The position numbers were made by a program, and so were the translations under genes. From Oligoflexia bacterium (GTDB taxonomy: Bacteria; Bdellovibrionota; UBA1018), in NCBI GenBank assembly GCA_014376785.1, contig JACMQW010000018.1, positions 9,536 to 73,535 of the forward strand: a stretch of 64,000 nucleotides of DNA, in the 5' to 3' direction. A model generated the notes under the pieces. It ran no database searches and was not told the origin of the DNA. It worked only from the letters and a program-made list of their open reading frames with translations. Shown one piece after another: positions 1 to 64,000 of this stretch (within the stretch, counting starts at the first letter, position 1; the number at the start of each line of letters is the position of its first letter).

Positions 1-1379
1 TTCGAACTTTCAACCGCAGCCGGCCTTGGTTCCCACCACTTTCCAAAATTCTCAATCGACTGTTCGGCCATCAATTTTCGTAAATCATCTTTGCGAAGTC
101 CCGCAGCGCCTTCGAAAACCGCCGGGTCGTAAATGGCGAAGCAGGCATTGATGGGTTGGTAGGTAGCGGGGTCAGAACCCGTGATGTAGCGCAGAAGTGC
201 TCCCATCGCGGTATTCGGTGGTGGGACATCCAGTGGTCTTCCGAGGAGGCGCTCGTAGATGAAATTTGCTGCCATGAGTCCGCATGCGGCGCTCTCCAGG
301 TAGCCTTCGACCCCGGTGATTTGTCCAGCGAGGTAGACTTTCGGATGACCTCTGAGCGAAAGATCTGCCCTCAAAACCCGTGGTCCACAAACGTAGGTGT
401 TTCGGTGGATCGACCCTAGTCGGAGGAATTCGGCATTTTTCAGCGCGGGAATCATGCGGAAGATTTTCGCCTGCTCACCGTATTTTAATTTTGTCTGGAA
501 CCCGACCAAATTATACGCCGTTTTCGAGGCGTTTTCAGCGCGGAGTTGGACGCAAGCGTAAGGGCGTCGTCCTGTCCGCGGATCGGTGAGGCCGACGGGC
601 TTCATCGGTCCGAATCGGAGCGTCTCTCGGCCCGTAGCTGCGATGGATTCGATCGGTTGGCACCCTTGGAAAAGAATTTCTTTTTCGAAATTTTTCGGCG
701 GGACTTTCTCACCCGCGATCAGCGCATTTAAGAACGCTTCGTATTCTTCTTCGGTGAGTGGACAATTTAAGTAAGCTTCCTCGCCGCCCTTGTCGTAGCG
801 GTTCGCCAGAAAAATACTTTCATGGTCGAGGGATGAGGCGTCCACGATCGGGGCGATCGCGTCGTAGAAATAAAGGTCTTTGCCTTCCTGCCCTTCGGGC
901 GCACTAGCCGCGGTGGCTTTGATCAGCCACTGAGTGAGGGGTTCCGAGGTGAGGGGACCCGTAGCGAAGAGGGTGATTCCATCCGCGAAGGGTTCGGTGA
1001 CTTCTTCGGAATGGCGAAAAATACGCGGATGAGACGCAAGTTTTTCAGTGACGTATTTTGCGAAAACGTCGCGGTCGACCGCGAGCGCTTCTCCGGCAGG
1101 AACTTTCGCCACCTCGGAACCCTCTAATGCCAGGGATCCCATCGCTTTCATCTCCGCTTTCATCATGCCGGGAGCGGAGAGCGGGTTCGTCGTCTTGAAA
1201 GAGTTTGAGCAGACGAGTTCTGCGCATCGGTCGGTGTGGTGCGCTTCGGTCATCTTCTTCGGGCGCATCTCGTGGAGATGAATCTCAAGGTCTGCAGTTT
1301 CTGCATGGCGGGCAAGAAACCAAGCGGCTTCGCTTCCCGCTAAACCAGCGCCGACGATATGAATTTTTCGTAATGCCAT
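1..1379 (-). CDS. trmFO: Methylenetetrahydrofolate--tRNA-(uracil-5-)-methyltransferase TrmFO (Gid), 3' part runs off the window start
   Basis: The minus-strand ATG at 1377-1379 gives MALRKIHIVGAGLAGSEAAWFLARHAETADLEIHLHEMRPKKMT, a Rossmann FAD motif followed by an EMRP segment typical of TrmFO. An internal in-frame segment reads TGRETLRFGPM. No stop is reached before position 1, and the ORF track omitted it because there is no stop in the window. Confidence 0.65.
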   Translation of the reverse strand, partial: MALRKIHIVGAGLAGSEAAWFLARHAETADLEIHLHEMRPKKMTEAHHTDRCAELVCSNSFKTTNPLSAPGMMKAEMKAMGSLALEGSEVAKVPAGEALAVDRDVFAKYVTEKLASHPRIFRHSEEVTEPFADGITLFATGPLTSEPLTQWLIKATAASAPEGQEGKDLYFYDAIAPIVDASSLDHESIFLANRYDKGGEEAYLNCPLTEEEYEAFLNALIAGEKVPPKNFEKEILFQGCQPIESIAATGRETLRFGPMKPVGLTDPRTGRRPYACVQLRAENASKTAYNLVGFQTKLKYGEQAKIFRMIPALKNAEFLRLGSIHRNTYVCGPRVLRADLSLRGHPKVYLAGQITGVEGYLESAACGLMAANFIYERLLGRPLDVPPPNTAMGALLRYITGSDPATYQPINACFAIYDPAVFEGAAGLRKDDLRKLMAEQSIENFGKWWEPRPAAVESS

Positions 1380-1425
1380 CACTTGGGTCTCCGTTTATCC
1401 GTGACTCCGTATAGCATAGAGAAAG

Positions 1426-2340
1426 ATGAAACCTGCGAACCTCGCGGAAGCGATTGCACATTATTTAGAAGTGCTTGAAATTCAAAGGAAATTGGCGAAT
1501 CACACGTTGCGCGCCTACCGGTCTGATTTGTCAGAATGGCAATGTGTGATGGAAGAAGCAGGCTTCGGCACGGTGGACGATTTGGACGCCGGACTGAAGC
1601 CCCAACACATTCGGAGCTATCTGGCGCGGAAGACGGAGTCGCACGAACGCAGTTCGCTCTGCAGAAAACTGTCCGTCGTTCGCGGCTTTCTGAAATTCGG
1701 GCGGAATGAAAAATGGCTCACGCGGAATATCGGCGCTCTCGTTCCTTCTCCGAAACAGAATCGATCGTTGCCGGAGTTTCTAAAAATAGAAGAGGTCTCG
1801 GAACTCATCGGCGCACCCGATGTCTCCACTCAGCTCGGCCGCCGCGACAAGGCGATTTTTGAACTCATTTATGGAGCGGGTCTTCGGGTGAGTGAGGCGG
1901 TGGGTTTGGATGTCGGGGGAGTCAATTTCTCGAGTGGTTGGGTGAGTGTTCTTGGAAAAGGGTCGAAAGAGAGAAACGTTCCGATCGGAACGTCCGCCAT
2001 TCGCGCATTGGAAGCGATGCTCAGCGACCGCGAGGGTAAGACGCACGAACCACTGTTTGTAAACTACCGAGGAACGCGCCTCACCTCCCGTAGCGTGGCT
2101 CGTATTCTCGCAAAACATTTGATTCGCATCGCAGCTAGTCGATCGATTTCCCCACATGGTTTGCGTCATAGTTTTGCGACCCACTTGCTCATGGCAGGTG
2201 CAGATTTGCGAGGAATTCAGCAGCTACTGGGCCATGCCCAGCTTTCTACGACCCAGCGCTACACGCACATCGACCTCGGAACTCTGGTCGACGAATACCG
2301 AGGAGCTCATCCCCTTGAGAAAAAGACTCCTGTTCGGTAA
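1426..2340 (+). CDS. xerC: Tyrosine site-specific recombinase XerC/XerD family
   Basis: 304 aa. The C-terminal catalytic motifs are HGLRHSFATHLL and LLGHAQLSTTQRYTHI (R-H-R-Y integrase signature). The N-terminal SAM-like domain contains TLRAYRSDL. A gid(trmFO)-xerC(codV) adjacency is known in other bacteria. Confidence 0.75.
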   Translation: MKPANLAEAIAHYLEVLEIQRKLANHTLRAYRSDLSEWQCVMEEAGFGTVDDLDAGLKPQHIRSYLARKTESHERSSLCRKLSVVRGFLKFGRNEKWLTRNIGALVPSPKQNRSLPEFLKIEEVSELIGAPDVSTQLGRRDKAIFELIYGAGLRVSEAVGLDVGGVNFSSGWVSVLGKGSKERNVPIGTSAIRALEAMLSDREGKTHEPLFVNYRGTRLTSRSVARILAKHLIRIAASRSISPHGLRHSFATHLLMAGADLRGIQQLLGHAQLSTTQRYTHIDLGTLVDEYRGAHPLEKKTPVR

Positions 2341-2354
2341 CCTCGCAAAACCCC

Positions 2355-2984
2355 ATGGATCTATTGGTCGACTTCCTTCTGAACTTCTACGGTCCGACGC
2401 CTTATCTTTTGGTATTCGGAATTCTTCTGCTTTGCGGATTCGGAGTTCCTATTCCGGAAGACGTTGCGCTTTTCGCAGCCGGCTTGCTTGCGTATTACGG
2501 AGTGGTCGATCTTTGGGTGATGATCGCCGTAGGATTTGCAGGGGTTATGGCGGGTGATTCGATCATGTGGTATCTGGGCCACAAATACGGTCGTCGCCTG
2601 ATGAAAAAGTCATTTTTCCAAAAGCTCTTACCCGAAGAGCGTATCCAAATGGCATCGACGCGTCTGAATCGAAAGGGCGCAAAGCGACTGCTGTTCGCAG
2701 GTCGGTTCATGCCCGGGCTTCGCGCCCCTATTTATTTCACATCTGGTTTCTTGCACGTCCCGTTCTGGCGTTTTTTTATTATGGACGGCCTCGCGGCGAT
2801 GGTCAGTGTGCCGCTCATTATCGGCGCGGTCTTTCACTTCGGAGATGAACTCGACGTCGTGGTTCGGTGGATCAAAAAAATTGAACACGGAATTCTTTTC
2901 ATTATTTTCGGAGTTGCCGTCGTAGTAGGAACGAAATGGTGGCTGACTCACCGTCGAGCGCGCGCTGGAAACATTATCCCATGA
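2355..2984 (+). CDS. DedA/SNARE-associated family inner membrane protein
   Basis: 209 aa, polytopic. It carries the DedA signature GFGVPIPEDVALFAAGLLAYYG and GRFMPGLRAPIYFTSG. Confidence 0.75.
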   Translation: MDLLVDFLLNFYGPTPYLLVFGILLLCGFGVPIPEDVALFAAGLLAYYGVVDLWVMIAVGFAGVMAGDSIMWYLGHKYGRRLMKKSFFQKLLPEERIQMASTRLNRKGAKRLLFAGRFMPGLRAPIYFTSGFLHVPFWRFFIMDGLAAMVSVPLIIGAVFHFGDELDVVVRWIKKIEHGILFIIFGVAVVVGTKWWLTHRRARAGNIIP

Positions 2985-3943
2985 GAACCGCTTTCGTTCT
3001 CTTTGCGGGTTTCTCCTTGTTCGCTTGTTCTCCCCGCGCGGCAAACGTGCCGGAATCGAATGGCGTCCCACTTCCTCGCGCATCGGCCACCCCCCAGGTT
3101 CAGGAAGTCACCAGCGCATCTGCTTACGAAATCACGCAACTGTGCAAATCGCTGCAATCAGGAATCGAAAAGTATCAGTGGCGCGGTTTAAAAACCTGCG
3201 AAGGCATCCATTGGAAATCAGAAAGTCTTTCTGAAGAAGGCCGTCCGTTGATTTATGCCGAGTTCGGCCAACCATCGAGTTTGAATAAGACCCTAATCCT
3301 CTCCATGGTCCATCCGGACGAAATCACTCCTCTCTACCTCGGGTTTAAAATTGCGCATTACATTCGCGAGCGAGAGCTCGATTTAAAGGATGCCCACGTC
3401 ATCATCGCGCCGTTGGTAAATCCAGACGGATTTTTCAAACACCCACCCACTCGCATGAATGCCCGCGGCGTGGATGTGAATCGTAATTTCGATACGCCAC
3501 TGTGGCGGGAAAAAGCGCTGAAAGAATGGACGACCCGATTAGGAAAAAATCCCCGGCGCTTTCCCGGCCAGGAGCCGGCATCTGAGTCGGAAACTAAATT
3601 CCAAGTAGAGCTGATCGAACGATTCAAGCCAGCGAAAATTCTTTCGATCCATGCGCCACTGAATGTCACGGACTACGACGGACCCAATAGCCTCACGCTG
3701 GATCGCTTTCCGAAAGAATACGTTCACGCGTGTTATCAGCTCCGAAGTCGACTCCGCGCGAAGTCGACCGGGTATTTTCCAGGGTCGCTCGGAAATTTCG
3801 CCGGCATCGAGCAGGGGATACCCACGATTACTTTGGAGCTTCCATCAGCAAATCCCAAGCTCGCGGATGGTTTCTGGAAAAAGTTTCAGCCAGGAATACA
3901 CTCGATGATCCAATTTAAATTCGACCCTAGCGCGAAGAAATAG
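2981..3943 (+). CDS. Secreted M14-family zinc carboxypeptidase/amidase-like protein (MpaA/AstE-like)
   Basis: The ATG at 2981 overlaps the dedA stop (ATGA). The N-terminus MRTAFVLFAGFSLFACS has a signal and lipobox-like shape. Motifs are HPDE (HxxE zinc ligands) and DVNRNF (M14 substrate-binding Arg motif). Confidence 0.6.
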   Translation: MRTAFVLFAGFSLFACSPRAANVPESNGVPLPRASATPQVQEVTSASAYEITQLCKSLQSGIEKYQWRGLKTCEGIHWKSESLSEEGRPLIYAEFGQPSSLNKTLILSMVHPDEITPLYLGFKIAHYIRERELDLKDAHVIIAPLVNPDGFFKHPPTRMNARGVDVNRNFDTPLWREKALKEWTTRLGKNPRRFPGQEPASESETKFQVELIERFKPAKILSIHAPLNVTDYDGPNSLTLDRFPKEYVHACYQLRSRLRAKSTGYFPGSLGNFAGIEQGIPTITLELPSANPKLADGFWKKFQPGIHSMIQFKFDPSAKK

Positions 3944-4667
3944 CCGAAGGGGTTTCTAAAGCTTTTCGAGCTTCCGTGAGGAGATACACTCCAGACGTGA
4001 CAGCCAGTGCGGCCGCGACCCAAATCGCGATTCCGGCAGAGAATCGCTTACGGGGCGGGGGCGTAACTTCCGGTGCGTCGGTCCTAAACGGTACGGATTC
4101 GTGCTCATTTGCTCGCAAGAGAAAAGCGGGGGGAGTGCGAGGTGGTTCCGCGAGGGCCTGGTTTACTCCGAGCGTCCATCCATCGAGAGAGGAAGCGGCA
4201 GTTTCACTCAGCTTTGCCTGGATCATGCGTTCGTTCGGAGCCGGGGGGGCGTGCTGGTCTGTCGGATAGGCCGGGGCTACATTCTGAAATTCGGGAGGCT
4301 GCCTTTTTTCCACGTCAGACCGCGATGACCTGGCGGCTAACTCCAAAGTCGCATGAGCGATCGCGGCCTCATTTTTTAACCGCGCTTCATTCGATGCGGC
4401 TTCTGCGAGTGCGAGTTCGCGAGCAGAACGGTCCTGAGCTTTTTTCCATTCGGCTTCGCGAGTTTTCAATTCTCGCTGCGCCAGTTCTGCTTCGAGCTGA
4501 GCTTCATCTTCGAGTCGGCGTGCTTTCACATACCCGGCAAGCGCGGCGCTGCGATGGATGAGGGCCATCCCTTTGCATTTTCCGCAACGGACGTAAGCAC
4601 GCTGAATATTTTCAAAATCAATTCCAGCGGTGACAAGCGATTCACAGTGAGGGCAGTTCCAACGCAT
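3927..4667 (-). CDS. Zinc-ribbon (MJ0042-type CPxC...CxxC) coiled-coil protein with C-terminal TM helix
   Basis: The N-terminus reads CPHCESLV...VRCGKCKG. This is followed by a charged coiled-coil stretch (EAQLEAELAQRELKTREAEWKK) and a C-terminal hydrophobic segment AGIAIWVAAALAVTSGVYLL. Confidence 0.5.
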   Translation of the reverse strand: MRWNCPHCESLVTAGIDFENIQRAYVRCGKCKGMALIHRSAALAGYVKARRLEDEAQLEAELAQRELKTREAEWKKAQDRSARELALAEAASNEARLKNEAAIAHATLELAARSSRSDVEKRQPPEFQNVAPAYPTDQHAPPAPNERMIQAKLSETAASSLDGWTLGVNQALAEPPRTPPAFLLRANEHESVPFRTDAPEVTPPPRKRFSAGIAIWVAAALAVTSGVYLLTEARKALETPSAISSR

Positions 4668-4744
4668 GGATTTTCTCCGGTCTCATTCTCTAGACTATCG
4701 CCATTAAGCCAAAAAATAACTGGGTAAGTGTTGCCGATTCCGCA

Positions 4745-5608
4745 TTAGGCCGCCTGCAATTCGACAGTAGGTAATTTTTTCACCTTGGCTAATTGTTCCA
4801 GTCGTAAAATTCTCTCACTCACGAGGGGATGCGCCTTACTGCCGGTGCTTCGTTCGATGGCGGCCTGAAGCGTGGTGAGTGCTTCTAAAAGAGAGGTGGC
4901 TTTGATTTGAAAAATTTTCATCGCTGTTTCATCGGCTTCAAATTCTTGGTCCCAGAGGAGCTGCCGCATGGTCATCCAAGTGAGTAAGGCAGGAATGATT
5001 CCCGCAACGAGTGAGAATGCGCCACCCAGATTTGCGTAACCACTCCAGTGCATTCCAATCAGCGTCGCCGCAGTCAGAACGGACGCGACAATAAAAGTAC
5101 CAATGGCCCGGAGCATGCGTTTTAAAAGGTGGTTTTGATTCAGATGGGAAAGCTCATGAGCAAAAACCGCTTCCAGAGCGGACGGGGCGAGTAGTTTTAA
5201 CGCGCCTTCCGAAGCGAAGATAACGGGGCGAAAAATTCCGCGTCCGAATGAAAATCCGGAGACGAAGACGTTCGGCAGCTTACCCGGTAAATCGGAGTCT
5301 GCGGCTGCGTAAAGCGATACTCCGTTCCATTCTCCGATGGCGCGGGCGAAAAACGCATGACGAAGCGTGAATGGACTGACCAGCAGGCTGAGGAAAACGC
5401 CGCCTGAAAATCCGCCTAGAATTCCCACCAAGACGAAGGCGAGTTTGAACGCGGGGAATACCGCTGGAAGCCTTCCCGCAAAGGTAACCCCGAGGGCTGC
5501 ACCCGCCGCGAGACCTGCGCTGGTAAGCAAGATCATGCTTCCGAAGAGGAGGACATTGCTCCATTGATTTCTTAAACGCCGAATAAAAGCTTGTTGAGTT
5601 GCATCCAT
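4745..5608 (-). CDS. M48 family zinc metalloprotease (HtpX-like), membrane-bound
   Basis: HELSHLNQNH is an HEXXH motif and a downstream EFEADE supplies the third ligand. Several TM helices are present. The start is placed at MDATQQ (5606-5608) because the longer ORF would overlap divergent meaB. Confidence 0.7.
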   Translation of the reverse strand: MDATQQAFIRRLRNQWSNVLLFGSMILLTSAGLAAGAALGVTFAGRLPAVFPAFKLAFVLVGILGGFSGGVFLSLLVSPFTLRHAFFARAIGEWNGVSLYAAADSDLPGKLPNVFVSGFSFGRGIFRPVIFASEGALKLLAPSALEAVFAHELSHLNQNHLLKRMLRAIGTFIVASVLTAATLIGMHWSGYANLGGAFSLVAGIIPALLTWMTMRQLLWDQEFEADETAMKIFQIKATSLLEALTTLQAAIERSTGSKAHPLVSERILRLEQLAKVKKLPTVELQAA

Positions 5609-5688
5609 GCTTTTTTCTATTCGGTGCGAAACGATGCGAGCGAGAGGGTAGAGATTGCCGACCCTTCGCCTTGTGATACGAAAGATCC

Positions 5689-6645
5689 ATGACTGCTCCG
5701 AATTACGCACGGGTCGAGGCTTTGATCACTGATATGCGCGCCGGCAAAAGATTGGCGCTGGCGAGGCTCATCTCTAAAGTTGAGAACCGGGATCCGGATC
5801 TCCATGAAGTGATGAGAAGAATCTATGCCCTTTCGGGCAAGGCTCAGATCTGGGGAATCACCGGTCCTCCCGGCGCCGGAAAGTCCACGATGGTCGATCA
5901 GTTTGCCATCGAGTTGAGGAAAAGAGGAAAGCGAGTCGCAATCGTCGCGGTCGATCCTTCTTCTCCCTTTACGGGGGGAGCGATCCTCGGGGATCGCATC
6001 CGGATGCAGAGGCATACCCACGACGAGGGCGTCTTCATTCGCTCACTCGGAACTCGCGGAAAGCATGGCGGCTTATCCCATGCGACGAAGGAAGTGGTGC
6101 TGCTTCTCGACTCCGCGGGATTCGATGTGATTTTGGTGGAAACGGCGGGGGTCGGCCAGACGGAGCTAGATGTCTTGAAGCTCGCTCAAACCGTCGTGGT
6201 GGCTCTCGTTCCCGAAAGTGGTGACTCGATCCAAGTTATGAAAGCCGGTCTCATGGAGATCGCAGACATCTTTGCCGTAAATAAGAGTGATCGACCTGAG
6301 GCGGATAAACTCGTGAAGGAGATCATCACGATGGTCGGACTGAACGACCACGATGAGAAAAGCTGGATGGTTCCGGTTAAGAAGACGGAAGCCACGCGCG
6401 GGGTCGGTATGGTCGAACTCCTGGATTCGATCGGGGAGCATCAAGCCTGGCTCGGCAAAACGGGAAATCGAGATGAAAAAGGTCGCCGGTTTCTGAAAGA
6501 AGAAGTTCTCGACATCTTAGTAGAGCGATTAGAGCGAAGTTTAGACGGTGCATTTGAGACACGTTCTGGAAAAGAGCTGCTCGAGCAGCTTTTGCGACGG
6601 GAAATTGACCCTTACTCGGCGGCGGATACCCTTTCCGGTCAGTGA
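5689..6645 (+). CDS. meaB: Methylmalonyl-CoA mutase-associated GTPase MeaB / ArgK (LAO/AO transport system ATPase)
   Basis: P-loop GITGPPGAGKST, VETAGVGQTE and NKSD G4 motifs are present. 318 aa. Confidence 0.85.
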   Translation: MTAPNYARVEALITDMRAGKRLALARLISKVENRDPDLHEVMRRIYALSGKAQIWGITGPPGAGKSTMVDQFAIELRKRGKRVAIVAVDPSSPFTGGAILGDRIRMQRHTHDEGVFIRSLGTRGKHGGLSHATKEVVLLLDSAGFDVILVETAGVGQTELDVLKLAQTVVVALVPESGDSIQVMKAGLMEIADIFAVNKSDRPEADKLVKEIITMVGLNDHDEKSWMVPVKKTEATRGVGMVELLDSIGEHQAWLGKTGNRDEKGRRFLKEEVLDILVERLERSLDGAFETRSGKELLEQLLRREIDPYSAADTLSGQ

Positions 6646-6827
6646 AGCTGCGAATTTCTGAAAATAATGGACTGAAATAGTTTTTTAAAAACGAATTTGG
6701 ACCAATAAAGAAGGCTCTCAGCTTTTTTAAAAAATTTCTTGAAGGTGTAAAAAGCGAAGAATATCGAGCAACTAATGCAGAGCGCATTTTAGATGCAGCG
6801 CATTTTAAATACCTGACTAAATTTATC

Positions 6828-6854
6828 TAAAGGTTCCACTATACCCGACCGAAA
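6828..6854 (+). promoter_or_regulatory. Candidate sigma-28 (FliA) promoter upstream of fliC copy 1
   Basis: TAAAGGTT-N11-GACCGAAA compares with the consensus TAAAGTTT-N11-GCCGATAA. It lies about 205 nt upstream of the ATG, so assignment is tentative. Confidence 0.3.
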
Positions 6855-7059
6855 TGCTCTTTGACGGAAAGATCATTGTGGAAATGGTTTCACAGAGGCT
6901 CTCGGTCAAGCAGGGGTACAGCATATTCCTGCAAAAAATCTAAGGTGCGATTCTTCCGGGGGTAGCTCACGGGGGGGATGGAGTGGTCCATCTTCTGCCG
7001 GGTTGCCAAGGGGAGAGCACGGCCTTTAGCAGTACGTATCAAGCAAAAGGGTGTGGTGT

Positions 7060-7893
7060 ATGGGTCTTCGTATTAATACTAATATTCAGTCGTTAGCAGC
7101 TCAGCGTTCTTTAGGGATTAACTCCGGCGCACAAAAAGCAAGCTTAGAGCATTTGTCTTCCGGTTCCCGGATTGTTAGAGCTGCAGACGATGCCGCTGGA
7201 CTCGCGATCTCTGAAAAAATGAAGTCGCACATTCGTTCTTTAAACCAGGACATGCGCAACGCAAACGACGGGATCTCGATGATCCAAACGGCAGAAGGTG
7301 CGATGAACGAAACAGGGAACATCCTGACTCGTTTCCGCGAACTTTCCATCCAAGCTTCTTCGGACACCATCGGTGATACCGAACGGGGATTCATCAACAA
7401 AGAAGTGAAGCAACTCGGTTCTGAAATTGACCGGATTGCAAAATCGACCGAATACAACGGACGCAAGCTTCTCGCTGGAGAAGGCGATAAGCTTGAAATC
7501 CAAGTAGGTCTGAAAAACAACAAAGAGCTCGATCGTTTCCAATACGACGTCGCGGCAACGAACACCACGGCAGATGCTCTCGGTGTGGGTGGCCTTTCCG
7601 TCAACACGAAAGAAGAAGCGCAAAACAACCTCGATAAAATCGACGGAGCGATCTCGAAACTCTCTGGAAACCGCGCTGAAATGGGCGCACTTCAGAACCG
7701 GTTGCAATCTTCGATCTCTAACATGGCCGTCTACAATGAAAACTTGTCAGCCGGTAACAGCCGAATCCGCGATGTGGATATGGCTTCTGAAACTGCGGAG
7801 TTGACTAAAAACAACATCCTCACTCAAGCAACGACTTCAGTCCTCAGTCAAGCGAACCAGAACTCGATGCTGGCATTGAAACTCCTTGGATAA
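7060..7893 (+). CDS. fliC: Flagellin (copy 1)
   Basis: MGLRINTNIQSLAAQR...AADDAAGLAISEKM is the N-terminal D0/D1 segment, and LSQANQNSMLALKLLG is the C-terminal D0. AAGGG lies 8 nt upstream of the ATG at 7060. The track start at 7051 is a GTG. Confidence 0.9.
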   Translation: MGLRINTNIQSLAAQRSLGINSGAQKASLEHLSSGSRIVRAADDAAGLAISEKMKSHIRSLNQDMRNANDGISMIQTAEGAMNETGNILTRFRELSIQASSDTIGDTERGFINKEVKQLGSEIDRIAKSTEYNGRKLLAGEGDKLEIQVGLKNNKELDRFQYDVAATNTTADALGVGGLSVNTKEEAQNNLDKIDGAISKLSGNRAEMGALQNRLQSSISNMAVYNENLSAGNSRIRDVDMASETAELTKNNILTQATTSVLSQANQNSMLALKLLG

Positions 7894-7976
7894 TCTCCAT
7901 TGAGTTCTTGTTAGTACCGAATCGCTTAGACAGCGAGGTCCCTCATTCGGTTGATCCGTGAGGAATGTATCCACCT

Positions 7977-8014
7977 GGAAGGGTTGGATGGGTTAATCCC
8001 ATCCAACCCTTTCC
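7977..8014 (+). terminator. Perfect 16-bp hairpin downstream of fliC1
   Basis: GGAAGGGTTGGATGGG-TTAATC-CCCATCCAACCCTTCC is followed by TCGTTTGT, a weak U-tract. It sits in a convergent intergenic region. Confidence 0.45.
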
Positions 8015-8266
8015 TCGTTTGTGGAGGTAAAGAAAAACTCTGGGGAGGGCTCTAACGGACTCCTTCAGTCACTTCCTGTGACTGACAGTCCTTTAGGACT
8101 GGCGAACCTTCTCGGGCATCATGCCCTCGAAGTATCCTGCGCCTTTTCGCGCATCGTGCGCGGCGGCGGTCGCACCCGAAGGATTTTTAAATGTTTCTCT
8201 AGAAACGAGGAACGTCCGGTGGCGTTGGGGACGGGGTGCGACTCATGACTCGCGTTTCCGCTCGTC

Positions 8267-9154
8267 TCAAGGACAGTGTAAAAATCCCTGAACGTTTTCC
8301 AAAATTATCGAACAGCCTCTCAAAAACTTCATACCTAACATTCCTTCGGCAGGCATGTCCTGAGAAGTCGGCTGAAGCCTCACATCCATTTTAAACTTTC
8401 TTCCCAGTAGCGTTGTTTCTATTTGAGTGAGTAAGCGAACTGACGATGGCTTCCCTGAAATGCCTCCAACTTTCTCGTGGGAGGTAATGGACTTGTTGAG
8501 AAGTTTTTTTCCCGCTCGCGACTGATTCCCAATCGCCGCATTGTCTGCACCTGAATCAACGAGGAATCTCACCGGCAGGTTGGCGATCTTTCCATCCACA
8601 ACGTAAAGGATCGTGTGGGTAACCTCGGGACTGATGGAGTGAATAGAAGTGAGTGGCGTGTAATCCTTTAGTGATGCGTGGGAAATGTCGCTGATGATTA
8701 ACGAAGGAACTTTCCCGAGATTGAGAGTGGCTGCCCCGCTTTTGGTGATCAGACTCTGGGGCGATAAGATTCCAGAAATGCCATAAACGCGGAATGAGCT
8801 AGGCAGGGAGGTGATCCAGACCTCCTTATTCTTGTAAACGAGAGTTTCGCCATTCGACGATTTCAGGGCCAGGTCGATCTTGGCCAGTGGGGCCTGGTCA
8901 TTAGCTCCGGTAGTGGCGGCCATCGTATTTTGAACGATATTGGATTCCGCCGCGAACCAGCTCGCGACAACGCTAAGCGAAGCTCCAGTGTCTACAAGGA
9001 AGATTCCCTTTTTGCCGTTGACGATAATTTCTACTGTCGGAGAGGCAAAACCTGCCTGATCGAGCAATGGATCAAAACTTAGCGCAAACTCAGATGCCCA
9101 AGCAGACGTACAACACAGGGTGAGGATAATACCGAATGGAAGAGTTGAGTCCAT
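8267..9154 (-). CDS. Secreted pepsin/retropepsin-like aspartic protease (two-lobed)
   Basis: Signal peptide MDSTLPFGIILTLCCTSAWA. Two catalytic motifs, FLVDTGASLS and FLVDSGADNA, are present. 295 aa. Confidence 0.6.
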   Translation of the reverse strand: MDSTLPFGIILTLCCTSAWASEFALSFDPLLDQAGFASPTVEIIVNGKKGIFLVDTGASLSVVASWFAAESNIVQNTMAATTGANDQAPLAKIDLALKSSNGETLVYKNKEVWITSLPSSFRVYGISGILSPQSLITKSGAATLNLGKVPSLIISDISHASLKDYTPLTSIHSISPEVTHTILYVVDGKIANLPVRFLVDSGADNAAIGNQSRAGKKLLNKSITSHEKVGGISGKPSSVRLLTQIETTLLGRKFKMDVRLQPTSQDMPAEGMLGMKFLRGCSIILENVQGFLHCP

Positions 9155-9217
9155 AGCGCCGGAGTAGCAGAGAATCTAATCTCCGTCAGCGATTAATCAT
9201 CCGAATGTTTCAGGTCC

Positions 9218-9843
9218 TTACGCCGGCAGAGTCATGATCAACGGATGCCCATCGGTAATGACCATCGTGTGTTCGTACTGTGCGGTGAGGTGACGTTTAT
9301 GCTTGGCAAGCGTCCAGCCACCGCCCGTATCGAAAACTTCTCGAGCTCCAGTGAAGAGAAAAGGTTCGATCGTGATGACCTGGTTCTTCTTCAGAACGCG
9401 TCGATCTTTCGGGTCGTAGTAACTCGGAATAAAACCAGGCGCTTCGTGCAGGGCTCTGCCCACTCCGTGGCTTCCGAGATTCTCGATCACGGTAAGCCGC
9501 TTCGGCGAGCTTCGGATTCGATGGCTCGACCGATTCCGCTGAGTAATGTTCCCGCGCGTGCTTCTTTCATCGCTAGCTTCAGCGCTCGCTGAGTCGCCAG
9601 GCAGAGGTTCTTTTTCAAATCAGATTCCGGTGGAATGACAAAAGACCCGCCGGTATCGGTAGCCGAGCGAGCCCCATAAAGTTCAAGAAACTTTTCGCCG
9701 ATCTGATCCAGCTCTCAAGTCGTCATCCCTGGTTCCAGCGATTTACCCATCAGCCGAAGGCAATTCGCAACGATGCGGCCGATTTTCTGAGGTGCGATTA
9801 AATCTTCTTCGGTCTCGATTGAAATGGAAAGACTGTAGCACAT
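9218..9843 (-). pseudogene. map: Methionine aminopeptidase type I (map) disrupted by an in-frame TGA and a frameshift
   Basis: From the ATG at 9841-9843 the gene reads MCYSLSISIETEEDLIAPQKIGRIVANCLRLMGKSLEPGMTT, then TGA at 9715-9717, then ELDQIGEKFLELYGARSATDTGGSF...ARRSG. The frame then shifts near 9491-9505 into LTVIENLGSHGVGRALHEAP...TMVITDGHPLIMT. The TGA sits where MAP has the Gly of PGVTTGELD, consistent with a GGA to TGA change. Confidence 0.7.
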
Positions 9844-9953
9844 TGCGCGAGCTGACGCTTCCCCTTCGGGCCACGACCGCGATTCGCGCGAGACCAACCA
9901 CTTTAAATCGGACACTGATTCGGACACTGATGCTTGATCGAAGTATGATCCGA

Positions 9954-10080
9954 AGATTTAAGCCCTCTAAAATTGAGCGGCGAGAGTGAGTGGGGAAGGC
10001 GCAGGATGCGCTCTTCTAAGGGCCCCGCGGCAGGATGCCGATCGAACCTCTCGCCGCTCAATTTTAGAGGGCTTAAATCT
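9954..10080. repeat. 121-bp element with perfect 33-bp terminal inverted repeats (MITE-like or long-stem RNA structure)
   Basis: Left arm 9954-9986 is AGATTTAAGCCCTCTAAAATTGAGCGGCGAGAG. Right arm 10048-10080 is its exact reverse complement. The 61-bp spacer holds two mini-palindromes, GCGCAGGATGCGC and GGCAGGATGCC. A partial extra arm copy, CGGCCGCCGCTCAAGCTC, lies at 10090-10107. Confidence 0.6.
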
Positions 10081-10185
10081 CTGTACAATCGGCCGCCGCT
10101 CAAGCTCAACCCACGGAATTGAATTTAGTTTATCAACGAATTCAATGACTTGAAATCAATTGTTAAGCTTTATTCTTTTTATTAT

Positions 10186-10208
10186 GCAAAGCGTCAAAAT
10201 CCCGATAA
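10186..10208 (+). promoter_or_regulatory. Sigma-28-like -10 element (CCGATAA) upstream of fliC copy 2; the -35 match is poor
   Basis: CCCGATAA at 10201-10208 matches 7 of 8 positions of GCCGATAA. The upstream TAAA spacing does not fit. ACTATACCC at 10293-10301 is shared with the fliC1 upstream region (6838-6846). Confidence 0.2.
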
Positions 10209-10343
10209 GGTCTATGTAAGCCAAAGGAATCGAGCAATCGAGGCCAGAGGCAAACAACTACCTTGGAGGCTGTCCCGGGTAGAACAAACATACGAACCTC
10301 GGACTATACCCACCAGTAGCACGTCCGGCCGGGAGAACGTATC

Positions 10344-11171
10344 ATGGGCTTAAGAATTTCGACCAATATTGCGGCTATGTCTGCGGCGCGAGCACTTTCC
10401 TCATCCTCAAACGAACAAGCAAAGAGTTATCAACGACTCGCTTCGGGTAACCGAATCACGTCTGCCGGCGACGACGCCGCTGGATTGTCGATCAGTGAAA
10501 AACTGAAATCACAAATCCGTTCCCTCGGACAAGCCGAAAGGAACGCGAATGACGGAGTGTCCTTCACGCAAGTCGCAGAAGGCGGCTTGAATGAAATCGG
10601 TAACATGCTCGTCCGGATCCGTGAACTCGGAATCCAAGCCGCATCCGATACGATCGGGGACACGGAACGTGGATTCGTGGATAAAGAAGTGCAGCAACTG
10701 AAGGGTGAAATTAATCGGATCGCAAACGTCACCACCTTTAACGGCACTCCGTTATTAAATGGTGAAGGCAAAAAGGATCTGAGCTTTCAGGTCGGCGCTT
10801 CCAAGGCGGACGCCATCGCGTTCAATCCAGAGAATTACAACGCGAGAACCGATAAACTGGGGATCGACGGAATCGACTACACGAGTTCGAGCGGTGCCCG
10901 AGATTCACTCGATAAAGTTGATGACGCGATTTCGAAAGTTTCTGGCTCACGGGCTGATCTCGGGGCTCAACAAAACAAGCTGCAAGCAACCATTTCGAAC
11001 TTAGCCATCCAAAAGGAGAATTATTCGGCCGCGAACAGTCGGATTCGGGATACCGATGTCGCTTCGGAATCCTCGAAACTAGTCAGCGGAAATATTCTGC
11101 AGCAAGCCGGCGTGTCCGTCTTGAGTCAGGCGAACATGGCTCCGCAGGCGGCCCTTAAGCTTCTGGGATAA
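10344..11171 (+). CDS. fliC: Flagellin (copy 2)
   Basis: MGLRISTNIAAMSAARALSSSS...GDDAAGLSISEKLKSQIRSLGQAERNANDG is the N-terminal segment and LSQANMAPQAALKLLG is the C-terminus. GGGAGAA RBS. It is paralogous to 7060-7893. Confidence 0.9.
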   Translation: MGLRISTNIAAMSAARALSSSSNEQAKSYQRLASGNRITSAGDDAAGLSISEKLKSQIRSLGQAERNANDGVSFTQVAEGGLNEIGNMLVRIRELGIQAASDTIGDTERGFVDKEVQQLKGEINRIANVTTFNGTPLLNGEGKKDLSFQVGASKADAIAFNPENYNARTDKLGIDGIDYTSSSGARDSLDKVDDAISKVSGSRADLGAQQNKLQATISNLAIQKENYSAANSRIRDTDVASESSKLVSGNILQQAGVSVLSQANMAPQAALKLLG

Positions 11172-11253
11172 ATAAAATCGCGAAGGGTATTACGAGTGTG
11201 CGCCCGAATCTCGGGGTAATAGTGCCCGCGAGGTTCACAATCTGAAAGCCCAG

Positions 11254-11291
11254 CCCCCGAAGCCAGTGCGCGGTTTCGGGGGTATTTTTGT
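11254..11291 (+). terminator. Rho-independent terminator after fliC2
   Basis: CCCCCGAA-gccagtgcgcgg-TTTCGGGGG is followed by TATTTTTGT. Confidence 0.65.
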
Positions 11292-11361
11292 GGGAACACG
11301 TCAAAAATTCCTCTAGTTTTTTCAGCCCTCCGCCGATGAGCCAGGTAGGGAGAAGTGTCAA

Positions 11362-11634
11362 ATGCAGAAGAAGAGTTCAAAGAGCGGTTCATTCATTCTC
11401 GGTTTCAGTTTCCTCTTTAGCCTCGGTTTAGCTTCCTGCGCGACTGAAGCTACAGACCTCACTGATTCTGTAGACCGTGAGCCCGCATCGATGCGCTCGG
11501 GGCGACGCTCTCAATTGAAAGACGACAAAGAAGAAAAACCAAGGGAATGCATGGTCGGGGAAACTCGGCAGGAAGACGGCGATTGCATGCGACCTTACAT
11601 GTTTGATCACCCGGCCCGTAAGGGCGGGCGTTAA
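11362..11634 (+). CDS. Small lipoprotein (hypothetical)
   Basis: MQKKSSKSGSFILGFSFLFSLGLASC carries the lipobox LASC. AGGGAGAAG RBS. 90 aa, charged mature part with two Cys. Confidence 0.45.
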   Translation: MQKKSSKSGSFILGFSFLFSLGLASCATEATDLTDSVDREPASMRSGRRSQLKDDKEEKPRECMVGETRQEDGDCMRPYMFDHPARKGGR

Positions 11635-11639
11635 TTTCT

Positions 11640-12845
11640 ATGGCCGAGCCGAAAGACAATTCGAAAAAAATTTGGTTTACGGTTGGGCTCGCAGTTAGCC
11701 TATCGGCGGCGACGTTTGCAAAACCACTCGGGAAAAGGATGGAGATGCCTTGGGGATCTCAGGAAAGTCCTGAACTCCTGTCTCCGATGAAATATTCTCT
11801 CGCAGCACTTCCTCCGGATGCGGAAGGAAATCGAAGCATCACCCACTGGGTGAAAAGAATTCCGTGGTCCGGTTCTTGGTGGCCTACATTTGCGGGCGGA
11901 ATCGCATACCGGTGGAGAAGTGGTGATAGTTGGGACTACGGTCTGGATGCAAATGCATTCAACTACCAACCCTACACGCTCGCCCAACTCGCAGCGATGA
12001 CTCCAGAAGAAATGAGTCGAAAGACTTCGCCGATCGAAAAGCTCGATATTTTAAATTTGCGGGCGGGAAATCCTTCTTCAGCCGATTATTACCGAAACCT
12101 GAAAATCCAACGCGCCTGGGCTTCAGACCGTGTTCGAGAAAATCCAGATCAGCGAGGCTTTCATGGACTTTGTAACGGACTCTCAAGCGCTTCTCTTGAT
12201 CTTCCTGAACCCAAAGCGGTGCAGAAGACAGTAAATTACACGGTGAATGGCCAAATCGTACCGATCACACTCCAGTTTGCTTCCGGTGATCTAAAAGCTC
12301 TCGCAACACATTACTACGCAATGAAAACATCGAACTACAGCGAATTTTACGTCGGCATGGCGAATTACAATTGCCAGTCTTCGGGATTTAATTGCCGCGG
12401 TTTAAATGCAGGCGCATTTCACGTCATTTTATTGAACACGGTAGGTCTCCAAGGGGATGGATTTGTGATGGACATCGAGCCGTCGAATGCGGTTTGGAAC
12501 TATGCGGTCGCGGGCTATGCCACGGCCTACAGTTCTTCTTTCCCCGTTCGTTCCGCGAACGTCGATCCGCGAGCGACCCATGAAATCGAAGTTCGGACGG
12601 ACGTGCATGTGATGGGCACGTCGAACCCGACTTTCAAACCGCAAGGTGCCCAATCGAACGCAAACATCGTCACGCATCATTACCACTACCGTCTGGAGCT
12701 CTCTGAAAATCAGGAAATTCTCGGCGGCACTTGGTTGGCGGATTCTGAGAGAATGGATACGGCTTGGAAGCTAAAGAATAAAATCTCGTTCGAAGGGGAC
12801 TATTCAGCCCTGAACGAAATTTGGCAGGCCCAACCTCGCAATTAA
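11640..12845 (+). CDS. Secreted hypothetical protein; possible Cys-His-Asp hydrolase/transglutaminase-like fold
   Basis: A signal-like N-terminus is present (KKIWFTVGLAVSLSAATFA). Conserved-looking patches are GFHGLCNGLSS, NAGAFHVILLNTVG and GDGFVMDIEP. 401 aa. Confidence 0.55.
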   Translation: MAEPKDNSKKIWFTVGLAVSLSAATFAKPLGKRMEMPWGSQESPELLSPMKYSLAALPPDAEGNRSITHWVKRIPWSGSWWPTFAGGIAYRWRSGDSWDYGLDANAFNYQPYTLAQLAAMTPEEMSRKTSPIEKLDILNLRAGNPSSADYYRNLKIQRAWASDRVRENPDQRGFHGLCNGLSSASLDLPEPKAVQKTVNYTVNGQIVPITLQFASGDLKALATHYYAMKTSNYSEFYVGMANYNCQSSGFNCRGLNAGAFHVILLNTVGLQGDGFVMDIEPSNAVWNYAVAGYATAYSSSFPVRSANVDPRATHEIEVRTDVHVMGTSNPTFKPQGAQSNANIVTHHYHYRLELSENQEILGGTWLADSERMDTAWKLKNKISFEGDYSALNEIWQAQPRN

Positions 12846-12890
12846 TGTTTTTTCACGAGAGTTCAACCGCCGGAAGCGTAGGATAGAGAG

Positions 12891-13997
12891 ATGGTGAAGC
12901 ATCCTGCCGCGATCCTGCTCGGAACGCTCCTATTTTTAGGAACCGTTTTCGCTGTGATCCGGGGGAATCTATTTCGTGGCGACGCATCAGGAAGTGGCCC
13001 CGCCCCCGCGAGCACGAACATAACGAAGTCTGCCGGAAAAGATTCTAACCATCCCGGTTCGGCTGAGCGGGTACGACGGTACTGTGCAAATCCCTACGAG
13101 GTGACTTGCGAGAATCCAACGCGGACGACGACTGATCCTACGGGGAGAGTCGATCTTCAGATTTCTGGAGAGGTTCGCGCGCTACGAGTTCTGAGAAAAA
13201 TCCTGACTTCTCACGCCGATTGGAATTCGAAACAGGTCGAAGACCAACTGGTAACGGAGATTTACACCGAGAAACGGGTAAAACGAATCGAGAGTGCTTA
13301 CCGGTGGGTGAAAGCGCAGCTCCACACGGTTATCGAGCGCCAAGATGCCTCTGTTTTTTCGGTCGAAGAGAAGCAAGCCATCCTCTCCCGTGTCGACCGT
13401 GTCGAATTGAATTTACCGCCTCCTGCTTCGAATTATGCAGATGCAGCAGATGTCTTTACGAAAAACTCTATTTATTATGAGCGGACCGAGACTGGGCAGA
13501 TGCGGCTTCGGGTGGGCGGTGCCTACCTTTTAAATATTTCTTCTTGGTATAACCTCGTCTTCTCACTTGCTCATGAATTCTCGCACGCCATTGATCCCTG
13601 CGAAATGGCTGCGGACGCCGTGGTGCCGACTGCATACCGAGAGCTCATTTCTTGTTTCGTCCGAACCGGGTGGGTCGACGGTGCCCGAAACACCTGTGGC
13701 GATAACGAGCAGGTATCCGAAGTCTTCGCCGACTGGATGGCTGCGGAAGTTGTGAGTTCTTCACTCGGCAATTCGGAAAAAGACTATTCGGGCGAGCAAC
13801 GAGTGCAGGCGGCGGTGAATTCCGTGCGAGACCTTTGTGAAGAAGCGGTGAGTTTGGACGTGCTCAGTACCCAAAATCATCAGACTCCGGCGATCCGTAT
13901 TGGAAAAATGTTCGGCAGAAATCCTCTCGTTCGAAAATCGATGGGATGCGAAAATACTCCCGCGGGCGACTATTGTGCTTTTAGTCCAAGGAAATGA
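12891..13997 (+). CDS. Secreted zinc metallopeptidase (HEXXH ... ExxAD, M13-like C-terminal arrangement)
   Basis: Signal peptide MVKHPAAILLGTLLFLGTVFAVIRG. HEFSH is an HEXXH motif, and a downstream EVFADWMA resembles the M13 ExxADxGG third-ligand motif. 368 aa. Confidence 0.6.
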   Translation: MVKHPAAILLGTLLFLGTVFAVIRGNLFRGDASGSGPAPASTNITKSAGKDSNHPGSAERVRRYCANPYEVTCENPTRTTTDPTGRVDLQISGEVRALRVLRKILTSHADWNSKQVEDQLVTEIYTEKRVKRIESAYRWVKAQLHTVIERQDASVFSVEEKQAILSRVDRVELNLPPPASNYADAADVFTKNSIYYERTETGQMRLRVGGAYLLNISSWYNLVFSLAHEFSHAIDPCEMAADAVVPTAYRELISCFVRTGWVDGARNTCGDNEQVSEVFADWMAAEVVSSSLGNSEKDYSGEQRVQAAVNSVRDLCEEAVSLDVLSTQNHQTPAIRIGKMFGRNPLVRKSMGCENTPAGDYCAFSPRK

Positions 13998-14488
13998 TCA
14001 TGAAAAAAAATGCTTCCATTCTTAATCCTCAGGTTTTTCTCCCGCTCTTATTACTCGGGTTTTTTGGATGTTCATCGACGGAAAAAAATTGGGTTCCAAG
14101 CGAGGTCTCACGAGATGACTTGCGGGAAAGCTCGGTAGAGGTTCGTTACACCCTCGCCCAAAACAACTATCGACTTCAGGTAGCGGCAGTGAATGGCGAA
14201 GTGAACGGTTATAATGGAGTGAATGAGCAACCCATCGAGCGCCAAAAAATTCGAAGCGTCTCCTATTTGAACTTTCTGAAGAAAGCATCGAGCATCCTCG
14301 ATTCTTTGAAAAAGAAGATGAAGAACGAAGAGATCAAAGATTGTAAGACACCATTCCTCCTAACTGTGCAGAGGTCCGGCGAGCCGTTGGAAAAAATAGC
14401 AGGATGCCGAAGCCATGATTCGGAAGGGCAAGTGGGTCGGCTGATTCAAGAGGGTGAATTTCTTTTCTACTCTCCGCCAACGAATTGA
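13994..14488 (+). CDS. Lipoprotein (hypothetical), translationally coupled to the metallopeptidase gene
   Basis: ATGA overlap with the upstream stop. MIMKKNASILNPQVFLPLLLLGFFGCSS carries the lipobox FFGC. 164 aa. Confidence 0.55.
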   Translation: MIMKKNASILNPQVFLPLLLLGFFGCSSTEKNWVPSEVSRDDLRESSVEVRYTLAQNNYRLQVAAVNGEVNGYNGVNEQPIERQKIRSVSYLNFLKKASSILDSLKKKMKNEEIKDCKTPFLLTVQRSGEPLEKIAGCRSHDSEGQVGRLIQEGEFLFYSPPTN

Positions 14489-14539
14489 CACTTCGGTTTT
14501 CCCGCCGGATTCCGATAAGTCATCAAAGGGAACTGGCCG

Positions 14540-14911
14540 ATGAAACTGAATATCTCCGCAGCCTCTCCAACAACTTTTGAAAGAATACGTCCCTCTGAAG
14601 CAGGAGGAGACGCACCAAAACGTGAAAGTAAGAACTCGTTTTCGTCTCAGGATGAACAAAAAGAGGCGGAAGAAACTCCCGAAGAAAAAGCGGAGCGATT
14701 AGCCGCCGCAGTTTCTGATTTCGGTTCGGCACTTCCCTCTGAAGCGTCTGATCTGAAGGCCGAAGTGCAGGGAGCAGGGCCGGGACTTCGCGTGACGTTA
14801 AAAGATGGCCGCGGGGCCCTTATTCGGCAGTTCACAGGCGAGGAATTCCTACGTCTTCGTGAAGCAGCAACCGGGACGAACCGCGGAAGCCTTCTCGACA
14901 AGAAACTTTAG
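14540..14911 (+). CDS. FlaG-like small protein
   Basis: 123 aa. The C-terminus RVTLKDGRGALIRQFTGEEFLRLREAATGTNRGSLLDKKL resembles the FlaG family end (...GEVIRQIP.EE.L......GLL.DKK.). Confidence 0.45.
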   Translation: MKLNISAASPTTFERIRPSEAGGDAPKRESKNSFSSQDEQKEAEETPEEKAERLAAAVSDFGSALPSEASDLKAEVQGAGPGLRVTLKDGRGALIRQFTGEEFLRLREAATGTNRGSLLDKKL

Positions 14912-14927
14912 TGTTACATTCGTCGAC

Positions 14928-15680
14928 ATGAAAGTCGTCGTCATTTCAGACATTCACATTCGCGACGAGCAAGATCCTCTCTACCACTTGCTTCTTAAGA
15001 TGATCTTGAAAGAAGCGAACTCGGGTGATGTACTCGTCCTTGCGGGGGATATTTTTGATTTTCTGGTGGGACGTCAGCCGACCTTGATGGCTCGTTACGA
15101 GGGTTTTTTCCGGTTGCTTCGAGAGAAGTGCGAAGCTGGTGTGAGAGTGACTTACATCGAGGGAAATCATGATTTTCACTTGGAGTCTTCCTTTAAAGAA
15201 ATCCCCGGCGTTTCCATTCAGCCAGTAGAAGCGGAATTCCAAATTGGACTGAAAAAGATCTATGTCGCCCATGGTGATTTGGTCGATCAGGAAGATCATG
15301 GTTATTTATTTTTGCGGCGGTTTTTCCGGAGCGTGTTCATCAAATGGGCGGCGTTAGTTCTTCCATCGCCTGTTGTGGAATGGATTGGAAATCGCTCTAG
15401 TCGCGCATCGAGCAACTTGAAACCTCGAATTCCGACGACGCTCTCCGAAGCACGACTAGAAAAACTTCGTTCGATCTACCGAGGTTTTGCACGGGAGAAA
15501 TTTCATGACGGATTCGATGCGGTGGTGCTGGGCCATTGTCATGACCTAGATGGAGCGAACTTTATCGAAGAGGGTCGGATGGGAAGCTACCTGAACGTGG
15601 GCTATCCACGGTCCCATCATTCTTACGTCGTTTTCGACGATGTGAACGGCCTCCACCGCCGCGCACTCCATTCCGATTGA
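14928..15680 (+). CDS. Calcineurin-like metallophosphoesterase (LpxH-like UDP-2,3-diacylglucosamine hydrolase family)
   Basis: First ATG at 14928 (MKVVVISDIHI). Motifs are DIH, LAGDIFDF, EGNHDFH and GHCHD. The longer ORF from 14805 overlaps the FlaG-like gene. Confidence 0.65.
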   Translation: MKVVVISDIHIRDEQDPLYHLLLKMILKEANSGDVLVLAGDIFDFLVGRQPTLMARYEGFFRLLREKCEAGVRVTYIEGNHDFHLESSFKEIPGVSIQPVEAEFQIGLKKIYVAHGDLVDQEDHGYLFLRRFFRSVFIKWAALVLPSPVVEWIGNRSSRASSNLKPRIPTTLSEARLEKLRSIYRGFAREKFHDGFDAVVLGHCHDLDGANFIEEGRMGSYLNVGYPRSHHSYVVFDDVNGLHRRALHSD

Positions 15681-15712
15681 TTTGGGCTGGCGGCCTCCTC
15701 ACAATCTTGGAA

Positions 15713-16587
15713 ATGATAAAATTTGGAGAGATGGGCATCTGTCTGACATTTCTGCTCTTATTTTGCTGCGCGCACGCTTCAGCGGAGGAAGGCGGGGAGT
15801 CGGCCGCATCGAGCGGTTATTCTCTCTCCCGGCCCGTGCCTAGAAAATTTTTGAGAGAACTTTCCCCCGATCGCCCGGATAAAACCGAGTCTCCCTATAC
15901 TGTCGATGCCGGCTGGTACCAAATCGAGGCAGATGGTTTTAGTTACGTGCACGACGAATCCATGGAGAACGCCCTCGTCAAAAAAAACGTCACTCTTAAA
16001 AGGACTCTCATCCTTAAAGCGGGAATAAGCTCGGCGATGGATTTAGAAATCGCGCTTATTCCCTACGTCTCTTCCCGAACTCGAGAAGGATCGGGTCCTT
16101 TCGTAAAGTCGAGCGGAGTCGGAGACACTACTTTCCGGTTAAAAGTGAACTTGTTCGGGAATGACGGCAAGGGTCTCGCTTTGGGATTGATTCCCTATTA
16201 CCAGATGCCGACGGCGAAGACAGGCCTAGGATCGGGAGCGGGTGGGGGTTGATCGTTCCCGGAGAATTGAAGCTGACTCTCGACTTCGAACAAGGTTTCG
16301 AAATCGCATTTGAAAGAGGGAAAGAAGGGGAAGAAGACCTTTACACGTCGAAATGGATCCTTTCTTCATCCTTGCACCATGACATCGTGAAGCATTTAGC
16401 GGGCTACGTGGAGCTCTTTTCCGAGCACGTTACCCACAAAGAGGAAAACCCTTGCTTAGCCACTTTTGATTTTGGTTTCGAGTTCGAGGTGAATGAAGAC
16501 CTTCGACTCGATACGAGTATGGCGGTAGGGTTAACCGAATCGGCGGATGATTTAAATCCATTTGTGGGCGTGACCTATCGATTCTAA
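15713..16587 (+). pseudogene. Outer-membrane beta-barrel protein (MetA-pathway/transporter-like family) split by a 1-nt deletion in a G-run
   Basis: Signal MIKFGEMGICLTFLLLFCCAHASA. Frame 2 ends ...KTGLGSGAGGG with TGA at 16250-16252. Frame 1 continues LIVPGELKLTLDFEQ... and ends with the C-terminal aromatic ...VGVTYRF. Restoring one G in the G5 tract at 16244-16248 gives a continuous ORF. Confidence 0.6.
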
Positions 16588-16604
16588 GTCCCTATACTTT
16601 ATGG

Positions 16605-18194
16605 ATGCGTAAATTTTTCATTTGTTCGGCGGTGACCATCCTGGTTTTGATAGGCATCAGTTCGTTCTTTGAGCCGCGAATTTTATGGACCTTAGTTTTT
16701 TTCGGTCCGCTCATTCTTTTGGGCGTCCAAGATATGCGCCAAACGCGGCACGCGATCCGCCGGAACTTTCCGCTGCTCGGGCATGGTCGATACTTCCTGG
16801 AGATGCTACGGCCAGAAATTAACCAATATTTCGTGGAATCTAATATTGACGGGAGACCGTTCAATCGAAACAAACGCTCAATGATCTATCAGCGTGCGAA
16901 GGGCGAAGTGGACACGCTACCGTTCGGCACGCAGCTGAATGTTTACGAAGAGGGCTACGAATGGATCAATCATTCGATCGTGCCGAAAACTCCGTCCCGC
17001 GAAGTGCCGCGAGTCCTGATCGGCGGACCCCTCTGTAAAAAGCCTTACTCAGCCTCGCTTTTTAATATTTCGGCAATGAGCTACGGATCGCTTTCTAAAA
17101 ATGCAGTGCTCGCACTGAATGAGGGGGCTCGACTCGGCGGATTCTATCACAATACCGGTGAGGGAGGACTGAGCTCATACCACCTCGAAAAAGGCGGAGA
17201 CATCTGCTGGCAAATTGGAACCGGTTACTTCGGATGTCGTGATGAAAAAGGGTCTTTTTCTTCAGAGAAATTCAAAGAGCGCGCTCACCTCGGGCAAGTA
17301 AAATTAATCGAAATCAAGCTTTCGCAGGGAGCCAAACCAGGACATGGCGGCATCCTTCCTGCGGGGAAAGTAACTCTGGAGATTTCGAAAATTCGAGGAG
17401 TTCCGATGGGGGAGGACGTGATTTCTCCGCCGGCCCATTCGGCCTTCTCGACTCCGATCGAACTCCTTCAGTTTGTACAAAGACTCAGAGAACTATCCGG
17501 CGGAAAACCGGTTGGCTTCAAGCTCTGTCTCGGTAAGAAAAGGGAGTTCATGGCGATATGCAAAGCCATGATCGAGACGAAAATTTTGCCTGATTTTATC
17601 ACGGTCGACGGGGCAGAAGGAGGAACGGGAGCCGCTCCGCAAGAGTTTTCGGATTCAGTCGGCACCCCTCTCAATGAAGCTTTGATTTACATTCATAATT
17701 GCTTAGTCGGACTCGGACTCCGCCAAGACATCCGAATCATTGTTTCGGGAAAAATTTCTACTGGATTCAATATCGCGCAAAAACTCGCGCTCGGTGCGGA
17801 CCTCTGCAACGCCGCTCGAGGAATGATGTTTGCGATCGGTTGTATCCAAGCCCTTCGTTGCAATACCAACGAATGCCCCACCGGTGTGGCCACTCAGAAT
17901 CCCGATCTGGTGAAGGGACTTGTCGTCGGAGATAAAGCACCCCGAGTCGCGCGGTATCATAAAACAACGCTTCATAGTTTTCTTGATGTACTGGGCGCGG
18001 CGGGTCTCAGCGAACCTTCGGAACTTCGCCCATGGCACATCCAACGGCGAGTCGATTCGGTGACTGTGAAGCATTACGGAGAAATTTATCGTTATGCCGA
18101 GCCAAACTCGATACTGAACGGTGAGATTGCATCGGAGTATTCCCGCGCCTGGTCTGCAGCTGCGGCTGATTCATTCACGTCTAAGAATTCCTGA
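16605..18194 (+). CDS. FMN-binding glutamate synthase family protein (GltB domain-2-like) with N-terminal TM helices
   Basis: Characteristic segments are KLSQGAKPGHGGILPAGKV, ISPPAHSAF and FITVDGAEGGTGAAPQEF. 529 aa. Confidence 0.8.
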   Translation: MRKFFICSAVTILVLIGISSFFEPRILWTLVFFGPLILLGVQDMRQTRHAIRRNFPLLGHGRYFLEMLRPEINQYFVESNIDGRPFNRNKRSMIYQRAKGEVDTLPFGTQLNVYEEGYEWINHSIVPKTPSREVPRVLIGGPLCKKPYSASLFNISAMSYGSLSKNAVLALNEGARLGGFYHNTGEGGLSSYHLEKGGDICWQIGTGYFGCRDEKGSFSSEKFKERAHLGQVKLIEIKLSQGAKPGHGGILPAGKVTLEISKIRGVPMGEDVISPPAHSAFSTPIELLQFVQRLRELSGGKPVGFKLCLGKKREFMAICKAMIETKILPDFITVDGAEGGTGAAPQEFSDSVGTPLNEALIYIHNCLVGLGLRQDIRIIVSGKISTGFNIAQKLALGADLCNAARGMMFAIGCIQALRCNTNECPTGVATQNPDLVKGLVVGDKAPRVARYHKTTLHSFLDVLGAAGLSEPSELRPWHIQRRVDSVTVKHYGEIYRYAEPNSILNGEIASEYSRAWSAAAADSFTSKNS

Positions 18195-18356
18195 AGCGGA
18201 GAACTTGATCATCCCTCCCGGACCGCGTATTCGAAGGGAAACACATTCTGAGTCGAAGGAAGTGGGTGAAAATCCCACACTGTCCCGCAACGGTGATGAG
18301 ACGACGCTCTCTCAGTCCGGTCTACGACAAAGAATTCATCCCGAGGAGGAATCGCT

Positions 18357-18869
18357 ATGACCACTGAGAGAGAAGTAGAGCCCGAGCCGAAATTAGAACC
18401 GATCCCTTCCGAGCCGCTCCGGATGGTGGAGATGGTTTTTCCAAATAACACGAATCATTACGGAACGCTTTTCGGAGGAAAAGTACTCGATCTGATGGAC
18501 CGAGCAGCATTTCTCGCGGCTACCCGATTTGCCCACCAGACGATGGTCACTGCCAGCACCGAGCACATTGATTTTTTCACGCCCGTGAAAAGTGGCCAAA
18601 TCGTGGAACTCGTCGCAAAGGTCGTTTTTACCGGTAAGACTTCACTTACCGTAAAGGTCGACCTTTTTTCGGAAGACGCCATCCGAAAAACCAGAGTGCA
18701 TGCGAGCCAGGGTTACTTTCACATGGTTGCCGTGAACGAAGAAGGCAAGCCAGTAAGAGTTCCAGAACTCACTCTCGAAAATGAGCATGACCGAGCCGAG
18801 TGGCAGGAAGTGAAAGCACTCCGGGAATTTAGAAAATCACGCACTCTCAAAAAAGGAAAATCGATATGA
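18357..18869 (+). CDS. Acyl-CoA thioesterase (hotdog fold, YciA-like)
   Basis: MVEMVFPNNTNHYGTLFGGKVLDLMDRAAFLAA matches the acyl-CoA hydrolase family. Confidence 0.8.
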   Translation: MTTEREVEPEPKLEPIPSEPLRMVEMVFPNNTNHYGTLFGGKVLDLMDRAAFLAATRFAHQTMVTASTEHIDFFTPVKSGQIVELVAKVVFTGKTSLTVKVDLFSEDAIRKTRVHASQGYFHMVAVNEEGKPVRVPELTLENEHDRAEWQEVKALREFRKSRTLKKGKSI

Positions 18870-19501
18870 AAACCGAAAATCAAGCACTGCATTGGCGATA
18901 TGCCACCAAAGGATTCAACCCAGAAAAGAAAGTGCCCGAAGAAAAATTAAAAGAGATTCTAGAGACGGCTCGCATGGCTCCGACCTCTTATGGCCTTCAG
19001 CCATTCCACGTGACCGTGGTTAAAGATCAGGCCTTAAGAGAGAAACTCAAGCCCTTCTCCTGGAACCAGGCGCAAATTACGGATTGTTCACACCTTGTTG
19101 TTTTCCAATCGCGAATCAGAATCGATGAAAAACTCGTGAATGACTACATCGAGCTCATTTCGAAAACGCGTGGCGTTCCAGTGGCAACCCTCGAAGGATT
19201 CAGAGGCATGATGCTTTCGACTGCGGCAAAGGAACCAGGTTCAGCTACTTCTCAGGAATGGGCAAAGCGCCAAGCCTACATCGCGATGGGGTTTCTCCTT
19301 CATTCGGCGGCGATGCACGAAGTAGATGCTTGCCCGATAGAAGGCATCGATGGGGCGGAATACGATCGCCTCCTGGGTGCGGATGCAAAAGGACTCCAGA
19401 CCGTCGTAGTCGTCGCGCTCGGACACCGAGCTGAAAGTGATGCTTATCAAAACTTGAAGAAGGTTCGCCAACCAGTCGAACAGTTTTTCTCGTTCGTTTA
19501 A
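18866..19501 (+). CDS. NAD(P)H nitroreductase family protein
   Basis: ARMAPTSYGLQPFHVTVVKDQALREKL is typical of nitroreductases. It overlaps the upstream stop by 4 bp. Confidence 0.8.
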   Translation: MKTENQALHWRYATKGFNPEKKVPEEKLKEILETARMAPTSYGLQPFHVTVVKDQALREKLKPFSWNQAQITDCSHLVVFQSRIRIDEKLVNDYIELISKTRGVPVATLEGFRGMMLSTAAKEPGSATSQEWAKRQAYIAMGFLLHSAAMHEVDACPIEGIDGAEYDRLLGADAKGLQTVVVVALGHRAESDAYQNLKKVRQPVEQFFSFV

Positions 19502-19525
19502 AAGTTTCAGCGAAAAGACCAAATG

Positions 19526-19573
19526 AAAAAGAGAGGGGGAAGCTGACTTTTCAGTTTCCCCCTCTCTTTTTCC
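19526..19573 (+). terminator. Rho-independent terminator after the nitroreductase gene
   Basis: AAAAAGAGAGGGGGAA-loop-TTCCCCCTCTCTTTTT is followed by TCC. Confidence 0.7.
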
Positions 19574-19875
19574 AAATGCTGGTGTTCTGCGGTTAAACCT
19601 TCGAACTTCAAAAGCTCGCTTTTCAAACCACCGCGATCGACTAGGTGACTTTCGGCTCACAGCCAAGGTCTGAATTTTTTCAAAATAAAATCACAGCGGC
19701 TTGATTCTTTAATCGTCATTTTTTAGTCCGAGGCGGACGAACTTGATTTGATCCAATTTTTTAATTAATAATTACAAGCACTTAGTTAAGATTTAAGCAG
19801 CCAATAAAATCTCTCATCTAAAGGGAGTATTGTGGACGAAAAGTTTAGGTGTCACGATAAAAGTGGGAACCTAAC

Positions 19876-21519
19876 ATGACGACTCGCCAATTTTCGCTCC
19901 GCTCGAAACTTTTAGCCGCTTTTAGCGTCCAGCTTTTCTTCCAACTGGCTCTGGGAACGATCGGTCTCGTCTCTCTCAATCGGGTGGTTCAGAACTACAA
20001 TCACGTGCTGGATGTGAATATGCAGAAGGATGAGCTCCTCGCAAACTTTCGACTTCTGCAGAAGGATGTCGTGATCGCGGTGAAAAGCGTAAAAGGTGCA
20101 TTGGGAAATTCTGAAGCGCTCAGTGGGCTAGAGAAAGCGGTTCAAGCAGCCGAAACGGAATTTTCCGTTGGAGCTGCAGAATTCAAGAAATTACCTTCGA
20201 GCGAATTCGAAGAAAAGACCTGGCTCGAAATTGAAAAAAGTTGGCAGGATCTGGTTGCCTTAGGCAACACCATGATCATCGAGGGGCGAAAAGCTTCACT
20301 CGATGATGGGCGCGCATTAGATCAGCTCTTCAATGTAGATTTCGAAGCACGTCGAAAAAATTTACGGACGCCGCTGGAAGCTTTGAGAGATTACGAAGCA
20401 AAAGACTCTGAAGAATGGGGAAGCTCAGCTGAGCAAACCGCAGAAAAAGCTCGAAAAATCATGTTTGCTGCTCTCTTCTGTGGCCTCGTTTTCGGAGCGA
20501 TCGCCGGAATCTACAATACCAAATCGGTTCATTCACTTCTCATCAGAATTGCGAACGCTCTCCAAAGCAATACCGATGCGGTCGATACCGTCGCTGAAGA
20601 AATTTCACACTCGAGTGGAGATCTTGCATCGAGCGCTAACCGGCAGTCCTCCGCCCTCCACCAAACGGCCGCCGCAGTGGAACAAATCACTTCGATGATT
20701 GGAAAGACGGTGAGCAACGCTTCAGACTGTCAAATTTTATCCGAAAAAAGTGCGCAAACCGTCGAAAGTGGCCAACACGCTTTAACGTTATTGCTGGAAG
20801 CCATTCGTGAAATTGACTCCAGTAATGCTGAAATTAATCTTCAGATCCAATCCAGCAATCACGAGTTTGCAAACATTGTGAAACTCATTGGTGAGATTGC
20901 GGCAAAAACGCAGGTGATTAACGACATCGTTTTTCAAACAAAACTCCTCTCTTTTAATGCTTCGGTCGAAGCTGCCCGTGCCGGCGAACATGGGAAGGGC
21001 TTTGCGGTGGTCGCAGAGGAGGTCGGAAAACTTGCTAGCATGAGTGGGTTTGCGGCGGATGAAATCTCAAAAGTTCTTGAAGAAAACCTTCAAAAAGCAG
21101 AATCAGTCACAAAAGACGCCACCTCTCGCGGCGAACGTCTCACGAAAGCAAGTCAGACGAAAATCGCGGTAGGGTTAAAGCTTGCGTCCGAATGCGATGA
21201 GAGCTTTCGGTCCATCGTATCAGGGACCGAAGATGTGAAGTCTTTGGTTTCAGAAATTACGGCTGCGTCCTCTGAACAAATGAACGGGGTGGGCGAAGTT
21301 TCGAAAGCGGTCAGTGATCTCAGTGCTTCAGCGCAGGGGAATAGCGATATTTCGCACTCCACTGCGAGCGCGGCAAAGGACCTTCACGCTCGAGCCGCAA
21401 ACCTTTCTGCAGTCGTTCGTGAGCTTTTCCTAGCTCTTCATGGTCAATCGAGCCAGACGGCGCCTGCGAATGAGAGTTCGTTGAGCTCTGAGCACGTGAG
21501 TTCTCTCAGTGTGGGGTAG
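19876..21519 (+). CDS. Methyl-accepting chemotaxis protein
   Basis: An N-terminal TM is followed by a periplasmic 4HB-like domain, a second TM and then the signaling domain with [29 protein letters not shown]. 547 aa. Confidence 0.9.
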
Positions 21520-22699
21520 TCAGTGTCGCACAGTTCGAAGTCGTCTCAGCTGGGAACCAAAGTTGCATTTTCGCAAGAAAATCGGCCCCGGTGGTGGACG
21601 AACAATTCCCTCCACAATGACCGTCTTTACTCTTTAGGTAGAGGCGAGAGCTGGAAGCTGACCCGGTGGACACCAGTCCTTTTGCGATAGCGTAAGCCGT
21701 GCTGAGCGTACTGTTTCCGAACTGAGGTCTGCTTCCGGTCGTGTGACAGCTCGCGCAGAGATTTTTTGCGAGCGGCCACACGGTGGCTGCGTAAGCGTTT
21801 TGTTTTTCAGTGTTCGAACACGCCACCATCGCGGGTGCGGGCACAGAGCTCGGAACTGGACTTGGAACTGATGTCGAAACAGGCGCCGGAACGGTGCTCG
21901 GAGCAGGGGGTGTCACGACTGCGGCCACACCCACTTGAAGTTCAAACCCGAGAGCGTAACCGCTCACAATCCCGCTGATTCGAAAATCTCCGGCCGTATC
22001 ACGCATCACATAAAGTGGTTTCGATCCGGTTATTTTAGAGAGCGTGAGAGTGTTAGCTGCGACTCGACAACTGGAATCTGAGAAAGTTCCAGAACCCGTA
22101 AGTGCGACGATCAAATCTCGGGGTGGCAGGGTGGCGATTCCATTAGCAGCGTAAACAACCTCGTAGCTCACGCAGGCATTCGCCGTCTGCATGACGGATG
22201 CGACTTGTTGGAGCGCGCTCCCATTCAGTCTCAGCTGTGCTCCGCTTGTGGGCACGCCTCCGGCTGAACCTGGGCAGCTGGTCGAGATGCTCTCCGCACT
22301 CATCCAAGTCGTCAATCCGGTCATCAGTGCAGAGCCATCTCTTTGGCACACCGGGCTTCCACAGTGACCATCCTTCGCGTGCATGTAGATGAGAGAAGTG
22401 TCGAGGCTCGCGGAATTCACGAGAGTTTTGGTTGCTGCATAAGCCGTCGAAGGATCCGCGACCGCGAAAGTCGGCGCGGTTCCCGCACCGTGGCAACCTG
22501 CGCAGTTTGTTTTCAAGTACGGATAGACGGCGGTTTGGAAGGTGGCGAAACCATTCGGGCAGCCCGCGTCCTGGGCGTGTACGATACCGTAACTCGCGAG
22601 CGGCGCATTCTGCACTTTATCGAGTCCGTAACATCCCGTCAGAACATTCAGGACGATGAAAGTGAAGGTAATTTTTCTGCCGTTTTGAGTCTTTCCCAT
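21506..22699 (-). CDS. Lipoprotein with two CxxCH heme-binding repeat domains (Planctomycete-type cytochrome c-like, PSCyt1-like)
   Basis: The lipobox is LTGC. The internal duplication is [16 protein letters not shown]...[10 protein letters not shown] and [16 protein letters not shown]...[37 protein letters not shown] linker separates them. Confidence 0.55.
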
Positions 22700-22873
22700 G
22701 ATGAGTCACCCCTAAAGTCTTTCTATTTAACCACGGGGTTGATGAAGCAGGAAGATGGGTCTCGGGAGACTTTCTTGCCAACGCGATCGAACCAAATCTG
22801 CAGTAAAATCTATCTCCGGGCTGACTCATTAATCGTTGTTTATTCAGCGAAATAACGTGCGATTATTCTTTGG

Positions 22874-24133
22874 GTGGGCACACGCAACTTCAAACTCTTG
22901 ATCGTCTTTTTCTTATTCTTTTCCGCCGTAACCACTCAAGCGGAATGTCGCAATGTGGATTTGAACCGAGAGAGTCCTTTAAAGGAAATGCCGGTGCTTG
23001 ATCAGGATGGGACGGGGACCTGTTATGCCCAGGTAGCAGCCCAACTGATCAACTTCAAGCTCAAGACCAACCGATCGAATTTCCAGGTGTCGTCGATCGA
23101 TCTGGCTTTGGTCGGCGCCACTTCTTCGCGTTTTTTCGACAGGGACTCGCTAACGGCTGGTCAGGTGGCTCCTCTCATAGAAGCAGCCGGGAAATATGGA
23201 GTTGCTTCGAAAGCTTGTGTGGACTCTGAAATCAAACGATTCCACCAAGACGCGGGACTCTCCACCGAACAGTTTACGGCGATTCTCGAATCGATGAATG
23301 AAAGTTCATCCTATTTTTTAACTCGAGCTGCCGAAAGACGCTTGGCCGAGTTCGACATCAGCCAAAATCCTGATATTTCAAGCTGCCGTTACAAGGCCAC
23401 TCTCGATGTCCTCGATCGGCGCGGCCTCTGGGGAAGTTCGGTAACTGAAGTTTTGAATCAGGTCCTCTACCGTTGTCGAAGCGAGAGAAAGAAAATTTCA
23501 AATTTAGATTATGACTCGCTGACTATTGGAACAGACGCCGAGATGATGAATGAAGTGGATAGGATACTCGATCGGAAGATTCCAGTCAGTGCCGGCTTAT
23601 GTGCGCCGATTTTACTCGAGTCTAAAGAGTATTCGGGACTGGCTGGAAAGTCTCCGCCTTTGGACCGGGGTTCGCTTGATAATTTCACCAAAGAAAAATG
23701 CGAGCCTCACCAAACCCTGATCGTTGGCAGAAATCAGTTTTCGGATGGTAGTTGTCGGTATTTGGTACGGAATTCCTGGGGAGGAGCGTGGAAAACCGAC
23801 GGTTTAACCTGCGCTTGCAAGACGAGCGATGGCGTCTACCACTCAGACTGCAAATCTGCGGAGAGTGGCATAAAAGTAAAAGAGAAACAGATTTCGGAGC
23901 GGATTTCAGAATCGAATCGGCTAAGCGATCGCTATGAAGCGCTGAAAATCCGCCATCCCGAAGAAGCAAAGAAAGTTCTAAGGGAAAGTAAGATCCAAAA
24001 AATGAAGTTTAATATTGATTTAGATGAGCTTAAAAAATTGCGAGAGGAATACGAACAACGGGCATATGTCGGTTGTTGGATCGATTCTAAAAATCTGAAG
24101 AAAAATGTTTTTCACGTGGGCTCACTGAAGTGA
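22874..24133 (+). CDS. Secreted papain-like (C1 family) cysteine protease with C-terminal coiled-coil extension
   Basis: GTG start and a signal peptide ending TTQA. The catalytic Cys context is DQDGTGTCYAQVAAQ. A His-containing HQTLIVG and VRNSWGGAWKTDG (the NSWG motif) follow. The last ~100 aa are charged (KVKEKQISERISESNRLSDRYEALK...). Confidence 0.65.
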   Translation: MGTRNFKLLIVFFLFFSAVTTQAECRNVDLNRESPLKEMPVLDQDGTGTCYAQVAAQLINFKLKTNRSNFQVSSIDLALVGATSSRFFDRDSLTAGQVAPLIEAAGKYGVASKACVDSEIKRFHQDAGLSTEQFTAILESMNESSSYFLTRAAERRLAEFDISQNPDISSCRYKATLDVLDRRGLWGSSVTEVLNQVLYRCRSERKKISNLDYDSLTIGTDAEMMNEVDRILDRKIPVSAGLCAPILLESKEYSGLAGKSPPLDRGSLDNFTKEKCEPHQTLIVGRNQFSDGSCRYLVRNSWGGAWKTDGLTCACKTSDGVYHSDCKSAESGIKVKEKQISERISESNRLSDRYEALKIRHPEEAKKVLRESKIQKMKFNIDLDELKKLREEYEQRAYVGCWIDSKNLKKNVFHVGSLK

Positions 24134-24534
24134 TCGGAAAAATCATGAGAGGCGCAGTTTTCACACTTTTGTTTTTGGGCTTCGCAGGGGCAGCAGAGTC
24201 TGTTGGCTTACCTAAGTGTGAGCAGCCGTTCGTTGCTTTCTTGGAATCTGGGGAGAAGGTTCGCTTCTGTGATTTTGAAAGTCTGATGGTCTCAGAAAGT
24301 TGCATCCGAGATGTTGCTGCTTGTCGCGAACTCGTTGCCCTGAAAAAAAATCTCTCTAAAATAAAAGAAACGTTTCGATCCGGGGAATATGCGGCAAAGC
24401 GAAATCCGGGTTCGAAGATTTGCGACCTCCTCGGCTGGAAGGTGGATATGGCAACGGGTTACGATGAGAGCCAGATTTGCGTCTGTGTGGCGCCATTAGG
24501 ACTTCGAGTAATTTGTAGTTCGATGCTTCCCTGA
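24130..24534 (+). CDS. Small secreted Cys-rich protein overlapping the C1 protease stop (possible cognate inhibitor/chaperone)
   Basis: GTG at 24130 overlaps TGA (GTGA). An alternative ATG lies at 24145. The signal is MRGAVFTLLFLGFAGAA. 8 Cys in ~115 aa. Confidence 0.45.
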   Translation: MIGKIMRGAVFTLLFLGFAGAAESVGLPKCEQPFVAFLESGEKVRFCDFESLMVSESCIRDVAACRELVALKKNLSKIKETFRSGEYAAKRNPGSKICDLLGWKVDMATGYDESQICVCVAPLGLRVICSSMLP

Positions 24535-24678
24535 TGTGTGGATGCTTAGTTAGCCAAACTCGTTGTTTCCGGGAATGAACGTCTCTTAGAGTTTCACGCC
24601 GAAAATTATTGGAGCCGTGATCTTTGAGGTGAAGGTGTATTGATTTTCAATCGATGCCTTTTCCAATATTGTTTTCAT

Positions 24679-25965
24679 ATGAAAATGAAGTCCCAAATTT
24701 GCTTTGGAATCATTCTGAATTCCGTCGCTTTTCCATTTTTATCCTGGGCATCCGACCCATTAAGAATCCAATCGCCAGAGGTAGGGGATTGCGCAATGAT
24801 AGCCGGGCCCGCTAATCTGCTCCAGCAGCCGGATGGAAAAATTTTTAAGTCCCTGCCGGACTCTAATCGATTCAGAATCGTAAAACAGGAAAGTCCCTGG
24901 ATTAAAATTGAATCCAGAACGAACGACAATGCCCATTTTTGCTCTAACGATGATCAGGAAACGGATGGACCCGAAGAATCAATCAGTGGTTGGATTCATG
25001 CAAAAAGTATTAAGAAGCTGACAACCAGCCAGCTATTCAAAGAGTTTCCCCGAGCTCTCAGCTTACGTCTTGAACGGGACTTGAGAAGCTCAGAGCCGAT
25101 GTGGACTGCTGTAGTGGACAAAAAGGAATGCGAATGTTTCCGCAGTTCTTCAAGCTATGGGCCGAGTTCAGAATCCTCGAATAAGGTTTACACTCGTTCG
25201 ACGAAATTGAGCGGGCTTTGCAAAAGCACCACAGATTTTGTTTTCTGTCAGGACACTCACCTGCTTCCGGCACAAGTCTGGGCTTCTACTCTTTGTCCAA
25301 GAGCTTGCCTCAAATTGAGCGATGCTCCGTTGCTCGCACTCGAGAAAAAAATTCAGCGACTAGAACTTTTAAGTCGATCAGCAAGAGGAGATTACAAATT
25401 AAAAGTATCGCCATTTACTTGGAAAACTCTCGAGCGAGAGTATCCGAATTGGCTGGCCGCGAATTACACGACTTTTGGATATTCGCTAAATGAGAAGCTT
25501 CAACGTGCGATGTATGATCGGATATTTGACCTGGAACTGGCGACATTTTTTCATCGGGGAGAGATTAGCTTCCGGGGCAAAAAGCGAAATGTTGAGATCG
25601 TAATTTTTTTTGAGACGACGAAAGATTTCATCGCAGAGAACCCCAGTTGGATCGCGACAGATGTTGGGTCTAGCGAGTTACTTTGGAAAGAAAAATTGCA
25701 TCTGGAATCAAGAGGTTTCATGAAGGGAAAAGCCCCTCAGTTCTGTATCTTTCCCGAGACGAAAAGTTCTGAACACCCTGACTTCCTAGTCTACGTTCAG
25801 AACCAGATGGGCGACGGATGGTCGGATTTAGGACTGATCACCACGGATGCGGTAGGTAAAATTCAGAATGTTGACAAGAGTACTGCAGAGGACAAGCTAC
25901 TCAGCGGTTCTTTGGGGAATTGGATTCATTTGATCGATCAATGTAAGCTTTTTGTTACTCAGTAG
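24679..25965 (+). CDS. Secreted hypothetical protein
   Basis: ATG at 24679 (MKMKSQICFGIILNSVAFPFLSWA, signal peptide). 429 aa, Cys-rich, with no recognisable catalytic motif. Confidence 0.5.
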   Translation: MKMKSQICFGIILNSVAFPFLSWASDPLRIQSPEVGDCAMIAGPANLLQQPDGKIFKSLPDSNRFRIVKQESPWIKIESRTNDNAHFCSNDDQETDGPEESISGWIHAKSIKKLTTSQLFKEFPRALSLRLERDLRSSEPMWTAVVDKKECECFRSSSSYGPSSESSNKVYTRSTKLSGLCKSTTDFVFCQDTHLLPAQVWASTLCPRACLKLSDAPLLALEKKIQRLELLSRSARGDYKLKVSPFTWKTLEREYPNWLAANYTTFGYSLNEKLQRAMYDRIFDLELATFFHRGEISFRGKKRNVEIVIFFETTKDFIAENPSWIATDVGSSELLWKEKLHLESRGFMKGKAPQFCIFPETKSSEHPDFLVYVQNQMGDGWSDLGLITTDAVGKIQNVDKSTAEDKLLSGSLGNWIHLIDQCKLFVTQ

Positions 25966-26013
25966 AATTTGACCGGTATTTCGATTGCTCCCCGATCCTC
26001 TGATCTTGCCTTT

Positions 26014-26226
26014 TTAACCGCGTTTCTTCATTCGGCCCCAAATGGAGAGGAGACAGAGGAGCGTCCCCATCGCTGCGGGCTTTAAAGCGATCAGGGATTC
26101 AAAGCTGAAAACAAACGAAAGAATGTAAACCAAGACCGCCATCCCAAGGAAAGTGAGTCCCAGGTAGACGAGTCGTGGGTCGTCGAGTGTTCGAATCTTT
26201 TTCATAGATCGCCAGATGTTTCTCAA
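26014..26226 (-). CDS. Small two-TM membrane protein (hypothetical)
   Basis: 70 aa with two hydrophobic segments. No homology recognised. Confidence 0.3.
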   Translation of the reverse strand: MRNIWRSMKKIRTLDDPRLVYLGLTFLGMAVLVYILSFVFSFESLIALKPAAMGTLLCLLSIWGRMKKRG

Positions 26227-26341
26227 AGTTGGAGCCCGGGATTGGCCATCACTCCCTCAAACCTGCGCGCCCTACCGTGCCAGATCCCGGTCAAAAAATC
26301 GCGTCCAGTCCCGCGCAAGACTTCGCTCATCCATCGTCCCG

Positions 26342-26443
26342 CTTTCAAAAGCCTAAAAAAGAGTTCCGCAGCGACCGAGCAGTTGACCGCAGAGAACCAT
26401 TCCCGAACGCGAGGACTATTTGATTTTTTAGGCTTTTGAAAGG
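26342..26443. repeat. Inverted-repeat element (20-bp arms, 62-bp spacer) immediately 3' of tRNA-Leu
   Basis: Left arm 26342-26361 is GCTTTCAAAAGCCTAAAAAA (with an outer G/C mismatch) and right arm 26424-26443 is TTTTTTAGGCTTTTGAAAGG. The architecture parallels the 9954-10080 element. Confidence 0.5.
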
Positions 26444-26464
26444 GGGATGATGGATGAAGGAAAA

Positions 26465-26549
26465 TGGTGCCCGGGACTGGACTCGAACCAGCATGCTGTT
26501 AGGCGCTCGCCCCTGAAACGAGTGTGTCTACCAATTCCACCACCCGGGC
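26465..26549 (-). tRNA. tRNA-Leu (anticodon CAG), class II with long variable arm, CCA encoded
   Basis: The reverse complement is GCCCGGG-TG-GTGGAATTGGTAGACAC-A-CTCGT-TTCAGGG-GCGAG-CGCCTAACAGCAT-GCTGGTTCGAGTCCAGT-CCCGGGC-A-CCA. It has a perfect 7-bp acceptor stem, the anticodon loop has U33 with anticodon CAG and G37, and a TTCGA T-loop. Confidence 0.85.
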
Positions 26550-26621
26550 ACATCAGAGAGTTCCCGTGTTAACGAATTCAGCGGGCCTCTGTCAACTGGC
26601 TTGTGGACCGGCATCCTACCC

Positions 26622-27149
26622 TTAATTGGCTATCAGGAGCGACGAAATGCTCTTCTTACAGGTCGAGGGAAGGATGAAAGAGGTCCCGACGGGGGCCAGG
26701 GAATTTGCCGTGGTGCCGTAATTGAAAAGTTCCACGGTGTTCATGCTGGGGTGCACGCTGGCGACTAAGATGCGTCCGTCATCCATTACGGTGAGCGCTG
26801 AAATGCCCGCCACCACACTCGGGTCGTTATAGACATGAACTCCGTTCGTGATCGCGGTCGCTGACACGTCGTAACTGTAGATCGAATGAACCGGGACAAT
26901 ACTATTTGAGTAAGCCACGAAGAGTTTTCCCGACGAGTGCAGAAGCATGGCCGTCGGGAAAGGGTTCACCGTCGGAGTGGAAATGGCATTCACACAATCA
27001 GTGCTAACGGAGTAACCCGTCTTTTTTACGATTCCGATTCGATTCTGGGCGGCGGCGGCGTGGGCAAAAAGAATGTCTCGATTCGCTTTCTGGCTAATAG
27101 CGGAACTAAGCGTCGTCGATGTCGCGCAAGGTCCTGCGGGTGCATTCAC
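26622..27149 (-). pseudogene. Fragment of a YVTN/lactonase-type beta-propeller repeat protein, with no proper start
   Basis: Repeat-like segments are GKLFVAYSNSIVPVHSIYSYDV and DGRILVASVHPSMNTVELFNYGT. The ORF begins at an internal GTG right after an in-frame TAG. It is only 175 aa and sits between the tRNA and the IS remnant. Confidence 0.4.
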
Positions 27150-27628
27150 CCATGGAGTCGTTGCCCCGATCGAAGTCCGGTTGCGGGCGCTGTTAAATTT
27201 TTCGATGAAGGTCTATCGACTGACAAGCCGCTCTCCTACTTCCCGCTGCATTCTCCAAGAGCACTAAAAGGTGATCGTGGTCATAAGGAATAACCTTTAC
27301 CGGCTGATCGCCCGGCGAGGTGTTGAAGTCCTAAATGGTTCGATCGAAAGCGCCGTTCAAGGCGTGGCGGACGATGGTGTTTCTCGCGCTAAGAGGAGTC
27401 TCTCCGTTCCCAGCGCGATTAACTTAACAGGTGCAAACCAAAGCTAAGTTTTTGAACTCATGAAAGGTTTCCCCATGACGAGTTCGCGTTAGAATCTCAG
27501 TATTATTTCTCTCTTATCTCCCGAAGCATTTCCATAAAAAACACCTGCTTCGCTCGAATAAAAAAACGAATACATCGCGCAATCGAAAGTTCGATCCCAA
27601 GGTTTTCTTTCACACGCTGATCGTCTTA

Positions 27629-28397
27629 GTGGGCGGGGAAAATCACGAAGGTTACTCACATGCGCTGATGAAAGTATGGAGCGGAAAACGCAGATTAGAA
27701 AATGCGCCCGCCCGAAGCTCCCTCGCTCGTCTCCGAAAATGGATCTCCTACCTCTTCTTCAAAGATCATTTCGAGAAACTCGTAAAGAAAGCGGACGCTG
27801 TTAGATCGACCTATTTAGGGCTTCGAATCTACGCCATCGACGGGCAGATGTTGACGCTTCCCAAATCAAAAGAAATCACGCAGGCGGGCTTCACGGGCGT
27901 GAGCAAGGATCTGAGATTTACGAACCGAGCGCGAGAGCCTGGTGATTTACGACCGACTGTACTTTGGAGTGAGGCTCGTGAAGGCGCACTACCGCCGCGG
28001 TAATCACTTTTTATTTCGCCTGAAAAAGAACGCGAATAGGGAGATTGCGGCGTTCTTTCAAGACCCGGCCCGGCCGACGACCGCCACGTTTATGCTCGGA
28101 GAAAAGTTTGAGGTGAATCTCGTACGCATCTTTGACGCGAAAAACAGAAGGCACGACGTCTTCGCAACGAGCTTGCCGATCGATTTCTTGAAGCCGCATT
28201 TAATTGCGAAACTCTACCGGCTCCGCTGGGAAGTGGAGACCTCGTTTCTAGAGCTCACGGGCATCACGAAGGCAGAACAGTGGCATTCGAAATCCGTGAA
28301 CGGCATCCTGCAGGAGCTCTACGCGAAGTTTTGGCTCATTAACTACACGAAGCTTCAGATTCACGCTCAGACCCAGAAACCGAGGGGTTCTATATGA
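27629..28397 (+). mobile_element. IS4-family transposase remnant (frameshifted, 5'-truncated)
   Basis: Two overlapping ORFs lie in different frames (27629-28003 and 27942-28397). The second carries the IS4 signature LYRLRWEVETSFLELTG. Combined they give ~255 aa against ~400 aa for an intact transposase. Confidence 0.65.
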
Positions 28398-28744
28398 ATT
28401 CGATTGCTTACGAAAAAGGTCACTGGAGAGGAGGAAGCATCGATCACGACGCTACAAACGAGAGATTAAGAAACCGCTAAGTCCTTATCCTTACAACAAT
28501 TGCAAATGGGTTTGGGACGCTTAAGGCAACGGCATTACACGAAGAGTGCGCATTTTCTCTGGTCAGGTGTCTAAATTTTTTACAGTTTGTGCAAATTGTC
28601 CTATGACTCGAAACTTTGTAAGATCTTGTAATCACGATCTAATTTATCCGCTGAGAAAATTGACTGTGCGCGGCACGGTCTTGGCATTAGCCCGCCCGGG
28701 TATCTTAAAGATCCCGTGACGAAAAGATGCCCCCGGAGAAATTT

Positions 28745-29692
28745 ATGAAAATGATGAAACAAGCAGGATTTGGAATTTTGAGCGCACTCTCACTCGTTGG
28801 TTGTGGCGGCGGAGGTGGGGGCGCGGCTCCTGCTCAGCCCGCAGCAGCGATGAATCCCACCGGAAATTATTACCAGACGCAAGGATCGCAACCCTACAAT
28901 TGCCAATCGGGCATGATCCAACTCCGAAACGCTTTCGGACAAACCCAATGTTTCAATACGGTGAATCTCGCTGAAGCCTGCATCCAGGCCCGCGGCATTT
29001 TCCAAGGAAACCTCTGCCGACGCGAACGAGTGATTCCATCCCGGAATGCGGTTTTTACGGTTCGGAACGTCCAGCCTTATTTCCCAGTCACCATTCCAGG
29101 AATTTCGGCTAGCCTCTATGCCGGAGAATCGCTGAAGCTTTCCGGATGTCTTGATAATGGGTATGGCGATGCAGAATGGAGCGCGCAACTTCTTCAAGGA
29201 GGAGTCGCAGTGGGTTCCGCATCGAGCCAATCCATGGTGATGAACGGTCAAAGCTCTGACAATTTTACGATTGCAGCAACGAGCTCAGGTTTTGCCGGCG
29301 GCGTAGGATACGCAAACGGTGGATATCAAACTCCTGGCTATCAGAACACCGGTTACCCAAACACAGGATATCAAAATACGGGATACCCAAACACAGGATA
29401 TCAAAATACGGGATACCCAAACACAGGATATCAAAACACCGGTTACCAGAATCAAGCCCCCTACAATAATGGGGCCTATACCAACACTCCCTATCCGAAT
29501 ACGGGCGCTTATCCGAATGCCGGAGTTTACCCGAATGGCCAAACGCCTTACGGAAACACGATGGCGATGATTCCGCAGAGCTACGATTTGCAGATTATGT
29601 TTGAGTACCGTGAGCCTAAAGTGAAGATCGCGCTGAAAATGTCGGCAGTCACCTGCGAAGACGGTCACGGAAACAACTATGCTTGCCCTTAA
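28745..29692 (+). CDS. Lipoprotein with G-Y-(Q/P)-N-T pentapeptide tandem repeats
   Basis: ATG at 28745 with a GGAGAA RBS. MKMMKQAGFGILSALSLVGCGGGGGG carries the lipobox LVGC. The repeat block reads GYQTPGYQNTGYPNTGYQNTGYPNTGYQNTGYPNTGYQNTGYQNQ. Confidence 0.65.
   Translation: MKMMKQAGFGILSALSLVGCGGGGGGAAPAQPAAAMNPTGNYYQTQGSQPYNCQSGMIQLRNAFGQTQCFNTVNLAEACIQARGIFQGNLCRRERVIPSRNAVFTVRNVQPYFPVTIPGISASLYAGESLKLSGCLDNGYGDAEWSAQLLQGGVAVGSASSQSMVMNGQSSDNFTIAATSSGFAGGVGYANGGYQTPGYQNTGYPNTGYQNTGYPNTGYQNTGYPNTGYQNTGYQNQAPYNNGAYTNTPYPNTGAYPNAGVYPNGQTPYGNTMAMIPQSYDLQIMFEYREPKVKIALKMSAVTCEDGHGNNYACP
29321..29455 (+). repeat. 9x tandem 15-nt coding repeat (period 15; two perfect 30-nt copies at 29366-29395 and 29396-29425)
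   Basis: GGATATCAAAATACGGGATACCCAAACACA is duplicated exactly. The adjacent units are degenerate. Confidence 0.8.
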
Positions 29693-29718
29693 GGATCGGC
29701 TAGCCTCATCCTTAACGG

Positions 29719-32346
29719 ATGAATCGCAACGAACCACGCAACAAGCGACGTAAAGGCGAAGTAAAAGGTAAGGCCACTCAGGCTAAGCCCGGCGCTTCAA
29801 AGGTAAAATCAGAATCCGACGAAGCCCCGCGAGAGTCTCGCGAGGCTTTTGTCTTTACGGATCGGTCGGGTAAACAGCACCTGCTGCCCCCACGTGGAAA
29901 TTCAGCCGGGAATTCACACGCTCCCCTGAAACGCGATCATGATTCCGGTCGGAAACCGGAACAGGGTGGAAGAAAGTTTCCGCGAGGTCCTGGGAAACCA
30001 GCGGATCGTCAACCGAATGGCGGCACAAACGCTGGCGCGAAACCTTCCTTCTCGTTCAAAGCGCGCGGTGAAGATTCACCTGCTTTCCGCTCTCCCGCGG
30101 ATCGACCGCGTGACCGCACGAACGACCGAGGACGTGATGGTCGCGGGAATCGGGATTCGAACCGCAGTTCGCGTGGGCCTCATTCGGATCGAGGCAGCTC
30201 GCGAGGCGACCGTGAAAACTCTCGCGGTGACCGCGGCAGTTCACGAGGCGGAAGAGGTGAACCCCGCTCAGATCGTGGTGGTTCTCGAGGTGAACGCGGA
30301 GCCAGTCGGAGGGATCGCAACGACCGAGGTGACCGAGGTAGTAATCGGTCACGACGTCCGAGTGCGCCGCACGTTCCAAGCGAGAGCGATTTCAAATTAA
30401 AAGCTCGGATCGATAAAAACCGAAAAGGTTTTGCGTTTCTCCAATTTGAAAGCCGTGAATACGAGGACGCTTTCCTAAGCCCATTCGAGGCCGAACGATT
30501 CTTTCATGGCGACCGGGTCGAAGCCGTAGTTACGGAAGAGGGCGAAGTCGTCGAAGTGCGCGTGATCGAACATCGATTCCGCGAACTTGTGGGTCGTTAC
30601 TACCGCACGGGTAAAAACGGCATGGTCGTATACGAGCGGAAAAAAGCGCGCGAAGAATTATTAGTCGTAGGAGATTCGAAAAGCGCGAAAACTCGCGACT
30701 GGGTTCGTGCGAAAGTGATTTATCCGGAAGAAGAAAACGGACGCATCACTTGTGAAATCCTCGAAGCCTACGGTGAAGAGTTGCCGGCCAGCGCGGACAT
30801 TCAGATGGTTTCCGCAGAATACAATCTGGTCGAGGAGCATTCTCCAGAAGCAGTAGCCGAAGCCGAAAGTTTTAAGCTCGACCTCGCGGATCCTCACCGA
30901 GTGGATCTGCGCCATGTTCCTTTCATCACCATCGATGGTGAAACCGCTCGTGACTTCGATGATGCCGTTTACGTCGAACGCAATCGTGAAAATGGCTACA
31001 CGCTTTGGGTGGCGATCGCCGATGTCTCTCATTACGTTAGGCCCGGAACCACGCTCGATGATGAGGCGCTTTCGCGCGGGACTTCGGTGTATTTTCCGGA
31101 GCGGGCATTTCACATGCTCCCTCGCGCACTCTCAGAAAACCTCTGTTCGCTTCGGCCGGATGGTCCTCGGCTCACGATGACCGCTAAAATCGATTACGAC
31201 CGAACGGGTAAAAAGCTTCGAGTCGAAGTGATGAACTCGCTCATCCAAAGTCGGAGAAGAGCGACCTACAACGAAATCCAAAAAGAGGCCGACGAAAACG
31301 TCGGCGTGGCGGGTTGGGAATTCCGCGTGCATTACGATCTGTACGCCATTCTTCGAAAGAAAAAAAACGAACGCGGTTCCATCGATTTCGATCTTCCCGA
31401 AGCCGAAGTGAAAGTCGAACCGACCGGCGAACCGATCTCAATCAAAAACCGACCCCGTCTGGATGCACATCGGTTGATCGAAGAGTTCATGATCGCGGCG
31501 AACGAATCCGTGACGGAATGGGCGCTGGAACGCGAGTGGCCTTTCGTCTACCGCGTGCACGACGAACCCTCCGCGGGTGCGATGGCGAAATTCGCTGATC
31601 TCTGCAAACACCATGGTGTGCCCTTCGTGGTGGACAAAGATAATCTCGGCGAAGCGTTGAACGAAGTCGTGAAATCCCTCGAAGGAAATCCGGCCCAGAT
31701 TCTGCTGAATATGGCGCTCCTTCGTTCGATGGCCCAAGCTCACTACTCGTCCGCACATGGGATCCATTTTGGCCTCGCTTCGCAAGCTTACACGCACTTT
31801 ACCTCGCCGATTCGCCGGTATCCCGATTTGGTCGTGCATCGCATGTTAAAGCTCGCTCTGGATTACGAACGCGAGAAGAAGATTCTCGAAGATGACGAGC
31901 GTGAAGAAATCGAAAAAAAGTTAGCCGAAATCACCGAACACTGTAGCTACCGTGAGCGGATCGCGTCGGATGCCGAACGCGAGTCCATTAAACTCAAGCA
32001 AACTCGTATTATGCTGAAAGAGATCGGAAATGAATTCCCAGCAAAGGTGAATGGGATGTTAGAGGCGGGAATGTTTGCGACTCTGGAAGATCCCTTCGTG
32101 GAAGGTTTCATCGCAACCGAAGCGATGGCAGGAGATTCTTTTTCATTCAACGTCGAACGCCAGGTATTCGTCGGTCGACGAAGCAAGAAAACCTTTAAGA
32201 TCGGGGATTCGATTCGCGTGCGCGTAGACAACGTGGATCTCGATCTTCGGCGCATCGATCTCGGATTGGTCGCGGACGATTCGGATCGCGTGCCGACGGT
32301 TGCTGAAACGATGAAGGAACTGCTGAAGGCGGACGACGAATCATGA
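29719..32346 (+). CDS. rnr: Ribonuclease R (RNB family 3'-5' exoribonuclease) with ~225-aa N-terminal Arg/Gly/Ser/Asp-rich low-complexity extension
   Basis: The cold-shock region is KGFAFLQFESREYEDAFL...HGDRVEAVV. The RNB catalytic core contains FITIDGETARDFDDAVYVE. A C-terminal S1-like domain is present. The N-terminus is DRGSSRGDRENSRGDRGSSRGGRGEPRSDRGGSRGERGASRRDRNDRGDRGSNRS. Confidence 0.85.
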   Translation: MNRNEPRNKRRKGEVKGKATQAKPGASKVKSESDEAPRESREAFVFTDRSGKQHLLPPRGNSAGNSHAPLKRDHDSGRKPEQGGRKFPRGPGKPADRQPNGGTNAGAKPSFSFKARGEDSPAFRSPADRPRDRTNDRGRDGRGNRDSNRSSRGPHSDRGSSRGDRENSRGDRGSSRGGRGEPRSDRGGSRGERGASRRDRNDRGDRGSNRSRRPSAPHVPSESDFKLKARIDKNRKGFAFLQFESREYEDAFLSPFEAERFFHGDRVEAVVTEEGEVVEVRVIEHRFRELVGRYYRTGKNGMVVYERKKAREELLVVGDSKSAKTRDWVRAKVIYPEEENGRITCEILEAYGEELPASADIQMVSAEYNLVEEHSPEAVAEAESFKLDLADPHRVDLRHVPFITIDGETARDFDDAVYVERNRENGYTLWVAIADVSHYVRPGTTLDDEALSRGTSVYFPERAFHMLPRALSENLCSLRPDGPRLTMTAKIDYDRTGKKLRVEVMNSLIQSRRRATYNEIQKEADENVGVAGWEFRVHYDLYAILRKKKNERGSIDFDLPEAEVKVEPTGEPISIKNRPRLDAHRLIEEFMIAANESVTEWALEREWPFVYRVHDEPSAGAMAKFADLCKHHGVPFVVDKDNLGEALNEVVKSLEGNPAQILLNMALLRSMAQAHYSSAHGIHFGLASQAYTHFTSPIRRYPDLVVHRMLKLALDYEREKKILEDDEREEIEKKLAEITEHCSYRERIASDAERESIKLKQTRIMLKEIGNEFPAKVNGMLEAGMFATLEDPFVEGFIATEAMAGDSFSFNVERQVFVGRRSKKTFKIGDSIRVRVDNVDLDLRRIDLGLVADDSDRVPTVAETMKELLKADDES

Positions 32347-34001
32347 AATGGCTTCGGAGAGGACGTCAGCTGAATCTGGCTGTCCGCAATTCGAGACGGC
32401 TCCGCGAAATCCTCGGTGTTTTCGCAAAACACGGATTCACCGACGTCGCCGTTCGGATGGACCTGGAGCGGTTTCTTCCCGCACGGTGGAAATCGGGACT
32501 GATCGCCGCGAGTGATCGTCCGACGGAAGAACGTCTACGCATTGCATTCGAGGAACTCGGGCCGACATTCGTCAAGCTTGGGCAGGTTCTGGCGACCCGT
32601 TCTGATTTGATTCCCCAAGATTTCGTCGATGAATTAAAAAAACTGCAGGATAACGTTTCGACCCTTCCTTTCGAAATGATTCGCACTGTAGTCGAGAGAG
32701 AACTCGGAAAACCACTGACGGAGGCTTTCGCTTCGTTTGAAGAAAAACCCATTGCTGCCGCTAGTATCGCGCAAGTTCACGGAGCTGTTCTACCGACCGG
32801 TGAAAAAGTCGTCGTAAAAATTCAAAGGCCCGATCTCGAGCGAATCATTAATCGAGATGTGGCGCTTTTAGATTTTCTAGCAAAGCTTTTAGAAAAATAC
32901 GTGCCGGAGTCTCGAATCTTCGCGCCAGCCACGATCGTCGATGAGTTTTTTCGCACGCTCAAGCTCGAACTCGATTTCCATATCGAAGCAAATAACATCG
33001 GCCGCATCACGGAAAATCTTGCTGAATTTAAAGATGTGAAGCTGCCGCACGTCTACCGCACGCACTCGACGCGCCACATTCTGACCCTAGAACGGTTTTT
33101 CGGTATTCCGATGACCCAGATCGCTGAAGTGAAAGCGAAGGGTTATGATTTGAAGCATCTCAATGAAGTGGGCGCCCGTGCTTTCTTCAAGACCGTCGTG
33201 AAAGACGGTATTTTTCACGGTGACCTTCATGGCGGGAATCTTTTTGTTTTAGAGGACGGTAAGCTCGGGCTCATCGATTTTGGAATTGTGGGGCGTCTCT
33301 CGCGCCGTTCCCGCCAACAGCTCTCGAGCATGGTCTTGGCGATCATGACTGAGGATTTCGAAGCGCTTTGTTACCAATACGCGGAACTGGGTTCGGCAGG
33401 ACCGAACGTGGATTTTGATGGGTTCCAGCGCGAAGTGCGAAACGCATTGGCTCCTTACCTAGGGCTGAGAGCAAAAGACATCAACTCGGGGCAAGTCCTC
33501 ATCGAGGCCACGAAAATTGCGGCGAAGTATGAAATTCGTGTGCCCGGCGACTGGATGATTGTTTTCCGCGCTCTGTTTACGGTGGAGGGACTCGGCCGGG
33601 AGCTGGATCCTGATTTCGACATGATGACTTTGGGTCGGGAACTTATGGTCGATTTGGTGAAAGACCAGTATTCTCCTGAGAACTTTTCGAAAGACGCGCT
33701 TTGGATCGCGAAAGACATGATGGCGCTTGCGCTGGTCTTGCCGCGGCAGATTCGTTGGATGTTTAAAAAATTCAGCGCAGACGGCTACGCGTTCGAAGTG
33801 AAATCTCCGCAGCTCGACCAACTGACCGCAGGTCTCGAGCGAAATACCCGAAAGCTCAGTCTCTCGATCCTGACGACGGGACTGGTCATAGCGGCCGCAC
33901 TCAGTATGCAGGCTCCCGAAGCCATCCATCGCTTTAAGGGGTATCCGGCCCCGACGATCGTGCTTTTAGTTTTAGCGCTTTGGACTTGGTTCAGAGTCTA
34001 G
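32343..34001 (+). CDS. ubiB: UbiB/ABC1 atypical kinase family protein (ubiquinone biosynthesis)
   Basis: ASIAQVHGAVLPTGEKVVVKIQRP and FHGDLHGGNLFVLEDGKLGLIDFGIVGRL are present. C-terminal TM helices. ATGA overlap with rnr. Confidence 0.8.
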   Translation: MKWLRRGRQLNLAVRNSRRLREILGVFAKHGFTDVAVRMDLERFLPARWKSGLIAASDRPTEERLRIAFEELGPTFVKLGQVLATRSDLIPQDFVDELKKLQDNVSTLPFEMIRTVVERELGKPLTEAFASFEEKPIAAASIAQVHGAVLPTGEKVVVKIQRPDLERIINRDVALLDFLAKLLEKYVPESRIFAPATIVDEFFRTLKLELDFHIEANNIGRITENLAEFKDVKLPHVYRTHSTRHILTLERFFGIPMTQIAEVKAKGYDLKHLNEVGARAFFKTVVKDGIFHGDLHGGNLFVLEDGKLGLIDFGIVGRLSRRSRQQLSSMVLAIMTEDFEALCYQYAELGSAGPNVDFDGFQREVRNALAPYLGLRAKDINSGQVLIEATKIAAKYEIRVPGDWMIVFRALFTVEGLGRELDPDFDMMTLGRELMVDLVKDQYSPENFSKDALWIAKDMMALALVLPRQIRWMFKKFSADGYAFEVKSPQLDQLTAGLERNTRKLSLSILTTGLVIAAALSMQAPEAIHRFKGYPAPTIVLLVLALWTWFRV

Positions 34002-34020
34002 TTTCGGCGATCGATGTGAG

Positions 34021-34209
34021 CTAGTTCTCGCCCTTATTTTTCGCGCGAATTTTGACGTTCTCACCTCGAACGATCACTTCGACATCGATGGGTCGGCAGC
34101 AGACTTCGCAGTCATAAACGAACGATTGTTCTTCGCCTTCTGACGGGTCGACAAGGATTGAAAAGCTTTCCCAGCAATACGGACACTGTATTTCTTTTTC
34201 GTCGAGCAT
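34021..34209 (-). CDS. CPXCG-type cysteine-rich zinc-ribbon small protein
   Basis: MLDEKEIQCPYCWESFSILVDPSEGEEQSFVYDCEVCCRPIDVEVIV matches the Cys-rich CPXCG family pattern (CPYC...CxVCCRPI). The track ORF extends to 34317 with a non-conserved leader. Confidence 0.5.
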   Translation of the reverse strand: MLDEKEIQCPYCWESFSILVDPSEGEEQSFVYDCEVCCRPIDVEVIVRGENVKIRAKNKGEN

Positions 34210-34320
34210 GGCCCCTCCAGCCAAGAGTATTTTGCCGATTGTTCCGCTAATCCAGTAGTTTGACAATCTAAACGGGGGACATGGATGTTCCGCCGCTGAA
34301 TTCAAGGATGAGGTCATCTA

Positions 34321-36381
34321 ATGAGAAAATGCTGGGGCGGGTTACTTGGACTACTGGCGATGGTGTCGCTCTGCCTTGCCTACGCGCAAATGGCCCATGC
34401 GGCGGACGATCCCGCGCCCTTGGCTGGCGCTGCGGCAGACTCTTCTGACGATGGGGTCGATGATGATGCTACGCCCGCTCCAGATACCGCGCCCGCAGCG
34501 GCCGATATGGCCCTCACCGATTGCCAAAACGAATTGGCGAAGGCTTTCGAAAAATTAATCACCGACGATCAGTCAAAGATCCTCGAAAAACAGCTTCAAA
34601 TCACGACCTATAAGCTCGCTGCCGCGACGTTGCTTGCGAAGAATAAGACGGTCGAGGATTACGTGAGCCAAGAAGAGGCGACGATTAAGCAACTCAACGA
34701 CCGCGATTCTCAAGGTGGGAAAAGAAAAAGCACCCAGCAACAGTTGCTCGACCTGTATGTAAAATATGGCGAGGACGCTGATGACAACACCATTCGGGCC
34801 CGGTTTAAAGAGAGCCTCCAGAAACTTCCGAACGGCGCTTACATGCGACTTAGCACCCGCTTTAAAAACGAAGACCTGTCTGCCTTCGCGCGGGCAAGCA
34901 TGCTGGCCCAACCTGATCATCCCTATTACAACCAGAATGACGTTTCGATTCTCTGGTTCCAAAGTCAGATTTCCCGTGGAGTGACCGCCCGAATGGGGCG
35001 CGGTTCGGCCCCCGCTAATTTTCAGGAAATTTCTACCCAAGTCGCGGTGTTGACAGGTTTTACGGGGGAGGCCCCGAAGTCCGTGACCGAATTAAAATCT
35101 CAAATTGCGGATGCGCAGAAGTGGATCGATGACGAACTCGAAAAGGTCATGAACACTTACAAAGACGACGTGAAAGCATCCTGTAAGAAGGAAGACCTCT
35201 GCGAATCTTGCGGGACGAAGGTTGCAAATCGAGACACGGCTTTCACCAAGGCCATGGATAACGTCATTTCAAAAATGAAGCAGGAAGGAGTCGGTCAGGG
35301 TAAGGGCGAAAAAATCGACAAAGTCATCGCTCAGATGAAGGGCCAGGGAATTACCCTTGATTTAAAGCCAGTGTCCTCGGCAAAACGTAAATCGAAAGCC
35401 ATTGCGGCCCGTGTTCGTCGTCCGGAAAAAGAAGTCAGGCGAGACCTCGCAGAAACTCATGTGATTCCGCGAGGGGCGGCTGCGAAACAGAGCCCGCCCA
35501 CTCCCCGAGTGACTTCATCAAAAAATTCCGCAAGCAATGCCGCGGTGGCGCCCGCCCGCCCGCCGGTAAAATCGTTTGTGACCCAACCGGACACTTCGAC
35601 GGTGAACATCCCAGTCATTCCAAACTTACCCGCCTCTGCCGCAGATACCACGGTCGTTCGTGTGAAGAATACAGCCACTCAAGACACCCTGAAGTCCGCA
35701 ACGGCTCCGACCGTTCCTAAAAAAGTGAAAGTCAAAACCGAAGACCAGAGTGGAAAAGTAAAAATTAAAATAAAGTCGAAAGATGGGATGGGAAGTCCTA
35801 CTGCAGATGTTACAACCGCAAGCCGAGGGCCGCTCCGAGTAGAAGAAGCGAAGGCAAACCCTTCAGTAGTTCCCACGATCATCAATCCTACTATTGGACC
35901 GCTGGTGAAAAGCGTTCAAGATTACCAAAAGTCGCAGATCGAAGCTGCGACAAAAAGAATTGCGGCAGTGAGTGAGTCTGTGGAAGAGGCAGTCGAAGCG
36001 CAGCCCACGGCAAAAGCCGTACAAGGCTCCATGCTGACTCGCTTTCTGCCGATATCCACGGTCGACGGCGAATCTCAGGACCTGAAGGCACCCATAGCTG
36101 ACGCCACGTATGAAAATATGGGCGAGGGTGAGAAAAACCAGATAAAGCTGGGGAAACTGCGGGCCGGGAACTGTGACATGACTCTCTACCTAGTGAAGCA
36201 GAATGGGTCTCACTTAAACCGAGCCATCATCCAAAATATAAAAACAAAGAAGAAAATGGTCGCAAAAAAAATCAATCCGAAAGAGATCGGGGCGGGATAT
36301 CAAGCTCCCGAAGTCATCGCGAAAGATGTTGGAGAGCGTGAAGACGTTTTCAAATTCTGTCGTACGGAAAATGCGTCATGA
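34321..36381 (+). CDS. Large secreted hypothetical protein (acidic N-terminus, Lys-rich C-terminal half)
   Basis: Signal MRKCWGGLLGLLAMVSLCLAYAQMAHA. A low-complexity DDPAPLAGAAADSSDDGVDDD region and a KVKVKTEDQSGKVKIKIKSKDG patch are present. 686 aa. Confidence 0.55.
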   Translation: MRKCWGGLLGLLAMVSLCLAYAQMAHAADDPAPLAGAAADSSDDGVDDDATPAPDTAPAAADMALTDCQNELAKAFEKLITDDQSKILEKQLQITTYKLAAATLLAKNKTVEDYVSQEEATIKQLNDRDSQGGKRKSTQQQLLDLYVKYGEDADDNTIRARFKESLQKLPNGAYMRLSTRFKNEDLSAFARASMLAQPDHPYYNQNDVSILWFQSQISRGVTARMGRGSAPANFQEISTQVAVLTGFTGEAPKSVTELKSQIADAQKWIDDELEKVMNTYKDDVKASCKKEDLCESCGTKVANRDTAFTKAMDNVISKMKQEGVGQGKGEKIDKVIAQMKGQGITLDLKPVSSAKRKSKAIAARVRRPEKEVRRDLAETHVIPRGAAAKQSPPTPRVTSSKNSASNAAVAPARPPVKSFVTQPDTSTVNIPVIPNLPASAADTTVVRVKNTATQDTLKSATAPTVPKKVKVKTEDQSGKVKIKIKSKDGMGSPTADVTTASRGPLRVEEAKANPSVVPTIINPTIGPLVKSVQDYQKSQIEAATKRIAAVSESVEEAVEAQPTAKAVQGSMLTRFLPISTVDGESQDLKAPIADATYENMGEGEKNQIKLGKLRAGNCDMTLYLVKQNGSHLNRAIIQNIKTKKKMVAKKINPKEIGAGYQAPEVIAKDVGEREDVFKFCRTENAS

Positions 36382-37130
36382 TTTTAATCACGGGAGCGAG
36401 CAGCGGAATCGGTGAAGCCACCGCCGAAACATTCGCTCGAGCGGGAGCGCCTCTCGTTCTCTGGGCTCGGAGACTCGAGCGGCTAGAGGCAGTGAAGATC
36501 AGGTGCCTGGAACTCGGTGCGGCTCAGGTCCATGTGGCAAGCCTCGACGTTCGAGATCCGAAGGCCATCCATCATGAGATTTCGACTCATCAAGAAATCT
36601 ATTCCAGCCTGACAGTGCTTGTGAATAATGCCGGACTCGCGCGCGGACTCTCGACGTTTCAGGACGCTGATCCGAGTGACTTCGAGGCGATGATCGACAC
36701 GAATATCAAAGGCTTCTTAAACGTCACCAAGGCGGTGCTCCCTGGATTCTTAAAAAAAAACCATGGGCATCTGGTTCACCTCGGGTCGGTCGCTGGGAGA
36801 TGGAATTATCCAAAGGGTCACGTCTATTGCGCGACTAAGGCTGCGGTAAAAGCGCTCAGTGAAGGCATTCGAATGGATTTAAACGGCACTGCGATTCGCG
36901 TGACGGAAATTGCGCCGGGAATGGTGGACACCGAGTTTAGCACCGTGAGGCTTGGCGATGCAGATCGTGCGAAAGGAGTTTACGCGGGCATGACCCCGCT
37001 CCTCGCTTCCGATATCGCAGACGCGATTCACTGGTGTGCGACCCGCCCACCGCATGTGAATATCCAGGAAATGGTGATTTATCCGGTAGACCAAGCAAGT
37101 CCGACGCTGGTCTCTAGGCGGGGATTATGA
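36378..37130 (+). CDS. SDR family NADP-dependent oxidoreductase (YdfG-like)
   Basis: ILITGASSGIG is the cofactor motif. YCATKAAV is YxxxK and NAGL is also present. It overlaps the upstream stop (ATGA). Confidence 0.85.
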   Translation: MILITGASSGIGEATAETFARAGAPLVLWARRLERLEAVKIRCLELGAAQVHVASLDVRDPKAIHHEISTHQEIYSSLTVLVNNAGLARGLSTFQDADPSDFEAMIDTNIKGFLNVTKAVLPGFLKKNHGHLVHLGSVAGRWNYPKGHVYCATKAAVKALSEGIRMDLNGTAIRVTEIAPGMVDTEFSTVRLGDADRAKGVYAGMTPLLASDIADAIHWCATRPPHVNIQEMVIYPVDQASPTLVSRRGL

Positions 37131-37792
37131 GCTTTCGTTCTGAGAAGCGAAATCAGTCGCAGCACCGACCCTCCGCTTCCCTTGTTCGGACGCTCATGGC
37201 TTTTTGCTTGGTCATGTTGTCGGGAACCGCTAGAGCCGACTTCGAAGCAGATTTCACGACGTCTTCCACCCAAGCGAGGACACCGAAATTTCACGGTAAG
37301 GTTTATTTGAAGGGAGATCGACTTCGCGTCGATTCTTCTTACCCTTTCGATTTAAACGCTTACGCTAAAGCGGGTGCGAAGACTGCTTCCGTGGCAGTTC
37401 CCTCCTTTCACATTCGACTGAGCGCAAATCTCGAAAAATACTCGGGTCAGATCCCGCTTTGTCTGGCGAAAGATTTCGCAGCCTGCGTATCCGATCTAAA
37501 ACTAAAGAAAATAGGATCAGAAAAGTGCGGCGATCAAAATTGTGAAATTTACGAATCCCTTTCGATCGGAAAGGAGATTAAAAAGCTGAAAGTGTGGCAA
37601 CCGGAAAACGTAAAAGAAATTTCGCTCGTGAAAAGCCTCCTGACAAAAAGCAACGGTGTGCAGCTCACTACCACCTTTAAAAAAATCACCGGCACTGTTC
37701 ATCCAGAAAACTTTTACGATGTTCCTGCGGGATTCGTGAATGCCGGCTCGATCGAAAGCTTTTACGGAGACCTCAAAGGGAAATCGGAGTGA
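37127..37792 (+). CDS. Secreted hypothetical protein (possibly LolA-like fold)
   Basis: Overlaps the SDR stop (ATGA). An internal signal-like segment LMAFCLVMLSGTARA is present. No catalytic motif. Confidence 0.5.
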   Translation: MSFRSEKRNQSQHRPSASLVRTLMAFCLVMLSGTARADFEADFTTSSTQARTPKFHGKVYLKGDRLRVDSSYPFDLNAYAKAGAKTASVAVPSFHIRLSANLEKYSGQIPLCLAKDFAACVSDLKLKKIGSEKCGDQNCEIYESLSIGKEIKKLKVWQPENVKEISLVKSLLTKSNGVQLTTTFKKITGTVHPENFYDVPAGFVNAGSIESFYGDLKGKSE

Positions 37793-38508
37793 TTTGGGAA
37801 ACGAAGGTGACCCTCGAGCGGATTCAGTTGCCGGAAGGTAATTTTCTCTCGCTTGAAATCGAGGAATTAGTGAACCTCGAGGCGACGATCGATGCGCTCT
37901 TTATTGAGCTTGAAAAAACGGGTGAGTCGGCATTACTAGAAGAACTTTGCCCCTATTTTGGCTGTGTTTGGCCCTCTGCGCGTGGACTGACCGAATACTT
38001 ACTCGAGCATTCTCCCGAAGAAAAAGGAGGCACGCGGATCTTGGAAGTCGGTTGTGGACTGGCGGTTCCTTCCCTTGCGCTCGCAAAACACCTTAAATTC
38101 TCAAAAATAATCGCGACTGATTTTCATCCCGAAGTGCCGAAGTTTTTGGCTAAAAATATCGCGCGAAATCGAATCTCGAGTGACCGGTTCAATTACGAGC
38201 CGCTCGACTGGAGAAATCCTCCCGAGAACCTAGCGCGCTTCGGAGTCGTGATGGGCTCCGATGTCCTCTACGAAAAAGCGCATCCCGCAGATCTGGCCGA
38301 AGCACTGGTTCGTCTAGTGAAGCCGCTCGGTCGGGTGATCATTGCGGATCCGGGCCGTCCCTACCTTCCGGTATTTGTGGAGGAAATGAACGCGCGCGGA
38401 TTCTTCGCGAAGCCCCGAGTCTACACGGTTCCGGCAGATCCCGTGCGCGGCGAGACCCTGCCGCACTCGACAAAAGACGTGCAGGTGTTTGATTTTCGAA
38501 AGCCTTAA
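37789..38508 (+). CDS. Class I SAM-dependent methyltransferase
   Basis: Motif I ILEVGCGLAVPSLALA and motif post-I IIATDFHPE are present. It overlaps the upstream stop. Confidence 0.75.
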   Translation: MIWETKVTLERIQLPEGNFLSLEIEELVNLEATIDALFIELEKTGESALLEELCPYFGCVWPSARGLTEYLLEHSPEEKGGTRILEVGCGLAVPSLALAKHLKFSKIIATDFHPEVPKFLAKNIARNRISSDRFNYEPLDWRNPPENLARFGVVMGSDVLYEKAHPADLAEALVRLVKPLGRVIIADPGRPYLPVFVEEMNARGFFAKPRVYTVPADPVRGETLPHSTKDVQVFDFRKP

Positions 38509-39926
38509 ATGTTCCGCGACCGCTTATCGACCATCAGTGCGGCTTCTTTCACGGATTCTGAAAGAGTCGGATGAGCATGGCAGGTGCGAGCAATGTCTTC
38601 GCTCGATCCGCCGAATTCGATCACCGATACGATTTCCGGAATCAGGTCCGAAGCACGTGGCCCGACGATGTGAGCTCCCAAAATTTTATCGGTTTTTTGA
38701 TCGGCGATGATTTTTACAAACCCTTCGACCTCATCCATCGTTTTTGCGCGAGCGTTCGCGATAAACGGAAAAACCCCGACAGAATAGGCGACGCCGGATG
38801 CTTTCACTTCTTCTTCCGTGTAACCCACGGTCGCTAGCTCTGGCCAAGTGTAGACGACGTTTGGAATGGCTTCGTAATTCACATGTCCGGGTTGGCCCGC
38901 CATGAGTTCGACCGCCGCGACGCCTTCTTCTTCCGCTTTGTGTGCGAGCATCGGTCCATCCACGATATCGCCGACGGCGTAGATTCCGGAAGCCGACGTC
39001 TCGAAATGTTCGTTGATCGGCACGCGACCTTGTTTGTCGAGAGTGATTCCCACCGTCTCTAAACCGACGTTAGCAGTGTAGGGTCGGCGACCCGTCGAGA
39101 CGAGCACGATGTCGCCTTCGAACGAGACTTTCGTCCCGCCGTTTGCCATGTCTTCGGCTTCGACGATCATTTTTTCGCCCTGAGGTTTCGCGCCTAAGCA
39201 CTTATGAGAAAGTTTAAAATCAAAGCCCTGTTTCACGAGGGCCTTCGCCAATTCCTTCCCAGCCTGAATGTCAGTTCCGGGAAGGATGCGGTCTTGGAAT
39301 TCGATCACGGTGATTTTCGAACCGAGACGCGACCAAACGGAGCCCATCTCAAGCCCGATCACGCCGCCGCCGATCACGATGAGTTTTTCAGGAACCTTCG
39401 TCAACTCAAGCGCTTCGGTCGAAGACACCACGGTTTTTCCGTCAAACTTCAAGAAGGGAAGCTCAGCCGTTTCAGAGCCGGTCGCAAGGAGTATCCGCGG
39501 TGCCGAAATTCGGGACACGCCTGCTTCTCCCGTGACTTCGACTACGTAGTTTGGGCCTTCTTTACCGACGATTTTTCCATGTCCAGAAACCGAGTCGACA
39601 CCGTGTTTTTTAAAAAGTCCGGCGATCCCATTGGTGAGCTGTCGAACGATGCCTTCTTTTCGCTTCTGCATGGCATCGAGATCGAGCTGGATGTCACTCA
39701 TCACGATGCCGTGCTTCGCGAACTTCGTTTTGGCTTGATAGAAGTGTTCACTCGACTCGAGCAGTGCTTTCGAGGGGATGCACCCGACGTTTAAGCAAGT
39801 GCCGCCCAGAGTCTTGCGCTTCTCCACACATGCGGTTTTGAAGCCGAGCTGTGTAGCGCGAATCGCAGAAGTGTAGCCCGCAGGCCCGCCGCCAATGATG
39901 ATCAGGTCATAATTCGTTTCGGACAT
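38505..39926 (-). CDS. lpdA: Dihydrolipoyl dehydrogenase (E3)
   Basis: YDLIIIGGGPAGYTSAIRATQLGFKTACVEKRKTLGGTCLNVGCIPSK contains the FAD motif and the redox-active disulfide. 473 aa. Confidence 0.9.
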   Translation of the reverse strand: MSETNYDLIIIGGGPAGYTSAIRATQLGFKTACVEKRKTLGGTCLNVGCIPSKALLESSEHFYQAKTKFAKHGIVMSDIQLDLDAMQKRKEGIVRQLTNGIAGLFKKHGVDSVSGHGKIVGKEGPNYVVEVTGEAGVSRISAPRILLATGSETAELPFLKFDGKTVVSSTEALELTKVPEKLIVIGGGVIGLEMGSVWSRLGSKITVIEFQDRILPGTDIQAGKELAKALVKQGFDFKLSHKCLGAKPQGEKMIVEAEDMANGGTKVSFEGDIVLVSTGRRPYTANVGLETVGITLDKQGRVPINEHFETSASGIYAVGDIVDGPMLAHKAEEEGVAAVELMAGQPGHVNYEAIPNVVYTWPELATVGYTEEEVKASGVAYSVGVFPFIANARAKTMDEVEGFVKIIADQKTDKILGAHIVGPRASDLIPEIVSVIEFGGSSEDIARTCHAHPTLSESVKEAALMVDKRSRNI

Positions 39927-39946
39927 TTTTTTCCTTCGAGACTCAC

Positions 39947-41431
39947 TTAGAAAGTGAAGTCGAGTTTTTCTGGATTCTCAAGCGCGTCTTTCAGATGCAC
40001 AAGCCAAGTCACTGCACCTTTACCATCGACGATCCGGTGATCGTAAGAAAGCGCGGTGTACATCATCGGGCGAATCTCGACCTTACCGTTAATAGCCATC
40101 GGTCGATCCATGATTTTATGCATCCCGAGAATTCCGGATTGAGGCGGATTCAGAATCGGAGTGGACATGAGCGAGCCGTAAGTTCCGCCGTTCGAAATCG
40201 TAAACGTTCCTCCGGTCAAATCCGCCATGGAAAGTTTTCCGTCACGGCCTTTGATCGCGAGTTCTCCGATTTTCCGTTCAAGCTCTACAAACGATAGGGC
40301 ATCCGCACCGCGAATGACCGGAACCACGAGTCCACGGTCGGTGCCCACCGCGACGCCGACATCGTAATAGTCATGATAAACCGTATCGCGGCCATCGATC
40401 ATCGCGTTCACTTCTGGAACGAGTTTCAAAGCGTAGATCGAGGCTTTCGTGAAAAACGACATAAACGAAAGGTTCACGCCGTGCTTCGCTTTGAACGCTT
40501 CTTTCTGTTCGGAGCGAAGCTTCATCACTGCCGACATATCCACTTCGTTAAACGTCGTGAGAATCGCTGCCGTGTGTTGGGCATATACCAGGCGTTCCGC
40601 AATCTTCGATCTCAGCATCGACATCTGGACTCGACGATCGCCCGGCTTATCCGTCACCGCCGGAGATTTTACTGCCGGTACGGAGGCTCCAGTAACGGAG
40701 GATGCCGCCGGCGTCTGGGCGCCATTTCCAGGCACGGAGGATGCCGCAGGCGTCTGGACGGAAGGAGCAGACGAAATTGCGCCAAGGACATCGCCCTTCG
40801 TCACCCGACCCTCTTTACCCGTGCCAGAGAGAGTCGCAGGATCGACATGGTTTGAAGCGGCTGCGCGACGGACTGCCGGCGAAAGGCCCGGAGCAGCGTT
40901 CATCCCGGGTGCAGACATCGGAGGAGTAGGCTGAGCAGAGGCGGCTGGGGGAGGGGGTGCAGCCGGTGCGCCCGGAACGGGAGGAATGGCGCCGTAACTT
41001 GCAGCATTTGCCGGAGCCGAAGGAGGTGTCGGTGGAAGGGGAGGCTTCATTCCAGGAGGGGCGGGTGGAAGTCCCGGCATTCCCGGAGGTGAAGGGGGAG
41101 CACTCGGTGCAGAACTCGCCGGTGCAGCCGAAACCTGGCCCCCCGGCATGGAGGATGCCGCAGGCGTCTGAACTGAGCCGCCCACCGTCGCCGCGACCGC
41201 ATCATCGATAAACCCAACCACCTCACCGATCGGTATCATTTCGCCCGCAGGCTTTAAAATTTGAAGCGTGCCGGTGTGTTCAGCAACAATTTCTACGGTG
41301 GCTTTGTCTGACTCGATTTCCAAAAGGAGATCGCCTGTTTTCACGGCTTCGCCATTTTGCTTCGCCCACTTCAGGATGCTGACTTCGGTAATCGATTCTC
41401 CGACGCTCGGAGCGACGACGTTCTTTCTCAT
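39947..41431 (-). CDS. sucB: Dihydrolipoamide succinyltransferase (E2 of 2-oxoglutarate dehydrogenase)
   Basis: The lipoyl domain has [19 protein letters not shown]. Long Pro/Ala-rich linkers follow. The catalytic C-terminus is [21 protein letters not shown]. It lies immediately downstream of sucA. Confidence 0.85.
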
Positions 41432-41446
41432 GGATGTCCCTTTCGA

Positions 41447-44317
41447 TTAGGTAAATGCAGCCTCAGTAAAGGCTTTTAATTGGATTTCGTGAAGCTTGGT
41501 AGACCCGACCGCAGGTGCTGCTCCGGCTTCGCGACCCACGTAGCGAATCGAGCGATTTCCGGCGAGGCTAGAAAAGTCAGAGATTCCGCCCGCCCACATT
41601 CCATGAACGAATGGCCAAGCTCCCATATTTCTAGGCTCTTCCTGGACCCAAACCAATTCGGCATTTGGATAACGGGCGAGGATCGAAGCGAGCTTGGCGG
41701 CTGGGAAAGGATGAACCTGTTCCAATCGAACAAGTGCGATATCATCCCTGGCGAGCTCAGTGCGCTTAGCGAGCAAGTCGTAATAAACTTTTCCGGAAGA
41801 GAGCAGAACGCGTTTCACTTTCGCCGCATCGACTGAGGAGTCGTCGATCACTTCTTCAAAAAAGCCCGTCGCAAGATCATCGAGTGTCGACACCGCATGC
41901 GCATTTCTCAGCATCGATTTCGGAGACATGACGATCAGGGGTTTTCTGAAATCCCATTTTAACTGTCGGCGAAGGGCGTGAAAAATTTGTGCGGGCGTTG
42001 TCAAATTCACGATGAAAATATTATCGCGTCCTGCGAGCTGGAGGAACCGCTCCAACCGTGCACTGGAATGTTCCGGACCTTGTCCTTCGTATCCGTGCGG
42101 AAGCAAAAGGACCAGGCCGCTCATGCGGCGCCACTTCGATTCGGAACTCGCGATGAACTGGTCGATGATGACCTGGGCACCGTTTGCGAAATCTCCGAAC
42201 TGAGCTTCCCATATCACTAGAGTATTCGGAGCGGTGAGCGAATAGCCATGTTCAAATCCGAGCACGGCGGTTTCCGAAAGCTCTGAATTATAAACCATGA
42301 AAGGCGCTTGGCCGTCGCGTAGGTGATTGAACAAACAGAGCTTCGTTCCGTTTTGGGTATCGTTGAACACGGAGTGGCGATGGGTAAACGTTCCTCTTTC
42401 TGCGTCTTGACCCGAGAGTCGAACGGGAAAGCCTTCATTTACGAGTGAGGCGTAAGCGAGTGATTCCGCATTTCCCCAGTCGATGCCTTTTCCTTCGGTG
42501 ATCGCTTTCAGTCTGGCTTCGAGGAAACGATTTAACTTTGGATGGAGGTGAAATTCAGCCGGAACAGTATTCAGTTTTTGAGAAAGGTCTTTCAACGTAT
42601 CGGACTCGACCGAAGTCTTTATCGGTTTGAATAAATCTTCGGGAGTCGGAAGTTTGAAATTTTTCCATTCTCCTTCGAAGACCGAAACATAAGGGAGAGG
42701 TTTTTCAGCGCGCGTCTTCGTCTGCGCTTCGGTTAATTTCGCCATGATCGCATCGACCACTGCCTGATTATCTGCATCACCCTGCACGCCGGTTTCGGAT
42801 AATTTTTTTCCGTAAATTTCTCGGGTCGAAGGGTGGACTTTAATTTTCGCGTACATGACGGGTTGAGTGAAGGAAGGTTCGTCACCTTCATTGTGACCAT
42901 GTTTGCGGTAGCAGATGAGATCGATGAAAACGTCTTTTTTAAATTTTTCTCGGAATTCAGTTGCGAGCCTAGTGACGTGCCAGACCGCTTCTGGATCATC
43001 GCCGTTCACATGAAAAATCGGACTTTCAAGCATCATCGCGATGTCGGTTGCGAACCGGGTCGAACGCGCGTCACTGACGGAAGTCGTGAATCCGATTTGG
43101 TTATTGATCACGACATGGAGGGTGCCACCTGTCGCATATCCTTCTAGCTGCGAGAGGTTGAGTTCTTCGTAACAAACGCCCTGGCCCGCGAGAGCCGCAT
43201 CACCGTGGATGATGATTGGCATCACTTTCGTGCGTTCGGAATCTCCGATGCGATCTTGTTTTGCGCGAGCAATTCCTTCGACGACCGCGCCGACGAACTC
43301 AAGATGGGAAGGATTGTTTGCCAGAGACAGGCGAACGTTCTTTCCTTGGCGGGTGGTAAATTCGGTCGAATAACCTTTGTGATACTTAACGTCGCCTTCG
43401 CCCTGGGAATAATCGGAAGGATAATTGCCTTCAAATTCAGTGAAAATGTATTCCGGCTTCTTACCGAAGAAATTCGTGAGCACGTTCAATCGTCCACGAT
43501 GGGACATTCCCATTACGAAAACAGAAGTTCCGAATTCAGCGCCGACTTCGACGATGCAATCTAAAAGCGGAATGACACTTTCTCCGCCTTCGACCGAGAA
43601 CCGCTTCATCGCCACATAGCGGGTGTGCAAAAAGCGCTCGAACGTCTCCGCTTCAGCGAGGCGCTTGAAGATCAACTTTTTCGTCGGCGTGTCCAAATGG
43701 GCATTGTTTCGAGTGGTTTCCATCCGTGACTGAATCCAGTCGCGTTGTTCCGGGTCATGGATGTGGATAAATTCCACGCCGATGGTTGAACAGTAGGTTT
43801 CCCGGAGGAGGGCGATGATGTCTTTGAGTTTAGCGGTTCCCATCCCGAGAAGTTTGCCCGCGTTGAAACTTTTTTCGAGGTCAGCGGGAGTGAGTCCGAA
43901 CCGAGAGAGATCTAAAAAGCCGTGGGATTCTGCCGGCGGCTCGAGAGGGTTAATGTCCGCGATGTTGATTCCGCTTTCGCGGTAAGCTTGAATCAGCTTA
44001 GCAACTTTTCCTTCGCCTTCGAGTTGTTCGATCGAGAGGGAGGAGAGACCCTGGGCATTTCCCGCAACCACACCCGAGGGAAGCGAACCGCTAAAATTTT
44101 CGGCGCCGAATTCGATTCCTTCGAAAAAAGACTTCCAAGAGTCTTCCACAGAATCCGGATTCTCGAGGTAACGAGAATAGATTTCATCGATGTAATCAGC
44201 GTTCACGCTTTTCAAATAGCTGTAGCGTTGCAAGGACTTAGGGGTCGTCTTTTCCAAGTTTCTGCTCCGGATTCGCAAGTTGGTAGGCGATTCCGATTTT
44301 AGCTTAATTCCTCGCAA
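41447..44317 (-). CDS. sucA: 2-oxoglutarate dehydrogenase E1 component
   Basis: SYLKSVNADYIDEIYSRYLENPDSVEDSWKSFF aligns with the SucA N-terminus. HRGRLNVLTN is present. 956 aa from a TTG start at 44315-44317, so the true start is uncertain by ~20 codons. Confidence 0.85.
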   Translation of the reverse strand: MRGIKLKSESPTNLRIRSRNLEKTTPKSLQRYSYLKSVNADYIDEIYSRYLENPDSVEDSWKSFFEGIEFGAENFSGSLPSGVVAGNAQGLSSLSIEQLEGEGKVAKLIQAYRESGINIADINPLEPPAESHGFLDLSRFGLTPADLEKSFNAGKLLGMGTAKLKDIIALLRETYCSTIGVEFIHIHDPEQRDWIQSRMETTRNNAHLDTPTKKLIFKRLAEAETFERFLHTRYVAMKRFSVEGGESVIPLLDCIVEVGAEFGTSVFVMGMSHRGRLNVLTNFFGKKPEYIFTEFEGNYPSDYSQGEGDVKYHKGYSTEFTTRQGKNVRLSLANNPSHLEFVGAVVEGIARAKQDRIGDSERTKVMPIIIHGDAALAGQGVCYEELNLSQLEGYATGGTLHVVINNQIGFTTSVSDARSTRFATDIAMMLESPIFHVNGDDPEAVWHVTRLATEFREKFKKDVFIDLICYRKHGHNEGDEPSFTQPVMYAKIKVHPSTREIYGKKLSETGVQGDADNQAVVDAIMAKLTEAQTKTRAEKPLPYVSVFEGEWKNFKLPTPEDLFKPIKTSVESDTLKDLSQKLNTVPAEFHLHPKLNRFLEARLKAITEGKGIDWGNAESLAYASLVNEGFPVRLSGQDAERGTFTHRHSVFNDTQNGTKLCLFNHLRDGQAPFMVYNSELSETAVLGFEHGYSLTAPNTLVIWEAQFGDFANGAQVIIDQFIASSESKWRRMSGLVLLLPHGYEGQGPEHSSARLERFLQLAGRDNIFIVNLTTPAQIFHALRRQLKWDFRKPLIVMSPKSMLRNAHAVSTLDDLATGFFEEVIDDSSVDAAKVKRVLLSSGKVYYDLLAKRTELARDDIALVRLEQVHPFPAAKLASILARYPNAELVWVQEEPRNMGAWPFVHGMWAGGISDFSSLAGNRSIRYVGREAGAAPAVGSTKLHEIQLKAFTEAAFT

Positions 44318-44395
44318 CTGCGGGGAAAATCAGCTCGGCAAAATGATCCTGCTGGATTATTTAGACGCAGTCGACTCTCCGAAATGAAAAACCGC

Positions 44396-45217
44396 TTATT
44401 TCTTTTTTGGAACTTCAGGCACCCAAGCCGAAGGCGATTTCGTTGCGCGAGAGGCCCAGGCTTTTAGATCTTCTTTCCACTTTGGCGGGGTGCGAGTAAT
44501 GGGTGTCCGCTTTTCCTCGAGATCCACGAGGAGAGCCATGAAGCGGCGTTCGTCCATTTCAGAGCCGCGCTGCCATTCGAGGCCATAACGATGCCCCGTT
44601 CCATCAGGCCGTCCATAAACCGCAATGCCGCGCATTAGAACGACGTGTTCTTCATAGTCAAAGGTGAGGAGAACCGAGTCTCCGTTTACGACCGGAGCAG
44701 AATCCGTTTTCAAACCCGCTCCACCGACTGCCAGATCAACGATCTCGCAGGGCGTCGCATGTCCCTCCGTTTTTGAAAGTTGGCCACGCATCGAGACCGT
44801 GTACCTGGGCGCGTTTTCCCACCAGCGCAAACGCGAATTCATAAATACAGCTCTGACATTCGGAAGCAGCAAGTAACCAATCAATGCCAGATTGGTTGCG
44901 GTCACGCCCATCAGCATCGGAATTGAAATCACATCGCTAGCGAGGCGCCATTCGGAAATATTCAGATAGATCGAAACGAGGGAGAGTCCGATGACGATGA
45001 AATATCCAAAACGTTTTGCGAAAAAAATCAGCAAACCGCTAAAGATCGGCAAGCCGTAAAAAACCATGAGATCGATCGGTCGAGAAAATCTCCAAATCGC
45101 ACTCGCCATTTCAAACGTCGTGACGTGATTCACTCGGGCTGAAAGAAAAATGCTCCCGAAAGGTCCTAAAATTTGCAGCAACGCAAGGATTACAAGAGGC
45201 CAAGGTCTTCTTTGCAT
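44396..45217 (-). CDS. Polytopic membrane protein with C-terminal PilZ-like domain (possible c-di-GMP receptor)
   Basis: About 5 N-terminal TM helices. The C-terminal part has RLRWWENAPRYTV followed by DLAVGGAGL, which resemble the RxxxR and DxSxxG PilZ motifs. Confidence 0.4.
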   Translation of the reverse strand: MQRRPWPLVILALLQILGPFGSIFLSARVNHVTTFEMASAIWRFSRPIDLMVFYGLPIFSGLLIFFAKRFGYFIVIGLSLVSIYLNISEWRLASDVISIPMLMGVTATNLALIGYLLLPNVRAVFMNSRLRWWENAPRYTVSMRGQLSKTEGHATPCEIVDLAVGGAGLKTDSAPVVNGDSVLLTFDYEEHVVLMRGIAVYGRPDGTGHRYGLEWQRGSEMDERRFMALLVDLEEKRTPITRTPPKWKEDLKAWASRATKSPSAWVPEVPKKK

Positions 45218-45242
45218 TCTTCAAGGCTAAAGGAATCCTGAA

Positions 45243-47933
45243 CTAACGTCGAGATTTCTTCTGACCCTTTCGGGCAGCAATGAGCTCAAGGGCTTGTTCG
45301 ATCGTAACCGATTCAGGTGCCTGATCTTTCGGAATGGATGCGCTGACCGTTTTGTATTTCACGTAAGGCCCGAATTTTCCTTCGAGAACCTGAAGGGGTT
45401 TTCCATCTTCAGGATGTGGACCGATTTCTTTCAGAATTTTAGAAGTCGCTCTTCCTTGCTTTGGCTGAGAAATCAGTTCCAGAGCGCGTTCGAAAGAAAC
45501 GGTGTAAACATCGTCTTCTTTTTTAAGGGAGCGGTAGTCGGTACCCATTTGAACGTAAGGTCCGAATCGACCATTATTCACGAGAAGAGGGACCTTCGTC
45601 TCAGGATGCAGACCGAGTTCCCTTGGAAGGGAGAGCCAGGTCAGAGCTTGCTCGGTCGTGACTGCGCGCGGATCTACCCCTTTCGGCACGGAGGCCCGAC
45701 GCGGTTTTGGCAACGCTTTCATGAATTCTTTCAATTTCTTTTTATCGGTCGTGGCGGCCTGCTCGGGAGGAAGGGTAGCGGCTTCGCCGAGTTGGACGTA
45801 CGGACCGAATCGTCCCGTGAGACAATAAATTTTCAGACCGCTTTTAGGATCGGTCCCGATTGCCTGCGGACCCTGGGCGGAAATGGCGATGATTTCTGAA
45901 ATTTTATCCGCCGTGAGGTCAGCGGGAGCGATGTCTTCGGGAATCGAGGCGTGGATTTCTTCTTCGCCTGCACTCTTTCCTACTTGCACGACGTAAGCAC
46001 CGTAACGGCCGATTTTCACATCGACGCCGGGAAGGTGGGGAAGGTCGAGCGTGCGGGATTCGCCCGCATCGATTTTTTTATCATTCGCCGCGGTGAGCGC
46101 TTTTAGCCCGTCTTTCCCTAAGAAAAAGGCGCGGAGGTAGGGAAGCCATTCCTTTTTACCCTCGGCGATCTCGTCGAGTGACCGTTCCATCTCAGACGTA
46201 AAACCAGCATCGACCAACTGGGAAAAGTGCTTCACCATGAGCTGGGTGACGGCGATTCCGGTGAAAGTCGGAGTGAGGGCGTTTCCGTTTTTTCGAACGT
46301 AATCTCGATCTATGAGCGTGCTGATAATCGAAGCGTAAGTCGAAGGTCGACCGATACCCTTCTTCTCGAGTTCACGAACAATCGAAGCTTCGGTAAACCT
46401 CGCGGGTGGTTGGGTTTCGTGCTCGACACTTTCAGCTTTTAAAAGCTTTAAAATGTCCCCTTCGCGCATTACGGGAAGCAACGTTTCTTTATCCGCAAGC
46501 GCTGCCGACGGATCATCGGAACCTTCAACATAAGCGCGGAGGTAACCCGGAAAAAGAATCGTCGAGCCGGAGGCGTGAAATACGGCATCGTCGGACTGGA
46601 TTTTTGCGGTAACGGACTTTTTCTGCGCGTCGACCATTTGACAAGCGACGGTGCGCATCCAAATGAGTTCATAGAGATCGCGCACTTTTCCGCTGAGTCC
46701 GGTTTTATCCGGATGAATGAATTCCGACCCGGCCGGTCGAATGGCTTCGTGGGCTTCTTGCGCGCCTTTGTCTTTTGTTGTGTAAGTGCGCGGAGTCTCA
46801 GGAAGGTATTTTTCGCCGTACAAGGCTTTCACCGCGTCGCGAGCGGCAGCGATGGCTTGGCTCGAGAGAGAGGGCGAATCAGTTCGCATGTAGGTGATCA
46901 AACCTTCTTCATAAAGCTGCTGGGCGACGCGCATGGTTTCGCGGGAGGAGAGTCCGAGTTTTCGGTTTCCTTCCTGCTGCAGCGTCGAAGTGATGAAGGG
47001 GGGGGAGGGCTTGGAGCTGTTCGGTCGTTCCTCGATGGAGATGACTTTCCACTCTCCCGAGCGCACTGAATCTAAGAGTTTTTTCGCCGCGGGTTCACCG
47101 AGGAGTAAAACGTCTTTACCATCGTTGATTTTCCCAGTGGTCTCATCGAAATCTTTGGAGGTTGCGATGCGCCGCCCGCCTACCGTGTGGAGCTTTGCAT
47201 CGAAAGCGGATTCGTCTTTGTCGGAAGTTTTCCGAACGTTCGCGACCAAGTCCCAGTACCGGGCCCGGCGGAAGGCGATGCGTTCACGTTCACGATCGAC
47301 GACCATCCGAAGGGCGGAAGACTGAACCCGGCCGGCAGAGAGGCCAAATGCGATTTTTTTCCAAATCAGTGGCGAGACGGTGTACCCGACCAATCGATCG
47401 AGGATCCGCCTGGTTTCTTGGGCCCTGACCAGCCGTTCGTCGATGTCCCGCGTTTCAGTCAATGCCTGTTCGATCGCGCTCTTGGTGATCTCGTGAAAAA
47501 CCATGCGTTTCACGGGAACTTTCGGCTTTAAAAGTTCGACCAAATGCCAGGAAATGCTTTCTCCTTCACGGTCTTCATCGGTCGCGAGGTAGAGGCTGTC
47601 TGCTTGTTTTAGTTTTGCTCGTAGGTCAGCGATGACTTTCGATTTGCCTTTCGGCACGACGTAGAGCGGCTCGAAGTCTTGTTCGACGTTCACGCCGATT
47701 TTTGTCCACTCTTCGTTCTTGATGCTTTTCGGGATATCGGCGGCTGACTGAGGGAGGTCTCGGACATGTCCTACGGAAGCTTCGACGATGAAGTTCTTCG
47801 GAAGGAACTTGCGAATCGTTTTTGCTTTCGTCGGGGACTCGACGATGACTAATACAGTGCCGTCACTGATTGCTTTCGCTTTCGGGGCGGGCTTCGTTTT
47901 TTTGCTGACGGCTTTTTCGGTCGGAGTGGCCAA
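45243..47933 (-). CDS. topA: DNA topoisomerase I
   Basis: The Toprim N-terminus is LVIVESPTKAKTIRKFL. C-terminal repeated zinc-ribbon/Lys-rich domains are present. 896 aa. Confidence 0.9.
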   Translation of the reverse strand: MATPTEKAVSKKTKPAPKAKAISDGTVLVIVESPTKAKTIRKFLPKNFIVEASVGHVRDLPQSAADIPKSIKNEEWTKIGVNVEQDFEPLYVVPKGKSKVIADLRAKLKQADSLYLATDEDREGESISWHLVELLKPKVPVKRMVFHEITKSAIEQALTETRDIDERLVRAQETRRILDRLVGYTVSPLIWKKIAFGLSAGRVQSSALRMVVDRERERIAFRRARYWDLVANVRKTSDKDESAFDAKLHTVGGRRIATSKDFDETTGKINDGKDVLLLGEPAAKKLLDSVRSGEWKVISIEERPNSSKPSPPFITSTLQQEGNRKLGLSSRETMRVAQQLYEEGLITYMRTDSPSLSSQAIAAARDAVKALYGEKYLPETPRTYTTKDKGAQEAHEAIRPAGSEFIHPDKTGLSGKVRDLYELIWMRTVACQMVDAQKKSVTAKIQSDDAVFHASGSTILFPGYLRAYVEGSDDPSAALADKETLLPVMREGDILKLLKAESVEHETQPPARFTEASIVRELEKKGIGRPSTYASIISTLIDRDYVRKNGNALTPTFTGIAVTQLMVKHFSQLVDAGFTSEMERSLDEIAEGKKEWLPYLRAFFLGKDGLKALTAANDKKIDAGESRTLDLPHLPGVDVKIGRYGAYVVQVGKSAGEEEIHASIPEDIAPADLTADKISEIIAISAQGPQAIGTDPKSGLKIYCLTGRFGPYVQLGEAATLPPEQAATTDKKKLKEFMKALPKPRRASVPKGVDPRAVTTEQALTWLSLPRELGLHPETKVPLLVNNGRFGPYVQMGTDYRSLKKEDDVYTVSFERALELISQPKQGRATSKILKEIGPHPEDGKPLQVLEGKFGPYVKYKTVSASIPKDQAPESVTIEQALELIAARKGQKKSRR

Positions 47934-47997
47934 TTCATTCCTCGGTTCTTATCCATAAGAAGGGAGGTCCACGTTTGAGTAAAGCGGAATACCACCG

Positions 47998-48354
47998 TCA
48001 AACCTTCCGCGGGGTACCCGACATGAACCGCTGAGCTTCGATCTCGACGCTTTCCACATGGCAATGAAAGTGCCCGAACGCCTCGTCCGTTTCGGCATAA
48101 TTTCCAGATTTTGCGGCCAATTCCAGCGCTTTGGCGAGATTTCCCATTTCCGTGAAGCCATACCCCCCTGCGGTGCCTTTGGTTTTATGGGCGAGCTTTG
48201 AGATAAATTCAAAGTCTTTACGGTTCAGTGCGTCTTTCAGCCCTTCTAAGTCACGTTTTCGTTTTTCCAGGTAGGCCGGAGCGATGTCCGCCATTTCCGA
48301 AGGAATTCGGATTGTCATTTTTTTCATACGCCCTCTATCTTTAAGGAAGGTCAT
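47998..48354 (-). CDS. Hpt (histidine phosphotransfer) domain protein
   Basis: ISKLAHKTKGTAGGYGF matches the HxxKG...G Hpt signature. 118 aa. Confidence 0.6.
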   Translation of the reverse strand: MTFLKDRGRMKKMTIRIPSEMADIAPAYLEKRKRDLEGLKDALNRKDFEFISKLAHKTKGTAGGYGFTEMGNLAKALELAAKSGNYAETDEAFGHFHCHVESVEIEAQRFMSGTPRKV

Positions 48355-48466
48355 TACGCGTGCAATCTCTAATGGGTTAGTTCATCATCAGTCTCTATCG
48401 GGTTTGAATAAACGAATTCCACTGTAACTCTTTCCTGAAATCTCTTTCGAAAGCGGAGTCTGCGTC

Positions 48467-49204
48467 ATGGAAGTTGGGAGCGGGAGCACAAGCGGCAACA
48501 CGAAGGTCATTCGACGTCAAAACTTAAAGCCGAAGCTTCTCATCGTCGACGACGAGCCGGAAATTCGTGAAATCGTCCGCGAAGTTTTGAATGAGCATTT
48601 CGAAATCATTGAGGCGGCGAACGGGAAAGAAGCGATTAATCAGGCTCAACGTTCGCTTCCTGACCTGATTCTGATGGACATCATGATGCCCGAAATGGAC
48701 GGCATTGCGGCTACGGATAGTATCCGAAGTCTAGCTTCCACTCGCCACATCCCTATTTTGATGCTGACGGCGGCCAACACGAAAGATTACCGCATCCGGG
48801 CTTTTGATTTCGGCGCGGATCATTTCATCGGAAAGCCTTTCGATTTCGAAGAGCTCACCGTACGCCTCTTATCCGTTTATAAAAGATCTCGGCAAATGAA
48901 TCAGCCCGTGAAGAAGGAGATTTTCTTCGTAAACCTGGAGCTGAATTTCGATGCAAAAGAACTGAAAATCGATCACGTTCGAATTGAAATGAGCCCGGTA
49001 GAATATGATATTGTGCGCCTTTTAGTACTCAACCGCGAAACCCTCGTGACGCGCGCCCAAATCATCGAAGAAGTGTGGAAATCGAAAGAAGCACCCGACC
49101 GAGTCATGGATGCTCACATCGTTTCGATCCGAAAGAAGTTGTCGGGATTCAAAGGCACGATTAAAACTGTCTACGGATCCGGCTATATTCTGCGAGCAGA
49201 GTGA
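48467..49204 (+). CDS. OmpR-family response regulator (receiver + winged-helix)
   Basis: The receiver has LLIVDDEPEIREIV...PDLILMDIMMPEMDG. The C-terminal trans_reg_C region has VEYDIVRLLVLNRETLVTRAQIIEEVW. Confidence 0.8.
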   Translation: MEVGSGSTSGNTKVIRRQNLKPKLLIVDDEPEIREIVREVLNEHFEIIEAANGKEAINQAQRSLPDLILMDIMMPEMDGIAATDSIRSLASTRHIPILMLTAANTKDYRIRAFDFGADHFIGKPFDFEELTVRLLSVYKRSRQMNQPVKKEIFFVNLELNFDAKELKIDHVRIEMSPVEYDIVRLLVLNRETLVTRAQIIEEVWKSKEAPDRVMDAHIVSIRKKLSGFKGTIKTVYGSGYILRAE

Positions 49205-50403
49205 CTGACTGCTTTCGCGATGCGGGTTCCCATCGAGACGCAGGCTTGAATGAGAAATCCCCCCGTCGGAGCGTGCCAGTCGAGCATTTCTCCGCCACAA
49301 TAAACACCTGGGAATTTCTTCAGTTCTAGATCAGGGGTCAGTTCCGAAAGCGCGACTCCTCCACTCGATGAAATGGCTTCGCTGAGAGGTCGCGGAGAGC
49401 CTAAAGTGATCGGAAACCGTTTCACAGCGCGCGCGAAGCGATCTAAGTCAGCACGGTCCTCGTTCGGAAGGTGGTGAAAGAGGAGGGCGAGTGCGGCTTC
49501 TGAGAGAGCGAGCTTTTGCTTTGCGCGCCGAATCGGGGAGAGGTTTTCCCGCACTTGCTTTAATTTATCGGTCACCTGGTCGAGCGTGAGATCGGGCTTT
49601 AAATCGATGAAACACTGTCCGGTCTCGCCGTAGAAATAAACCGGAGTGCCTTCTAATCCATATTCGGTAATGACCAACTCTCCGCTTTTCGAACCCTGAG
49701 TGGATTCGAAGCGGATTTTTTTCAAGGGCTTACCTTCCGCTTCCGCAAGCAATGCCGGTTTCCAATCCACCGTGTAGCCAACATTGCGCGGTGAGAAGGG
49801 AACCATCCCGATGCCTTTTCCCCGGAAGAGTTCCGCCCAAGCCGGGGTTTCTGTTTCCCAGCTTGCTCCTCCGAGCGCAAAAATCGCGGATGCGAAACGT
49901 TTCGCCGGTCCCTCATTAAAGGTCAGGGAAATTCCTTCCCGCTCACTTGAGAAGTCCACCAATTCTTGCGTGGAATGGATCTGAACGCCGCGACTTCTTA
50001 AAAGCTCTGTCCATTTTTTCAGGAGTTGGGATGCTTTCATTTCCCGCACGAAATACCGGTCTGAAGTACCGAGAAAGGTTTCAAGCCCGAGCTCGTGCTC
50101 GATAAACTGAATCCAGTGAGTGGTGCCGAAATCAGCTAAAGTGTCCTTCCAAGTCGCGCGCGTGAATCCTTCGTAATGTTTTGCGAACGCTTCGGCCTCT
50201 AGGTGATGGGAGATATTCAGTCCGGAACTCCCCGCGATGAGAAGTTTTCGCCCGAGGCCGGATCTCTTCTCGAAAAGGTGGACCTCATTCCCAGAATCAG
50301 CGGATAAGTGCGTCGCTGCCATCAAGCCCGCGGGGCCCGATCCAACCACGGCGATTTTAAAATTCGAATGCGGCTCTGGAAGGGGGCTGTCCATCGAAGG
50401 CAT
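49183..50403 (-). CDS. NAD(P)/FAD-dependent oxidoreductase (HI0933/BaiN-like flavoprotein)
   Basis: KIAVVGSGPAGLMAA is a dinucleotide fold. GGASWETETP is present. 406 aa. Confidence 0.65.
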   Translation of the reverse strand: MPSMDSPLPEPHSNFKIAVVGSGPAGLMAATHLSADSGNEVHLFEKRSGLGRKLLIAGSSGLNISHHLEAEAFAKHYEGFTRATWKDTLADFGTTHWIQFIEHELGLETFLGTSDRYFVREMKASQLLKKWTELLRSRGVQIHSTQELVDFSSEREGISLTFNEGPAKRFASAIFALGGASWETETPAWAELFRGKGIGMVPFSPRNVGYTVDWKPALLAEAEGKPLKKIRFESTQGSKSGELVITEYGLEGTPVYFYGETGQCFIDLKPDLTLDQVTDKLKQVRENLSPIRRAKQKLALSEAALALLFHHLPNEDRADLDRFARAVKRFPITLGSPRPLSEAISSSGGVALSELTPDLELKKFPGVYCGGEMLDWHAPTGGFLIQACVSMGTRIAKAVSHSARRI

Positions 50404-52304
50404 TAGGGACGCACGATTTTCAATGCCCCGCTCGAGTACCGACGAGACGCGGTGGTGTAGTCCGAGATCGTTTGTTCAGCGTCCAAGCTGAGGAGTTGGT
50501 TTGGAACTCGGGGGAGGGGTTGGACGCCCCAGTCAGAATCGACTGTAAACTCTTCTACCTGCTTCTTTGGCTTTAATAAAACGAAGTGGTGATCTTTCAT
50601 ACGGCCGATGTTTTGGTAGGTTCCGAAAAAAGCTTCGCGAGTGGGATGGGAAATCAGGCTCGATCCAAAAAATTTCTGTTCATCGAATTTCCAGCCCAAT
50701 AAGTCGAAGAGGGTAGGGCCAACGTCGACCTGGCTTCCGACTTCCGAAATGCGCGTCGGTTTCAAGTGATCCGGTGCATAGAAAATGACGGGAATCAGGT
50801 AATCGCGCGGGATCACTCCGCTTCCGCCCGCTACACTGGCATTGTGGTCAGCGACGAAAATGAATACGGTGTTTTTAAACCAGGAATGAGTTTTCGCGTC
50901 TTCTAGAAATTTTCCGATGGCGTAGTCGGAGTATTGGATAGCGCCCTGGCGTACCACCCCTGAGGCGATGGCAACTTTGCCGTCGGGATAGCGGTAGGGA
51001 CGGTGATTCGAGGTCGTCAGGATGAATTGGAAGAATGGTTTCTTCTGCTCATGAGTGATGTCTGCTTCTCGAATGGATTTTGCGAAAAGGTTTTCGTCAC
51101 ACACCCCCCATGCTGTTTCAAACGTGATTTCTTCTTTACTGAAGCGTTCGTGGTCGACGACGTCGAATCCACAGCCTTCGAAAAACGGACCCATGTTGTC
51201 AAAAAAGCCGCGACCGCCATAGAGAAAGGAAGTGCGGTAATTTTTTTTCTGAAATTCTGTGCCGAGGTTGTAGAGGTTTTCGTTATCGGGACGGCGAACG
51301 ATTGACTGGCCGGGCGTCGGAGGGAGCGAAAGAGTGACCGCTTCGATCCCTCGGACCGTGCGGGTGCCGGTGGAAAAGGTACTTGAGAACCACAGGCCTT
51401 CACGAGTGAGGCGATCGAGATTCGGGGTGAGGTTCTCTTTTCCCCCGTAGGCTCCTAAGAACCTCGCACTCATGCTCTCCATCAGAACGAGAATGACGTT
51501 TGGAGACTCGGAGAAGGGTTTTGAAAGAACATCCCCCGCGCGCATTCCTGAAGCGGCACGATTCTGGAATTCATCTTTTTCGATGCGTTCCGCAACCGCG
51601 GGAGAAATCCCTTGATAGAAGCGATCGAAGTCGAGTGTGTTATTTCGGTATGCGGCGAAAAGCGCGTAACTTCCGTTTTTCGCCAGATCCTGGCCAGCCA
51701 TGGGAACGTTCAAAATGAGACGGTCCTCCGTCACTGCGAAATGGAAGAGGGCAGTGCAGACTAAGAGCGCTAAAGCGACCTGAATTCTTCCCGAAGTGCT
51801 GGTTCGGTTAAACCATGCGCAAGAACCCGGTTTCTCCAGTCGGTTAACGAGGTAAAGCATTCCGGCGTAAACGATCCCGAGAGCGAGGAGCATTCGAATC
51901 ACGGGATACGATTCCCAGAGGTTTCCAATCACCTCGTGGGTGTAAACGAGGTAGTCGACCGCAATAAAATTATAGCGTGCTTCCATATCCACCATAAAAA
52001 TGGGCTCACAAACGGCAGAAAGCAGCACAATGAAAAGGACGATTGATTCAAAAACGAATACGGGAGTGCGGAGTCGAGGGAAGAGCGACCTCAAAGCCCA
52101 AAGGGGGAGAAAGGTGTAAGAGAGGAAAGCGAGATCTAATATCAGGGTGCGACCGAGGAATGCAGGCGAGAGTAAGCTTTTCCAAAGGCCTGGGCTCTCT
52201 TTCGCGATAAAGAGAAAGAAGATGCGAGGAATCCAGAAAAGCACCCAAAGTAAACCGAGCAGCCTCACTTCCCTGGATTTGAGAAATCGCGGTTCCAATT
52301 TCAT
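50403..52304 (-). CDS. LTA-synthase/sulfatase-family membrane protein (phosphoglycerol/phosphoethanolamine transferase-like)
   Basis: N-terminal TM helices are followed by an alkaline-phosphatase-superfamily domain (NVILVLMESMSARFLGAYGG...TSNHRPY). 633 aa. Confidence 0.7.
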   Translation of the reverse strand: MKLEPRFLKSREVRLLGLLWVLFWIPRIFFLFIAKESPGLWKSLLSPAFLGRTLILDLAFLSYTFLPLWALRSLFPRLRTPVFVFESIVLFIVLLSAVCEPIFMVDMEARYNFIAVDYLVYTHEVIGNLWESYPVIRMLLALGIVYAGMLYLVNRLEKPGSCAWFNRTSTSGRIQVALALLVCTALFHFAVTEDRLILNVPMAGQDLAKNGSYALFAAYRNNTLDFDRFYQGISPAVAERIEKDEFQNRAASGMRAGDVLSKPFSESPNVILVLMESMSARFLGAYGGKENLTPNLDRLTREGLWFSSTFSTGTRTVRGIEAVTLSLPPTPGQSIVRRPDNENLYNLGTEFQKKNYRTSFLYGGRGFFDNMGPFFEGCGFDVVDHERFSKEEITFETAWGVCDENLFAKSIREADITHEQKKPFFQFILTTSNHRPYRYPDGKVAIASGVVRQGAIQYSDYAIGKFLEDAKTHSWFKNTVFIFVADHNASVAGGSGVIPRDYLIPVIFYAPDHLKPTRISEVGSQVDVGPTLFDLLGWKFDEQKFFGSSLISHPTREAFFGTYQNIGRMKDHHFVLLKPKKQVEEFTVDSDWGVQPLPRVPNQLLSLDAEQTISDYTTASRRYSSGALKIVRP

Positions 52305-52816
52305 TTCCCGTTCCCACGAAAAGTCGATTCACCGAGCGCGCGCTCGATTTGTGGGCCGAGAGATTCGGGAAGCGTTTTCGGGGAGAAGCGCGAAAGCACT
52401 TTCCCGTTTCGATCGACGAGAAATTTCGTAAAATTCCATTTTACGCTTTCCGTTCTAAATAATCCTTTCGCCTCTCGTTTCAGGAGTTGGTAGAGGGGAT
52501 GGGTACTCGGTCCATTCACGTCGACTTTCTGAAAGAGCGGGAAGTCGACCGAGTAAGTCAGGCTACAGAAGTTTTTAATTTCTTCAGCGTTTCCTGGTTC
52601 TTGAGCCATGAACTGGTTGCATGGAAAGCCGAGCACCTCGAAACCGCGTTCTCGGTATTTAAGGTAGAGTTTTTCAAGACCTTCATACTGGGAAGTAAAT
52701 CCGCACTTACTCGCGACGTTTACGATCAAGAGGACCTTACCTTCGTAACTCGCAAGCGTCGTTTCTTTGCCGTCGATCATCTGAACCGGAATGTTGTGAA
52801 TAGGGGAGGAGCTCAT
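52301..52816 (-). CDS. gpx: Glutathione peroxidase
   Basis: LLIVNVASKCGFTSQYEGLEKLY and LGFPCNQFMAQEPG are present. The start is the ATG at 52814-52816 (MSSSPIHN); the longer track ORF begins at a TTG. Confidence 0.85.
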   Translation of the reverse strand: MSSSPIHNIPVQMIDGKETTLASYEGKVLLIVNVASKCGFTSQYEGLEKLYLKYRERGFEVLGFPCNQFMAQEPGNAEEIKNFCSLTYSVDFPLFQKVDVNGPSTHPLYQLLKREAKGLFRTESVKWNFTKFLVDRNGKVLSRFSPKTLPESLGPQIERALGESTFRGNGK

Positions 52817-52923
52817 GACGGCATCATGGAGTGGAATCCACGGAGGGGCAAGCGCTCTCCCAGACAAATTGCCTGGTCATCTGCTCTGAATCGGCATATT
52901 TCGGCTGTAGGGGAACCCGAAAA

Positions 52924-53946
52924 ATGAATCGATTCATCACTCACCTCCCGTTCGTGCTATTCGCCTTGGTCTGCTCTCAAGCCGCCTGGGCAATTTCCGA
53001 AACTGGGTATTCAGAGAATTATTCTCGAAATGTCCTCCCTTTTCTGCTGTCAGGTGAGCGTTTCGCAATTCATCCCAATTCGAAAGTTGAACTCGTAGGA
53101 GTTCGTTTCGTGCATCCGCATGCGCGAGGAACGGTCGTGGTTTTAACCGGGCGTTCGGAACCCTGGTTGAAGTACGGCGAGGTTTTCTATGACCTTCATC
53201 AAATGGGATTCAGCGTTTATTCCTACGATCACCGGGGTCAGGGATTATCGACTCACCTCTCCAACCGGAACCCCCAAATCGGACATATTTTGCGTTTTGA
53301 AGATTATGTCGATGACCTCGCGCTAGTGACTCGAAAGGTGATTTTGCCCAGTGTGCCGGTCGGAGAACCGCTTTATCTCCTCGCCCACTCCATGGGAGGA
53401 GCAATCGCGGCGGGGTATCTTGAGCGGGGCCTGAATCCCTACCGCGCTGCGGTTTTGAATTCTCCGATGCTTCAAATCGATACGGCGCCCTATCCCGAAT
53501 CGGTTGCCAGGGTCATTGTCCTCGGAGCCATGCGCCTAGGCCAAGGGGGTGCCTACGCGCTCGGGCGTGGCGATCTCATTCCGGGATTTCCATTCGAAAA
53601 AAACGACGTTACCCACAGCCGCGCTCGCTTCGACATGAGTGAACAAACCATCACCCGATTTCCATCAATAGGAGTGGGAGGCCCTTCGAGTGAGTGGGTT
53701 TACCGCTCGCTGGTCGCTTCCCGTGAAATCACCGAACTTTCTGCACGAATTCGTACCCCGCTTCTCATGCTTCAAGCGGGAGAAGACCATGTGGTCCTCC
53801 TACCGAGGCAGGCGCAAGCTTGTGACCTCGCCTTCGATTGTCAGTTGGTCCATTATCCCAAGGCCAGACACGAAATTTTAATGGAAGTGGATGGGATCCG
53901 AAACCGTGCGTTCGAGCAGGTCGATCGGTTCTTTTCGGCCCACTAA
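52924..53946 (+). CDS. Secreted alpha/beta hydrolase (lysophospholipase-like)
   Basis: ATG at 52924 gives MNRFITHLPFVLFALVCSQAAWA as a signal peptide. LLAHSMGGAIAAGY is GxSxG. A C-terminal DH pair is present. Confidence 0.7.
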   Translation: MNRFITHLPFVLFALVCSQAAWAISETGYSENYSRNVLPFLLSGERFAIHPNSKVELVGVRFVHPHARGTVVVLTGRSEPWLKYGEVFYDLHQMGFSVYSYDHRGQGLSTHLSNRNPQIGHILRFEDYVDDLALVTRKVILPSVPVGEPLYLLAHSMGGAIAAGYLERGLNPYRAAVLNSPMLQIDTAPYPESVARVIVLGAMRLGQGGAYALGRGDLIPGFPFEKNDVTHSRARFDMSEQTITRFPSIGVGGPSSEWVYRSLVASREITELSARIRTPLLMLQAGEDHVVLLPRQAQACDLAFDCQLVHYPKARHEILMEVDGIRNRAFEQVDRFFSAH

Positions 53947-53948
53947 TT

Positions 53949-54341
53949 TCATTCTGGGAAGAGCGCTGTGAGAGCGGCTTCGGGCGTAATCTGTCCATCG
54001 CGGACGGCGTGGAGAATCATGAGACGTGCATCCTGCACGCTTTCTACTTTCGCAGGTGCGCCGCTCGTGATGCTAGAGTTTTGGCTTGAAAGATTCCCGA
54101 GATCTACTCCGTTTGCCTGATAAAGAATCCGCGCCATTTTTTCCCGGAATCCGTCGGGCAAACCGCGTTCAAAAGCTTCCATCTCCGTTTTCACATCATG
54201 TCCTGCCATGGCGTTGTGCATGAGGGTTTGCATTTTCATCATCATTTCCGGAGGGAGCGTGCCCATGAGTTGGGAAATTTCTCCGATCAGTCGGGGATCC
54301 ATTTGAGACGGGTCAAATCCAGCGGGCATACCAGGAAACAT
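53949..54341 (-). CDS. Hypothetical Met/Pro-rich small protein
   Basis: 130 aa starting MFPGMPAGFDPSQMDP...LPPEMMMKMQ. No assignable domain. Confidence 0.45.
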   Translation of the reverse strand: MFPGMPAGFDPSQMDPRLIGEISQLMGTLPPEMMMKMQTLMHNAMAGHDVKTEMEAFERGLPDGFREKMARILYQANGVDLGNLSSQNSSITSGAPAKVESVQDARLMILHAVRDGQITPEAALTALFPE

Positions 54342-55144
54342 GGTGTGAACTCCTTTTTGAAAGAGGGGAGAAAGTGAGCGGTGGGGCTTAATCAGCCGAG
54401 GCTGAAAGACATACCCGGTGCATCGTCAGTAAAAAAGAGAGAATCGCCATGGATTGTCGGAAAATTTCAGTGAATGCGCGCAACGAATAAGGCAGGGGGC
54501 GGAGTCCGAATCGGTACCGCAGCATGGTTAATCCCGAGAGAATTTGCGGACCGCTTCCCGTTTTCTGGAAGTCACCTCGAGCGCTATTGAATGAAACTTC
54601 CGATTCTTTTCGTTTTAGCGTGAAACTCAACCGAGGCTTCTCTCATCCGCTCGAAAAAGGAAATGACGTTCATTTTGATCGCGCTGAACTCGCGGATACC
54701 TATCCGGTTACAACGAACTGGGTAAAAAATTAGTTGTACTCCTCATCCAACTTTCTCTGAGTACTCCGTTCCGCGCGGAGTCTTTCTGCCGTCTGGTTTC
54801 TTGTCTACGCGCGCCGCCACGGTTCGCCTACGATAGATCGCAGCGAGTATTCTCCGCAGTTTCTGTCTGACACGGCAGATCTGCTGAGAATAAAAGATCC
54901 GGTGAAACCGGCCTGAGTGATTTTTGATAAGACCACGTTCGGCTTTGCGACGAGAAACGCCGCATCTTTACGTTCACCTCTCGATGCCTAAAACCGGCCT
55001 CTATTCTTCTATAACGAGGTTGGGAGATAAAGCACTCGAGGTTGGCGGGAGAGGATAAGCAGGCAAAGTTGTTGTAGACGCGACGCATTGAACAAGATAA
55101 ATGCAGTGCGTAAACATCATTTCTCATTGAAAGTGAGTTCAGCC

Positions 55145-56020
55145 ATGCTTTCCAATTCTTTAAAATCCAAACTTCTCCTCGCACTCAGCGCGACGCTCTT
55201 AACCACCGTCGCTGCTTCGGCGGCTCAGGGACCAAAGAACCCAAACGACCCCTACGAGCCCAATGAAATTTATTCGGCAGGTTCACACCGGGGACAACGA
55301 ATCCCGTTCGAGCCACGTCGCTCTCTGAAGATCATTTCGGAGACGAAAGAGAGTGTTCGGGTGGCAAACTTCGCGCACCAGGGCCACTATTACATCGCAG
55401 ACATTCCTAAAAATGCGGTGACTCAGATTCTTTTCCAAACCGACTACTTCACCTCTGAAATTCCAGCTGCGCATGCTGAAGTGCGGTTGAAGTTTGATCA
55501 TGCAGTCCGTTTGCAGCCCCAGAAGAAAAACGAACAGAATCTGCCGAACTGGAAGATTTCAGACATTATCATTTCGATCGAAGCCGTAAAGGATGTCTCC
55601 ACACCCTTTAGTCTAGTGCAAGGCTTGCAGAATGAGTTCACGACTTCTTACCGATTCATCTCCGCTTCGACGAAATACACGGATGTCGTTTGCAAAGAAA
55701 AAGAACGGGTCACTCAGCATATCCTTAAACTGAGCGCCGCAGAGCGAGAGTCCTTTTTAATTGCAGCGATTCGTAAGTCTGATTCTGCGGGTATTTCTGA
55801 GATGTACAATACCTGGACGAGAAACTGCACGACCGAAATTTTCAGATTGTTGGATGAGGCGACCTCACCCGGTGCCTATGTTCGTTTAAGGTCTGCTGCG
55901 CGCACCCTAGGCGCTCATTATCCAGTATTCGCACAATCGTCTCTGCGTGCGCGCTATCTCCTGGGAGCGGAGGTTTCTGAATTTCGCGATGACCCGACAG
56001 TGCGCGTAAAGTGCGATTGA
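55145..56020 (+). CDS. Secreted DUF4105/Lnb-like domain protein
   Basis: Signal MLSNSLKSKLLLALSATLLTTVAASAA. YNTWTRNCTTEIFRLLD matches the NCTT motif of the DUF4105 family. An alternative upstream ATG lies at 55088. Confidence 0.6.
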   Translation: MLSNSLKSKLLLALSATLLTTVAASAAQGPKNPNDPYEPNEIYSAGSHRGQRIPFEPRRSLKIISETKESVRVANFAHQGHYYIADIPKNAVTQILFQTDYFTSEIPAAHAEVRLKFDHAVRLQPQKKNEQNLPNWKISDIIISIEAVKDVSTPFSLVQGLQNEFTTSYRFISASTKYTDVVCKEKERVTQHILKLSAAERESFLIAAIRKSDSAGISEMYNTWTRNCTTEIFRLLDEATSPGAYVRLRSAARTLGAHYPVFAQSSLRARYLLGAEVSEFRDDPTVRVKCD

Positions 56021-56074
56021 GCGAAGCCTTTTTTCTGATCGATGTTCGCCCTTTTTAATGAGAATTTTTAAGGG

Positions 56075-56874
56075 ATGAGCTCAGGAAGACTGAGAAAAAT
56101 TTCGGAATGCTGCCATGCCACCGTGATTCTCGGAGGAATTGCCGTACTGGCTGGTTGGCATTTCGAAATTTCCGCGCTGAAAACAGTTTTACCTGGACTG
56201 ATCAGCATGAAAGCGAACACAGCGATTGGATTGATCGCTCTCGCTTCTTCGGGAATGGTCTTGGCGAATTCCCGGTTAACCAATCTCTCTCGAACGATGG
56301 CGATCTGCTTTTCGATGATTGCTTTCATCCTGGGCGTACTCACTCTCTCGGAATACCTGCTTCGCATTGATAGTGGACGACGTTCAGTGGAATCGGGCGC
56401 GACTACTTAGCCTAGCGTTGGTCTTGATTGCTTCCCTGATTTCTCTCCAAGCATTCGTGGGTTACTTATCGGAATCACGTATTCTTTCGGCGCAGCTTTC
56501 TATACGCAAACCGCGCTGCATACGGCAATCCTCTTTGTTTTGCTCTGCGCAGGTTACCTGTTTTTCTCACTTTCGATCTCCCGGGGAAATTAGAATGGAC
56601 TGGAGATCGGCGAGGACTGGCGCAGGTATTCCAGCACTTGATTCTGAACGCGATGAAGTTTGGGAGCGGGAAGCCGGTATCTGTGCATCTGAAGCATACC
56701 GTTGAAGGCGTTTCGTTTTTCGCAAAGATTCCCGTATTAGTCGCGACCGCGAAAGGCAGTCCCAAAGAGGAACTCAAAGGATTGCCTGCTCACATCGGGC
56801 GGATTCGAAAGCCCATGGAGATCGAAGAATTTCTCAATTCGGTTCTCGAAAAATGCGGAAAACCTTCGCCCTAA
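56075..56874 (+). pseudogene. Remnant of a hybrid sensor histidine kinase (sensor TM module with in-frame TAG; HisKA and most of HATPase deleted; receiver C-terminal end retained)
   Basis: Frame 2 reads ...LAGWHFEISALKTVLPGLISMKANTAIGL...VESGATT, then TAG at 56408-56410, then ...GLLIGITYSFGAAFYTQTALHTAILFVLL. Frame 1 reads GDRRGLAQVFQHLILNAMKFGSGKPV (the HATPase N-box) fused to IPVLVATAKGSPKEELKGLPAHIGRIRKPMEIEEFLNSVLE (a receiver alpha4-beta5-alpha5). Confidence 0.5.
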
Positions 56875-59099
56875 AGTCGTTGAACTTTAACTGACGCGAG
56901 TCCGCCGAAAGATTGATAGGTGCATGCCGCGCTCTCGCCGAGGTGCTGGTCAGCGCCGAAGTTTGGCGTGTAGAGGCAGCTCTCTCCTTCGTTGCAGAGT
57001 CCATCGTGATTTCCAGCGACAGATTTTAAGTCCTCCACTGCATTTAACAAGAAGGGCTGAGCATCGGTCAGTGAAGTGGCGTTCCGATCTCCGGCTAATT
57101 CTCTCGGGCAAACATCATTCGGACGGAAGGTGCCGTTCTCATCTTGAGCGTTTCCGCTCCGATTTCTGAGCACAAGTTCGGCGGACGGTAACGAGGGATG
57201 GCTCACTTGCCCAGTCGAAGGTGGACTCAGGTCACATTGAGCACTCGTTATTCCTAGAGCTCCCTGAGCAGGAATTCTGCACTCTCCGCTGGCGTTCTGT
57301 GTGGTCACGAGGTTGCCCACGACTTTTAACGAAGAAGCGGATGCGCTATCAGCTAGGAAAATTCCGTAACCAGAGTTGTGGCCGGCGACGAACTGGGAGA
57401 GCGTCGCGCCTTTTGATTCTCCGTCGAAGTGCATTCCGTCACCGTTGTTTTCAGTACTTAGAATCTGGTGATAAAGGGTTCCCGAATCGATCGCGGTCTG
57501 ATGAATCCCGTTCCCGCCATTTTTTCCAGATGTTACGAGTGAGAGAGTTTTCACCGCTCCTGCGATTTGAATTCCATCGCCTCCATTTCCAGACGTCGTG
57601 ACCCCGGAGATCACGGAATTCAAGGACGCTACCTTCAGTCCATGGCCATGGTTCAGTGAAGCCGTGATTTGGCGGTAGGTATTTCCGGCCGAGCTGGAGT
57701 TTTCCTCCGCGAATCCGTCCCCGTCTTTTCCACCCAGCTGGCCATTCGAGAGTGCGATGATTCCATCGAAGGTATTTCCGCTCATGTTCCCATCGGAAAT
57801 AATCCCGGTGTATAAATTTTCTGAAGCATTGAGGTTGCTGAATTGGTTCCCCGTCATGTTTCCACTGAGCACAATCCCGTAGCCCGACCGCGTGGCATGA
57901 ATCTCACTGAAGTGGGAATTCGTGGCATTCAGAACATAAAAGCCATAGGCAGAAATGTTTTTAGCGGAAATGTTTTCGAAGACCGCATTCGTAACCGATC
58001 CCGCAGCAAAGCCATAAGGACAGGCTTCGAAATAGAGGTCTCGGTAGTTCGCTCCGGTTGTGCCGATCGATGCGAACGCGGTGCTCGTAGAGTGATGAAA
58101 ATTCATGTGAGAGTAGCGTTGCTGACTCCCATTCGTACTCCTCATTCCGAAATAATGAGCATTCCCCGCATTGATGCGGTCCATGCTCGCGCCGATGCCG
58201 TAATTAGAAGTAAAGAGATGGTATTTCGAGTTCGTTAGATTGAGATTCTTCAATCGAAGGTAGCTCGAGTTAAAGGCTGCGATGGCATAGAGAGCTTGGT
58301 TATCGGCATCAATCGCGTAATCGGTGGTGCTGATTTCCCCATAGTTCCAATCTGAAGATCCTTCGATCGAGGTAAATACGCGGGAGTCTACCGCAATGAC
58401 CGCAGATTGGTTTGCCCCCGCGATGGCCATCGTGGAGCCGTTGAAATTTGTGAAAGCGGTTCCGGTGACTTTAATCCCTTTGGGGAAAATAAGAGAGATG
58501 TGATTTGCGCCGATGTGAAACCCATCACTCACGCCACTTTCCGTGATGACGTACAAAGCTCCTTCGGAATCGAGGTTATCGACACTTCCTTGGCTTGGGA
58601 TTTTTCCGATGATCCGGTTCAGCCACCAGGCACTCTCCGAGTTTTGACCGAGGTTTCTTCCAGATTGGAAGAGTTTCACCGAGTTTTTTAAAAAAGACGG
58701 AGGAGTGGCCGAGGAATCGATGAGGTCTGCCAAACTCTTGTTTGCGGCGAGGGATCCGACGATTCGAGGCGCTCCGTTTAAGATCTCACACTTCCAGTCA
58801 AACGCGCCCAACCGGTCCGTCATGGAAATTCCATCGCAGGAAGTGGCGATTCCCATCAGGTCGACCTTTCGCTTCTCACCTCCATGAACACAATCGGTTT
58901 CCGTTCCCACACAGAGACTCAGATCTCCGGACCGTACAAAATCATTCCAATTGGCCGCGTTTTCGTAGAGCGGTTTCACGCTCATTTCCTTCAAAGCTTC
59001 CGTTTGAGAGGCGCGGTCTAATGACCGAACTTCATTACTGCACCCACTCTGAATCACTAGCAACGCAGTACTGAGAGCTAAGCCGTGAATGGTTTTCAT
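56871..59099 (-). CDS. Surface lipoprotein with right-handed parallel beta-helix repeats (pectin-lyase fold)
   Basis: ATG at 59097-59099 with a GGAAGGTG RBS. MKTIHGLALSTALLVIQSGCSNE carries the lipobox QSGC. The central region is made of repeated NxxGxG-type beta-helix rungs (GNMTGNQFSNLNASEN..., SGNGGDGIQIAG..., GKNGGNGIHQ..., ENNGDGMHFDG..., HNSGYGIFL). Confidence 0.65.
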   Translation of the reverse strand: MKTIHGLALSTALLVIQSGCSNEVRSLDRASQTEALKEMSVKPLYENAANWNDFVRSGDLSLCVGTETDCVHGGEKRKVDLMGIATSCDGISMTDRLGAFDWKCEILNGAPRIVGSLAANKSLADLIDSSATPPSFLKNSVKLFQSGRNLGQNSESAWWLNRIIGKIPSQGSVDNLDSEGALYVITESGVSDGFHIGANHISLIFPKGIKVTGTAFTNFNGSTMAIAGANQSAVIAVDSRVFTSIEGSSDWNYGEISTTDYAIDADNQALYAIAAFNSSYLRLKNLNLTNSKYHLFTSNYGIGASMDRINAGNAHYFGMRSTNGSQQRYSHMNFHHSTSTAFASIGTTGANYRDLYFEACPYGFAAGSVTNAVFENISAKNISAYGFYVLNATNSHFSEIHATRSGYGIVLSGNMTGNQFSNLNASENLYTGIISDGNMSGNTFDGIIALSNGQLGGKDGDGFAEENSSSAGNTYRQITASLNHGHGLKVASLNSVISGVTTSGNGGDGIQIAGAVKTLSLVTSGKNGGNGIHQTAIDSGTLYHQILSTENNGDGMHFDGESKGATLSQFVAGHNSGYGIFLADSASASSLKVVGNLVTTQNASGECRIPAQGALGITSAQCDLSPPSTGQVSHPSLPSAELVLRNRSGNAQDENGTFRPNDVCPRELAGDRNATSLTDAQPFLLNAVEDLKSVAGNHDGLCNEGESCLYTPNFGADQHLGESAACTYQSFGGLASVKVQRL

Positions 59100-59208
59100 T
59101 TTAAATTCACCTTCCAATGATTAGAGTGCATCAGGTGTGCCTCTTAGGGCTCGAACCTGGTTGGTTTGGGCTCCGGAATGGTTGAATTGGCACCGGATTT
59201 GACTGGAC

Positions 59209-59985
59209 TCATGTGTCAGAAATTGCCGAATGATTCCAGACCGGGTCGGAAGAATTTTCCGCTAGGTAATCGAGAATTCGAAGGACTTCGATTTTAAGAG
59301 TATCGGCTGCGCGAGCGTAATTTCTTAGAAACTGGCTCGCCGTATCGTCAGGGTGATCGACAAGGTCGGTGACGCTTTTTACGAGCAAAAGCGGAGTGCC
59401 GAAAAAGTGGCAAGCCCAGCCGATCGCCGCCGCTTCCATTTCTTTCAAGGTTGCGCCTGATTGCTTCATGTAAACTCGATCATCATCCGAGTAATCAAGT
59501 GCGTCGCCTGAGGAGACGATTCCCTCAGATAATTTCAACGCATTTCTCAGTTCCGCAGAATTTGCGACCGGGTATTTTCCGAAGCCGTAATTCTGCATTG
59601 CGGGAATGCTGCTTCTTCGATGATGAAAGGCCACAAAACGAGTTCCTATAAAAACTTCTGAAATACGGTGGTGGAGAGAGTGAAAACCTCCGCACGTTCC
59701 AGCGTTCAATACCAGATCCGGCTGTAAATGAGTGATTCCGAGATAGGCCAGTAATCCGGCGGGCACACTACCAATCGAATCAAAGGAATGAACCGGATCA
59801 TTTCCAGGTAACCCAAATGTTATTTCTAAACCGCGGTGATTCGCTTGATAAAATTCGAAAGGAAGACCGGGGCACCAATCGGGTGCAATCCGAACAGCCA
59901 CTAAGGCTGATAGCAGAGGCTCTGCTTCGACTTTCATCGCCACCTGTAGAAAAATTTTTCGGGCTTCAGCCATGAGAGAGGGCAC
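59209..59985 (-). CDS. Nucleoside phosphorylase-I family protein (MTA/SAH nucleosidase or futalosine hydrolase-like)
   Basis: KIFLQVAMKVEAEPLL, NAGTCGGF and KEMEAAAIGWAC resemble the MtnN/PNP_UDP_1 motifs. 258 aa. Confidence 0.6.
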   Translation of the reverse strand: MPSLMAEARKIFLQVAMKVEAEPLLSALVAVRIAPDWCPGLPFEFYQANHRGLEITFGLPGNDPVHSFDSIGSVPAGLLAYLGITHLQPDLVLNAGTCGGFHSLHHRISEVFIGTRFVAFHHRRSSIPAMQNYGFGKYPVANSAELRNALKLSEGIVSSGDALDYSDDDRVYMKQSGATLKEMEAAAIGWACHFFGTPLLLVKSVTDLVDHPDDTASQFLRNYARAADTLKIEVLRILDYLAENSSDPVWNHSAISDT

Positions 59986-60170
59986 TACTCTTCGTTGGAA
60001 GAGGAGTCTGATCCTTTTTCTTTATGGGAAAATCGACCCCGGTTGGCGTCGTTGTCAGAGCCTTGTGGTCGTTTCTCTTTGAGCGCGCCACTCCGAATGC
60101 CTGACTCCGCAGCATCGCTCTCGTGAATTTTTGGATCCTCAGAAGTCGTTTCGGTTTTTTTTTCGTCCAT
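59985..60170 (-). CDS. Small acidic hydrophilic protein (hypothetical) between the FAH and nucleosidase genes
   Basis: 61 aa, highly charged and Ser/Asp/Glu-rich. It is supported only by operon position and end-to-end packing. Confidence 0.3.
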   Translation of the reverse strand: MDEKKTETTSEDPKIHESDAAESGIRSGALKEKRPQGSDNDANRGRFSHKEKGSDSSSNEE

Positions 60171-60178
60171 CTTGTACC

Positions 60179-60982
60179 TCAGTTTTGTTGGGTTTTATCA
60201 GTGGTGACTCGGGTCTCCCAAGTGAGAGAGGTTCCGAATGCATTCCAGGTTGTTTTCAGTCGGTTTCCGGGTTTCAGAGGCCCTACGCCAGAAGGAGTTC
60301 CGGTATAAATGATGTCTCCGCGATCCAAAGTGAAACGATGGGAAAGGTAGCTCACTAAAGTCGGAATGGAAAAAATCATCTCGCTTGTTTTTCCGCTTTG
60401 TCGATTCTGTCCATCTATGGCGAGCTCGAAAGTCAGTATGCCCCAGTCTTTTTCAGACGGCTTTTCGACTTCTATGAAGGGACTGAGTGCGGCAAATGTA
60501 TCGAGCCCTTTCGCTAGCGTCCAAGGGAGCTTCTTCTGCTTGAGTTGGTTTTGGAGATCGCGAGCGGTGACGTCTATTCCTACCGCCACGGCTTGCAATG
60601 CGCTCAGCACCTCCGTAGCGGATTCATTTTTAACCCGGCGTCCGATCGCTACGACGATTTCCAATTCGTAATGGACGTCCGATGAGTGCGGGGGGAGTAC
60701 GATGGGTTCATTCCCCAGGCAAAGTGCCGAAGTGGGTTTCGTGAATATCACGGGCTCGCTGGGGACTTCGTTTCCAAGTTCCTTTGCGTGTTCTCGGTAA
60801 TTTCGGCCGACACAAAAGATATTACGCACGGGGAAGGAAAGACCGACCGGAGTGCGAAAGGGAGAGTGCATCGGGCATTTATCTGCTGGGCTGATGAGCA
60901 TTGTCAATCCAGAGCTACGATCGCGTGCTTCCTCGTTGCTAAATGGACTGAACGCAAATAAACCTTTTGGCTCAGCCCCCAT
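60179..60982 (-). CDS. Fumarylacetoacetate hydrolase (FAH) family protein
   Basis: FCVGRNYREHAKELGNEVP, HYELEIVVAIG and IIYTGTPSGVGPL are present. The start could be one of several internal Met codons. Confidence 0.75.
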   Translation of the reverse strand: MGAEPKGLFAFSPFSNEEARDRSSGLTMLISPADKCPMHSPFRTPVGLSFPVRNIFCVGRNYREHAKELGNEVPSEPVIFTKPTSALCLGNEPIVLPPHSSDVHYELEIVVAIGRRVKNESATEVLSALQAVAVGIDVTARDLQNQLKQKKLPWTLAKGLDTFAALSPFIEVEKPSEKDWGILTFELAIDGQNRQSGKTSEMIFSIPTLVSYLSHRFTLDRGDIIYTGTPSGVGPLKPGNRLKTTWNAFGTSLTWETRVTTDKTQQN

Positions 60983-61000
60983 TCCCCAAAAGAGGAAAAA

Positions 61001-61534
61001 ATGATTAAAATGATCTCATGTTTTATTTTTCTACTTGGATTCAGTGCTCCGGCATTAGCGGGAACTCCGGATCAAGATCCTTCCGTCTATCTTGCTCAGC
61101 GAATGTATGAGCGCGCGATTTCTCCATCGGCTGAAAAACTATTTGCCGGTAAACGATGGATCTGTGGAAGTTTCAGTGCTTCCCCGGGGACGCTCTCTGG
61201 AACGAATGGTGCCGATCTCGGAACTTTTATTTTCGAAGCTAATGGTGAGGGTTTCACGAACCTGAATAAAGGTTACCCAAACTCGACCGTTTTTAATCGA
61301 ACGGGCCGCGATCTTCGTTCTCAGTATTCTTTTTCTCCAACCGCTCATGGTTCGATTTCCGTCCGTGAAATGAATGGGGCGTTGGTTGCGGAAGTGACCG
61401 CTCAACGGTCTCGCACGGATCAGGTTGCCGCGATCTCTGTGCCGACCGAAGTAGTCAGTCGTTACTACTACTGCACTCTTTACGATTCGATCTCGAGCGA
61501 GAACGCCGAGAGAGTTTACTCACGCCCTTTCTAA
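61001..61534 (+). CDS. Small secreted protein, paralog A
   Basis: MIKMISCFIFLLGFSAPALAGTPDQD is a signal peptide. 177 aa. Confidence 0.55.
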   Translation: MIKMISCFIFLLGFSAPALAGTPDQDPSVYLAQRMYERAISPSAEKLFAGKRWICGSFSASPGTLSGTNGADLGTFIFEANGEGFTNLNKGYPNSTVFNRTGRDLRSQYSFSPTAHGSISVREMNGALVAEVTAQRSRTDQVAAISVPTEVVSRYYYCTLYDSISSENAERVYSRPF

Positions 61535-61546
61535 GGAGAATCCGAC

Positions 61547-62032
61547 ATGATTAAATTAATGATTGCCCTTCTTTCACTCTCTGCATCTGCCGCTTTCGCA
61601 GGCACTCCGAACGAAGACTTCTTGGTCGACATGGCGCGAGAAGAATTCAAAATCGCTGGAAAAATCACGGACTCCGATTTGGCCGGTCGAGATTATCAAT
61701 GCGTTCAGTACGCCGCTCTGAATGGGGTTCTTCCTGAATACAACAAATGGACGCTCAAGCTCGAATTCAAATCCATGAGCACCATCTGGGAAAATGCGGG
61801 GAATGGCGGGTTCATCCATTTCCAAAAAGATGAAGCTGGATTCCATTCAACGGCAAAAGGCGTGAGCTACCAAATCGAGGGAAATGAATCGGTTTTCGGG
61901 CGCAAGATCGAAGACGGCCGCCTGGTGTTTGAGCACTCGGTTGCGCCTTCTCGCTACTACCGAGGCTATCCTTCGGTTTCACAACCGAAGCAGATTGCTC
62001 ACAACTATTGGATTTGTTTCGAAGTGCGCTAA
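61547..62032 (+). CDS. Small secreted protein, paralog B
   Basis: MIKLMIALLSLSASAAFAGTPNED is a signal peptide with the same AGTP(D/N)(Q/E)D cleavage context as the upstream gene. 161 aa. Confidence 0.55.
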   Translation: MIKLMIALLSLSASAAFAGTPNEDFLVDMAREEFKIAGKITDSDLAGRDYQCVQYAALNGVLPEYNKWTLKLEFKSMSTIWENAGNGGFIHFQKDEAGFHSTAKGVSYQIEGNESVFGRKIEDGRLVFEHSVAPSRYYRGYPSVSQPKQIAHNYWICFEVR

Positions 62033-62061
62033 GCGCATTAATCGAAATGGAGACCTTCTCC

Positions 62062-62101
62062 GAAGGGTCCTTTGGCTTCACGGCCGATGGACCCTTTTTT
62101 T
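62062..62101 (+). terminator. Rho-independent terminator after paralog B, overlapping the kdpE stop
   Basis: AAGGGTCC-(18-nt loop)-GGACCCTT is followed by TTTTTTTATT. Confidence 0.55.
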
Positions 62102-62789
62102 ATTCTTCAGCGAGTCGATAGCCGACGCCGGGTTCCGTTTGAATGAGTTCTTCAGGATGGATTTTAGATTTCAGTTTTTTCCGAAGCTGCCCGACATAAA
62201 CACGCAAATATTGGGTGTGTTCTACCGAGTTTGGTCCCCATATTTCCTTCAGGAGTGCGCGATGAGTGACCACTTTCCCGGCACTTTTAATCAGCACCTT
62301 CAGAATATCGTACTCAGTTGCGGTTAAGTGAACGAGGTTACCGTCTACTTTTACCGTATGGCCCGCGACATCGCAGTCGATGCCTCGTTTCCGGTAGTGG
62401 AGTCCAGTCACGCCCGATTCCGAGTGACGAAGCCCCACTCTAATTCGAGCGAGAAGTTCTGCGACACTGAAAGGTTTGGTCAGGTAGTCATCGGCGCCCT
62501 GATCGAGCGCCCGTACTTTGTCATCATCGCCTTCTCGCGCGGTGAGAATGAGAATGGGTGCTTTCAGCCATTCCCTGAGTTTCAGAAGGACTGCGTGTCC
62601 ATCCATATCGGGAAGGCCCAGATCGAGAATGACAATTTGGGGTCTAAACTCGATCGCCGCCTGCGCGCCCGCATTCCCCGAGGTTTCCCAGCGAGTGAGG
62701 TATTGATTCGCTTCCAAACTACTGATGAGAAACCGCGCAACCGATTCTTCATCTTCTATGACCAATACCCGTTTTTTTAGCTCCGTCAT
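62100..62789 (-). CDS. kdpE: KdpE-type OmpR-family response regulator
   Basis: VLVIEDEESVARFL...ILDLGLPDMDG is the receiver. The C-terminal winged helix has VHLTATEYDILKVLIKSAGKVVTHRALLKEIWG. The 4-bp overlap with the kdpD stop is typical. Confidence 0.75.
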   Translation of the reverse strand: MTELKKRVLVIEDEESVARFLISSLEANQYLTRWETSGNAGAQAAIEFRPQIVILDLGLPDMDGHAVLLKLREWLKAPILILTAREGDDDKVRALDQGADDYLTKPFSVAELLARIRVGLRHSESGVTGLHYRKRGIDCDVAGHTVKVDGNLVHLTATEYDILKVLIKSAGKVVTHRALLKEIWGPNSVEHTQYLRVYVGQLRKKLKSKIHPEELIQTEPGVGYRLAEE

Positions 62790-64000
62790 TCGAAGACCTC
62801 GCGTGGGACCTGTTGGATAGGGAGTATTCCGCTGAAGATCGATCCGGATCGGTCTGTTCGATTTGCAGCGAATATCGCTCCTCCGTGCGCTTCTAGGATG
62901 GCTTTCGAAATGGAAAGTCCCAGTCCCACGCCTCCTGGAGGACTTCCCGGAACTCGGTAGAAGCGCGAAAAGAGTTTTTCCAATTCATGTTCAGGAATGC
63001 CTGGGCCTTCGTCTTTTACAGAGAATTCAGCATAGGAGTGATTGCTTCTCGTGGAGATCGTAATGGTCGTTTTCTTAGGGGAATACTGGGCAGCGTTCGT
63101 AACGAGGTTCTGGAAAATATGTTCCAAGATCTTTTCATCGCCTTTTACGAACAGGTCCTCGTCGGTAAGCTCCAGTCGGAGAGAATGAGAAGAGAGTATT
63201 TTTGAAAGTCGGGAGTGAAGGGAGCGGATGAAATCGTTTAATTCAAAAACTTCATCGTTTAGTTTTAACACGCCACTCGCAATACGAGACATGTCCATTA
63301 AGTTTTCAACCGTCCGGTTCAGTCTCTCCGCAGAGTAAACCAGATCATCCAACAAGCTTTGGCGTAATTCGGGATTTTCAAGGGCATGCGGATCTTTCAA
63401 CGCTCCTGCCCCGCCAATAATAGCGGTGAGAGGAGTTCTGAGTTCGTGGGAAACAGTATTCAAAAGTGCCTGGTGGAGAATTTCAGACTTTTCATAAACT
63501 TCCGTTTTTCGAGAGGTCATTTCCAGTGCTTCCCTTTCGAGAGCCGTCGCAAGCTGTGCGGAAATGGTTTCGATCAAATTCTCCTGATCGATCGTCAAAG
63601 AGCGATCATTCGTAGGATAGAGTGCGATGATCCCCATGACTTTAGATCTTCCGCGGAGAGGCAGGCAAAGGCAGGGGGATGACGACAGTGTGTCCGTCTT
63701 CCATCCCGCTTTTTTTTCATTGGAACAAGCCCAGCTTGCGACTGCATAGTCTTTCTCAGCTAGAGTGCTTCCAACGGGATAGGAGGGTTCACGAATGAGC
63801 GTTTCATCGCTGTCGGTTCGGAGAATTTTCACTGCACAGGGAAAAGCAAATTCAATACTTTTTGCCCCGAGAGAATGGATATCGGCGTCGCTCTCGGTTT
63901 CGGCAAGTTCCCGTCCAAACTCATAAAGAAGATTTGCGCGCCGCTCGCGAACGCGAAGGTCTTTTTCTTGCCGTTTAATCCGTGAGGCAAGAAAGCCTGC
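62786..64000 (-). CDS. kdpD: Sensor histidine kinase KdpD, C-terminal GAF-HisKA-HATPase part (N-terminus beyond the window end)
   Basis: LLNTVSHELRTPLTAIIG is the H-box. NLVTNAAQYS is the N-box and GGVGLGLSISKAILEAHGG is the G2 box. The minus-strand reading frame continues (RANLLYEFGRELAETESDADIHSLGAKSIEFAFPCAV) to position 64000 without a stop, matching the KdpD GAF region. Confidence 0.8.
   Translation of the reverse strand, partial: AGFLASRIKRQEKDLRVRERRANLLYEFGRELAETESDADIHSLGAKSIEFAFPCAVKILRTDSDETLIREPSYPVGSTLAEKDYAVASWACSNEKKAGWKTDTLSSSPCLCLPLRGRSKVMGIIALYPTNDRSLTIDQENLIETISAQLATALEREALEMTSRKTEVYEKSEILHQALLNTVSHELRTPLTAIIGGAGALKDPHALENPELRQSLLDDLVYSAERLNRTVENLMDMSRIASGVLKLNDEVFELNDFIRSLHSRLSKILSSHSLRLELTDEDLFVKGDEKILEHIFQNLVTNAAQYSPKKTTITISTRSNHSYAEFSVKDEGPGIPEHELEKLFSRFYRVPGSPPGGVGLGLSISKAILEAHGGAIFAANRTDRSGSIFSGILPIQQVPREVFE

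What the first reader, a model, noticed from the sequence alone, without database searches (positions are those of the whole stretch)
9218..9843. Methionine aminopeptidase gene carries both a nonsense codon at a conserved Gly and a frameshift
Map is normally essential. Here the reading frame is MCYSLSISIETEEDLIAPQKIGRIVANCLRLMGKSLEPGMTT, then TGA at 9715-9717, then ELDQIGEKF..., then a +/-1 shift near 9491-9505 before the conserved LTVIENLGSHGVGRALHEAP...TMVITDGHPL. The TGA replaces the Gly of the conserved PGVTTGELD segment, as a GGA to TGA change would. Two independent lesions in 600 bp argue for a real pseudogene and against a single sequencing slip. That implies a second functional map copy elsewhere, or ongoing gene decay in this flagellin-flanked stretch.
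Basis: partly seen in the sequence, partly recalled or inferred. Interest (0 to 1): 0.55.

Follow-up and report, generated by a model that had tools for sequence, protein, structure and literature searches.

The report
Dead methionine aminopeptidase gene copy
This is an ordinary, thoroughly broken leftover copy of a housekeeping enzyme gene (methionine aminopeptidase), lying in a small piece of DNA inserted between two flagellin genes of a Bdellovibrio-like bacterium, so the working copy must lie elsewhere in the genome.

Summary
The stop codon (TGA, 9717-9715) and the 1-base frameshift (between 9494 and 9493) are both real. The family's ATG start is now ATT (9825-9823). A 141-nt in-frame deletion (junction 9662/9661) removes 47 residues, including the equivalents of E. 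coli His79 and the metal ligand Asp97. Repairing the two reported lesions therefore cannot restore a 250-aa enzyme.

The TGA does not sit at a conserved Gly. Among the 120 closest homologues that position is Arg in 70 and Gly in 3, so CGA>TGA is the likeliest change.

The surviving residues differ from the family at 7 of 113 near-invariant positions. Intact homologues differ at 0.94 on average (maximum 4). The copy has drifted without selection. TGA is the commonest genuine stop in the window, so recoding is excluded.

The parent family is the 249-aa, S. aureus-type, stand-alone type I MetAP of Bdellovibrionota.

In syntenic relatives the two flagellin genes are directly adjacent. The remnant and an intact secreted aspartyl-protease gene therefore lie in a ~2.1-kb insertion edged by inverted repeats.

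Verdict: genuine, ordinary pseudogene, low interest. Whether an intact map exists elsewhere could not be tested.

The parts
9218..9843 (-). Methionine aminopeptidase (type I, S. aureus/YflG-like) pseudogene. Homology to intact 249-aa relatives runs from about 9842 to the stop at 9220-9218.
9823..9825 (-). Lesion 1: the family's start codon ATG is ATT here (Met1>Ile). An in-frame ATG lies 18 nt upstream at 9843-9841.
   Evidence: all four relatives have ATG TCx ATT GAx; the window has ATT TCA ATC GAG
9715..9717 (-). Lesion 2: in-frame TGA at family codon 37. This position is variable, and Arg is the commonest residue in close relatives. The likeliest change is CGA>TGA.
9661..9662 (-). Lesion 3: junction of a 141-nt (47-codon) in-frame deletion. 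It removes PKLTYNFPGTTCISVNEEAAHGIPG..DLVNIDVSAELDGYF, including the equivalents of E. coli His79 and the metal ligand Asp97.
   Evidence: (32 near-invariant columns lost)
9493..9494 (-). Lesion 4: 1-nt deletion in the Leu codon of ...RR(S/N)xLTVIEN... It shifts the frame and gives TGA at 9489-9487.
8267..9154 (-). Intact co-oriented neighbour 63 nt downstream of the remnant. It is a 295-aa protein with an N-terminal hydrophobic leader and two retropepsin-like aspartyl-protease domains. It is part of the same inserted segment.
9954..10080 (.). 127-nt element with perfect 33-nt inverted-repeat arms (9954-9986 and 10048-10080) at the right edge of the inserted segment. It is unique in the window and absent from all fetched loci.
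   Evidence: (z = -11.9)
8011..8212 (.). Left edge of the inserted segment: a degenerate inverted repeat (arms 8011-8026 and 8197-8212, 88%). In the near-identical strain L087 the arms are 38 nt long and 97% complementary.
7051..7893 (+). Flagellin gene 1, intact. A terminator-like hairpin follows at 7977-8013.
10344..11171 (+). Flagellin gene 2, intact. Its upstream promoter and leader region, about 10161-10343, is conserved with relatives. This sets the right limit of the insertion.

Best explanation
Window 9218-9843 (minus strand) is a non-functional remnant of a type I methionine aminopeptidase gene. The parent is the 249-aa stand-alone, S. aureus/YflG-like family that is widespread in Bdellovibrionota.

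Shown: four independent disabling lesions.
- Loss of the start codon (ATG>ATT).
- A nonsense TGA at family codon 37.
- A 141-nt deletion that removes one of the five metal ligands and a catalytic His.
- A 1-nt deletion.
Amino-acid changes at otherwise near-invariant positions have also accumulated, as expected for neutral drift after inactivation.

Shown: the remnant sits with an intact secreted aspartyl-protease gene in a ~2.1-kb segment (about 8014-10160) bordered by inverted-repeat elements. The segment interrupts a flagellin-flagellin tandem that is uninterrupted in syntenic relatives.

Inferred: the MAP copy arrived at, or was moved to, this place as part of that segment. It was redundant with a working MAP elsewhere in the genome, so it decayed without cost. 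It makes no active enzyme.
For: - Lesions at protein and nucleotide level.
- Catalytic residues: His79 and Asp97 equivalents fall in the deletion; D108, H171, H178, E204 and E235 equivalents remain.
- Even when conceptually repaired, the protein scores 145 bits against TIGR00500, below the 171.35 cut-off.
- Relaxed constraint: 7 of 113 deviations at columns at least 95% conserved, against a mean of 0.94 (sd 1.06, max 4) in 120 homologues.
- Relative-rate counts: 12-20 unique changes on the window lineage against 4-9 on intact sisters, p mostly 0.005-0.2.
- Standard genetic code: TGA ends 22 of 47 long ORFs in the window.
- Family identity: 4624 homologues, the best being 249-aa Bdellovibrionia/Oligoflexia MAPs. 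357 hits in species genomes, one per assembly among the 80 kept. The closest solved structure is S. aureus MetAP 1qxw, E=5e-66.
- Insertion: in L091, L094 and L095 the order is MeaB - fliC - fliC, with only 320-605 nt between the flagellin genes and no protease or MAP. The fliC2 promoter and leader are conserved from about 10161.
- None of 86 MAP loci has flagellin or this protease nearby.
Against: - No independent read-level or second-assembly check of the remnant was possible. The two near-identical Logan contigs from SRR9661224 stop at 9223 and start at 10051, leaving the remnant uncovered. That run may be the data the window itself was assembled from.
- The source looks like a metagenome-assembled genome (protease identical to NCBI MBC7385074.1), so some assembly error cannot be formally excluded.
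- A working MAP elsewhere in the genome was not observed; only 64 kb is available.
- The direction of the event (insertion here rather than loss in relatives) rests on parsimony over two relative clades.
- Relative-rate p-values are modest.
Confidence: 0.85

Rival explanations
1. The gene is intact in the organism, and the lesions are sequencing or assembly artefacts of a metagenome-assembled contig.
For: The source appears to be a MAG. The region is bordered by inverted repeats that break k=31 assemblies. No independent coverage of 9224-10050 was found.
Against: - Four lesions of four different kinds would have to coincide within 610 nt: a substitution in the start codon, a substitution creating a stop, a 141-nt deletion and a 1-nt deletion outside any homopolymer run.
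- Artefacts do not explain the 7 replacements at near-invariant residues or the 2-3-fold excess of lineage-specific changes.
- Flanking genes are clean and 99.8-100% identical to the second assembly.
Confidence: 0.03
2. The gene is expressed through recoding. TGA would be read as an amino acid (code 4 or 25, or selenocysteine) and a programmed frameshift would occur at 9494, giving a functional protein.
For: In more distant family members the TGA column is Gly in 18 of 74 loci, and UGA=Gly exists in genetic code 25 (general knowledge).
Against: - TGA is the commonest terminator of long ORFs in this window, 22 of 47.
- G+C is 51%.
- The shift site GGC-TTA-CCG-TGA has no slippery heptamer (the judgement that no slippery site is present is mine).
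- Rfam finds nothing at 7800-10500.
- Even a fully read-through product lacks 47 residues, including a metal ligand and a catalytic His.
Confidence: 0.01
3. This is not an extra copy in an insertion. It is the lineage's own single S. aureus-type map gene, relocated by rearrangement and decaying in place because a different kind of MAP paralogue has taken over.
For: - The family is single-copy per assembly among the 80 loci kept.
- Its genomic context differs between relatives, so relocation is common.
- Bacteria with two MAP types are known, for example B. subtilis MapA/YflG (general knowledge).
Against: - No second MAP type could be shown for Bdellovibrionota.
- In the parts of two B. bacteriovorus gene tables that are held (both cut short), only one gene per strain is called map: Bd0649 in HD100 and Bdt0616 in Tiberius (PMC3627812, PMC3539863).
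- infA (Bd0321) is also stand-alone there (PMC3539863).
- These points suggest this family is the main MAP, so losing it would require another copy of the same family.
Confidence: 0.2

Closest known systems
Type I methionine aminopeptidase, S. aureus MetAP (PDB 1qxw/1qxy/1qxz) and B. subtilis YflG-like subgroup; MEROPS M24A, Pfam PF00557, TIGR00500
   Same: Clear homology over all surviving parts. Four of the five metal ligands and His178 are retained in sequence. Length and domain order of the intact relatives (249 aa) match S. aureus MetAP (252 aa).
   Different: No intact ORF. The start codon is lost, and there is a premature stop and a frameshift. 47 residues are deleted, including the Asp97 and His79 equivalents. 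It is a derivative of the family, not a functional member.
Unitary or duplicated bacterial pseudogenes of redundant housekeeping paralogues
   Same: Multiple independent disabling mutations plus relaxed amino-acid constraint. Neighbouring genes are intact. The location is a non-conserved inserted segment.
   Different: Nothing unusual. The only slightly uncommon feature is the position inside a flagellin tandem and the inverted-repeat borders of the segment.
B. bacteriovorus HD100 Bd0649 (map) and Tiberius Bdt0616
   Same: Annotated stand-alone methionine aminopeptidase (759 nt) flanked by unrelated genes (PMC3627812 and PMC3539863 supplements). This matches the stand-alone habit of the family seen.
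   Different: Those genes are annotated as intact.

Membership tests
Functional type I methionine aminopeptidase (M24A / TIGR00500) | Significant match to the Peptidase_M24 pita-bread domain | tested here: met
   PF00557 E=6.3e-20, but only profile positions 90-208 of 208 in the best stretch. TIGR00500 E=2.8e-42.
Functional type I methionine aminopeptidase (M24A / TIGR00500) | Score at or above the curated equivalog cut-off | tested here: not met
   Even with the stop and frameshift conceptually repaired, the score is 145 bits against a cut-off of 171.35.
Functional type I methionine aminopeptidase (M24A / TIGR00500) | All five metal ligands (E. coli D97, D108, H171, E204, E235) plus His79 and His178 | tested here: not met
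   The D97 and H79 equivalents lie in the 47-aa deletion. The other five are present (residue roles from general knowledge of E. coli MetAP).
Functional type I methionine aminopeptidase (M24A / TIGR00500) | One uninterrupted ORF of about 250 codons with a start codon | tested here: not met
   ATG>ATT, in-frame TGA, 1-nt deletion, 141-nt deletion. The longest ORF pieces are 70, 43 and 90 aa.
Pseudogene | Homology to a family that is intact in relatives | tested here: met
   86% identity to P0001 over aligned columns. Relatives are uniformly 249 aa.
Pseudogene | Disabling mutations that cannot be read through under the organism's genetic code | tested here: met
Pseudogene | Relaxed selective constraint on the surviving sequence | tested here: met
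   7 of 113 deviations against a mean of 0.94 and a maximum of 4. Relative-rate excess. Synonymous sites are too saturated (about 77% nt identity) for a useful dN/dS.
Pseudogene | Lesions present in the organism (reads or an independent assembly), and an intact functional copy elsewhere | not testable with these tools
   Near-identical contigs stop on both sides of the remnant. The source genome was not retrievable.
Mobile element / MITE-bordered cassette (considered for the ~2.1-kb segment) | Terminal inverted repeats matching each other, target-site duplication, multiple copies, or a transposase/integrase | tested here: not met
   The two border elements are each internally palindromic but unrelated to one another. 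I saw no target-site duplication. There are no other copies in the window or in 1.6 Mb of fetched loci, and no recombinase gene nearby.

The most novel reading that the evidence does not exclude
The ~2.1-kb segment between the flagellin genes could be a previously undescribed small insertion cassette that targets flagellin tandems. It consists of a left inverted-repeat element, a near-orphan secreted tandem-retropepsin protease gene, the MAP remnant and a 127-nt element with perfect inverted-repeat arms. On this reading the MAP fragment is a passenger picked up from a donor genome.
Probability: 0.07. Interest if true: 0.35.

Novelty: already known. Interest (0 to 1): 0.1.

Why it matters
It matters little biologically. 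It is a dead copy of a housekeeping gene, of a kind found in most bacterial genomes.

Practical value:
- Annotators should flag it as a pseudogene with four lesions, not two. It should not be counted as the organism's map gene in completeness or essential-gene checks.
- It marks a recent ~2.1-kb insertion into a flagellin tandem, which may interest anyone studying flagellin locus evolution in Bdellovibrio-like predators.

Tried and rejected
- Exact-protein look-ups of window products to find the source or an independent assembly. Five found nothing: the protease, flagellin 2, the 90-aa and 70-aa MAP fragments and the 115-aa antisense ORF. Two others succeeded (P0121 and the TGase-like protein), but their contigs stop at 9223 and start at 10051, so the remnant is not covered.
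- A genome-contig scan with the protease found no relatives.
- A metagenome scan with an exact 32-mer from the remnant found no hits.
- I looked for a second MAP in the window and found none.
- I looked for a second MAP type in Bdellovibrio through supplementary gene tables of three papers. The tables were absent or cut before the ribosomal-protein region, so the result is inconclusive.
- TGA recoding and programmed frameshifting were rejected.
- A base-composition anomaly of the insert was checked and none was found: GC 0.47-0.55, like the flanks.
- Other copies of the inverted-repeat elements were sought and none found.
- The protease homologue contigs L088 and L089 were checked for an adjacent MAP. 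The upstream fragment there is not MAP.
- dN/dS was not attempted, because synonymous sites are saturated at about 77% nucleotide identity.

Full report
**What is there.** On the minus strand the region reads MCYSLSISIETEEDLIAPQKIGRIVANCLRLMGKSLEPGMTT, then TGA (9717-9715). It continues ELDQIGEKFLELYGARSATDTGGSFVIPPESDLKKNLCLATQRALKLAMKEARAGTLLSGIGRAIESEARRSGLP and stops. One frame over it resumes as LTVIENLGSHGVGRALHEAPGF...AQYEHTMVITDGHPLIMTLPA, with its stop at 9220-9218. The mechanical ORF list shows only fragments of 70, 43 and 90 aa. A conceptually joined translation matches Pfam Peptidase_M24 (E=6e-20) and the type I MetAP equivalog TIGR00500 (E=3e-42). Its 145 bits are below the 171.35-bit cut-off.

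**The parent family.** A search of 5.8 billion proteins returned 4624 homologues. The best 120 are almost all exactly 249 aa. Where they carry a name, they are type I methionyl aminopeptidases from Bdellovibrionia, Bdellovibrionales or Oligoflexia MAGs and Bdellovibrio isolates. A scan of species genomes confirmed 357 relatives, and the 80 kept loci came from 80 different assemblies. The closest solved structure is S. aureus MetAP (1qxw, E=5e-66), ahead of E. coli MetAP. In four different relatives the gene is stand-alone and sits in four different neighbourhoods, none of them a ribosomal-protein cluster.

**The lesions.** Protein and nucleotide alignments with intact relatives show four lesions, not two.
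- The family's start codon ATG is ATT at 9825-9823.
- TGA at 9717-9715.
- A 141-nt in-frame deletion with its junction between 9662 and 9661. It removes 47 residues (PKLTYNFPGTTCISVNEEAAHGIPG..DLVNIDVSAELDGYF).
- One base is missing from a Leu codon between 9494 and 9493.

An alignment with E. coli MetAP places the equivalents of His79 and the metal ligand Asp97 inside the deletion. D108, H171, H178, E204 and E235 remain (residue roles are established knowledge of E. coli MetAP).

**The 'conserved Gly'.** Among the 120 closest homologues the TGA column reads R70, L25, Q9, F5, K3, A3, G3, H1, W1. Across 74 more diverse genomic loci, Gly, Arg, Leu and Ala are about equally common. Relative L004 has ACT CGA GAA where the window has ACT TGA GAG. 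A CGA>TGA transition is the most economical origin. GGA>TGA is possible but not favoured.

**Real decay or artefact?** At the 113 surviving alignment columns that are at least 95% conserved among the 120 homologues, the window differs at 7: M1I, L12P, A56T, I63V, S158F, D169G and T175K. The homologues differ at 0.94 on average (sd 1.06, max 4). In three-taxon comparisons the window lineage carries 12-20 unique amino-acid changes against 4-9 for its intact sisters, with p mostly between 0.005 and 0.2. Four lesions of different kinds, none in a homopolymer run, plus this drift are not what assembly errors produce.

TGA terminates 22 of 47 long ORFs in the window. Rfam finds nothing in the region. 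The shift site has no slippery sequence. Recoding is therefore excluded, and a read-through product would in any case lack catalytic residues.

**Independent coverage.** A direct read-level check was not possible. Two Logan contigs from SRR9661224 are 99.8-100% identical to the window. One ends at 9223 and the other starts at 10051, so they stop on either side of the remnant. The second break falls exactly inside a 33-nt inverted-repeat arm, as expected for a k=31 graph.

**Context.** The remnant lies between two intact flagellin genes (7051-7893 and 10344-11171). It is 63 nt upstream of, and co-oriented with, an intact 295-aa gene. That gene encodes an N-terminal hydrophobic leader and two retropepsin-like aspartyl-protease domains. 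In the closest syntenic metagenome contigs the order is MeaB - flagellin - flagellin. This holds for L091 (flagellin orthologues 86% and 75% identical) and for L094 and L095 (68% and 67%). Only 320-605 nt separate their two flagellin genes, with no protease and no MAP. The promoter and leader region of flagellin 2 is conserved from about 10161, and the flagellin 1 terminator hairpin ends at 8013.

The stretch from about 8014 to about 10160 is therefore most simply an insertion in this lineage. Its right edge carries a 127-nt element with perfect 33-nt inverted arms (9954-9986 and 10048-10080). Its left edge carries a second, unrelated inverted repeat (8011-8212). That repeat is 38 nt long and 97% complementary in the sister strain but degenerate in the window. 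Base composition does not differ from the flanks. None of 86 MAP loci from relatives has flagellin or this protease nearby.

**Interpretation.** A MAP copy came to lie in a small inserted segment, was redundant, and decayed. The protease gene beside it stayed intact. MAP is essential in bacteria (established knowledge), so a working copy must lie outside this 64-kb window, which holds no other MAP.

Whether that copy belongs to the same family or is a different MAP type could not be determined. The held parts of two B. bacteriovorus gene tables list a single stand-alone 'map' per strain: Bd0649 in HD100 and Bdt0616 in Tiberius. They also list a stand-alone infA, Bd0321. Both tables are cut short (PMC3627812, PMC3539863).

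**Source.** The protease is identical to NCBI MBC7385074.1, labelled 'Cryobacterium sp.' in the MAG record and 'Oligoflexia bacterium' in nr, on a 104-kb contig. The window therefore probably comes from a Bdellovibrionota/Oligoflexia MAG whose bin label is doubtful.

**Verdict.** This is a genuine but ordinary pseudogene, more degraded than reported. It has low interest and belongs to a known kind.

Noticed in passing
window 9954-10080: A 127-nt element with perfect 33-nt inverted-repeat arms and a 61-nt spacer (RNA fold -83.6 kcal/mol, z = -11.9). It lies between the MAP remnant and the flagellin 2 promoter. It has no other copy in the window or in 1.6 Mb of fetched loci and no Rfam match. 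It breaks the k=31 Logan assembly exactly at its right arm.
   Followed up: partly
window 8011-8212; L087 1012-1211: A second, unrelated inverted repeat lies just after the flagellin 1 terminator. It is 38 nt long and 97% complementary in the near-identical strain L087 but only 16 nt and 88% in the window. Sixteen of the 17 differences between L087 and window 1850-9223 fall in 8174-8217, which is the inner arm. The other difference is at 8497, in the protease gene.
   Followed up: partly
window 8267-9154 (-): A 295-aa protein with a hydrophobic N-terminal leader and two retropepsin-like aspartyl-protease domains (a pepsin-like tandem). It is nearly an orphan: apart from its own cluster, only one homologue cluster (42% identity) turned up among 5.8 billion proteins.
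   Followed up: partly
L075 735-1494 (uncultured Pseudobdellovibrionaceae MAG contig CAZYOE010000279.1): Another member of the same MAP family is split over three reading frames (two frameshifts). It is either a second independent pseudogene or an assembly error in a low-coverage MAG.
   Followed up: no
P0126 (JGI contig of 7392 nt, member of the P0010 cluster): A 90-aa 'methionyl aminopeptidase' starts at the same VIENLGSHGVG position as the window's C-terminal ORF but has a different sequence. This hints that another genome also has a MAP gene disrupted upstream of this point.
   Followed up: no
window 9908-9931: A perfect tandem duplication of a 12-mer (TCGGACACTGAT x2) lies about 65 nt upstream of the remnant's ATG.
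   Followed up: no
window 18245-18335 (+): An AdoCbl (cobalamin) riboswitch (Rfam RF01482, 50.7 bits against a gathering score of 50) lies just upstream of the ORF at 18357-18869.
   Followed up: no
window 26465-26549 (-) and 25965-28727: tRNA-Leu(CAG) lies within a ~2.7-kb stretch that has only short ORFs. This is the largest low-coding gap in the window.
   Followed up: no
source record: The window's protease is identical to NCBI MBC7385074.1, which the MAG record labels Cryobacterium sp. (an actinobacterium) but nr labels Oligoflexia bacterium. All homology found here points to Bdellovibrionota, so the bin label looks wrong.
   Followed up: partly

What the first reader, a model, noticed from the sequence alone, without database searches (positions are those of the whole stretch)
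9954..10107. 121-bp element with perfect 33-bp terminal inverted repeats sits between the dead map gene and fliC2
The arms at 9954-9986 and 10048-10080 are exact reverse complements (AGATTTAAGCCCTCTAAAATTGAGCGGCGAGAG). The 61-bp spacer carries two mini-hairpins built on the same CAGGATGC core (GCGCAGGATGCGC and GGCAGGATGCC), and a partial third arm copy (CGGCCGCCGCTCAAGCTC) follows at 10090-10107. No ORF explains this. It could be a MITE or non-autonomous transposon, a structured sRNA or attenuator in the fliC2 leader, or a recombination site. A second element of the same shape (20-bp arms, 62-bp spacer, arm core AAGCC..TAAAA) lies at 26342-26443 beside tRNA-Leu, which hints at a small element family.
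Basis: seen in the sequence. Interest (0 to 1): 0.65.

Follow-up and report, generated by a model that had tools for sequence, protein, structure and literature searches.

The report
Conserved foldback element beside flagellin gene
The perfect 127-bp hairpin upstream of the second flagellin gene is real, and it belongs to a small, apparently undescribed family of structured foldback elements that in related bacteria sit directly after the tRNA-Leu gene; its conserved tip carries two hairpins shaped like binding sites for CsrA, a known regulator of flagellin synthesis.

Summary
Perfect 33-nt inverted arms (9954-9986 and 10048-10080) enclose a 61-nt head, so the element is 127 bp, not 121. An independent assembly of the same sequencing run breaks exactly k-1 bases inside the right arm.

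It is not in the fliC2 leader, because the conserved sigma-28-type fliC2 promoter lies downstream of it.

It is not an orphan. A covariance model built only from an element next to tRNA-Leu(CAG) in a different species finds this element as the only significant hit in 148 kb (59 bits, E 8e-13). The two share an arm block (CCCYCTAAAATT) and two C-AGGAN-G hairpins whose loops are 29 nt apart. Seventeen base pairs are kept through compensatory changes.

Long inverted repeats that include the tRNA 3' end occur at the orthologous tRNA-Leu site in three species.

A third relative, el3 (8011-8212), and this element lie in opposite orientation. They bracket a 2.1-kb block (aspartic protease plus a decayed map gene) that is absent from the same spacer in three relatives.

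Best reading: a dispersed, structure-defined foldback element, MITE-like in behaviour. Its head probably acts as RNA and may bind CsrA. Mobility and CsrA binding are inferred, not shown.

The parts
9954..9986 (+). el1 left arm, 33 nt. Positions 9962-9975 (GCCCTCTAAAATTG) form the block shared with the L013 element.
9987..10047 (+). el1 head (61 nt). The sense strand is +.
9995..10016 (+). Head hairpin 1: GAAG-GCGC / AGGAT loop (10003-10007) / GCGC-t-CTTC. It is kept in L013 as GCGAGTCGC-AGGAC-GCGACTCGC.
10028..10040 (+). Head hairpin 2: CGGC / AGGAT loop (10032-10036) / GCCG. In L013 it is CGCC-AGGAA-GGCG. The loop-to-loop distance is 29 nt in both.
10048..10080 (+). el1 right arm, the exact reverse complement of the left arm. 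The Logan contig begins at 10051.
10094..10103 (+). 10-nt direct repeat of the inner right arm (CGCCGCTCAA). Marginal significance.
8011..8212 (-). el3, a family member with a long-type head (sense strand is -). In Logan contig L008 the arms are 38 nt at 97% complementarity (equivalent to window 8011-8048 and about 8173-8212) with a 124-nt head. In the window only the outer 16-18 nt of the arms pair (8009-8026 and 8197-8214). Positions 8057-8143 are 80% identical to the head of the L016 tRNA-Leu element.
8065..8085 (-). el3 terminal head hairpin: TCAGTCAC-AGGAA-GTGACTGA.
8267..9154 (-). Two-domain retropepsin-like aspartic protease gene. It is cargo of the 2.1-kb block.
9218..9843 (-). Decayed methionine aminopeptidase (map) gene. 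It is cargo of the 2.1-kb block.
10182..10208 (+). Conserved sigma-28-type fliC2 promoter (TTAT-N15-CCCGATAA), downstream of el1.
   Evidence: consensus from general knowledge
26299..26486 (+). el2, the long inverted repeat at the 3' flank of tRNA-Leu(CAG). The arms are 62-63 nt at about 84%, with a 63-nt spacer. The outer arm is the tRNA 3' end. This is the positional counterpart of the L013 and L016 elements. Its head has no GGA hairpins.

Best explanation
el1 is one copy of a previously undescribed family of foldback elements in Oligoflexia/Bdellovibrionales-type bacteria. Each copy has a long stem whose inner 33-38 bp are perfectly or almost perfectly paired. The stem carries a 55-125-nt head built of small hairpins, and two or more of these hairpins display A(N)GGA(N) in the loop on one strand.

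Shown:
- el1 is a sequence-and-structure homologue of the element immediately 3' of tRNA-Leu(CAG) in a different species.
- Related long inverted repeats occupy that same site in three species.
- A second relative in this genome, el3, and el1 lie in opposite orientation at the two ends of a 2.1-kb block (protease plus dead map). Three relatives lack this block in the same flagellin spacer.

Inferred:
- The family is dispersed DNA that reaches new sites as a non-autonomous, structure-defined element. It is MITE-like in behaviour and is mobilised in trans by an unknown enzyme.
- el1 arrived with, or helped bring, the 2.1-kb block.
- Its perfect arms reflect recent origin or DNA-level homogenisation.
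- The conserved part, the head, works as a single strand on the GGA strand, most likely as RNA read through from neighbouring transcription. The perfect duplex would be a natural RNase III substrate that releases the head.

Speculative:
- The two C-AGGAN-G hairpins 29 nt apart form a dual binding site for one CsrA dimer. The element beside fliC2 would then tie into the control of flagellin by CsrA.
For: - Reality of the repeat.
- Homology: covariance model R2, built from the L013 element alone, hits el1 at 59.4 bits and E 8.4e-13, over its full length and on the + strand only. It is the only significant hit in 148 kb on both strands. el2, which has the same hairpin geometry, is not hit.
- Covariation between el1 and L013: 44 of 44 pairs are formed in both, and 17 are changed on both sides. 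With the partners slid by 1-3 columns, only 1-4 are.
- Both elements have two C-AGGAN-G hairpins with loops 29 nt apart.
- Long-head type: L016 19403-19488 matches window 8057-8143 at 80% over 87 nt (E 5e-18). Ten pairs across the element, most of them in three head hairpins, are kept through compensatory changes.
- tRNA-Leu-linked inverted repeats occur in three species: window el2, L013 (72-nt arms, inner 33 nt perfect) and L016 (72-nt arms, inner 36 nt perfect).
- Insertion polarity: L009, L010 and L013 (and the L015-L019 strains) have fliC1 and fliC2 about 411-418 nt apart, with no protease, map, el1 or el3 between them.
- Strand asymmetry: consensus fold energy is -67.4 (sense) against -56.0 (antisense) for one pair of elements, and -58.8 against -52.2 for the other. 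The G-U pairs fall on the GGA strand.
- Census of C-A(N)GGAN-G hairpins: 6 in the window against 0.9 expected, and 3 of them lie in the 2.1-kb block. All 3 in L013 lie in its element. None occur in 55 kb of other relatives.
- Ongoing change: the two assemblies of this organism are identical over 6.3 kb but differ in about 30 nt of the el3 right arm. A strain of the L016 species has an island inserted at the tRNA 3' end and a deletion in the head.
- CsrA background: the consensus is GGA in a hairpin loop, and one dimer can bridge two sites 10-63 nt apart (PMC7652899). CsrA from Bdellovibrio represses flagellin translation in a reporter (PMC13443453).
Against: - Only five elements in four organisms are known, so copy number in this genome could not be measured.
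- There is no target-site duplication at el1, no mobilising gene in the window and no parent IS. The window holds only a syntenic XerC/D-like gene and a decayed IS4 transposase with unrelated ends.
- The arms are not conserved between el1 and el3. This is the opposite of transposase-recognised terminal repeats.
- Exact arm 18-20-mers are absent from GTDB representative genomes, JGI metagenomes and IMG/VR.
- el2 has no GGA hairpins.
- No consistent promoter or terminator accompanies the elements.
- The el1 head alone folds no better than shuffled sequence.
- The Rfam Rsm/Csr models do not match: RsmY scores 11 bits against a threshold of 57.
- The bracketing of the 2.1-kb block by el3 and el1 could come from two separate events.
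- The covariation rests on pairs of sequences, and the structures were derived from those same sequences.
Confidence: 0.55

Rival explanations
1. A host-encoded regulatory RNA gene or module that is not mobile: a small CsrA-titrating or CsrA-responsive RNA. Its copies at tRNA-Leu and beside fliC2 would be maintained for function. The long stem would be a processing or stabilising stalk.
For: - The head hairpins and GGA loops are conserved through compensatory changes across species.
- The sense strand folds better than the antisense strand.
- The loop spacing of 29 nt lies within the CsrA bridging range.
- The tRNA-Leu site is syntenic in three species.
- CsrA is active on flagellin in this phylum.
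Against: - There is no consistent promoter or terminator.
- el1 and el3 are absent from three relatives and sit at the edges of an insertion.
- The stems are perfect Watson-Crick over 33-38 bp with essentially no G-U pairs. That looks like a DNA-level property rather than RNA selection.
- el2 at the conserved site has lost the GGA hairpins.
- There is no match to the Rfam Csr/Rsm families.
Confidence: 0.2
2. A classical MITE: a deletion derivative of a DDE-transposase insertion sequence, moved by cut-and-paste through its 33-bp terminal inverted repeats.
For: - Its size (127 bp), perfect terminal repeats, intergenic position and absence from relatives all fit.
- A decayed IS4-family transposase lies elsewhere in the window.
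Against: - No direct target duplication flanks the arms (sequence).
- The arms of el1, el3, L013 and L016 differ while the interiors are conserved, the reverse of what a MITE shows.
- No second copy of the arms occurs in 64 kb or in the public scans.
- The ends of the IS4 relic are unrelated.
Confidence: 0.08
3. An invertible DNA switch (inverton). A site-specific recombinase would flip the 61-bp head between the identical arms and so change expression of fliC2 or of the map side.
For: - The inverted repeats are perfect and lie upstream of a flagellin gene.
- The head contains a weak sigma-28-like match facing fliC2: TAAG-N16-GCCGATCG at 10017-10044.
- Identical arms are what inversion systems maintain.
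Against: - fliC2 has its own conserved promoter downstream.
- No invertase gene lies nearby. The only recombinase is a syntenic Xer-type gene 8 kb away that is also present in relatives lacking the element.
- A 61-bp segment is very short for synapsis.
- The head orientation relative to the tRNA is the same in L013 and L016.
- The homologous elements are not next to surface-structure genes.
Confidence: 0.07
4. A functionless local inverted duplication, from snap-back or template-switch repair, left at the junction of the 2.1-kb rearrangement.
For: - At tRNA-Leu, one arm is clearly native sequence (the tRNA 3' end) and the other is an inverted copy of it.
- The arms differ from copy to copy, as target-derived sequence would.
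Against: - A homologous head and inner arm exist in another species at another locus.
- The hairpins are kept through compensatory changes.
Confidence: 0.06
5. An assembly artefact, or an ordinary transcription terminator or attenuator.
For: The source is a metagenome-assembled genome, and the hairpin is strong.
Against: - An independent assembler breaks exactly at the repeat.
- No T-run follows the hairpin on either strand.
- The flanking genes are divergent, not convergent.
- The element lies upstream of the fliC2 promoter.
Confidence: 0.02

Closest known systems
Correia (CREE/NEMIS) elements of Neisseria and ERIC elements of enterobacteria: small palindromic, MITE-like repeats (from general knowledge)
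   Same: About 100-160 bp in size (ERIC is 127 bp). Long terminal inverted repeats fold into one hairpin. They are intergenic, show presence/absence differences between relatives, and have RNA-level consequences when transcribed (for Correia, RNase III cleavage).
   Different: Those families have conserved terminal repeats across hundreds of copies, and Correia has TA target duplications. Here the arms differ between copies, the interior is the conserved part, no target duplication is seen and only a few copies are known. There is no sequence similarity.
REPINs (paired inverted REP sequences mobilised by RAYT transposases) (from general knowledge)
   Same: Two inverted arms separated by about 60-110 bp form a long hairpin, and the hairpin is maintained by compensatory changes. 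They behave as non-autonomous single-strand hairpin elements.
   Different: REP arms are conserved within a genome and occur in tens to hundreds of copies alongside a RAYT gene. No such population or gene is seen in 64 kb.
Integron attC sites
   Same: The structure is conserved but the sequence is not. The arms are complementary within a site and differ between sites, the length varies (57-141 bp), and the sites lie at the edges of inserted gene blocks.
   Different: There are no AAC/GTT core triplets (el1 has AAG/CTT), no extrahelical bases (the arms are perfect) and no IntI integrase nearby.
CsrB/CsrC and RsmY/RsmZ sRNAs (CsrA/RsmA sponges)
   Same: Hairpins present A(N)GGA in the loop, closed by C-G, and the spacing between sites is compatible with one CsrA dimer (PMC7652899). 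There is a thematic link to flagellin control.
   Different: There are only 2-4 GGA motifs. The head is enclosed in a long perfect duplex. There is no own promoter or terminator and no match to the Rfam models. Binding is untested.
tRNA-3'-end integrating islands and their integrase-less remnants (CIME-type elements)
   Same: The L013 copy is flanked by a perfect 31-nt direct repeat of the tRNA-Leu 3' end. A strain of the L016 species carries an island at the same tRNA end.
   Different: The elements are only 0.2-0.3 kb and contain an additional inverted copy of the tRNA end. el1 itself has no tRNA-like flank and no direct repeats.

Membership tests
MITE (DDE-transposase derived) | Terminal inverted repeats | tested here: met
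   33 of 33 nt are complementary.
MITE (DDE-transposase derived) | Direct target-site duplication flanking the repeats | tested here: not met
   The flanks are ...GATCCGA| and |CTGTACA..., with no direct repeat. Only a TA or TTAA lying inside the arms could count, and that would need a 12-bp palindromic target.
MITE (DDE-transposase derived) | Several copies sharing the same terminal repeats, or a parent IS with those termini | tested here: inconclusive
   There are none in 64 kb, GTDB representative genomes, JGI metagenomes or IMG/VR. The rest of this genome could not be searched. The related copies have different arms.
Integron attC | R''/R' core boxes RYYYAAC ... GTTRRRY | tested here: not met
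   el1 has ATTTAAG ... CTTAAAT, so the conserved AAC/GTT triplets are AAG/CTT.
Integron attC | Imperfect hairpin with extrahelical bases, and an IntI integrase nearby | tested here: not met
   The arms are perfect. The only tyrosine recombinase is an XerC/D-type gene that is syntenic in relatives.
CsrB/Rsm-type CsrA-sponge sRNA | Repeated GGA motifs in hairpin loops | tested here: met
   el1 and L013 each have two C-AGGAN-G hairpins. L016 and el3 each have four GGA motifs on the sense strand.
CsrB/Rsm-type CsrA-sponge sRNA | Match to the curated family models | tested here: not met
   No Rfam hit for el1 at E up to 10. RsmY scores 11 bits against a gathering score of 57 on el3.
CsrB/Rsm-type CsrA-sponge sRNA | Independent transcription unit (promoter plus terminator) | tested here: inconclusive
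   One weak sigma-70-like site lies at 9921-9949, ending 5 nt before el1, but none is found at L013, L016 or el3. No U-tract terminator is present.
CsrB/Rsm-type CsrA-sponge sRNA | Binds and titrates CsrA | not testable with these tools
   This needs gel shifts or genetics.
REPIN/REP | Arms are a conserved REP sequence present many times in the genome, with a RAYT gene | tested here: not met
   There is no second copy of the arm in the window, the el1 and el3 arms are unrelated, and the window has no HUH/Y1 transposase.
Invertible promoter (inverton) | Both orientations present in the population | not testable with these tools
   This needs the reads of SRR9661224.
Invertible promoter (inverton) | Dedicated invertase nearby, and a promoter inside the invertible segment | tested here: not met
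   No invertase is present. There is only a weak sigma-28-like match in the head, and the real fliC2 promoter lies outside the element.
Intrinsic terminator / leader attenuator of fliC2 | Hairpin followed by a U-tract, located between promoter and gene | tested here: not met
   No T-run is present, and the element lies upstream of the conserved promoter.
The new foldback family defined here (L013-type) | Long stem with the CCCYCTAAAATT block, plus a head with two C-AGGAN-G hairpins 29 nt apart | tested here: met
   The model built from L013 alone scores el1 at 59.4 bits, E 8.4e-13. There are 17 compensatory pairs.

The most novel reading that the evidence does not exclude
This is a new class of element: a mobile foldback module whose conserved head is an RNA with a dual CsrA-binding site. 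It homes to the 3' flank of structured RNA ends (tRNA-Leu, terminators). Its arms are partly created by inverted duplication of the target, which would explain why the arms differ between copies, are perfect within a copy, and include the tRNA 3' end at the tRNA-Leu site. Copies could then rewire CsrA-dependent control, here next to a flagellin gene, and could carry genes between them as a composite unit.
Probability: 0.2. Interest if true: 0.8.

Novelty: new variant of a known kind. Interest (0 to 1): 0.6.

Why it matters
If the family is real and dispersed, it adds a structure-defined repeat to a phylum (Bdellovibrionota/Oligoflexia) where no such elements have been described. It also has an unusual signature: a conserved interior, and variable arms that pair perfectly within each copy.

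It gives a concrete hypothesis that can be tested at the bench. Does a 60-nt head with two C-AGGAN-G hairpins bind CsrA? CsrA is the regulator that gates flagellin translation in bacteria that use the FliW-CsrA system. No RNA antagonist of CsrA came up for this phylum in my literature searches.

It flags the tRNA-Leu(CAG)-rnr locus as a recombination hot spot that can be compared across genomes.

It also shows how a 2.1-kb gene block was placed between two tandem flagellin genes.

Tried and rejected
- Exact arm 18-20-mer scans of GTDB representative genomes, JGI metagenomes and IMG/VR gave only chance single hits inside unrelated genes. There they gave 0 hits, and 6 chance hits with no flanking repeats.
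- blastn against the plasmid and phage collections found nothing.
- Rfam found nothing at gathering thresholds, and nothing for el1 at E up to 10.
- Direct similarity between el1 and el2 was rejected (z 0.8 or less).
- Enrichment of the GCAGGATGC 9-mer: it occurs 6 times in the window, but the other four copies are in coding sequence and commoner 9-mers exist.
- Homology of the el1 arm, or of the third partial copy, to the sequence just after fliC1 in relatives: scores fall within the shuffled range.
- A 12-nt match between the el1 head and 8134-8145 was marginal on its own (p about 0.016). It was later explained as part of the shared head motif.
- Homologues of the aspartic protease: only one distant hit, which gave no context.
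- The dead map gene is not a recent duplicate. Its best hits are 65-69% identical and lie in varied contexts.
- Attempts to fetch the Logan contigs covering 9221-10051 and the window's right end failed, because the proteins are not on record.
- Covariance model R1 found no additional full copies in 246 kb of fetched DNA.
- Promoter scans gave no consistent promoter.
- The fliC2 leader does not present its GGA motifs in hairpin loops in the consensus fold.

Full report
**1. The observation**

The window contains a perfect 33-nt inverted repeat, 9954-9986 and 10048-10080, with 61 nt between the arms. The arm occurs nowhere else in the 64 kb, even with three mismatches allowed (0 expected). Apart from a coding tandem repeat, it is the only repeat of 31 nt or more in the window. 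Either strand folds about seven standard deviations better than shuffled sequence.

The repeat is not an artefact of the assembler. The source is an Oligoflexia MAG sequenced in run SRR9661224. An independent Logan assembly of that run has a contig starting at window 10051, exactly k-1 = 30 nt inside the right arm. A k=31 graph breaks at that point for a true inverted repeat.

The neighbours are as described. To the left is a dead methionine aminopeptidase gene on the minus strand, with one stop, one frameshift and about 41 codons lost. To the right is a 275-aa flagellin gene at 10344-11171. The "third arm copy" is only a 10-nt repeat.

**2. Where it sits**

Three relatives, from at least two lineages, share the gene order MeaB - flagellin (277 aa) - flagellin (275 aa) - TGase_elicitor protein - ... 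- metallophosphatase:
- L009 and L010
- L013, Bdellovibrionales GCA_018266355.1
- the L015-L019 strains of a further species

In all of them the two flagellin genes are about 411-418 nt apart. In the window the gap is 2,450 nt.

The alignments show where homology stops and resumes. It runs through the fliC1 terminator hairpin (about 7977-8013). It resumes around 10115-10155, at a CAATTGTTAAG box, a conserved sigma-28-type -10 element (CCGATAA, 10202-10208) and a strongly conserved leader.

Two conclusions follow.
- The element lies upstream of the fliC2 promoter, so it is not a leader attenuator.
- It lies at the right edge of a lineage-specific block of about 2.1 kb. The block holds a two-domain retropepsin-like protease (8267-9154, minus strand) and the dead map gene.

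The nearest map homologues are 65-69% identical and sit in unrelated contexts. The rest of the window is ordinary chromosome. Its only recombination genes are an XerC/D-type gene that is syntenic in relatives and a decayed IS4 transposase at 27629-28397.

**3. The "second element" and the tRNA-Leu site**

Its arms are 62-63 nt (26299-26360 and 26424-26486, about 84% complementary) with a 63-nt spacer. The outer 19-22 nt of the right arm are the 3' end of the tRNA, and the left arm carries an inverted pseudo-copy of it.

It has no sequence similarity to el1. However, el1 and el2 are by far the two strongest inverted repeats in the window, with 35 matched pairs each against 21 for the next.

The orthologous tRNA-Leu(CAG), just upstream of the RNase R gene, carries the same kind of structure in two other species.
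- L013 has 72-nt arms at 86% complementarity and a 55-nt head.
- L016 has 72-nt arms at 86% complementarity and a 125-nt head.

In both, the outer arm is the tRNA T-arm and acceptor end. Then comes a mismatched stretch of about 12 nt, and then a perfect inner duplex of 33 nt (L013) or 36 nt (L016).

L013 also has a perfect 31-nt direct repeat of the tRNA end plus 10 nt of trailer, at 13303-13333 and 13621-13651 (read). This resembles the att sites of an integrated element. The window retains a decayed counterpart (D5). A sister strain of L016 (L015) has an island inserted at the tRNA end and a deletion in the head. The site is therefore a recombination hot spot.

**4. el1 has homologues**

The L013 element and el1 share three features.
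- An arm block: CCCCCTAAAATT in L013 against CCCTCTAAAATT in el1.
- A first head hairpin with an AGGAY loop: GCGAGTCGC-AGGAC-GCGACTCGC against GAAGGCGC-AGGAT-GCGCtCTTC.
- A second hairpin with an AGGAW loop: CGCC-AGGAA-GGCG against CGGC-AGGAT-GCCG.

The two loops are 29 nt apart in both elements.

On their alignment all 44 predicted pairs form in both sequences, and 17 are changed on both sides. With the partners slid by one to three columns, only 1-4 are. The structure was derived from these same sequences, which is a caveat.

The cleanest test used a covariance model built from the L013 element alone. It finds el1 as the only significant hit in 148 kb searched on both strands: 59.4 bits, E 8.4e-13, full length, plus strand. 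It misses el2, which has the same hairpin geometry.

**5. A third relative inside the window**

The head of the L016 element (19403-19488) is 80% identical over 87 nt to window 8057-8143 on the minus strand (E 5e-18). Ten predicted pairs across the element, most of them in three head hairpins, are kept through compensatory changes.

In the Logan contig this element, el3, has 38-nt arms at 97% complementarity and a 124-nt head. It starts right after the fliC1 terminator.

The window and the Logan contig are identical over 6.3 kb. They differ in about 30 nt of the inner right arm of el3. This is either a polymorphism or cross-talk with a further copy elsewhere in the genome.

The 2.1-kb block is therefore bracketed by two family members in opposite orientation. 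el3 (long head, sense on the minus strand) lies at the left. el1 (short head, sense on the plus strand) lies at the right.

**6. What the family looks like**

- The arms differ between copies but are perfectly or nearly perfectly complementary within each copy. They contain essentially no G-U pairs.
- The heads are conserved between species through compensatory changes.
- GGA sits in hairpin loops on one strand.
- That strand gives the better consensus fold: -67.4 against -56.0, and -58.8 against -52.2 kcal/mol.
- Hairpins of the form C-A(N)GGAN-G with at least 4 bp of stem are over-represented and clustered in these elements.
- No Rfam family matches.
- No copy was found in the plasmid or phage collections or in IMG/VR.
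- No further full copy was found in 246 kb of fetched DNA.

**7. Interpretation**

Shown:
- The repeat is real.
- It belongs to a conserved structured family.
- It lies in derived, inserted DNA upstream of the fliC2 promoter.

Inferred:
- The family is dispersed, non-autonomous DNA, MITE-like in behaviour but not in anatomy. It has no target duplication and no conserved termini, and its conserved part is the interior.
- The head functions as a single strand on the GGA strand, most plausibly as RNA read through from neighbouring genes. el3 lies 3' of the protease gene on its strand. The tRNA-linked copies lie 3' of a plus-strand gene and converge on the tRNA.
- The perfect duplex would be an RNase III-type substrate.

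Speculative:
- The two C-AGGAN-G hairpins 29 nt apart form one dual site for a CsrA dimer. The CsrA consensus is GGA in a hairpin loop, and one dimer bridges sites 10-63 nt apart (PMC7652899). Bdellovibrio CsrA represses flagellin translation in a reporter (PMC13443453).

The rival readings are each disfavoured by specific results given in their entries. They are a purely host-encoded sRNA, a classical MITE, an inverton, a functionless inverted duplication, a terminator and an assembly artefact.

**8. Limits**

Only five elements in four organisms are known. As a result, copy number and distribution remain unknown. No transcript, protein-binding or read-level data are available.

Noticed in passing
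window 26230-26486; L013 13303-13654; L016 19141-19569: The 3' flank of tRNA-Leu(CAG), upstream of the RNase R gene, carries direct and inverted copies of the tRNA 3' end in three species. L013 has a perfect 31-nt direct repeat, and L016 has two inverted pseudo-copies 162 nt apart. On the tRNA strand of the window, the whole 188-nt hairpin is followed by TTTTTT, like a giant terminator that uses the tRNA's own 3' end as one arm.
   Followed up: partly
L015 versus L016, from position 19403: Two strains of one species differ at this locus. L015 has foreign DNA joined at TGGTGCC| of the tRNA-Leu 3' end (an island that includes an SLT-domain gene) and lacks part of the element's head and inner right arm.
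   Followed up: partly
window 8174-8204 versus L008 6324-6355: The MAG and the Logan assembly of the same run are identical for 6.3 kb but differ at about half the positions in 30 nt of the el3 right arm. The window version resembles the arm of the L016 element (GGATTTTTAAATG against GAATTTTTAAAATG).
   Followed up: partly
window 10210-10343 (also L009, L010, L013): The fliC2 leader is highly conserved across four genomes. It folds into a consensus structure of 40 pairs that closes next to the start codon (ATACG...CGTAT), so it may be a translational control element.
   Followed up: partly
window 9677-9704 (+): A good sigma-28-like match, TAAAGTTC-N12-GCCGATCT, lies antisense inside the dead map gene and points toward el1 and fliC2. 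The loose pattern occurs 5 times in the window against about 1 expected.
   Followed up: no
window 9908-9931: An exact tandem duplication of the 12-mer TCGGACACTGAT lies just upstream of el1. It overlaps the -35 box of a weak sigma-70-like site (9921-9949) whose predicted start falls at the first bases of the left arm.
   Followed up: no
window 18245-18335 (+): An AdoCbl (cobalamin) riboswitch lies upstream of a 4HBT thioesterase and a nitroreductase gene (Rfam 50.7 bits against a threshold of 50).
   Followed up: no
window 27629-28397 (+): A frameshifted IS4-family DDE transposase relic with no recognisable terminal repeats lies 1.2 kb from tRNA-Leu. The neighbouring 24-26 kb region has low G+C (0.45) and ORFs with no Pfam match, so it may be an island remnant.
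   Followed up: partly
window 29354-29436 (+): An exact tandem repeat with a 30-bp period lies inside a 321-aa lipoprotein-like gene. It encodes (N/P)TGYQ-type repeats.
   Followed up: no
L013 13387-13411 (-); L016 19236-19250 (-): Additional strong hairpins with CAGGATG loops lie on the tRNA strand, 45-125 nt outside the left arm of the tRNA-linked elements. GGA-loop hairpins therefore occur on both strands at these loci.
   Followed up: no
window 9221 (end of Logan contig L008): The independent assembly also breaks at the stop codon of the dead map gene, although no repeat within the window explains this. The cause may be a variant junction or a coverage gap.
   Followed up: no

Follow-up and report, generated by a model that had tools for sequence, protein, structure and literature searches.

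A probable composite operon for exported proteins in a variable slot of a Bdellovibrionota flagellin locus

Introduction

Transglutaminases of the GP42 family are known from oomycete plant pathogens, and relatives have been reported in marine Vibrio. The catalytic His of GP42 directly follows the catalytic Cys, giving a 'CH' motif (PMC10318531). Peptidases of the M13 family, among them neprilysin, ECE-1, PepO and Zmp1 (PF01431 and PF05649), are proteins of 630-700 aa in which a second, mostly helical domain (PF05649) encloses the active site. This enclosing domain is thought to restrict M13 enzymes to small peptides. In the potempin/KLIKK-peptidase pairs of Tannerella forsythia and in serralysin-inhibitor operons, secreted peptidases are co-transcribed with cognate inhibitors (PMC9890683). 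In the predatory bacterium Bdellovibrio bacteriovorus, FliA promoters with the attack-phase consensus TTAAG-N16-CCGATA drive most attack-phase genes, a set in which flagellar genes stand beside those for proteases and surface proteins (PMC3627812). Here we describe a locus with points of contact to each of these systems, located in a 64,000-nucleotide stretch of DNA (the window) from an Oligoflexia bacterium.

Results

An ORF check of the window confirmed four open reading frames on the + strand at 11362-14488, which are referred to here as g1 to g4. The first, g1 (11362-11634), encodes a small lipoprotein of 90 aa with the lipobox LASC and Cys26; g2 (11640-12845) encodes a 401-aa Cys enzyme of the GP42-type transglutaminase (TGase) fold with a Sec signal; g3 (12891-13997) encodes a single-domain M13-like zinc endopeptidase of 368 aa, in which an N-terminal hydrophobic anchor is followed by a flexible linker; and g4 (13994-14488) encodes a 164-aa lipoprotein (lipobox FFGC, Cys26) that is a conserved partner 3' of g3. 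The genes g1 and g2 are separated by 5 nt and g2 and g3 by 45 nt, while g3 and g4 overlap by 4 nt. The lipoboxes of g1 and g4, the Sec signal of g2 and the hydrophobic N-terminal helix of g3 bear out an earlier proposal, made from the sequence of the window, that all four products are exported.

The upstream neighbour of the run, fliC_b (10344-11171, + strand), encodes a 275-aa flagellin (Pfam Flagellin_N, E = 1.4e-38; Flagellin_C, E = 2.1e-23) and anchors the conserved locus, the order 5' of the run being M14-M48-MeaB-fliC...fliC. A gene for a 123-aa FlaG/YvyC-like protein (14540-14911, + strand) forms the downstream edge of what proved to be a variable slot. Its earlier designation as FlaG-like agrees with the FlaG/YvyC family names that JGI gives to several homologs, but is borne out only weakly by Pfam: the FlaG model (PF03646) is matched over 7-100 of its 101 positions with E = 0.04 and 14.5 bits, below the cut-off of 23.8, and matches one of seven orthologs. 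It is followed, in the window as in all related loci, by a gene for an LpxH-like metallophosphoesterase (14928-15680, + strand; the listed ORF begins at 14805 and the domain at residue 42), which matches Pfam Metallophos (E = 1.3e-12) and reaches only sub-threshold scores with the LpxH models of NCBIfam.

Comparison of related loci revealed that g1-g2 and g3-g4 have different synteny histories. The order fliC-fliC-g1-TGase-FlaG-like-Metallophos is found in loci L081-L084, L086 and L087, and a flagellin occupies the fliC_b position in L081-L084 and L086-L091. Alignments placed g1 homologs at the same position in L081, L083, L084, L086, L087, L088 and L089, with a weaker homolog (E = 3e-5) in L091, where the flagellin locus carries a divergent TGase of 541 aa. 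All seven of these TGase loci (L081-L084, L086, L087 and L091) are without g3-g4. Conversely, none of 80 other loci with a g3 relative has g1, g2, a flagellin gene or FlaG nearby, and the usual context of the pair is ABC-transporter block...G3-G4-tdk. Bdellovibrio sp. HCB strains are among the carriers of g3-g4. The closest relatives of g3 (59-60% identity), in L088 and L089, stand in the order fliC-g1-g3-g4-FlaG-like, so that g1 is retained there and the TGase is absent. Three genomes, which make up the window's lineage, have g3-g4 inside the flagellin block, and all four genes occur together, among the loci compared, in this window only. As far as can be judged from the sequences, the peptidase-lipoprotein pair is found across Bdellovibrionota and is never beside g1 or g2 outside the window's lineage. 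Elsewhere this slot, which runs from g1 to the FlaG-like gene, is filled by an ABC transporter (L083), CorA and a glutaredoxin (L091) or other genes (L090).

We consider it probable that two pairs with separate histories make up a composite operon here, which occupies a variable slot of a Bdellovibrionota flagellin/attack-phase locus. The genes g1 and g2 (pair A) would be long resident in a MeaB-fliC-fliC-g1-(cargo)-TGase-FlaG-like-metallophosphatase block, and g3 and g4 (pair B) would form a two-gene cassette that moved into the flagellin locus in the window's lineage. An 8-bp direct repeat flanking g3-g4, CCGCCGGA, was considered as an insertion scar and rejected, being absent from L088 and L089 and compatible with chance.

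The preliminary description had instead treated the four genes as one module, a co-expressed kit of secreted hydrolases. Read as a co-evolved set of enzymes working together, such a kit would agree with the common strand, the tight spacing and the export of all products, with the presence of one promoter-like motif upstream and the lack of terminator-like sites in the g2-g3 gap and at the g3-g4 junction (both described below), and with the fact that g1, g3 and g4 stay together in L088 and L089. Synteny nevertheless largely refutes it: neither g1 nor g2 accompanies g3 in any of the 80 loci, the seven TGase loci have no g3-g4, and the sole other genomes with g3-g4 in the flagellin locus are without the TGase, whether through loss or because it was never there. 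A single kit is in our view very improbable.

Joint expression of the four genes is a separate matter. A FliA/sigma-28-type promoter-like motif, TCTAG-N16-CCGATG (11312-11338, + strand), ends 23 nt 5' of the g1 ATG and fits the consensus of the B. bacteriovorus attack-phase regulon, including its 16-nt spacing (PMC3627812). That regulon is known from B. bacteriovorus, whereas the motifs reported here are predicted ones in an uncultured Oligoflexia MAG. A degenerate FliA pattern matched once in the 64-kb window versus 0.62 matches expected by chance; as this single match is not significant, the motif was accepted for its conserved position only, a -10-like CCGA[TA][AG]AG being present 21-23 nt 5' of g1 in 8/9 loci. 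A sigma-28-like -10 motif, TCCGATAAG (14511-14519, + strand), also lies 21 nt 5' of the ATG of the FlaG-like gene, which has the same motif 21-25 nt upstream in 9/9 loci, and the same type of sigma-28-like -10 motif stands 5' of fliC_b and g1 as well. A scan of the region for sigma-70 promoters returned no + strand site. Downstream of fliC_b, an intrinsic-terminator-like hairpin (11253-11283, + strand; 12-bp stem with 8 GC pairs, followed by a T-run) is part of a two-hairpin 3' UTR (approximately 11196-11285) that is conserved in orthologous loci (fold z = -2.96); an Rfam search of the region gave no match. As the terminator scan was negative both for the g2-g3 gap and for the g3-g4 junction, co-transcription of the four genes is plausible, and with one conserved FliA-type promoter motif 5' of g1 so is the co-expression suggested previously. 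All four genes would then be transcribed from this putative promoter, which would imply expression in the motile or attack phase.

Within pair A, g1 gave no match in Pfam or NCBIfam, and a PDB sequence search likewise returned nothing usable. Its C-terminal Cys-hairpin motif, C-x2-GE-x5-G-x-C, is conserved, and its last residues are GGR. The neighbouring g2 carries a Sec-type signal peptide (...SLSAATFA/KP) and matches PF16683 (TGase_elicitor) with 68.6 bits against a gathering cut-off of 25 (E = 5.5e-19), a domain carried by 33/33 of its relatives. A g2 profile matched the structure of GP42 from Phytophthora sojae (PDB 3TW5) with E = 1e-37, and g2 has the GP42 fold. The 401-aa protein had been proposed to be a transglutaminase- or papain-like Cys enzyme, which agrees with this assignment, and possibly to represent an undescribed enzyme family, which does not: g2 belongs to the known GP42 type, and the less-known part of the run is the peptidase and its lipoprotein.

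The three sequence patches singled out in the preliminary description are present in g2 and their key residues are conserved in homologs. Cys178 (12171-12173, + strand), which aligns with the GP42 residue C290 that was mutated to C290S in the crystallised protein, is present in 32/33 relatives, as is Asp278 (12471-12473, + strand). His261 (12420-12422, + strand) is invariant in the 33 relatives, has a counterpart in GP42 and is replaced by Thr in the more distant 541-aa relative of L091. In the close clade of g2, in which every member with an examined locus is flagellin-linked, Cys178 is kept in 15/15 members, and D217, N256, H261, D278 and the W286-N287 pair are also conserved. The Cys-His-Asp triad proposed for g2 is, however, not the one described for GP42, where the His follows the Cys; g2 has Asn179 at this position and so does not carry the 'CH' motif. 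The Cys-adjacent residue is Asn in nine, Ala in three, Gly in one and His in two members of the flagellin-linked clade, whereas 15 of 16 members of the other clade have CH. In addition, a Pro in the Pep-13 region of GP42 corresponds to Ala289 in g2. Unlike the oomycete protein, g2 is bacterial, and its gene lies in a flagellin locus, 3' of a small lipoprotein gene.

Because the Cys-adjacent His is missing, the catalytic arrangement of g2 differs from that of GP42, and with a distant flagellin-locus relative also devoid of H261 its transglutaminase chemistry is uncertain. Literature searches pairing Bdellovibrio with either transglutaminase or neprilysin yielded no relevant paper. Members of the g2 clade might have ceased to act as transglutaminases and serve instead in proteolysis, in deamidation or, without catalysis, in binding. 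We find this somewhat unlikely: the residues conserved throughout the clade argue for retained catalysis of some kind, and H261 is shared with GP42. Our preferred reading is that g2 would act on proteins of the envelope or the flagellar sheath through an acyl-enzyme at Cys178, leading to their cross-linking, deamidation or cleavage.

The position of g2 also suggests a role specific to the flagellum, in which g2 would act on flagellin, on the sheath or on the basal region by modification or cross-linking, with g1 as its anchor or substrate. In eight loci, across which TGase identities fall to ~29% or lower, the TGase gene has two flagellin genes on its 5' side and the FlaG-like gene directly 3' of it, and the sigma-28-like -10 motif is shared by fliC_b, g1 and the FlaG-like gene. 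The flagellum of Bdellovibrio is sheathed, and as g2 is exported by Sec the filament would be within its reach only if the flagellum is sheathed. Several observations speak against such a role. The slot carries unrelated cargo in other genomes, so that location within it is no proof of a flagellar function; g1 persists without a TGase in L088 and L089; and homolog alignments show that g1 has neither a conserved Gln nor a conserved Lys. Moreover, FliA promoters in B. bacteriovorus are not restricted to flagellar genes (PMC3627812). Overall, we judge a flagellum-specific pair A to be unlikely.

Turning to pair B, the N-terminal helix of g3 (residues 6-23) is strongly hydrophobic and has no lipobox, and the linker that follows (residues 28-48) is predicted with low confidence (pLDDT <50); the helix serves either as a signal anchor or as a signal that is not cleaved. 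The zinc-binding motif HEFSH (H228-E-x-x-H232; 13572-13586, + strand) is followed by E277xxxD281 (13719-13733, + strand) in the context E-x-F-A-D-W, and H228, E229, H232, E277 and D281 are invariant in 35/35 g3 sequences. The alignment also contains an invariant H330-x5-R336, which may correspond to neprilysin H711/R717, as judged by the shared six-residue spacing. Eight cysteines are present, six of them invariant and two nearly so. Structural comparison found the M13 catalytic-domain fold in g3, with M13 targets aligning over only ~270 residues at 11-13% identity. The 368-aa protein had been described as an unusually short M13-like peptidase, and its motifs and fold corroborate this.

No Pfam PF01431 or PF05649 match was obtained for g3 at E <= 1; its 102 closer homologs and 10 sampled distant relatives likewise have no Pfam model, apart from a sub-threshold PF01431 match (E = 0.0037) in one distant relative. 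The PDB gave no match even with a 35-sequence profile, and NCBIfam nothing usable. As g3 fails the Pfam M13 models, the M13-like label rests on fold and motifs. The wider sequence family comprises ~1,170 clusters at 50% identity. Cluster entries looked up for distant proteins resembling g3 carried neither names nor taxonomy. Compared with described M13 peptidases, g3 is about half as long, is missing the second, active-site-enclosing domain and has a small lipoprotein as its dedicated partner.

This lipoprotein, g4, probably starts later than listed. A second ATG at 14000 is preceded by a better Shine-Dalgarno sequence (AAGGA, 13987) and aligns with homolog starts, which makes it the likely start and changes the 4-nt overlap with g3 into a 2-nt gap. 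The ATGA overlap noted earlier thus holds for the first ATG (13994) and not for the better-supported one, although tight g3-g4 coupling is retained either way, and the 4-nt overlap is the commonest g3-g4 arrangement among relatives, including L088 and L089, where g4 directly follows g3. This arrangement predicts that the two genes are translationally coupled. A g4-like ORF lies directly 3' of g3 in 49/76 informative loci, including those of paralogs with 20-29% identity. In the alignment C117 and C138 of g4 are invariant; core-clade members are lipoproteins, and those of the distant clade carry only a signal peptide. Searches with g4, profile searches included, gave no match in Pfam and none of significance in NCBIfam or the PDB (best scores: NCBIfam TcaA, E = 0.0027, 16.6 bits against a cut-off of 550; PDB, E = 0.04), and in these three resources it resembles no known or solved inhibitor.

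In its adjacency, lipobox and 4-nt overlap or 2-nt gap, g3-g4 appears arranged like the two-gene potempin and serralysin-inhibitor units, in which the gene for a small product of ~100-150 residues, either a lipoprotein or a periplasmic protein, adjoins a secreted peptidase gene, with codons overlapping or nearly abutting (PMC9890683). It differs from them in that potempin genes lie upstream of their peptidases and g4 lies downstream of g3, in the dispensability of g4 in several lineages, and in its lack of sequence similarity to solved inhibitors. In the core clade, g4 is lost in 15/51 informative loci while the catalytic residues of g3 are all kept, and the losses are scattered across a crude NJ tree; an indispensable self-protection inhibitor is less expected from such repeated loss.

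The same losses are easier to reconcile with an accessory role than with an essential antidote, and g4 might be an outer-membrane adaptor, activator or substrate recruiter of the inner-membrane-tethered g3, comparable to NlpI-Prc, or could even take the place of the M13 lid domain that g3 lacks. The presence of g4 as a mere signal-peptide protein in the distant clade and as a lipoprotein in the core clade also speaks for this reading. On the other hand, a small exported protein tightly coupled to a peptidase is the classical inhibitor pattern (PMC9890683), and g4, at ~140 aa, is much shorter than the ~330-residue domain 2 of M13 enzymes and has no sequence relation to it. We regard a non-inhibitory g4 as somewhat unlikely.

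Discussion

Pair B most likely provides a membrane-tethered periplasmic endopeptidase that would be controlled by its own lipoprotein. In this proposal g3 would be an active periplasmic endopeptidase consisting of the M13 catalytic domain only and tethered by its N-terminal helix and flexible linker; its conserved cysteines, with up to four possible disulfides, point to the periplasm, and because the active-site-enclosing domain is missing its substrates may be larger than those of classical M13 enzymes. The lipoprotein g4 would bind and control g3, most likely as a cognate inhibitor or latency factor by analogy with potempins and serralysin inhibitors, the alternative being that it positions g3 at the outer membrane.

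Two bolder readings, taken jointly, strike us as distinctly improbable. According to one, g3-g4 is a new Bdellovibrionota-specific two-component protease system, in which a lid-less 'mini-M13' endopeptidase may be kept latent or targeted through its dedicated lipoprotein and may be used in the attack phase on prey or on the predator's own envelope. According to the other, g1 is a tether resembling Braun lipoprotein, whose invariant C-terminal GGR may be processed or cross-linked by g2, with its missing His, to the sheath, the filament or peptidoglycan.

General principles are unchanged by this locus, which offers mainly sharper annotation and testable questions. It identifies a bacterial clade of the GP42 family with a changed active site that resides stably in the flagellin loci of predatory-type bacteria, with an attack-phase-type promoter motif upstream, and this clade provides a concrete setting for asking what GP42-type enzymes do in bacteria. 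The observation on g3 carries more weight, as it concerns a large family with no Pfam model in any member tested, and its predicted structure suggests that an M13 catalytic domain can exist alone, without the enclosing domain. Predatory bacteria must protect their own envelope from their own hydrolases, and if g4 either inhibits or targets g3, the pair would constitute a new protease-control system in these organisms.

Four genes for exported proteins lie downstream of a flagellin gene

The ORF table places four consecutive forward-strand genes exactly where the preliminary description had put them: g1 (11362-11634; 90 aa), g2 (11640-12845; 401 aa), g3 (12891-13997; 368 aa) and g4 (13994-14488; 164 aa). 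They are preceded by the second flagellin gene, fliC_b (10344-11171; 275 aa; Pfam Flagellin_N, E = 1.4e-38), and followed by a FlaG-like ORF (14540-14911, forward strand; 123 aa). Direct reading of the N-termini gave lipoboxes for g1 (LASC) and g4 (FFGC), a Sec-type signal ending in SLSAATFA before KP for g2 and, for g3, one very hydrophobic helix without a lipobox, either a signal anchor or a signal that stays uncleaved; the linker after this helix (residues 28-48) is disordered in the structure model (pLDDT <50). The proposed ATGA overlap between g3 and g4 holds if the first ATG of g4 is used, but gives way to a 2-nt gap with the ATG at 14000, which has the better ribosome-binding site and coincides with the start of the homologs. 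Whichever start holds, g3 and g4 are tightly coupled. Both g1 and g4 are uncharacterised proteins, and we found no literature on either pair, g1-g2 or g3-g4, in Bdellovibrionota.

g2 is a transglutaminase-fold enzyme of a flagellin-linked locus

The middle gene, g2, had been suggested as a possible undescribed enzyme family, but its product belongs to a described one, Pfam PF16683 'Transglutaminase elicitor' (68.6 bits; cut-off 25). It matches the only solved member of this family, Phytophthora sojae GP42 (3TW5), with E = 1.3e-7 as a single sequence and E = 1e-37 as a 33-sequence profile. The Cys singled out earlier is the correct one, as C178 corresponds in the alignment to the residue replaced in the crystallised GP42 mutant (C290S), and the accompanying His, H261, is invariant in 33/33 relatives and has an equivalent in GP42; a more distant relative (541 aa, locus L091) has Thr at this position. 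A survey of papain-like enzymes singles out GP42 as unusual, its catalytic His being the residue next to the Cys in a 'CH' motif (PMC10318531); g2 has Asn179 here. Within the clade including g2 the residue after the Cys is N in 9 proteins, A in 3, G in 1 and H in 2, and a second bacterial clade of relatives has CH in 15/16. These results settle the enzyme class but not the chemistry within this clade. Loss of transglutaminase chemistry is an open alternative to the reading that we consider most likely, in which the Cys enzyme of the g1-g2 pair would be exported by Sec in the attack phase and act on proteins of the envelope or sheath. We regard g2 as a newly recognised member of an established family, with a changed active site and in a genomic setting that deserves notice. 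The signal peptides of g2 (residues 1-28; 11640-11723) and its homologs P0002-P0015 share K-x-WFT[VIL]G-x-A-x-SLSAATFA, a conservation far above that usual for signal peptides, suggesting that in this flagellin-linked clade they may do more than direct export by Sec.

Six relatives from the clade of g2 were looked up, and 6/6 lie in the order (M14, M48) - MeaB - flagellin - flagellin - small lipoprotein - TGase - 115-133-aa protein - metallophosphoesterase. The small lipoprotein is a g1 homolog (lipobox, conserved C-x2-GE-x5-G-x-C hairpin, terminal GGR) and the 115-133-aa protein is a homolog of the FlaG-like ORF. P0026, from the other TGase clade, showed no link to flagellin. A specific flagellar role for g1-g2 is a further open alternative to action on envelope or sheath proteins. 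The 541-aa L091 protein (4281-5906, forward strand), a divergent relative (E = 7.5e-32 against the family profile) that keeps the Cys, followed by Glu, occupies the same place in the block, directly upstream of the FlaG-like gene; as it was overlooked by our word-indexed homolog search, the flagellin-linked clade exceeds the 15 proteins listed.

The g3-g4 segment occupies a variable slot

The outer synteny of the TGase block is retained in the window, with M14 (2936-3943), M48 (4745-5710, reverse strand), MeaB (5689-6645) and the first flagellin (7051-7893). Relative to related TGase loci there are two extra segments. The first, an aspartyl protease gene (8267-9154) and a decayed methionine-aminopeptidase-like gene (9218-9927), both on the reverse strand, separates the two flagellin genes and is read as an insertion because these are adjacent in related loci; the decayed gene is interrupted by an in-frame stop following '...EPGMTT' and by a frameshift ahead of its C-terminal 90 aa. 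The second is g3-g4, between the TGase and FlaG-like genes. At the left edge of the block, a tyrosine recombinase (1426-2340, forward strand; Phage_integrase and SAM-like N domains) is more likely an XerC/D-type housekeeping gene than a mobile-element marker, since the same position is occupied in L088, a locus of the window's own lineage. Directly after a glutamate-synthase-domain gene (16605-18194), an AdoCbl (cobalamin) riboswitch (18245-18335, forward strand) scores 50.7 bits, just above the Rfam gathering threshold of 50. NCBI protein names on the contig read 'Cryobacterium sp.' and nr gives 'Oligoflexia bacterium'; the Cryobacterium label looks mis-assigned, as both the gene content and every relative indicate Bdellovibrionota.

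The two closest g3 relatives (59-60% identity) are located in the same flagellin locus, in the order fliC - fliC - g1 - g3 - g4 - FlaG-like - metallophosphoesterase with the TGase absent, so this placement of g3-g4 is common to three genomes and g1 can be retained where the TGase is missing; the window alone has the four genes together. Elsewhere the interval from g1 (or fliC_b) to the TGase or FlaG-like gene is filled by unrelated genes: an ABC transporter (L083 3350-5878, reverse strand), CorA and glutaredoxin (L091 2824-4105), or an HTH protein and unknown proteins (L090 2895-5918). The interval from g1 to the FlaG-like gene behaves as a variable slot and seems to be a hotspot of gene gain and loss. 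An 8-bp direct repeat, CCGCCGGA, brackets the g3-g4 segment (12867-12874 and 14501-14508, forward strand; rough chance expectation ~0.03 for two 50-nt regions), and may be a coincidence as it is absent from both L088 and L089, the second such locus of this lineage.

Transcription signals

A strong terminator-like hairpin, conserved in relatives, follows fliC_b (11253-11283). It is the second of two hairpins in the fliC_b 3' UTR (11196-11285, forward strand; folding z-score -2.96), which is near-identical in the window, L088 and L089, partly conserved in L083, L084 and L087, and without a match in Rfam; this conservation exceeds the need of a terminator alone. In B. bacteriovorus, TTAAG-N16-CCGATA is common to 92/140 mapped attack-phase promoters, is attributed to FliA (sigma-28) and drives proteases, surface proteins and flagellar genes (PMC3627812). 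TCTAG-N16-CCGATG lies at 11312-11338, 23 nt ahead of the g1 ATG, and as a single match means little alone (1 found versus 0.62 expected). Across orthologous loci, the -10-like CCGA[TA][AG]AG recurs 21-23 nt upstream of g1 (8/9), 21-25 nt upstream of the FlaG-like gene (9/9) and 108-138 nt upstream of fliC_b (6/8). Neither the gap between g2 and g3 nor the g3-g4 junction held a terminator-like site in our scan, which placed a weak hairpin (11614-11629) within the 3' end of the g1 gene. Given the conserved promoter-like motif and the lack of terminator-like sites at g2-g3 and g3-g4, the four genes can reasonably be predicted to be co-transcribed from an attack-phase promoter.

g3 and g4 form a peptidase-lipoprotein cassette

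Searches of g3 against Pfam, NCBIfam and PDB sequences gave no match, even with a profile, and none of its 102 closer homologs contains a Pfam domain. An alignment of 35 sequences revealed invariant H228-E-x-x-H232, D235, E277-x-x-x-D281 and H330-x5-R336, together with six invariant and two nearly invariant Cys. At 368 aa, compared with 630-700 residues for M13 targets, g3 lacks the second domain of M13 enzymes and is the M13 catalytic domain alone, M13-like by fold and motifs. When 1.84 billion cluster representatives were searched with a profile, 1,172 clusters proved to be related, 52 of them at E <= 1e-30; many are of 400-600 aa, and ten members scanned received no Pfam assignment. We see in g3 a known fold in a new architecture, a single-domain M13-like peptidase from a large family without coverage by current models. 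Distant g3-like peptidases in L060, L062 and L063 are tandem duplicates ~1.5-2 kb apart, with a small secreted protein between the two copies in L062.

Scanning one genome per species yielded 106 g3 relatives, and we retained the loci of the best 80. Almost all come from records labelled Bdellovibrionota or member groups, among them those of cultured Bdellovibrio sp. HCB strains and of Bacteriovorax stolpii; the taxon labels of a few are generic, outdated or probably mis-binned. When all the window proteins were searched against these best 80 of 106 loci, only g4 was found beside g3, and g1, g2, flagellin and the FlaG-like gene were never near it; the four genes are not the single module envisaged in the preliminary description. 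An iterated profile placed a g4-like ORF immediately after g3 in 49/76 informative loci, a pairing that extends to paralogs with only 20-29% identity to g3 and frequently includes a 4-nt overlap. In its usual setting g3-g4 follows an ABC-transporter block and precedes tdk; the Bdellovibrio sp. HCB strains have another context. In 15/51 informative core loci g4 is missing and tdk or other genes directly follow g3; these loci are dispersed across a neighbour-joining tree, itself a crude one.

We consider g3 most likely to be a periplasmic zinc endopeptidase. Its N-terminal helix and flexible linker would hold it at the inner membrane, up to four disulfides would stabilise it and, as the enclosing M13 domain is absent, its active site would be open to larger substrates. 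By analogy, g4 most probably binds and restrains g3, the precedent being potempins, small outer-membrane lipoproteins co-transcribed with the peptidases that they inhibit (PMC9890683). The repeated loss of g4 speaks against an indispensable antidote and keeps alive a serious rival, that g4 is an adaptor or activator of g3. Overall the finding is real and moderately interesting; its less expected part is the g3-g4 cassette of peptidase and lipoprotein, and the middle gene g2 did not turn out to be the undescribed family suggested at the outset.
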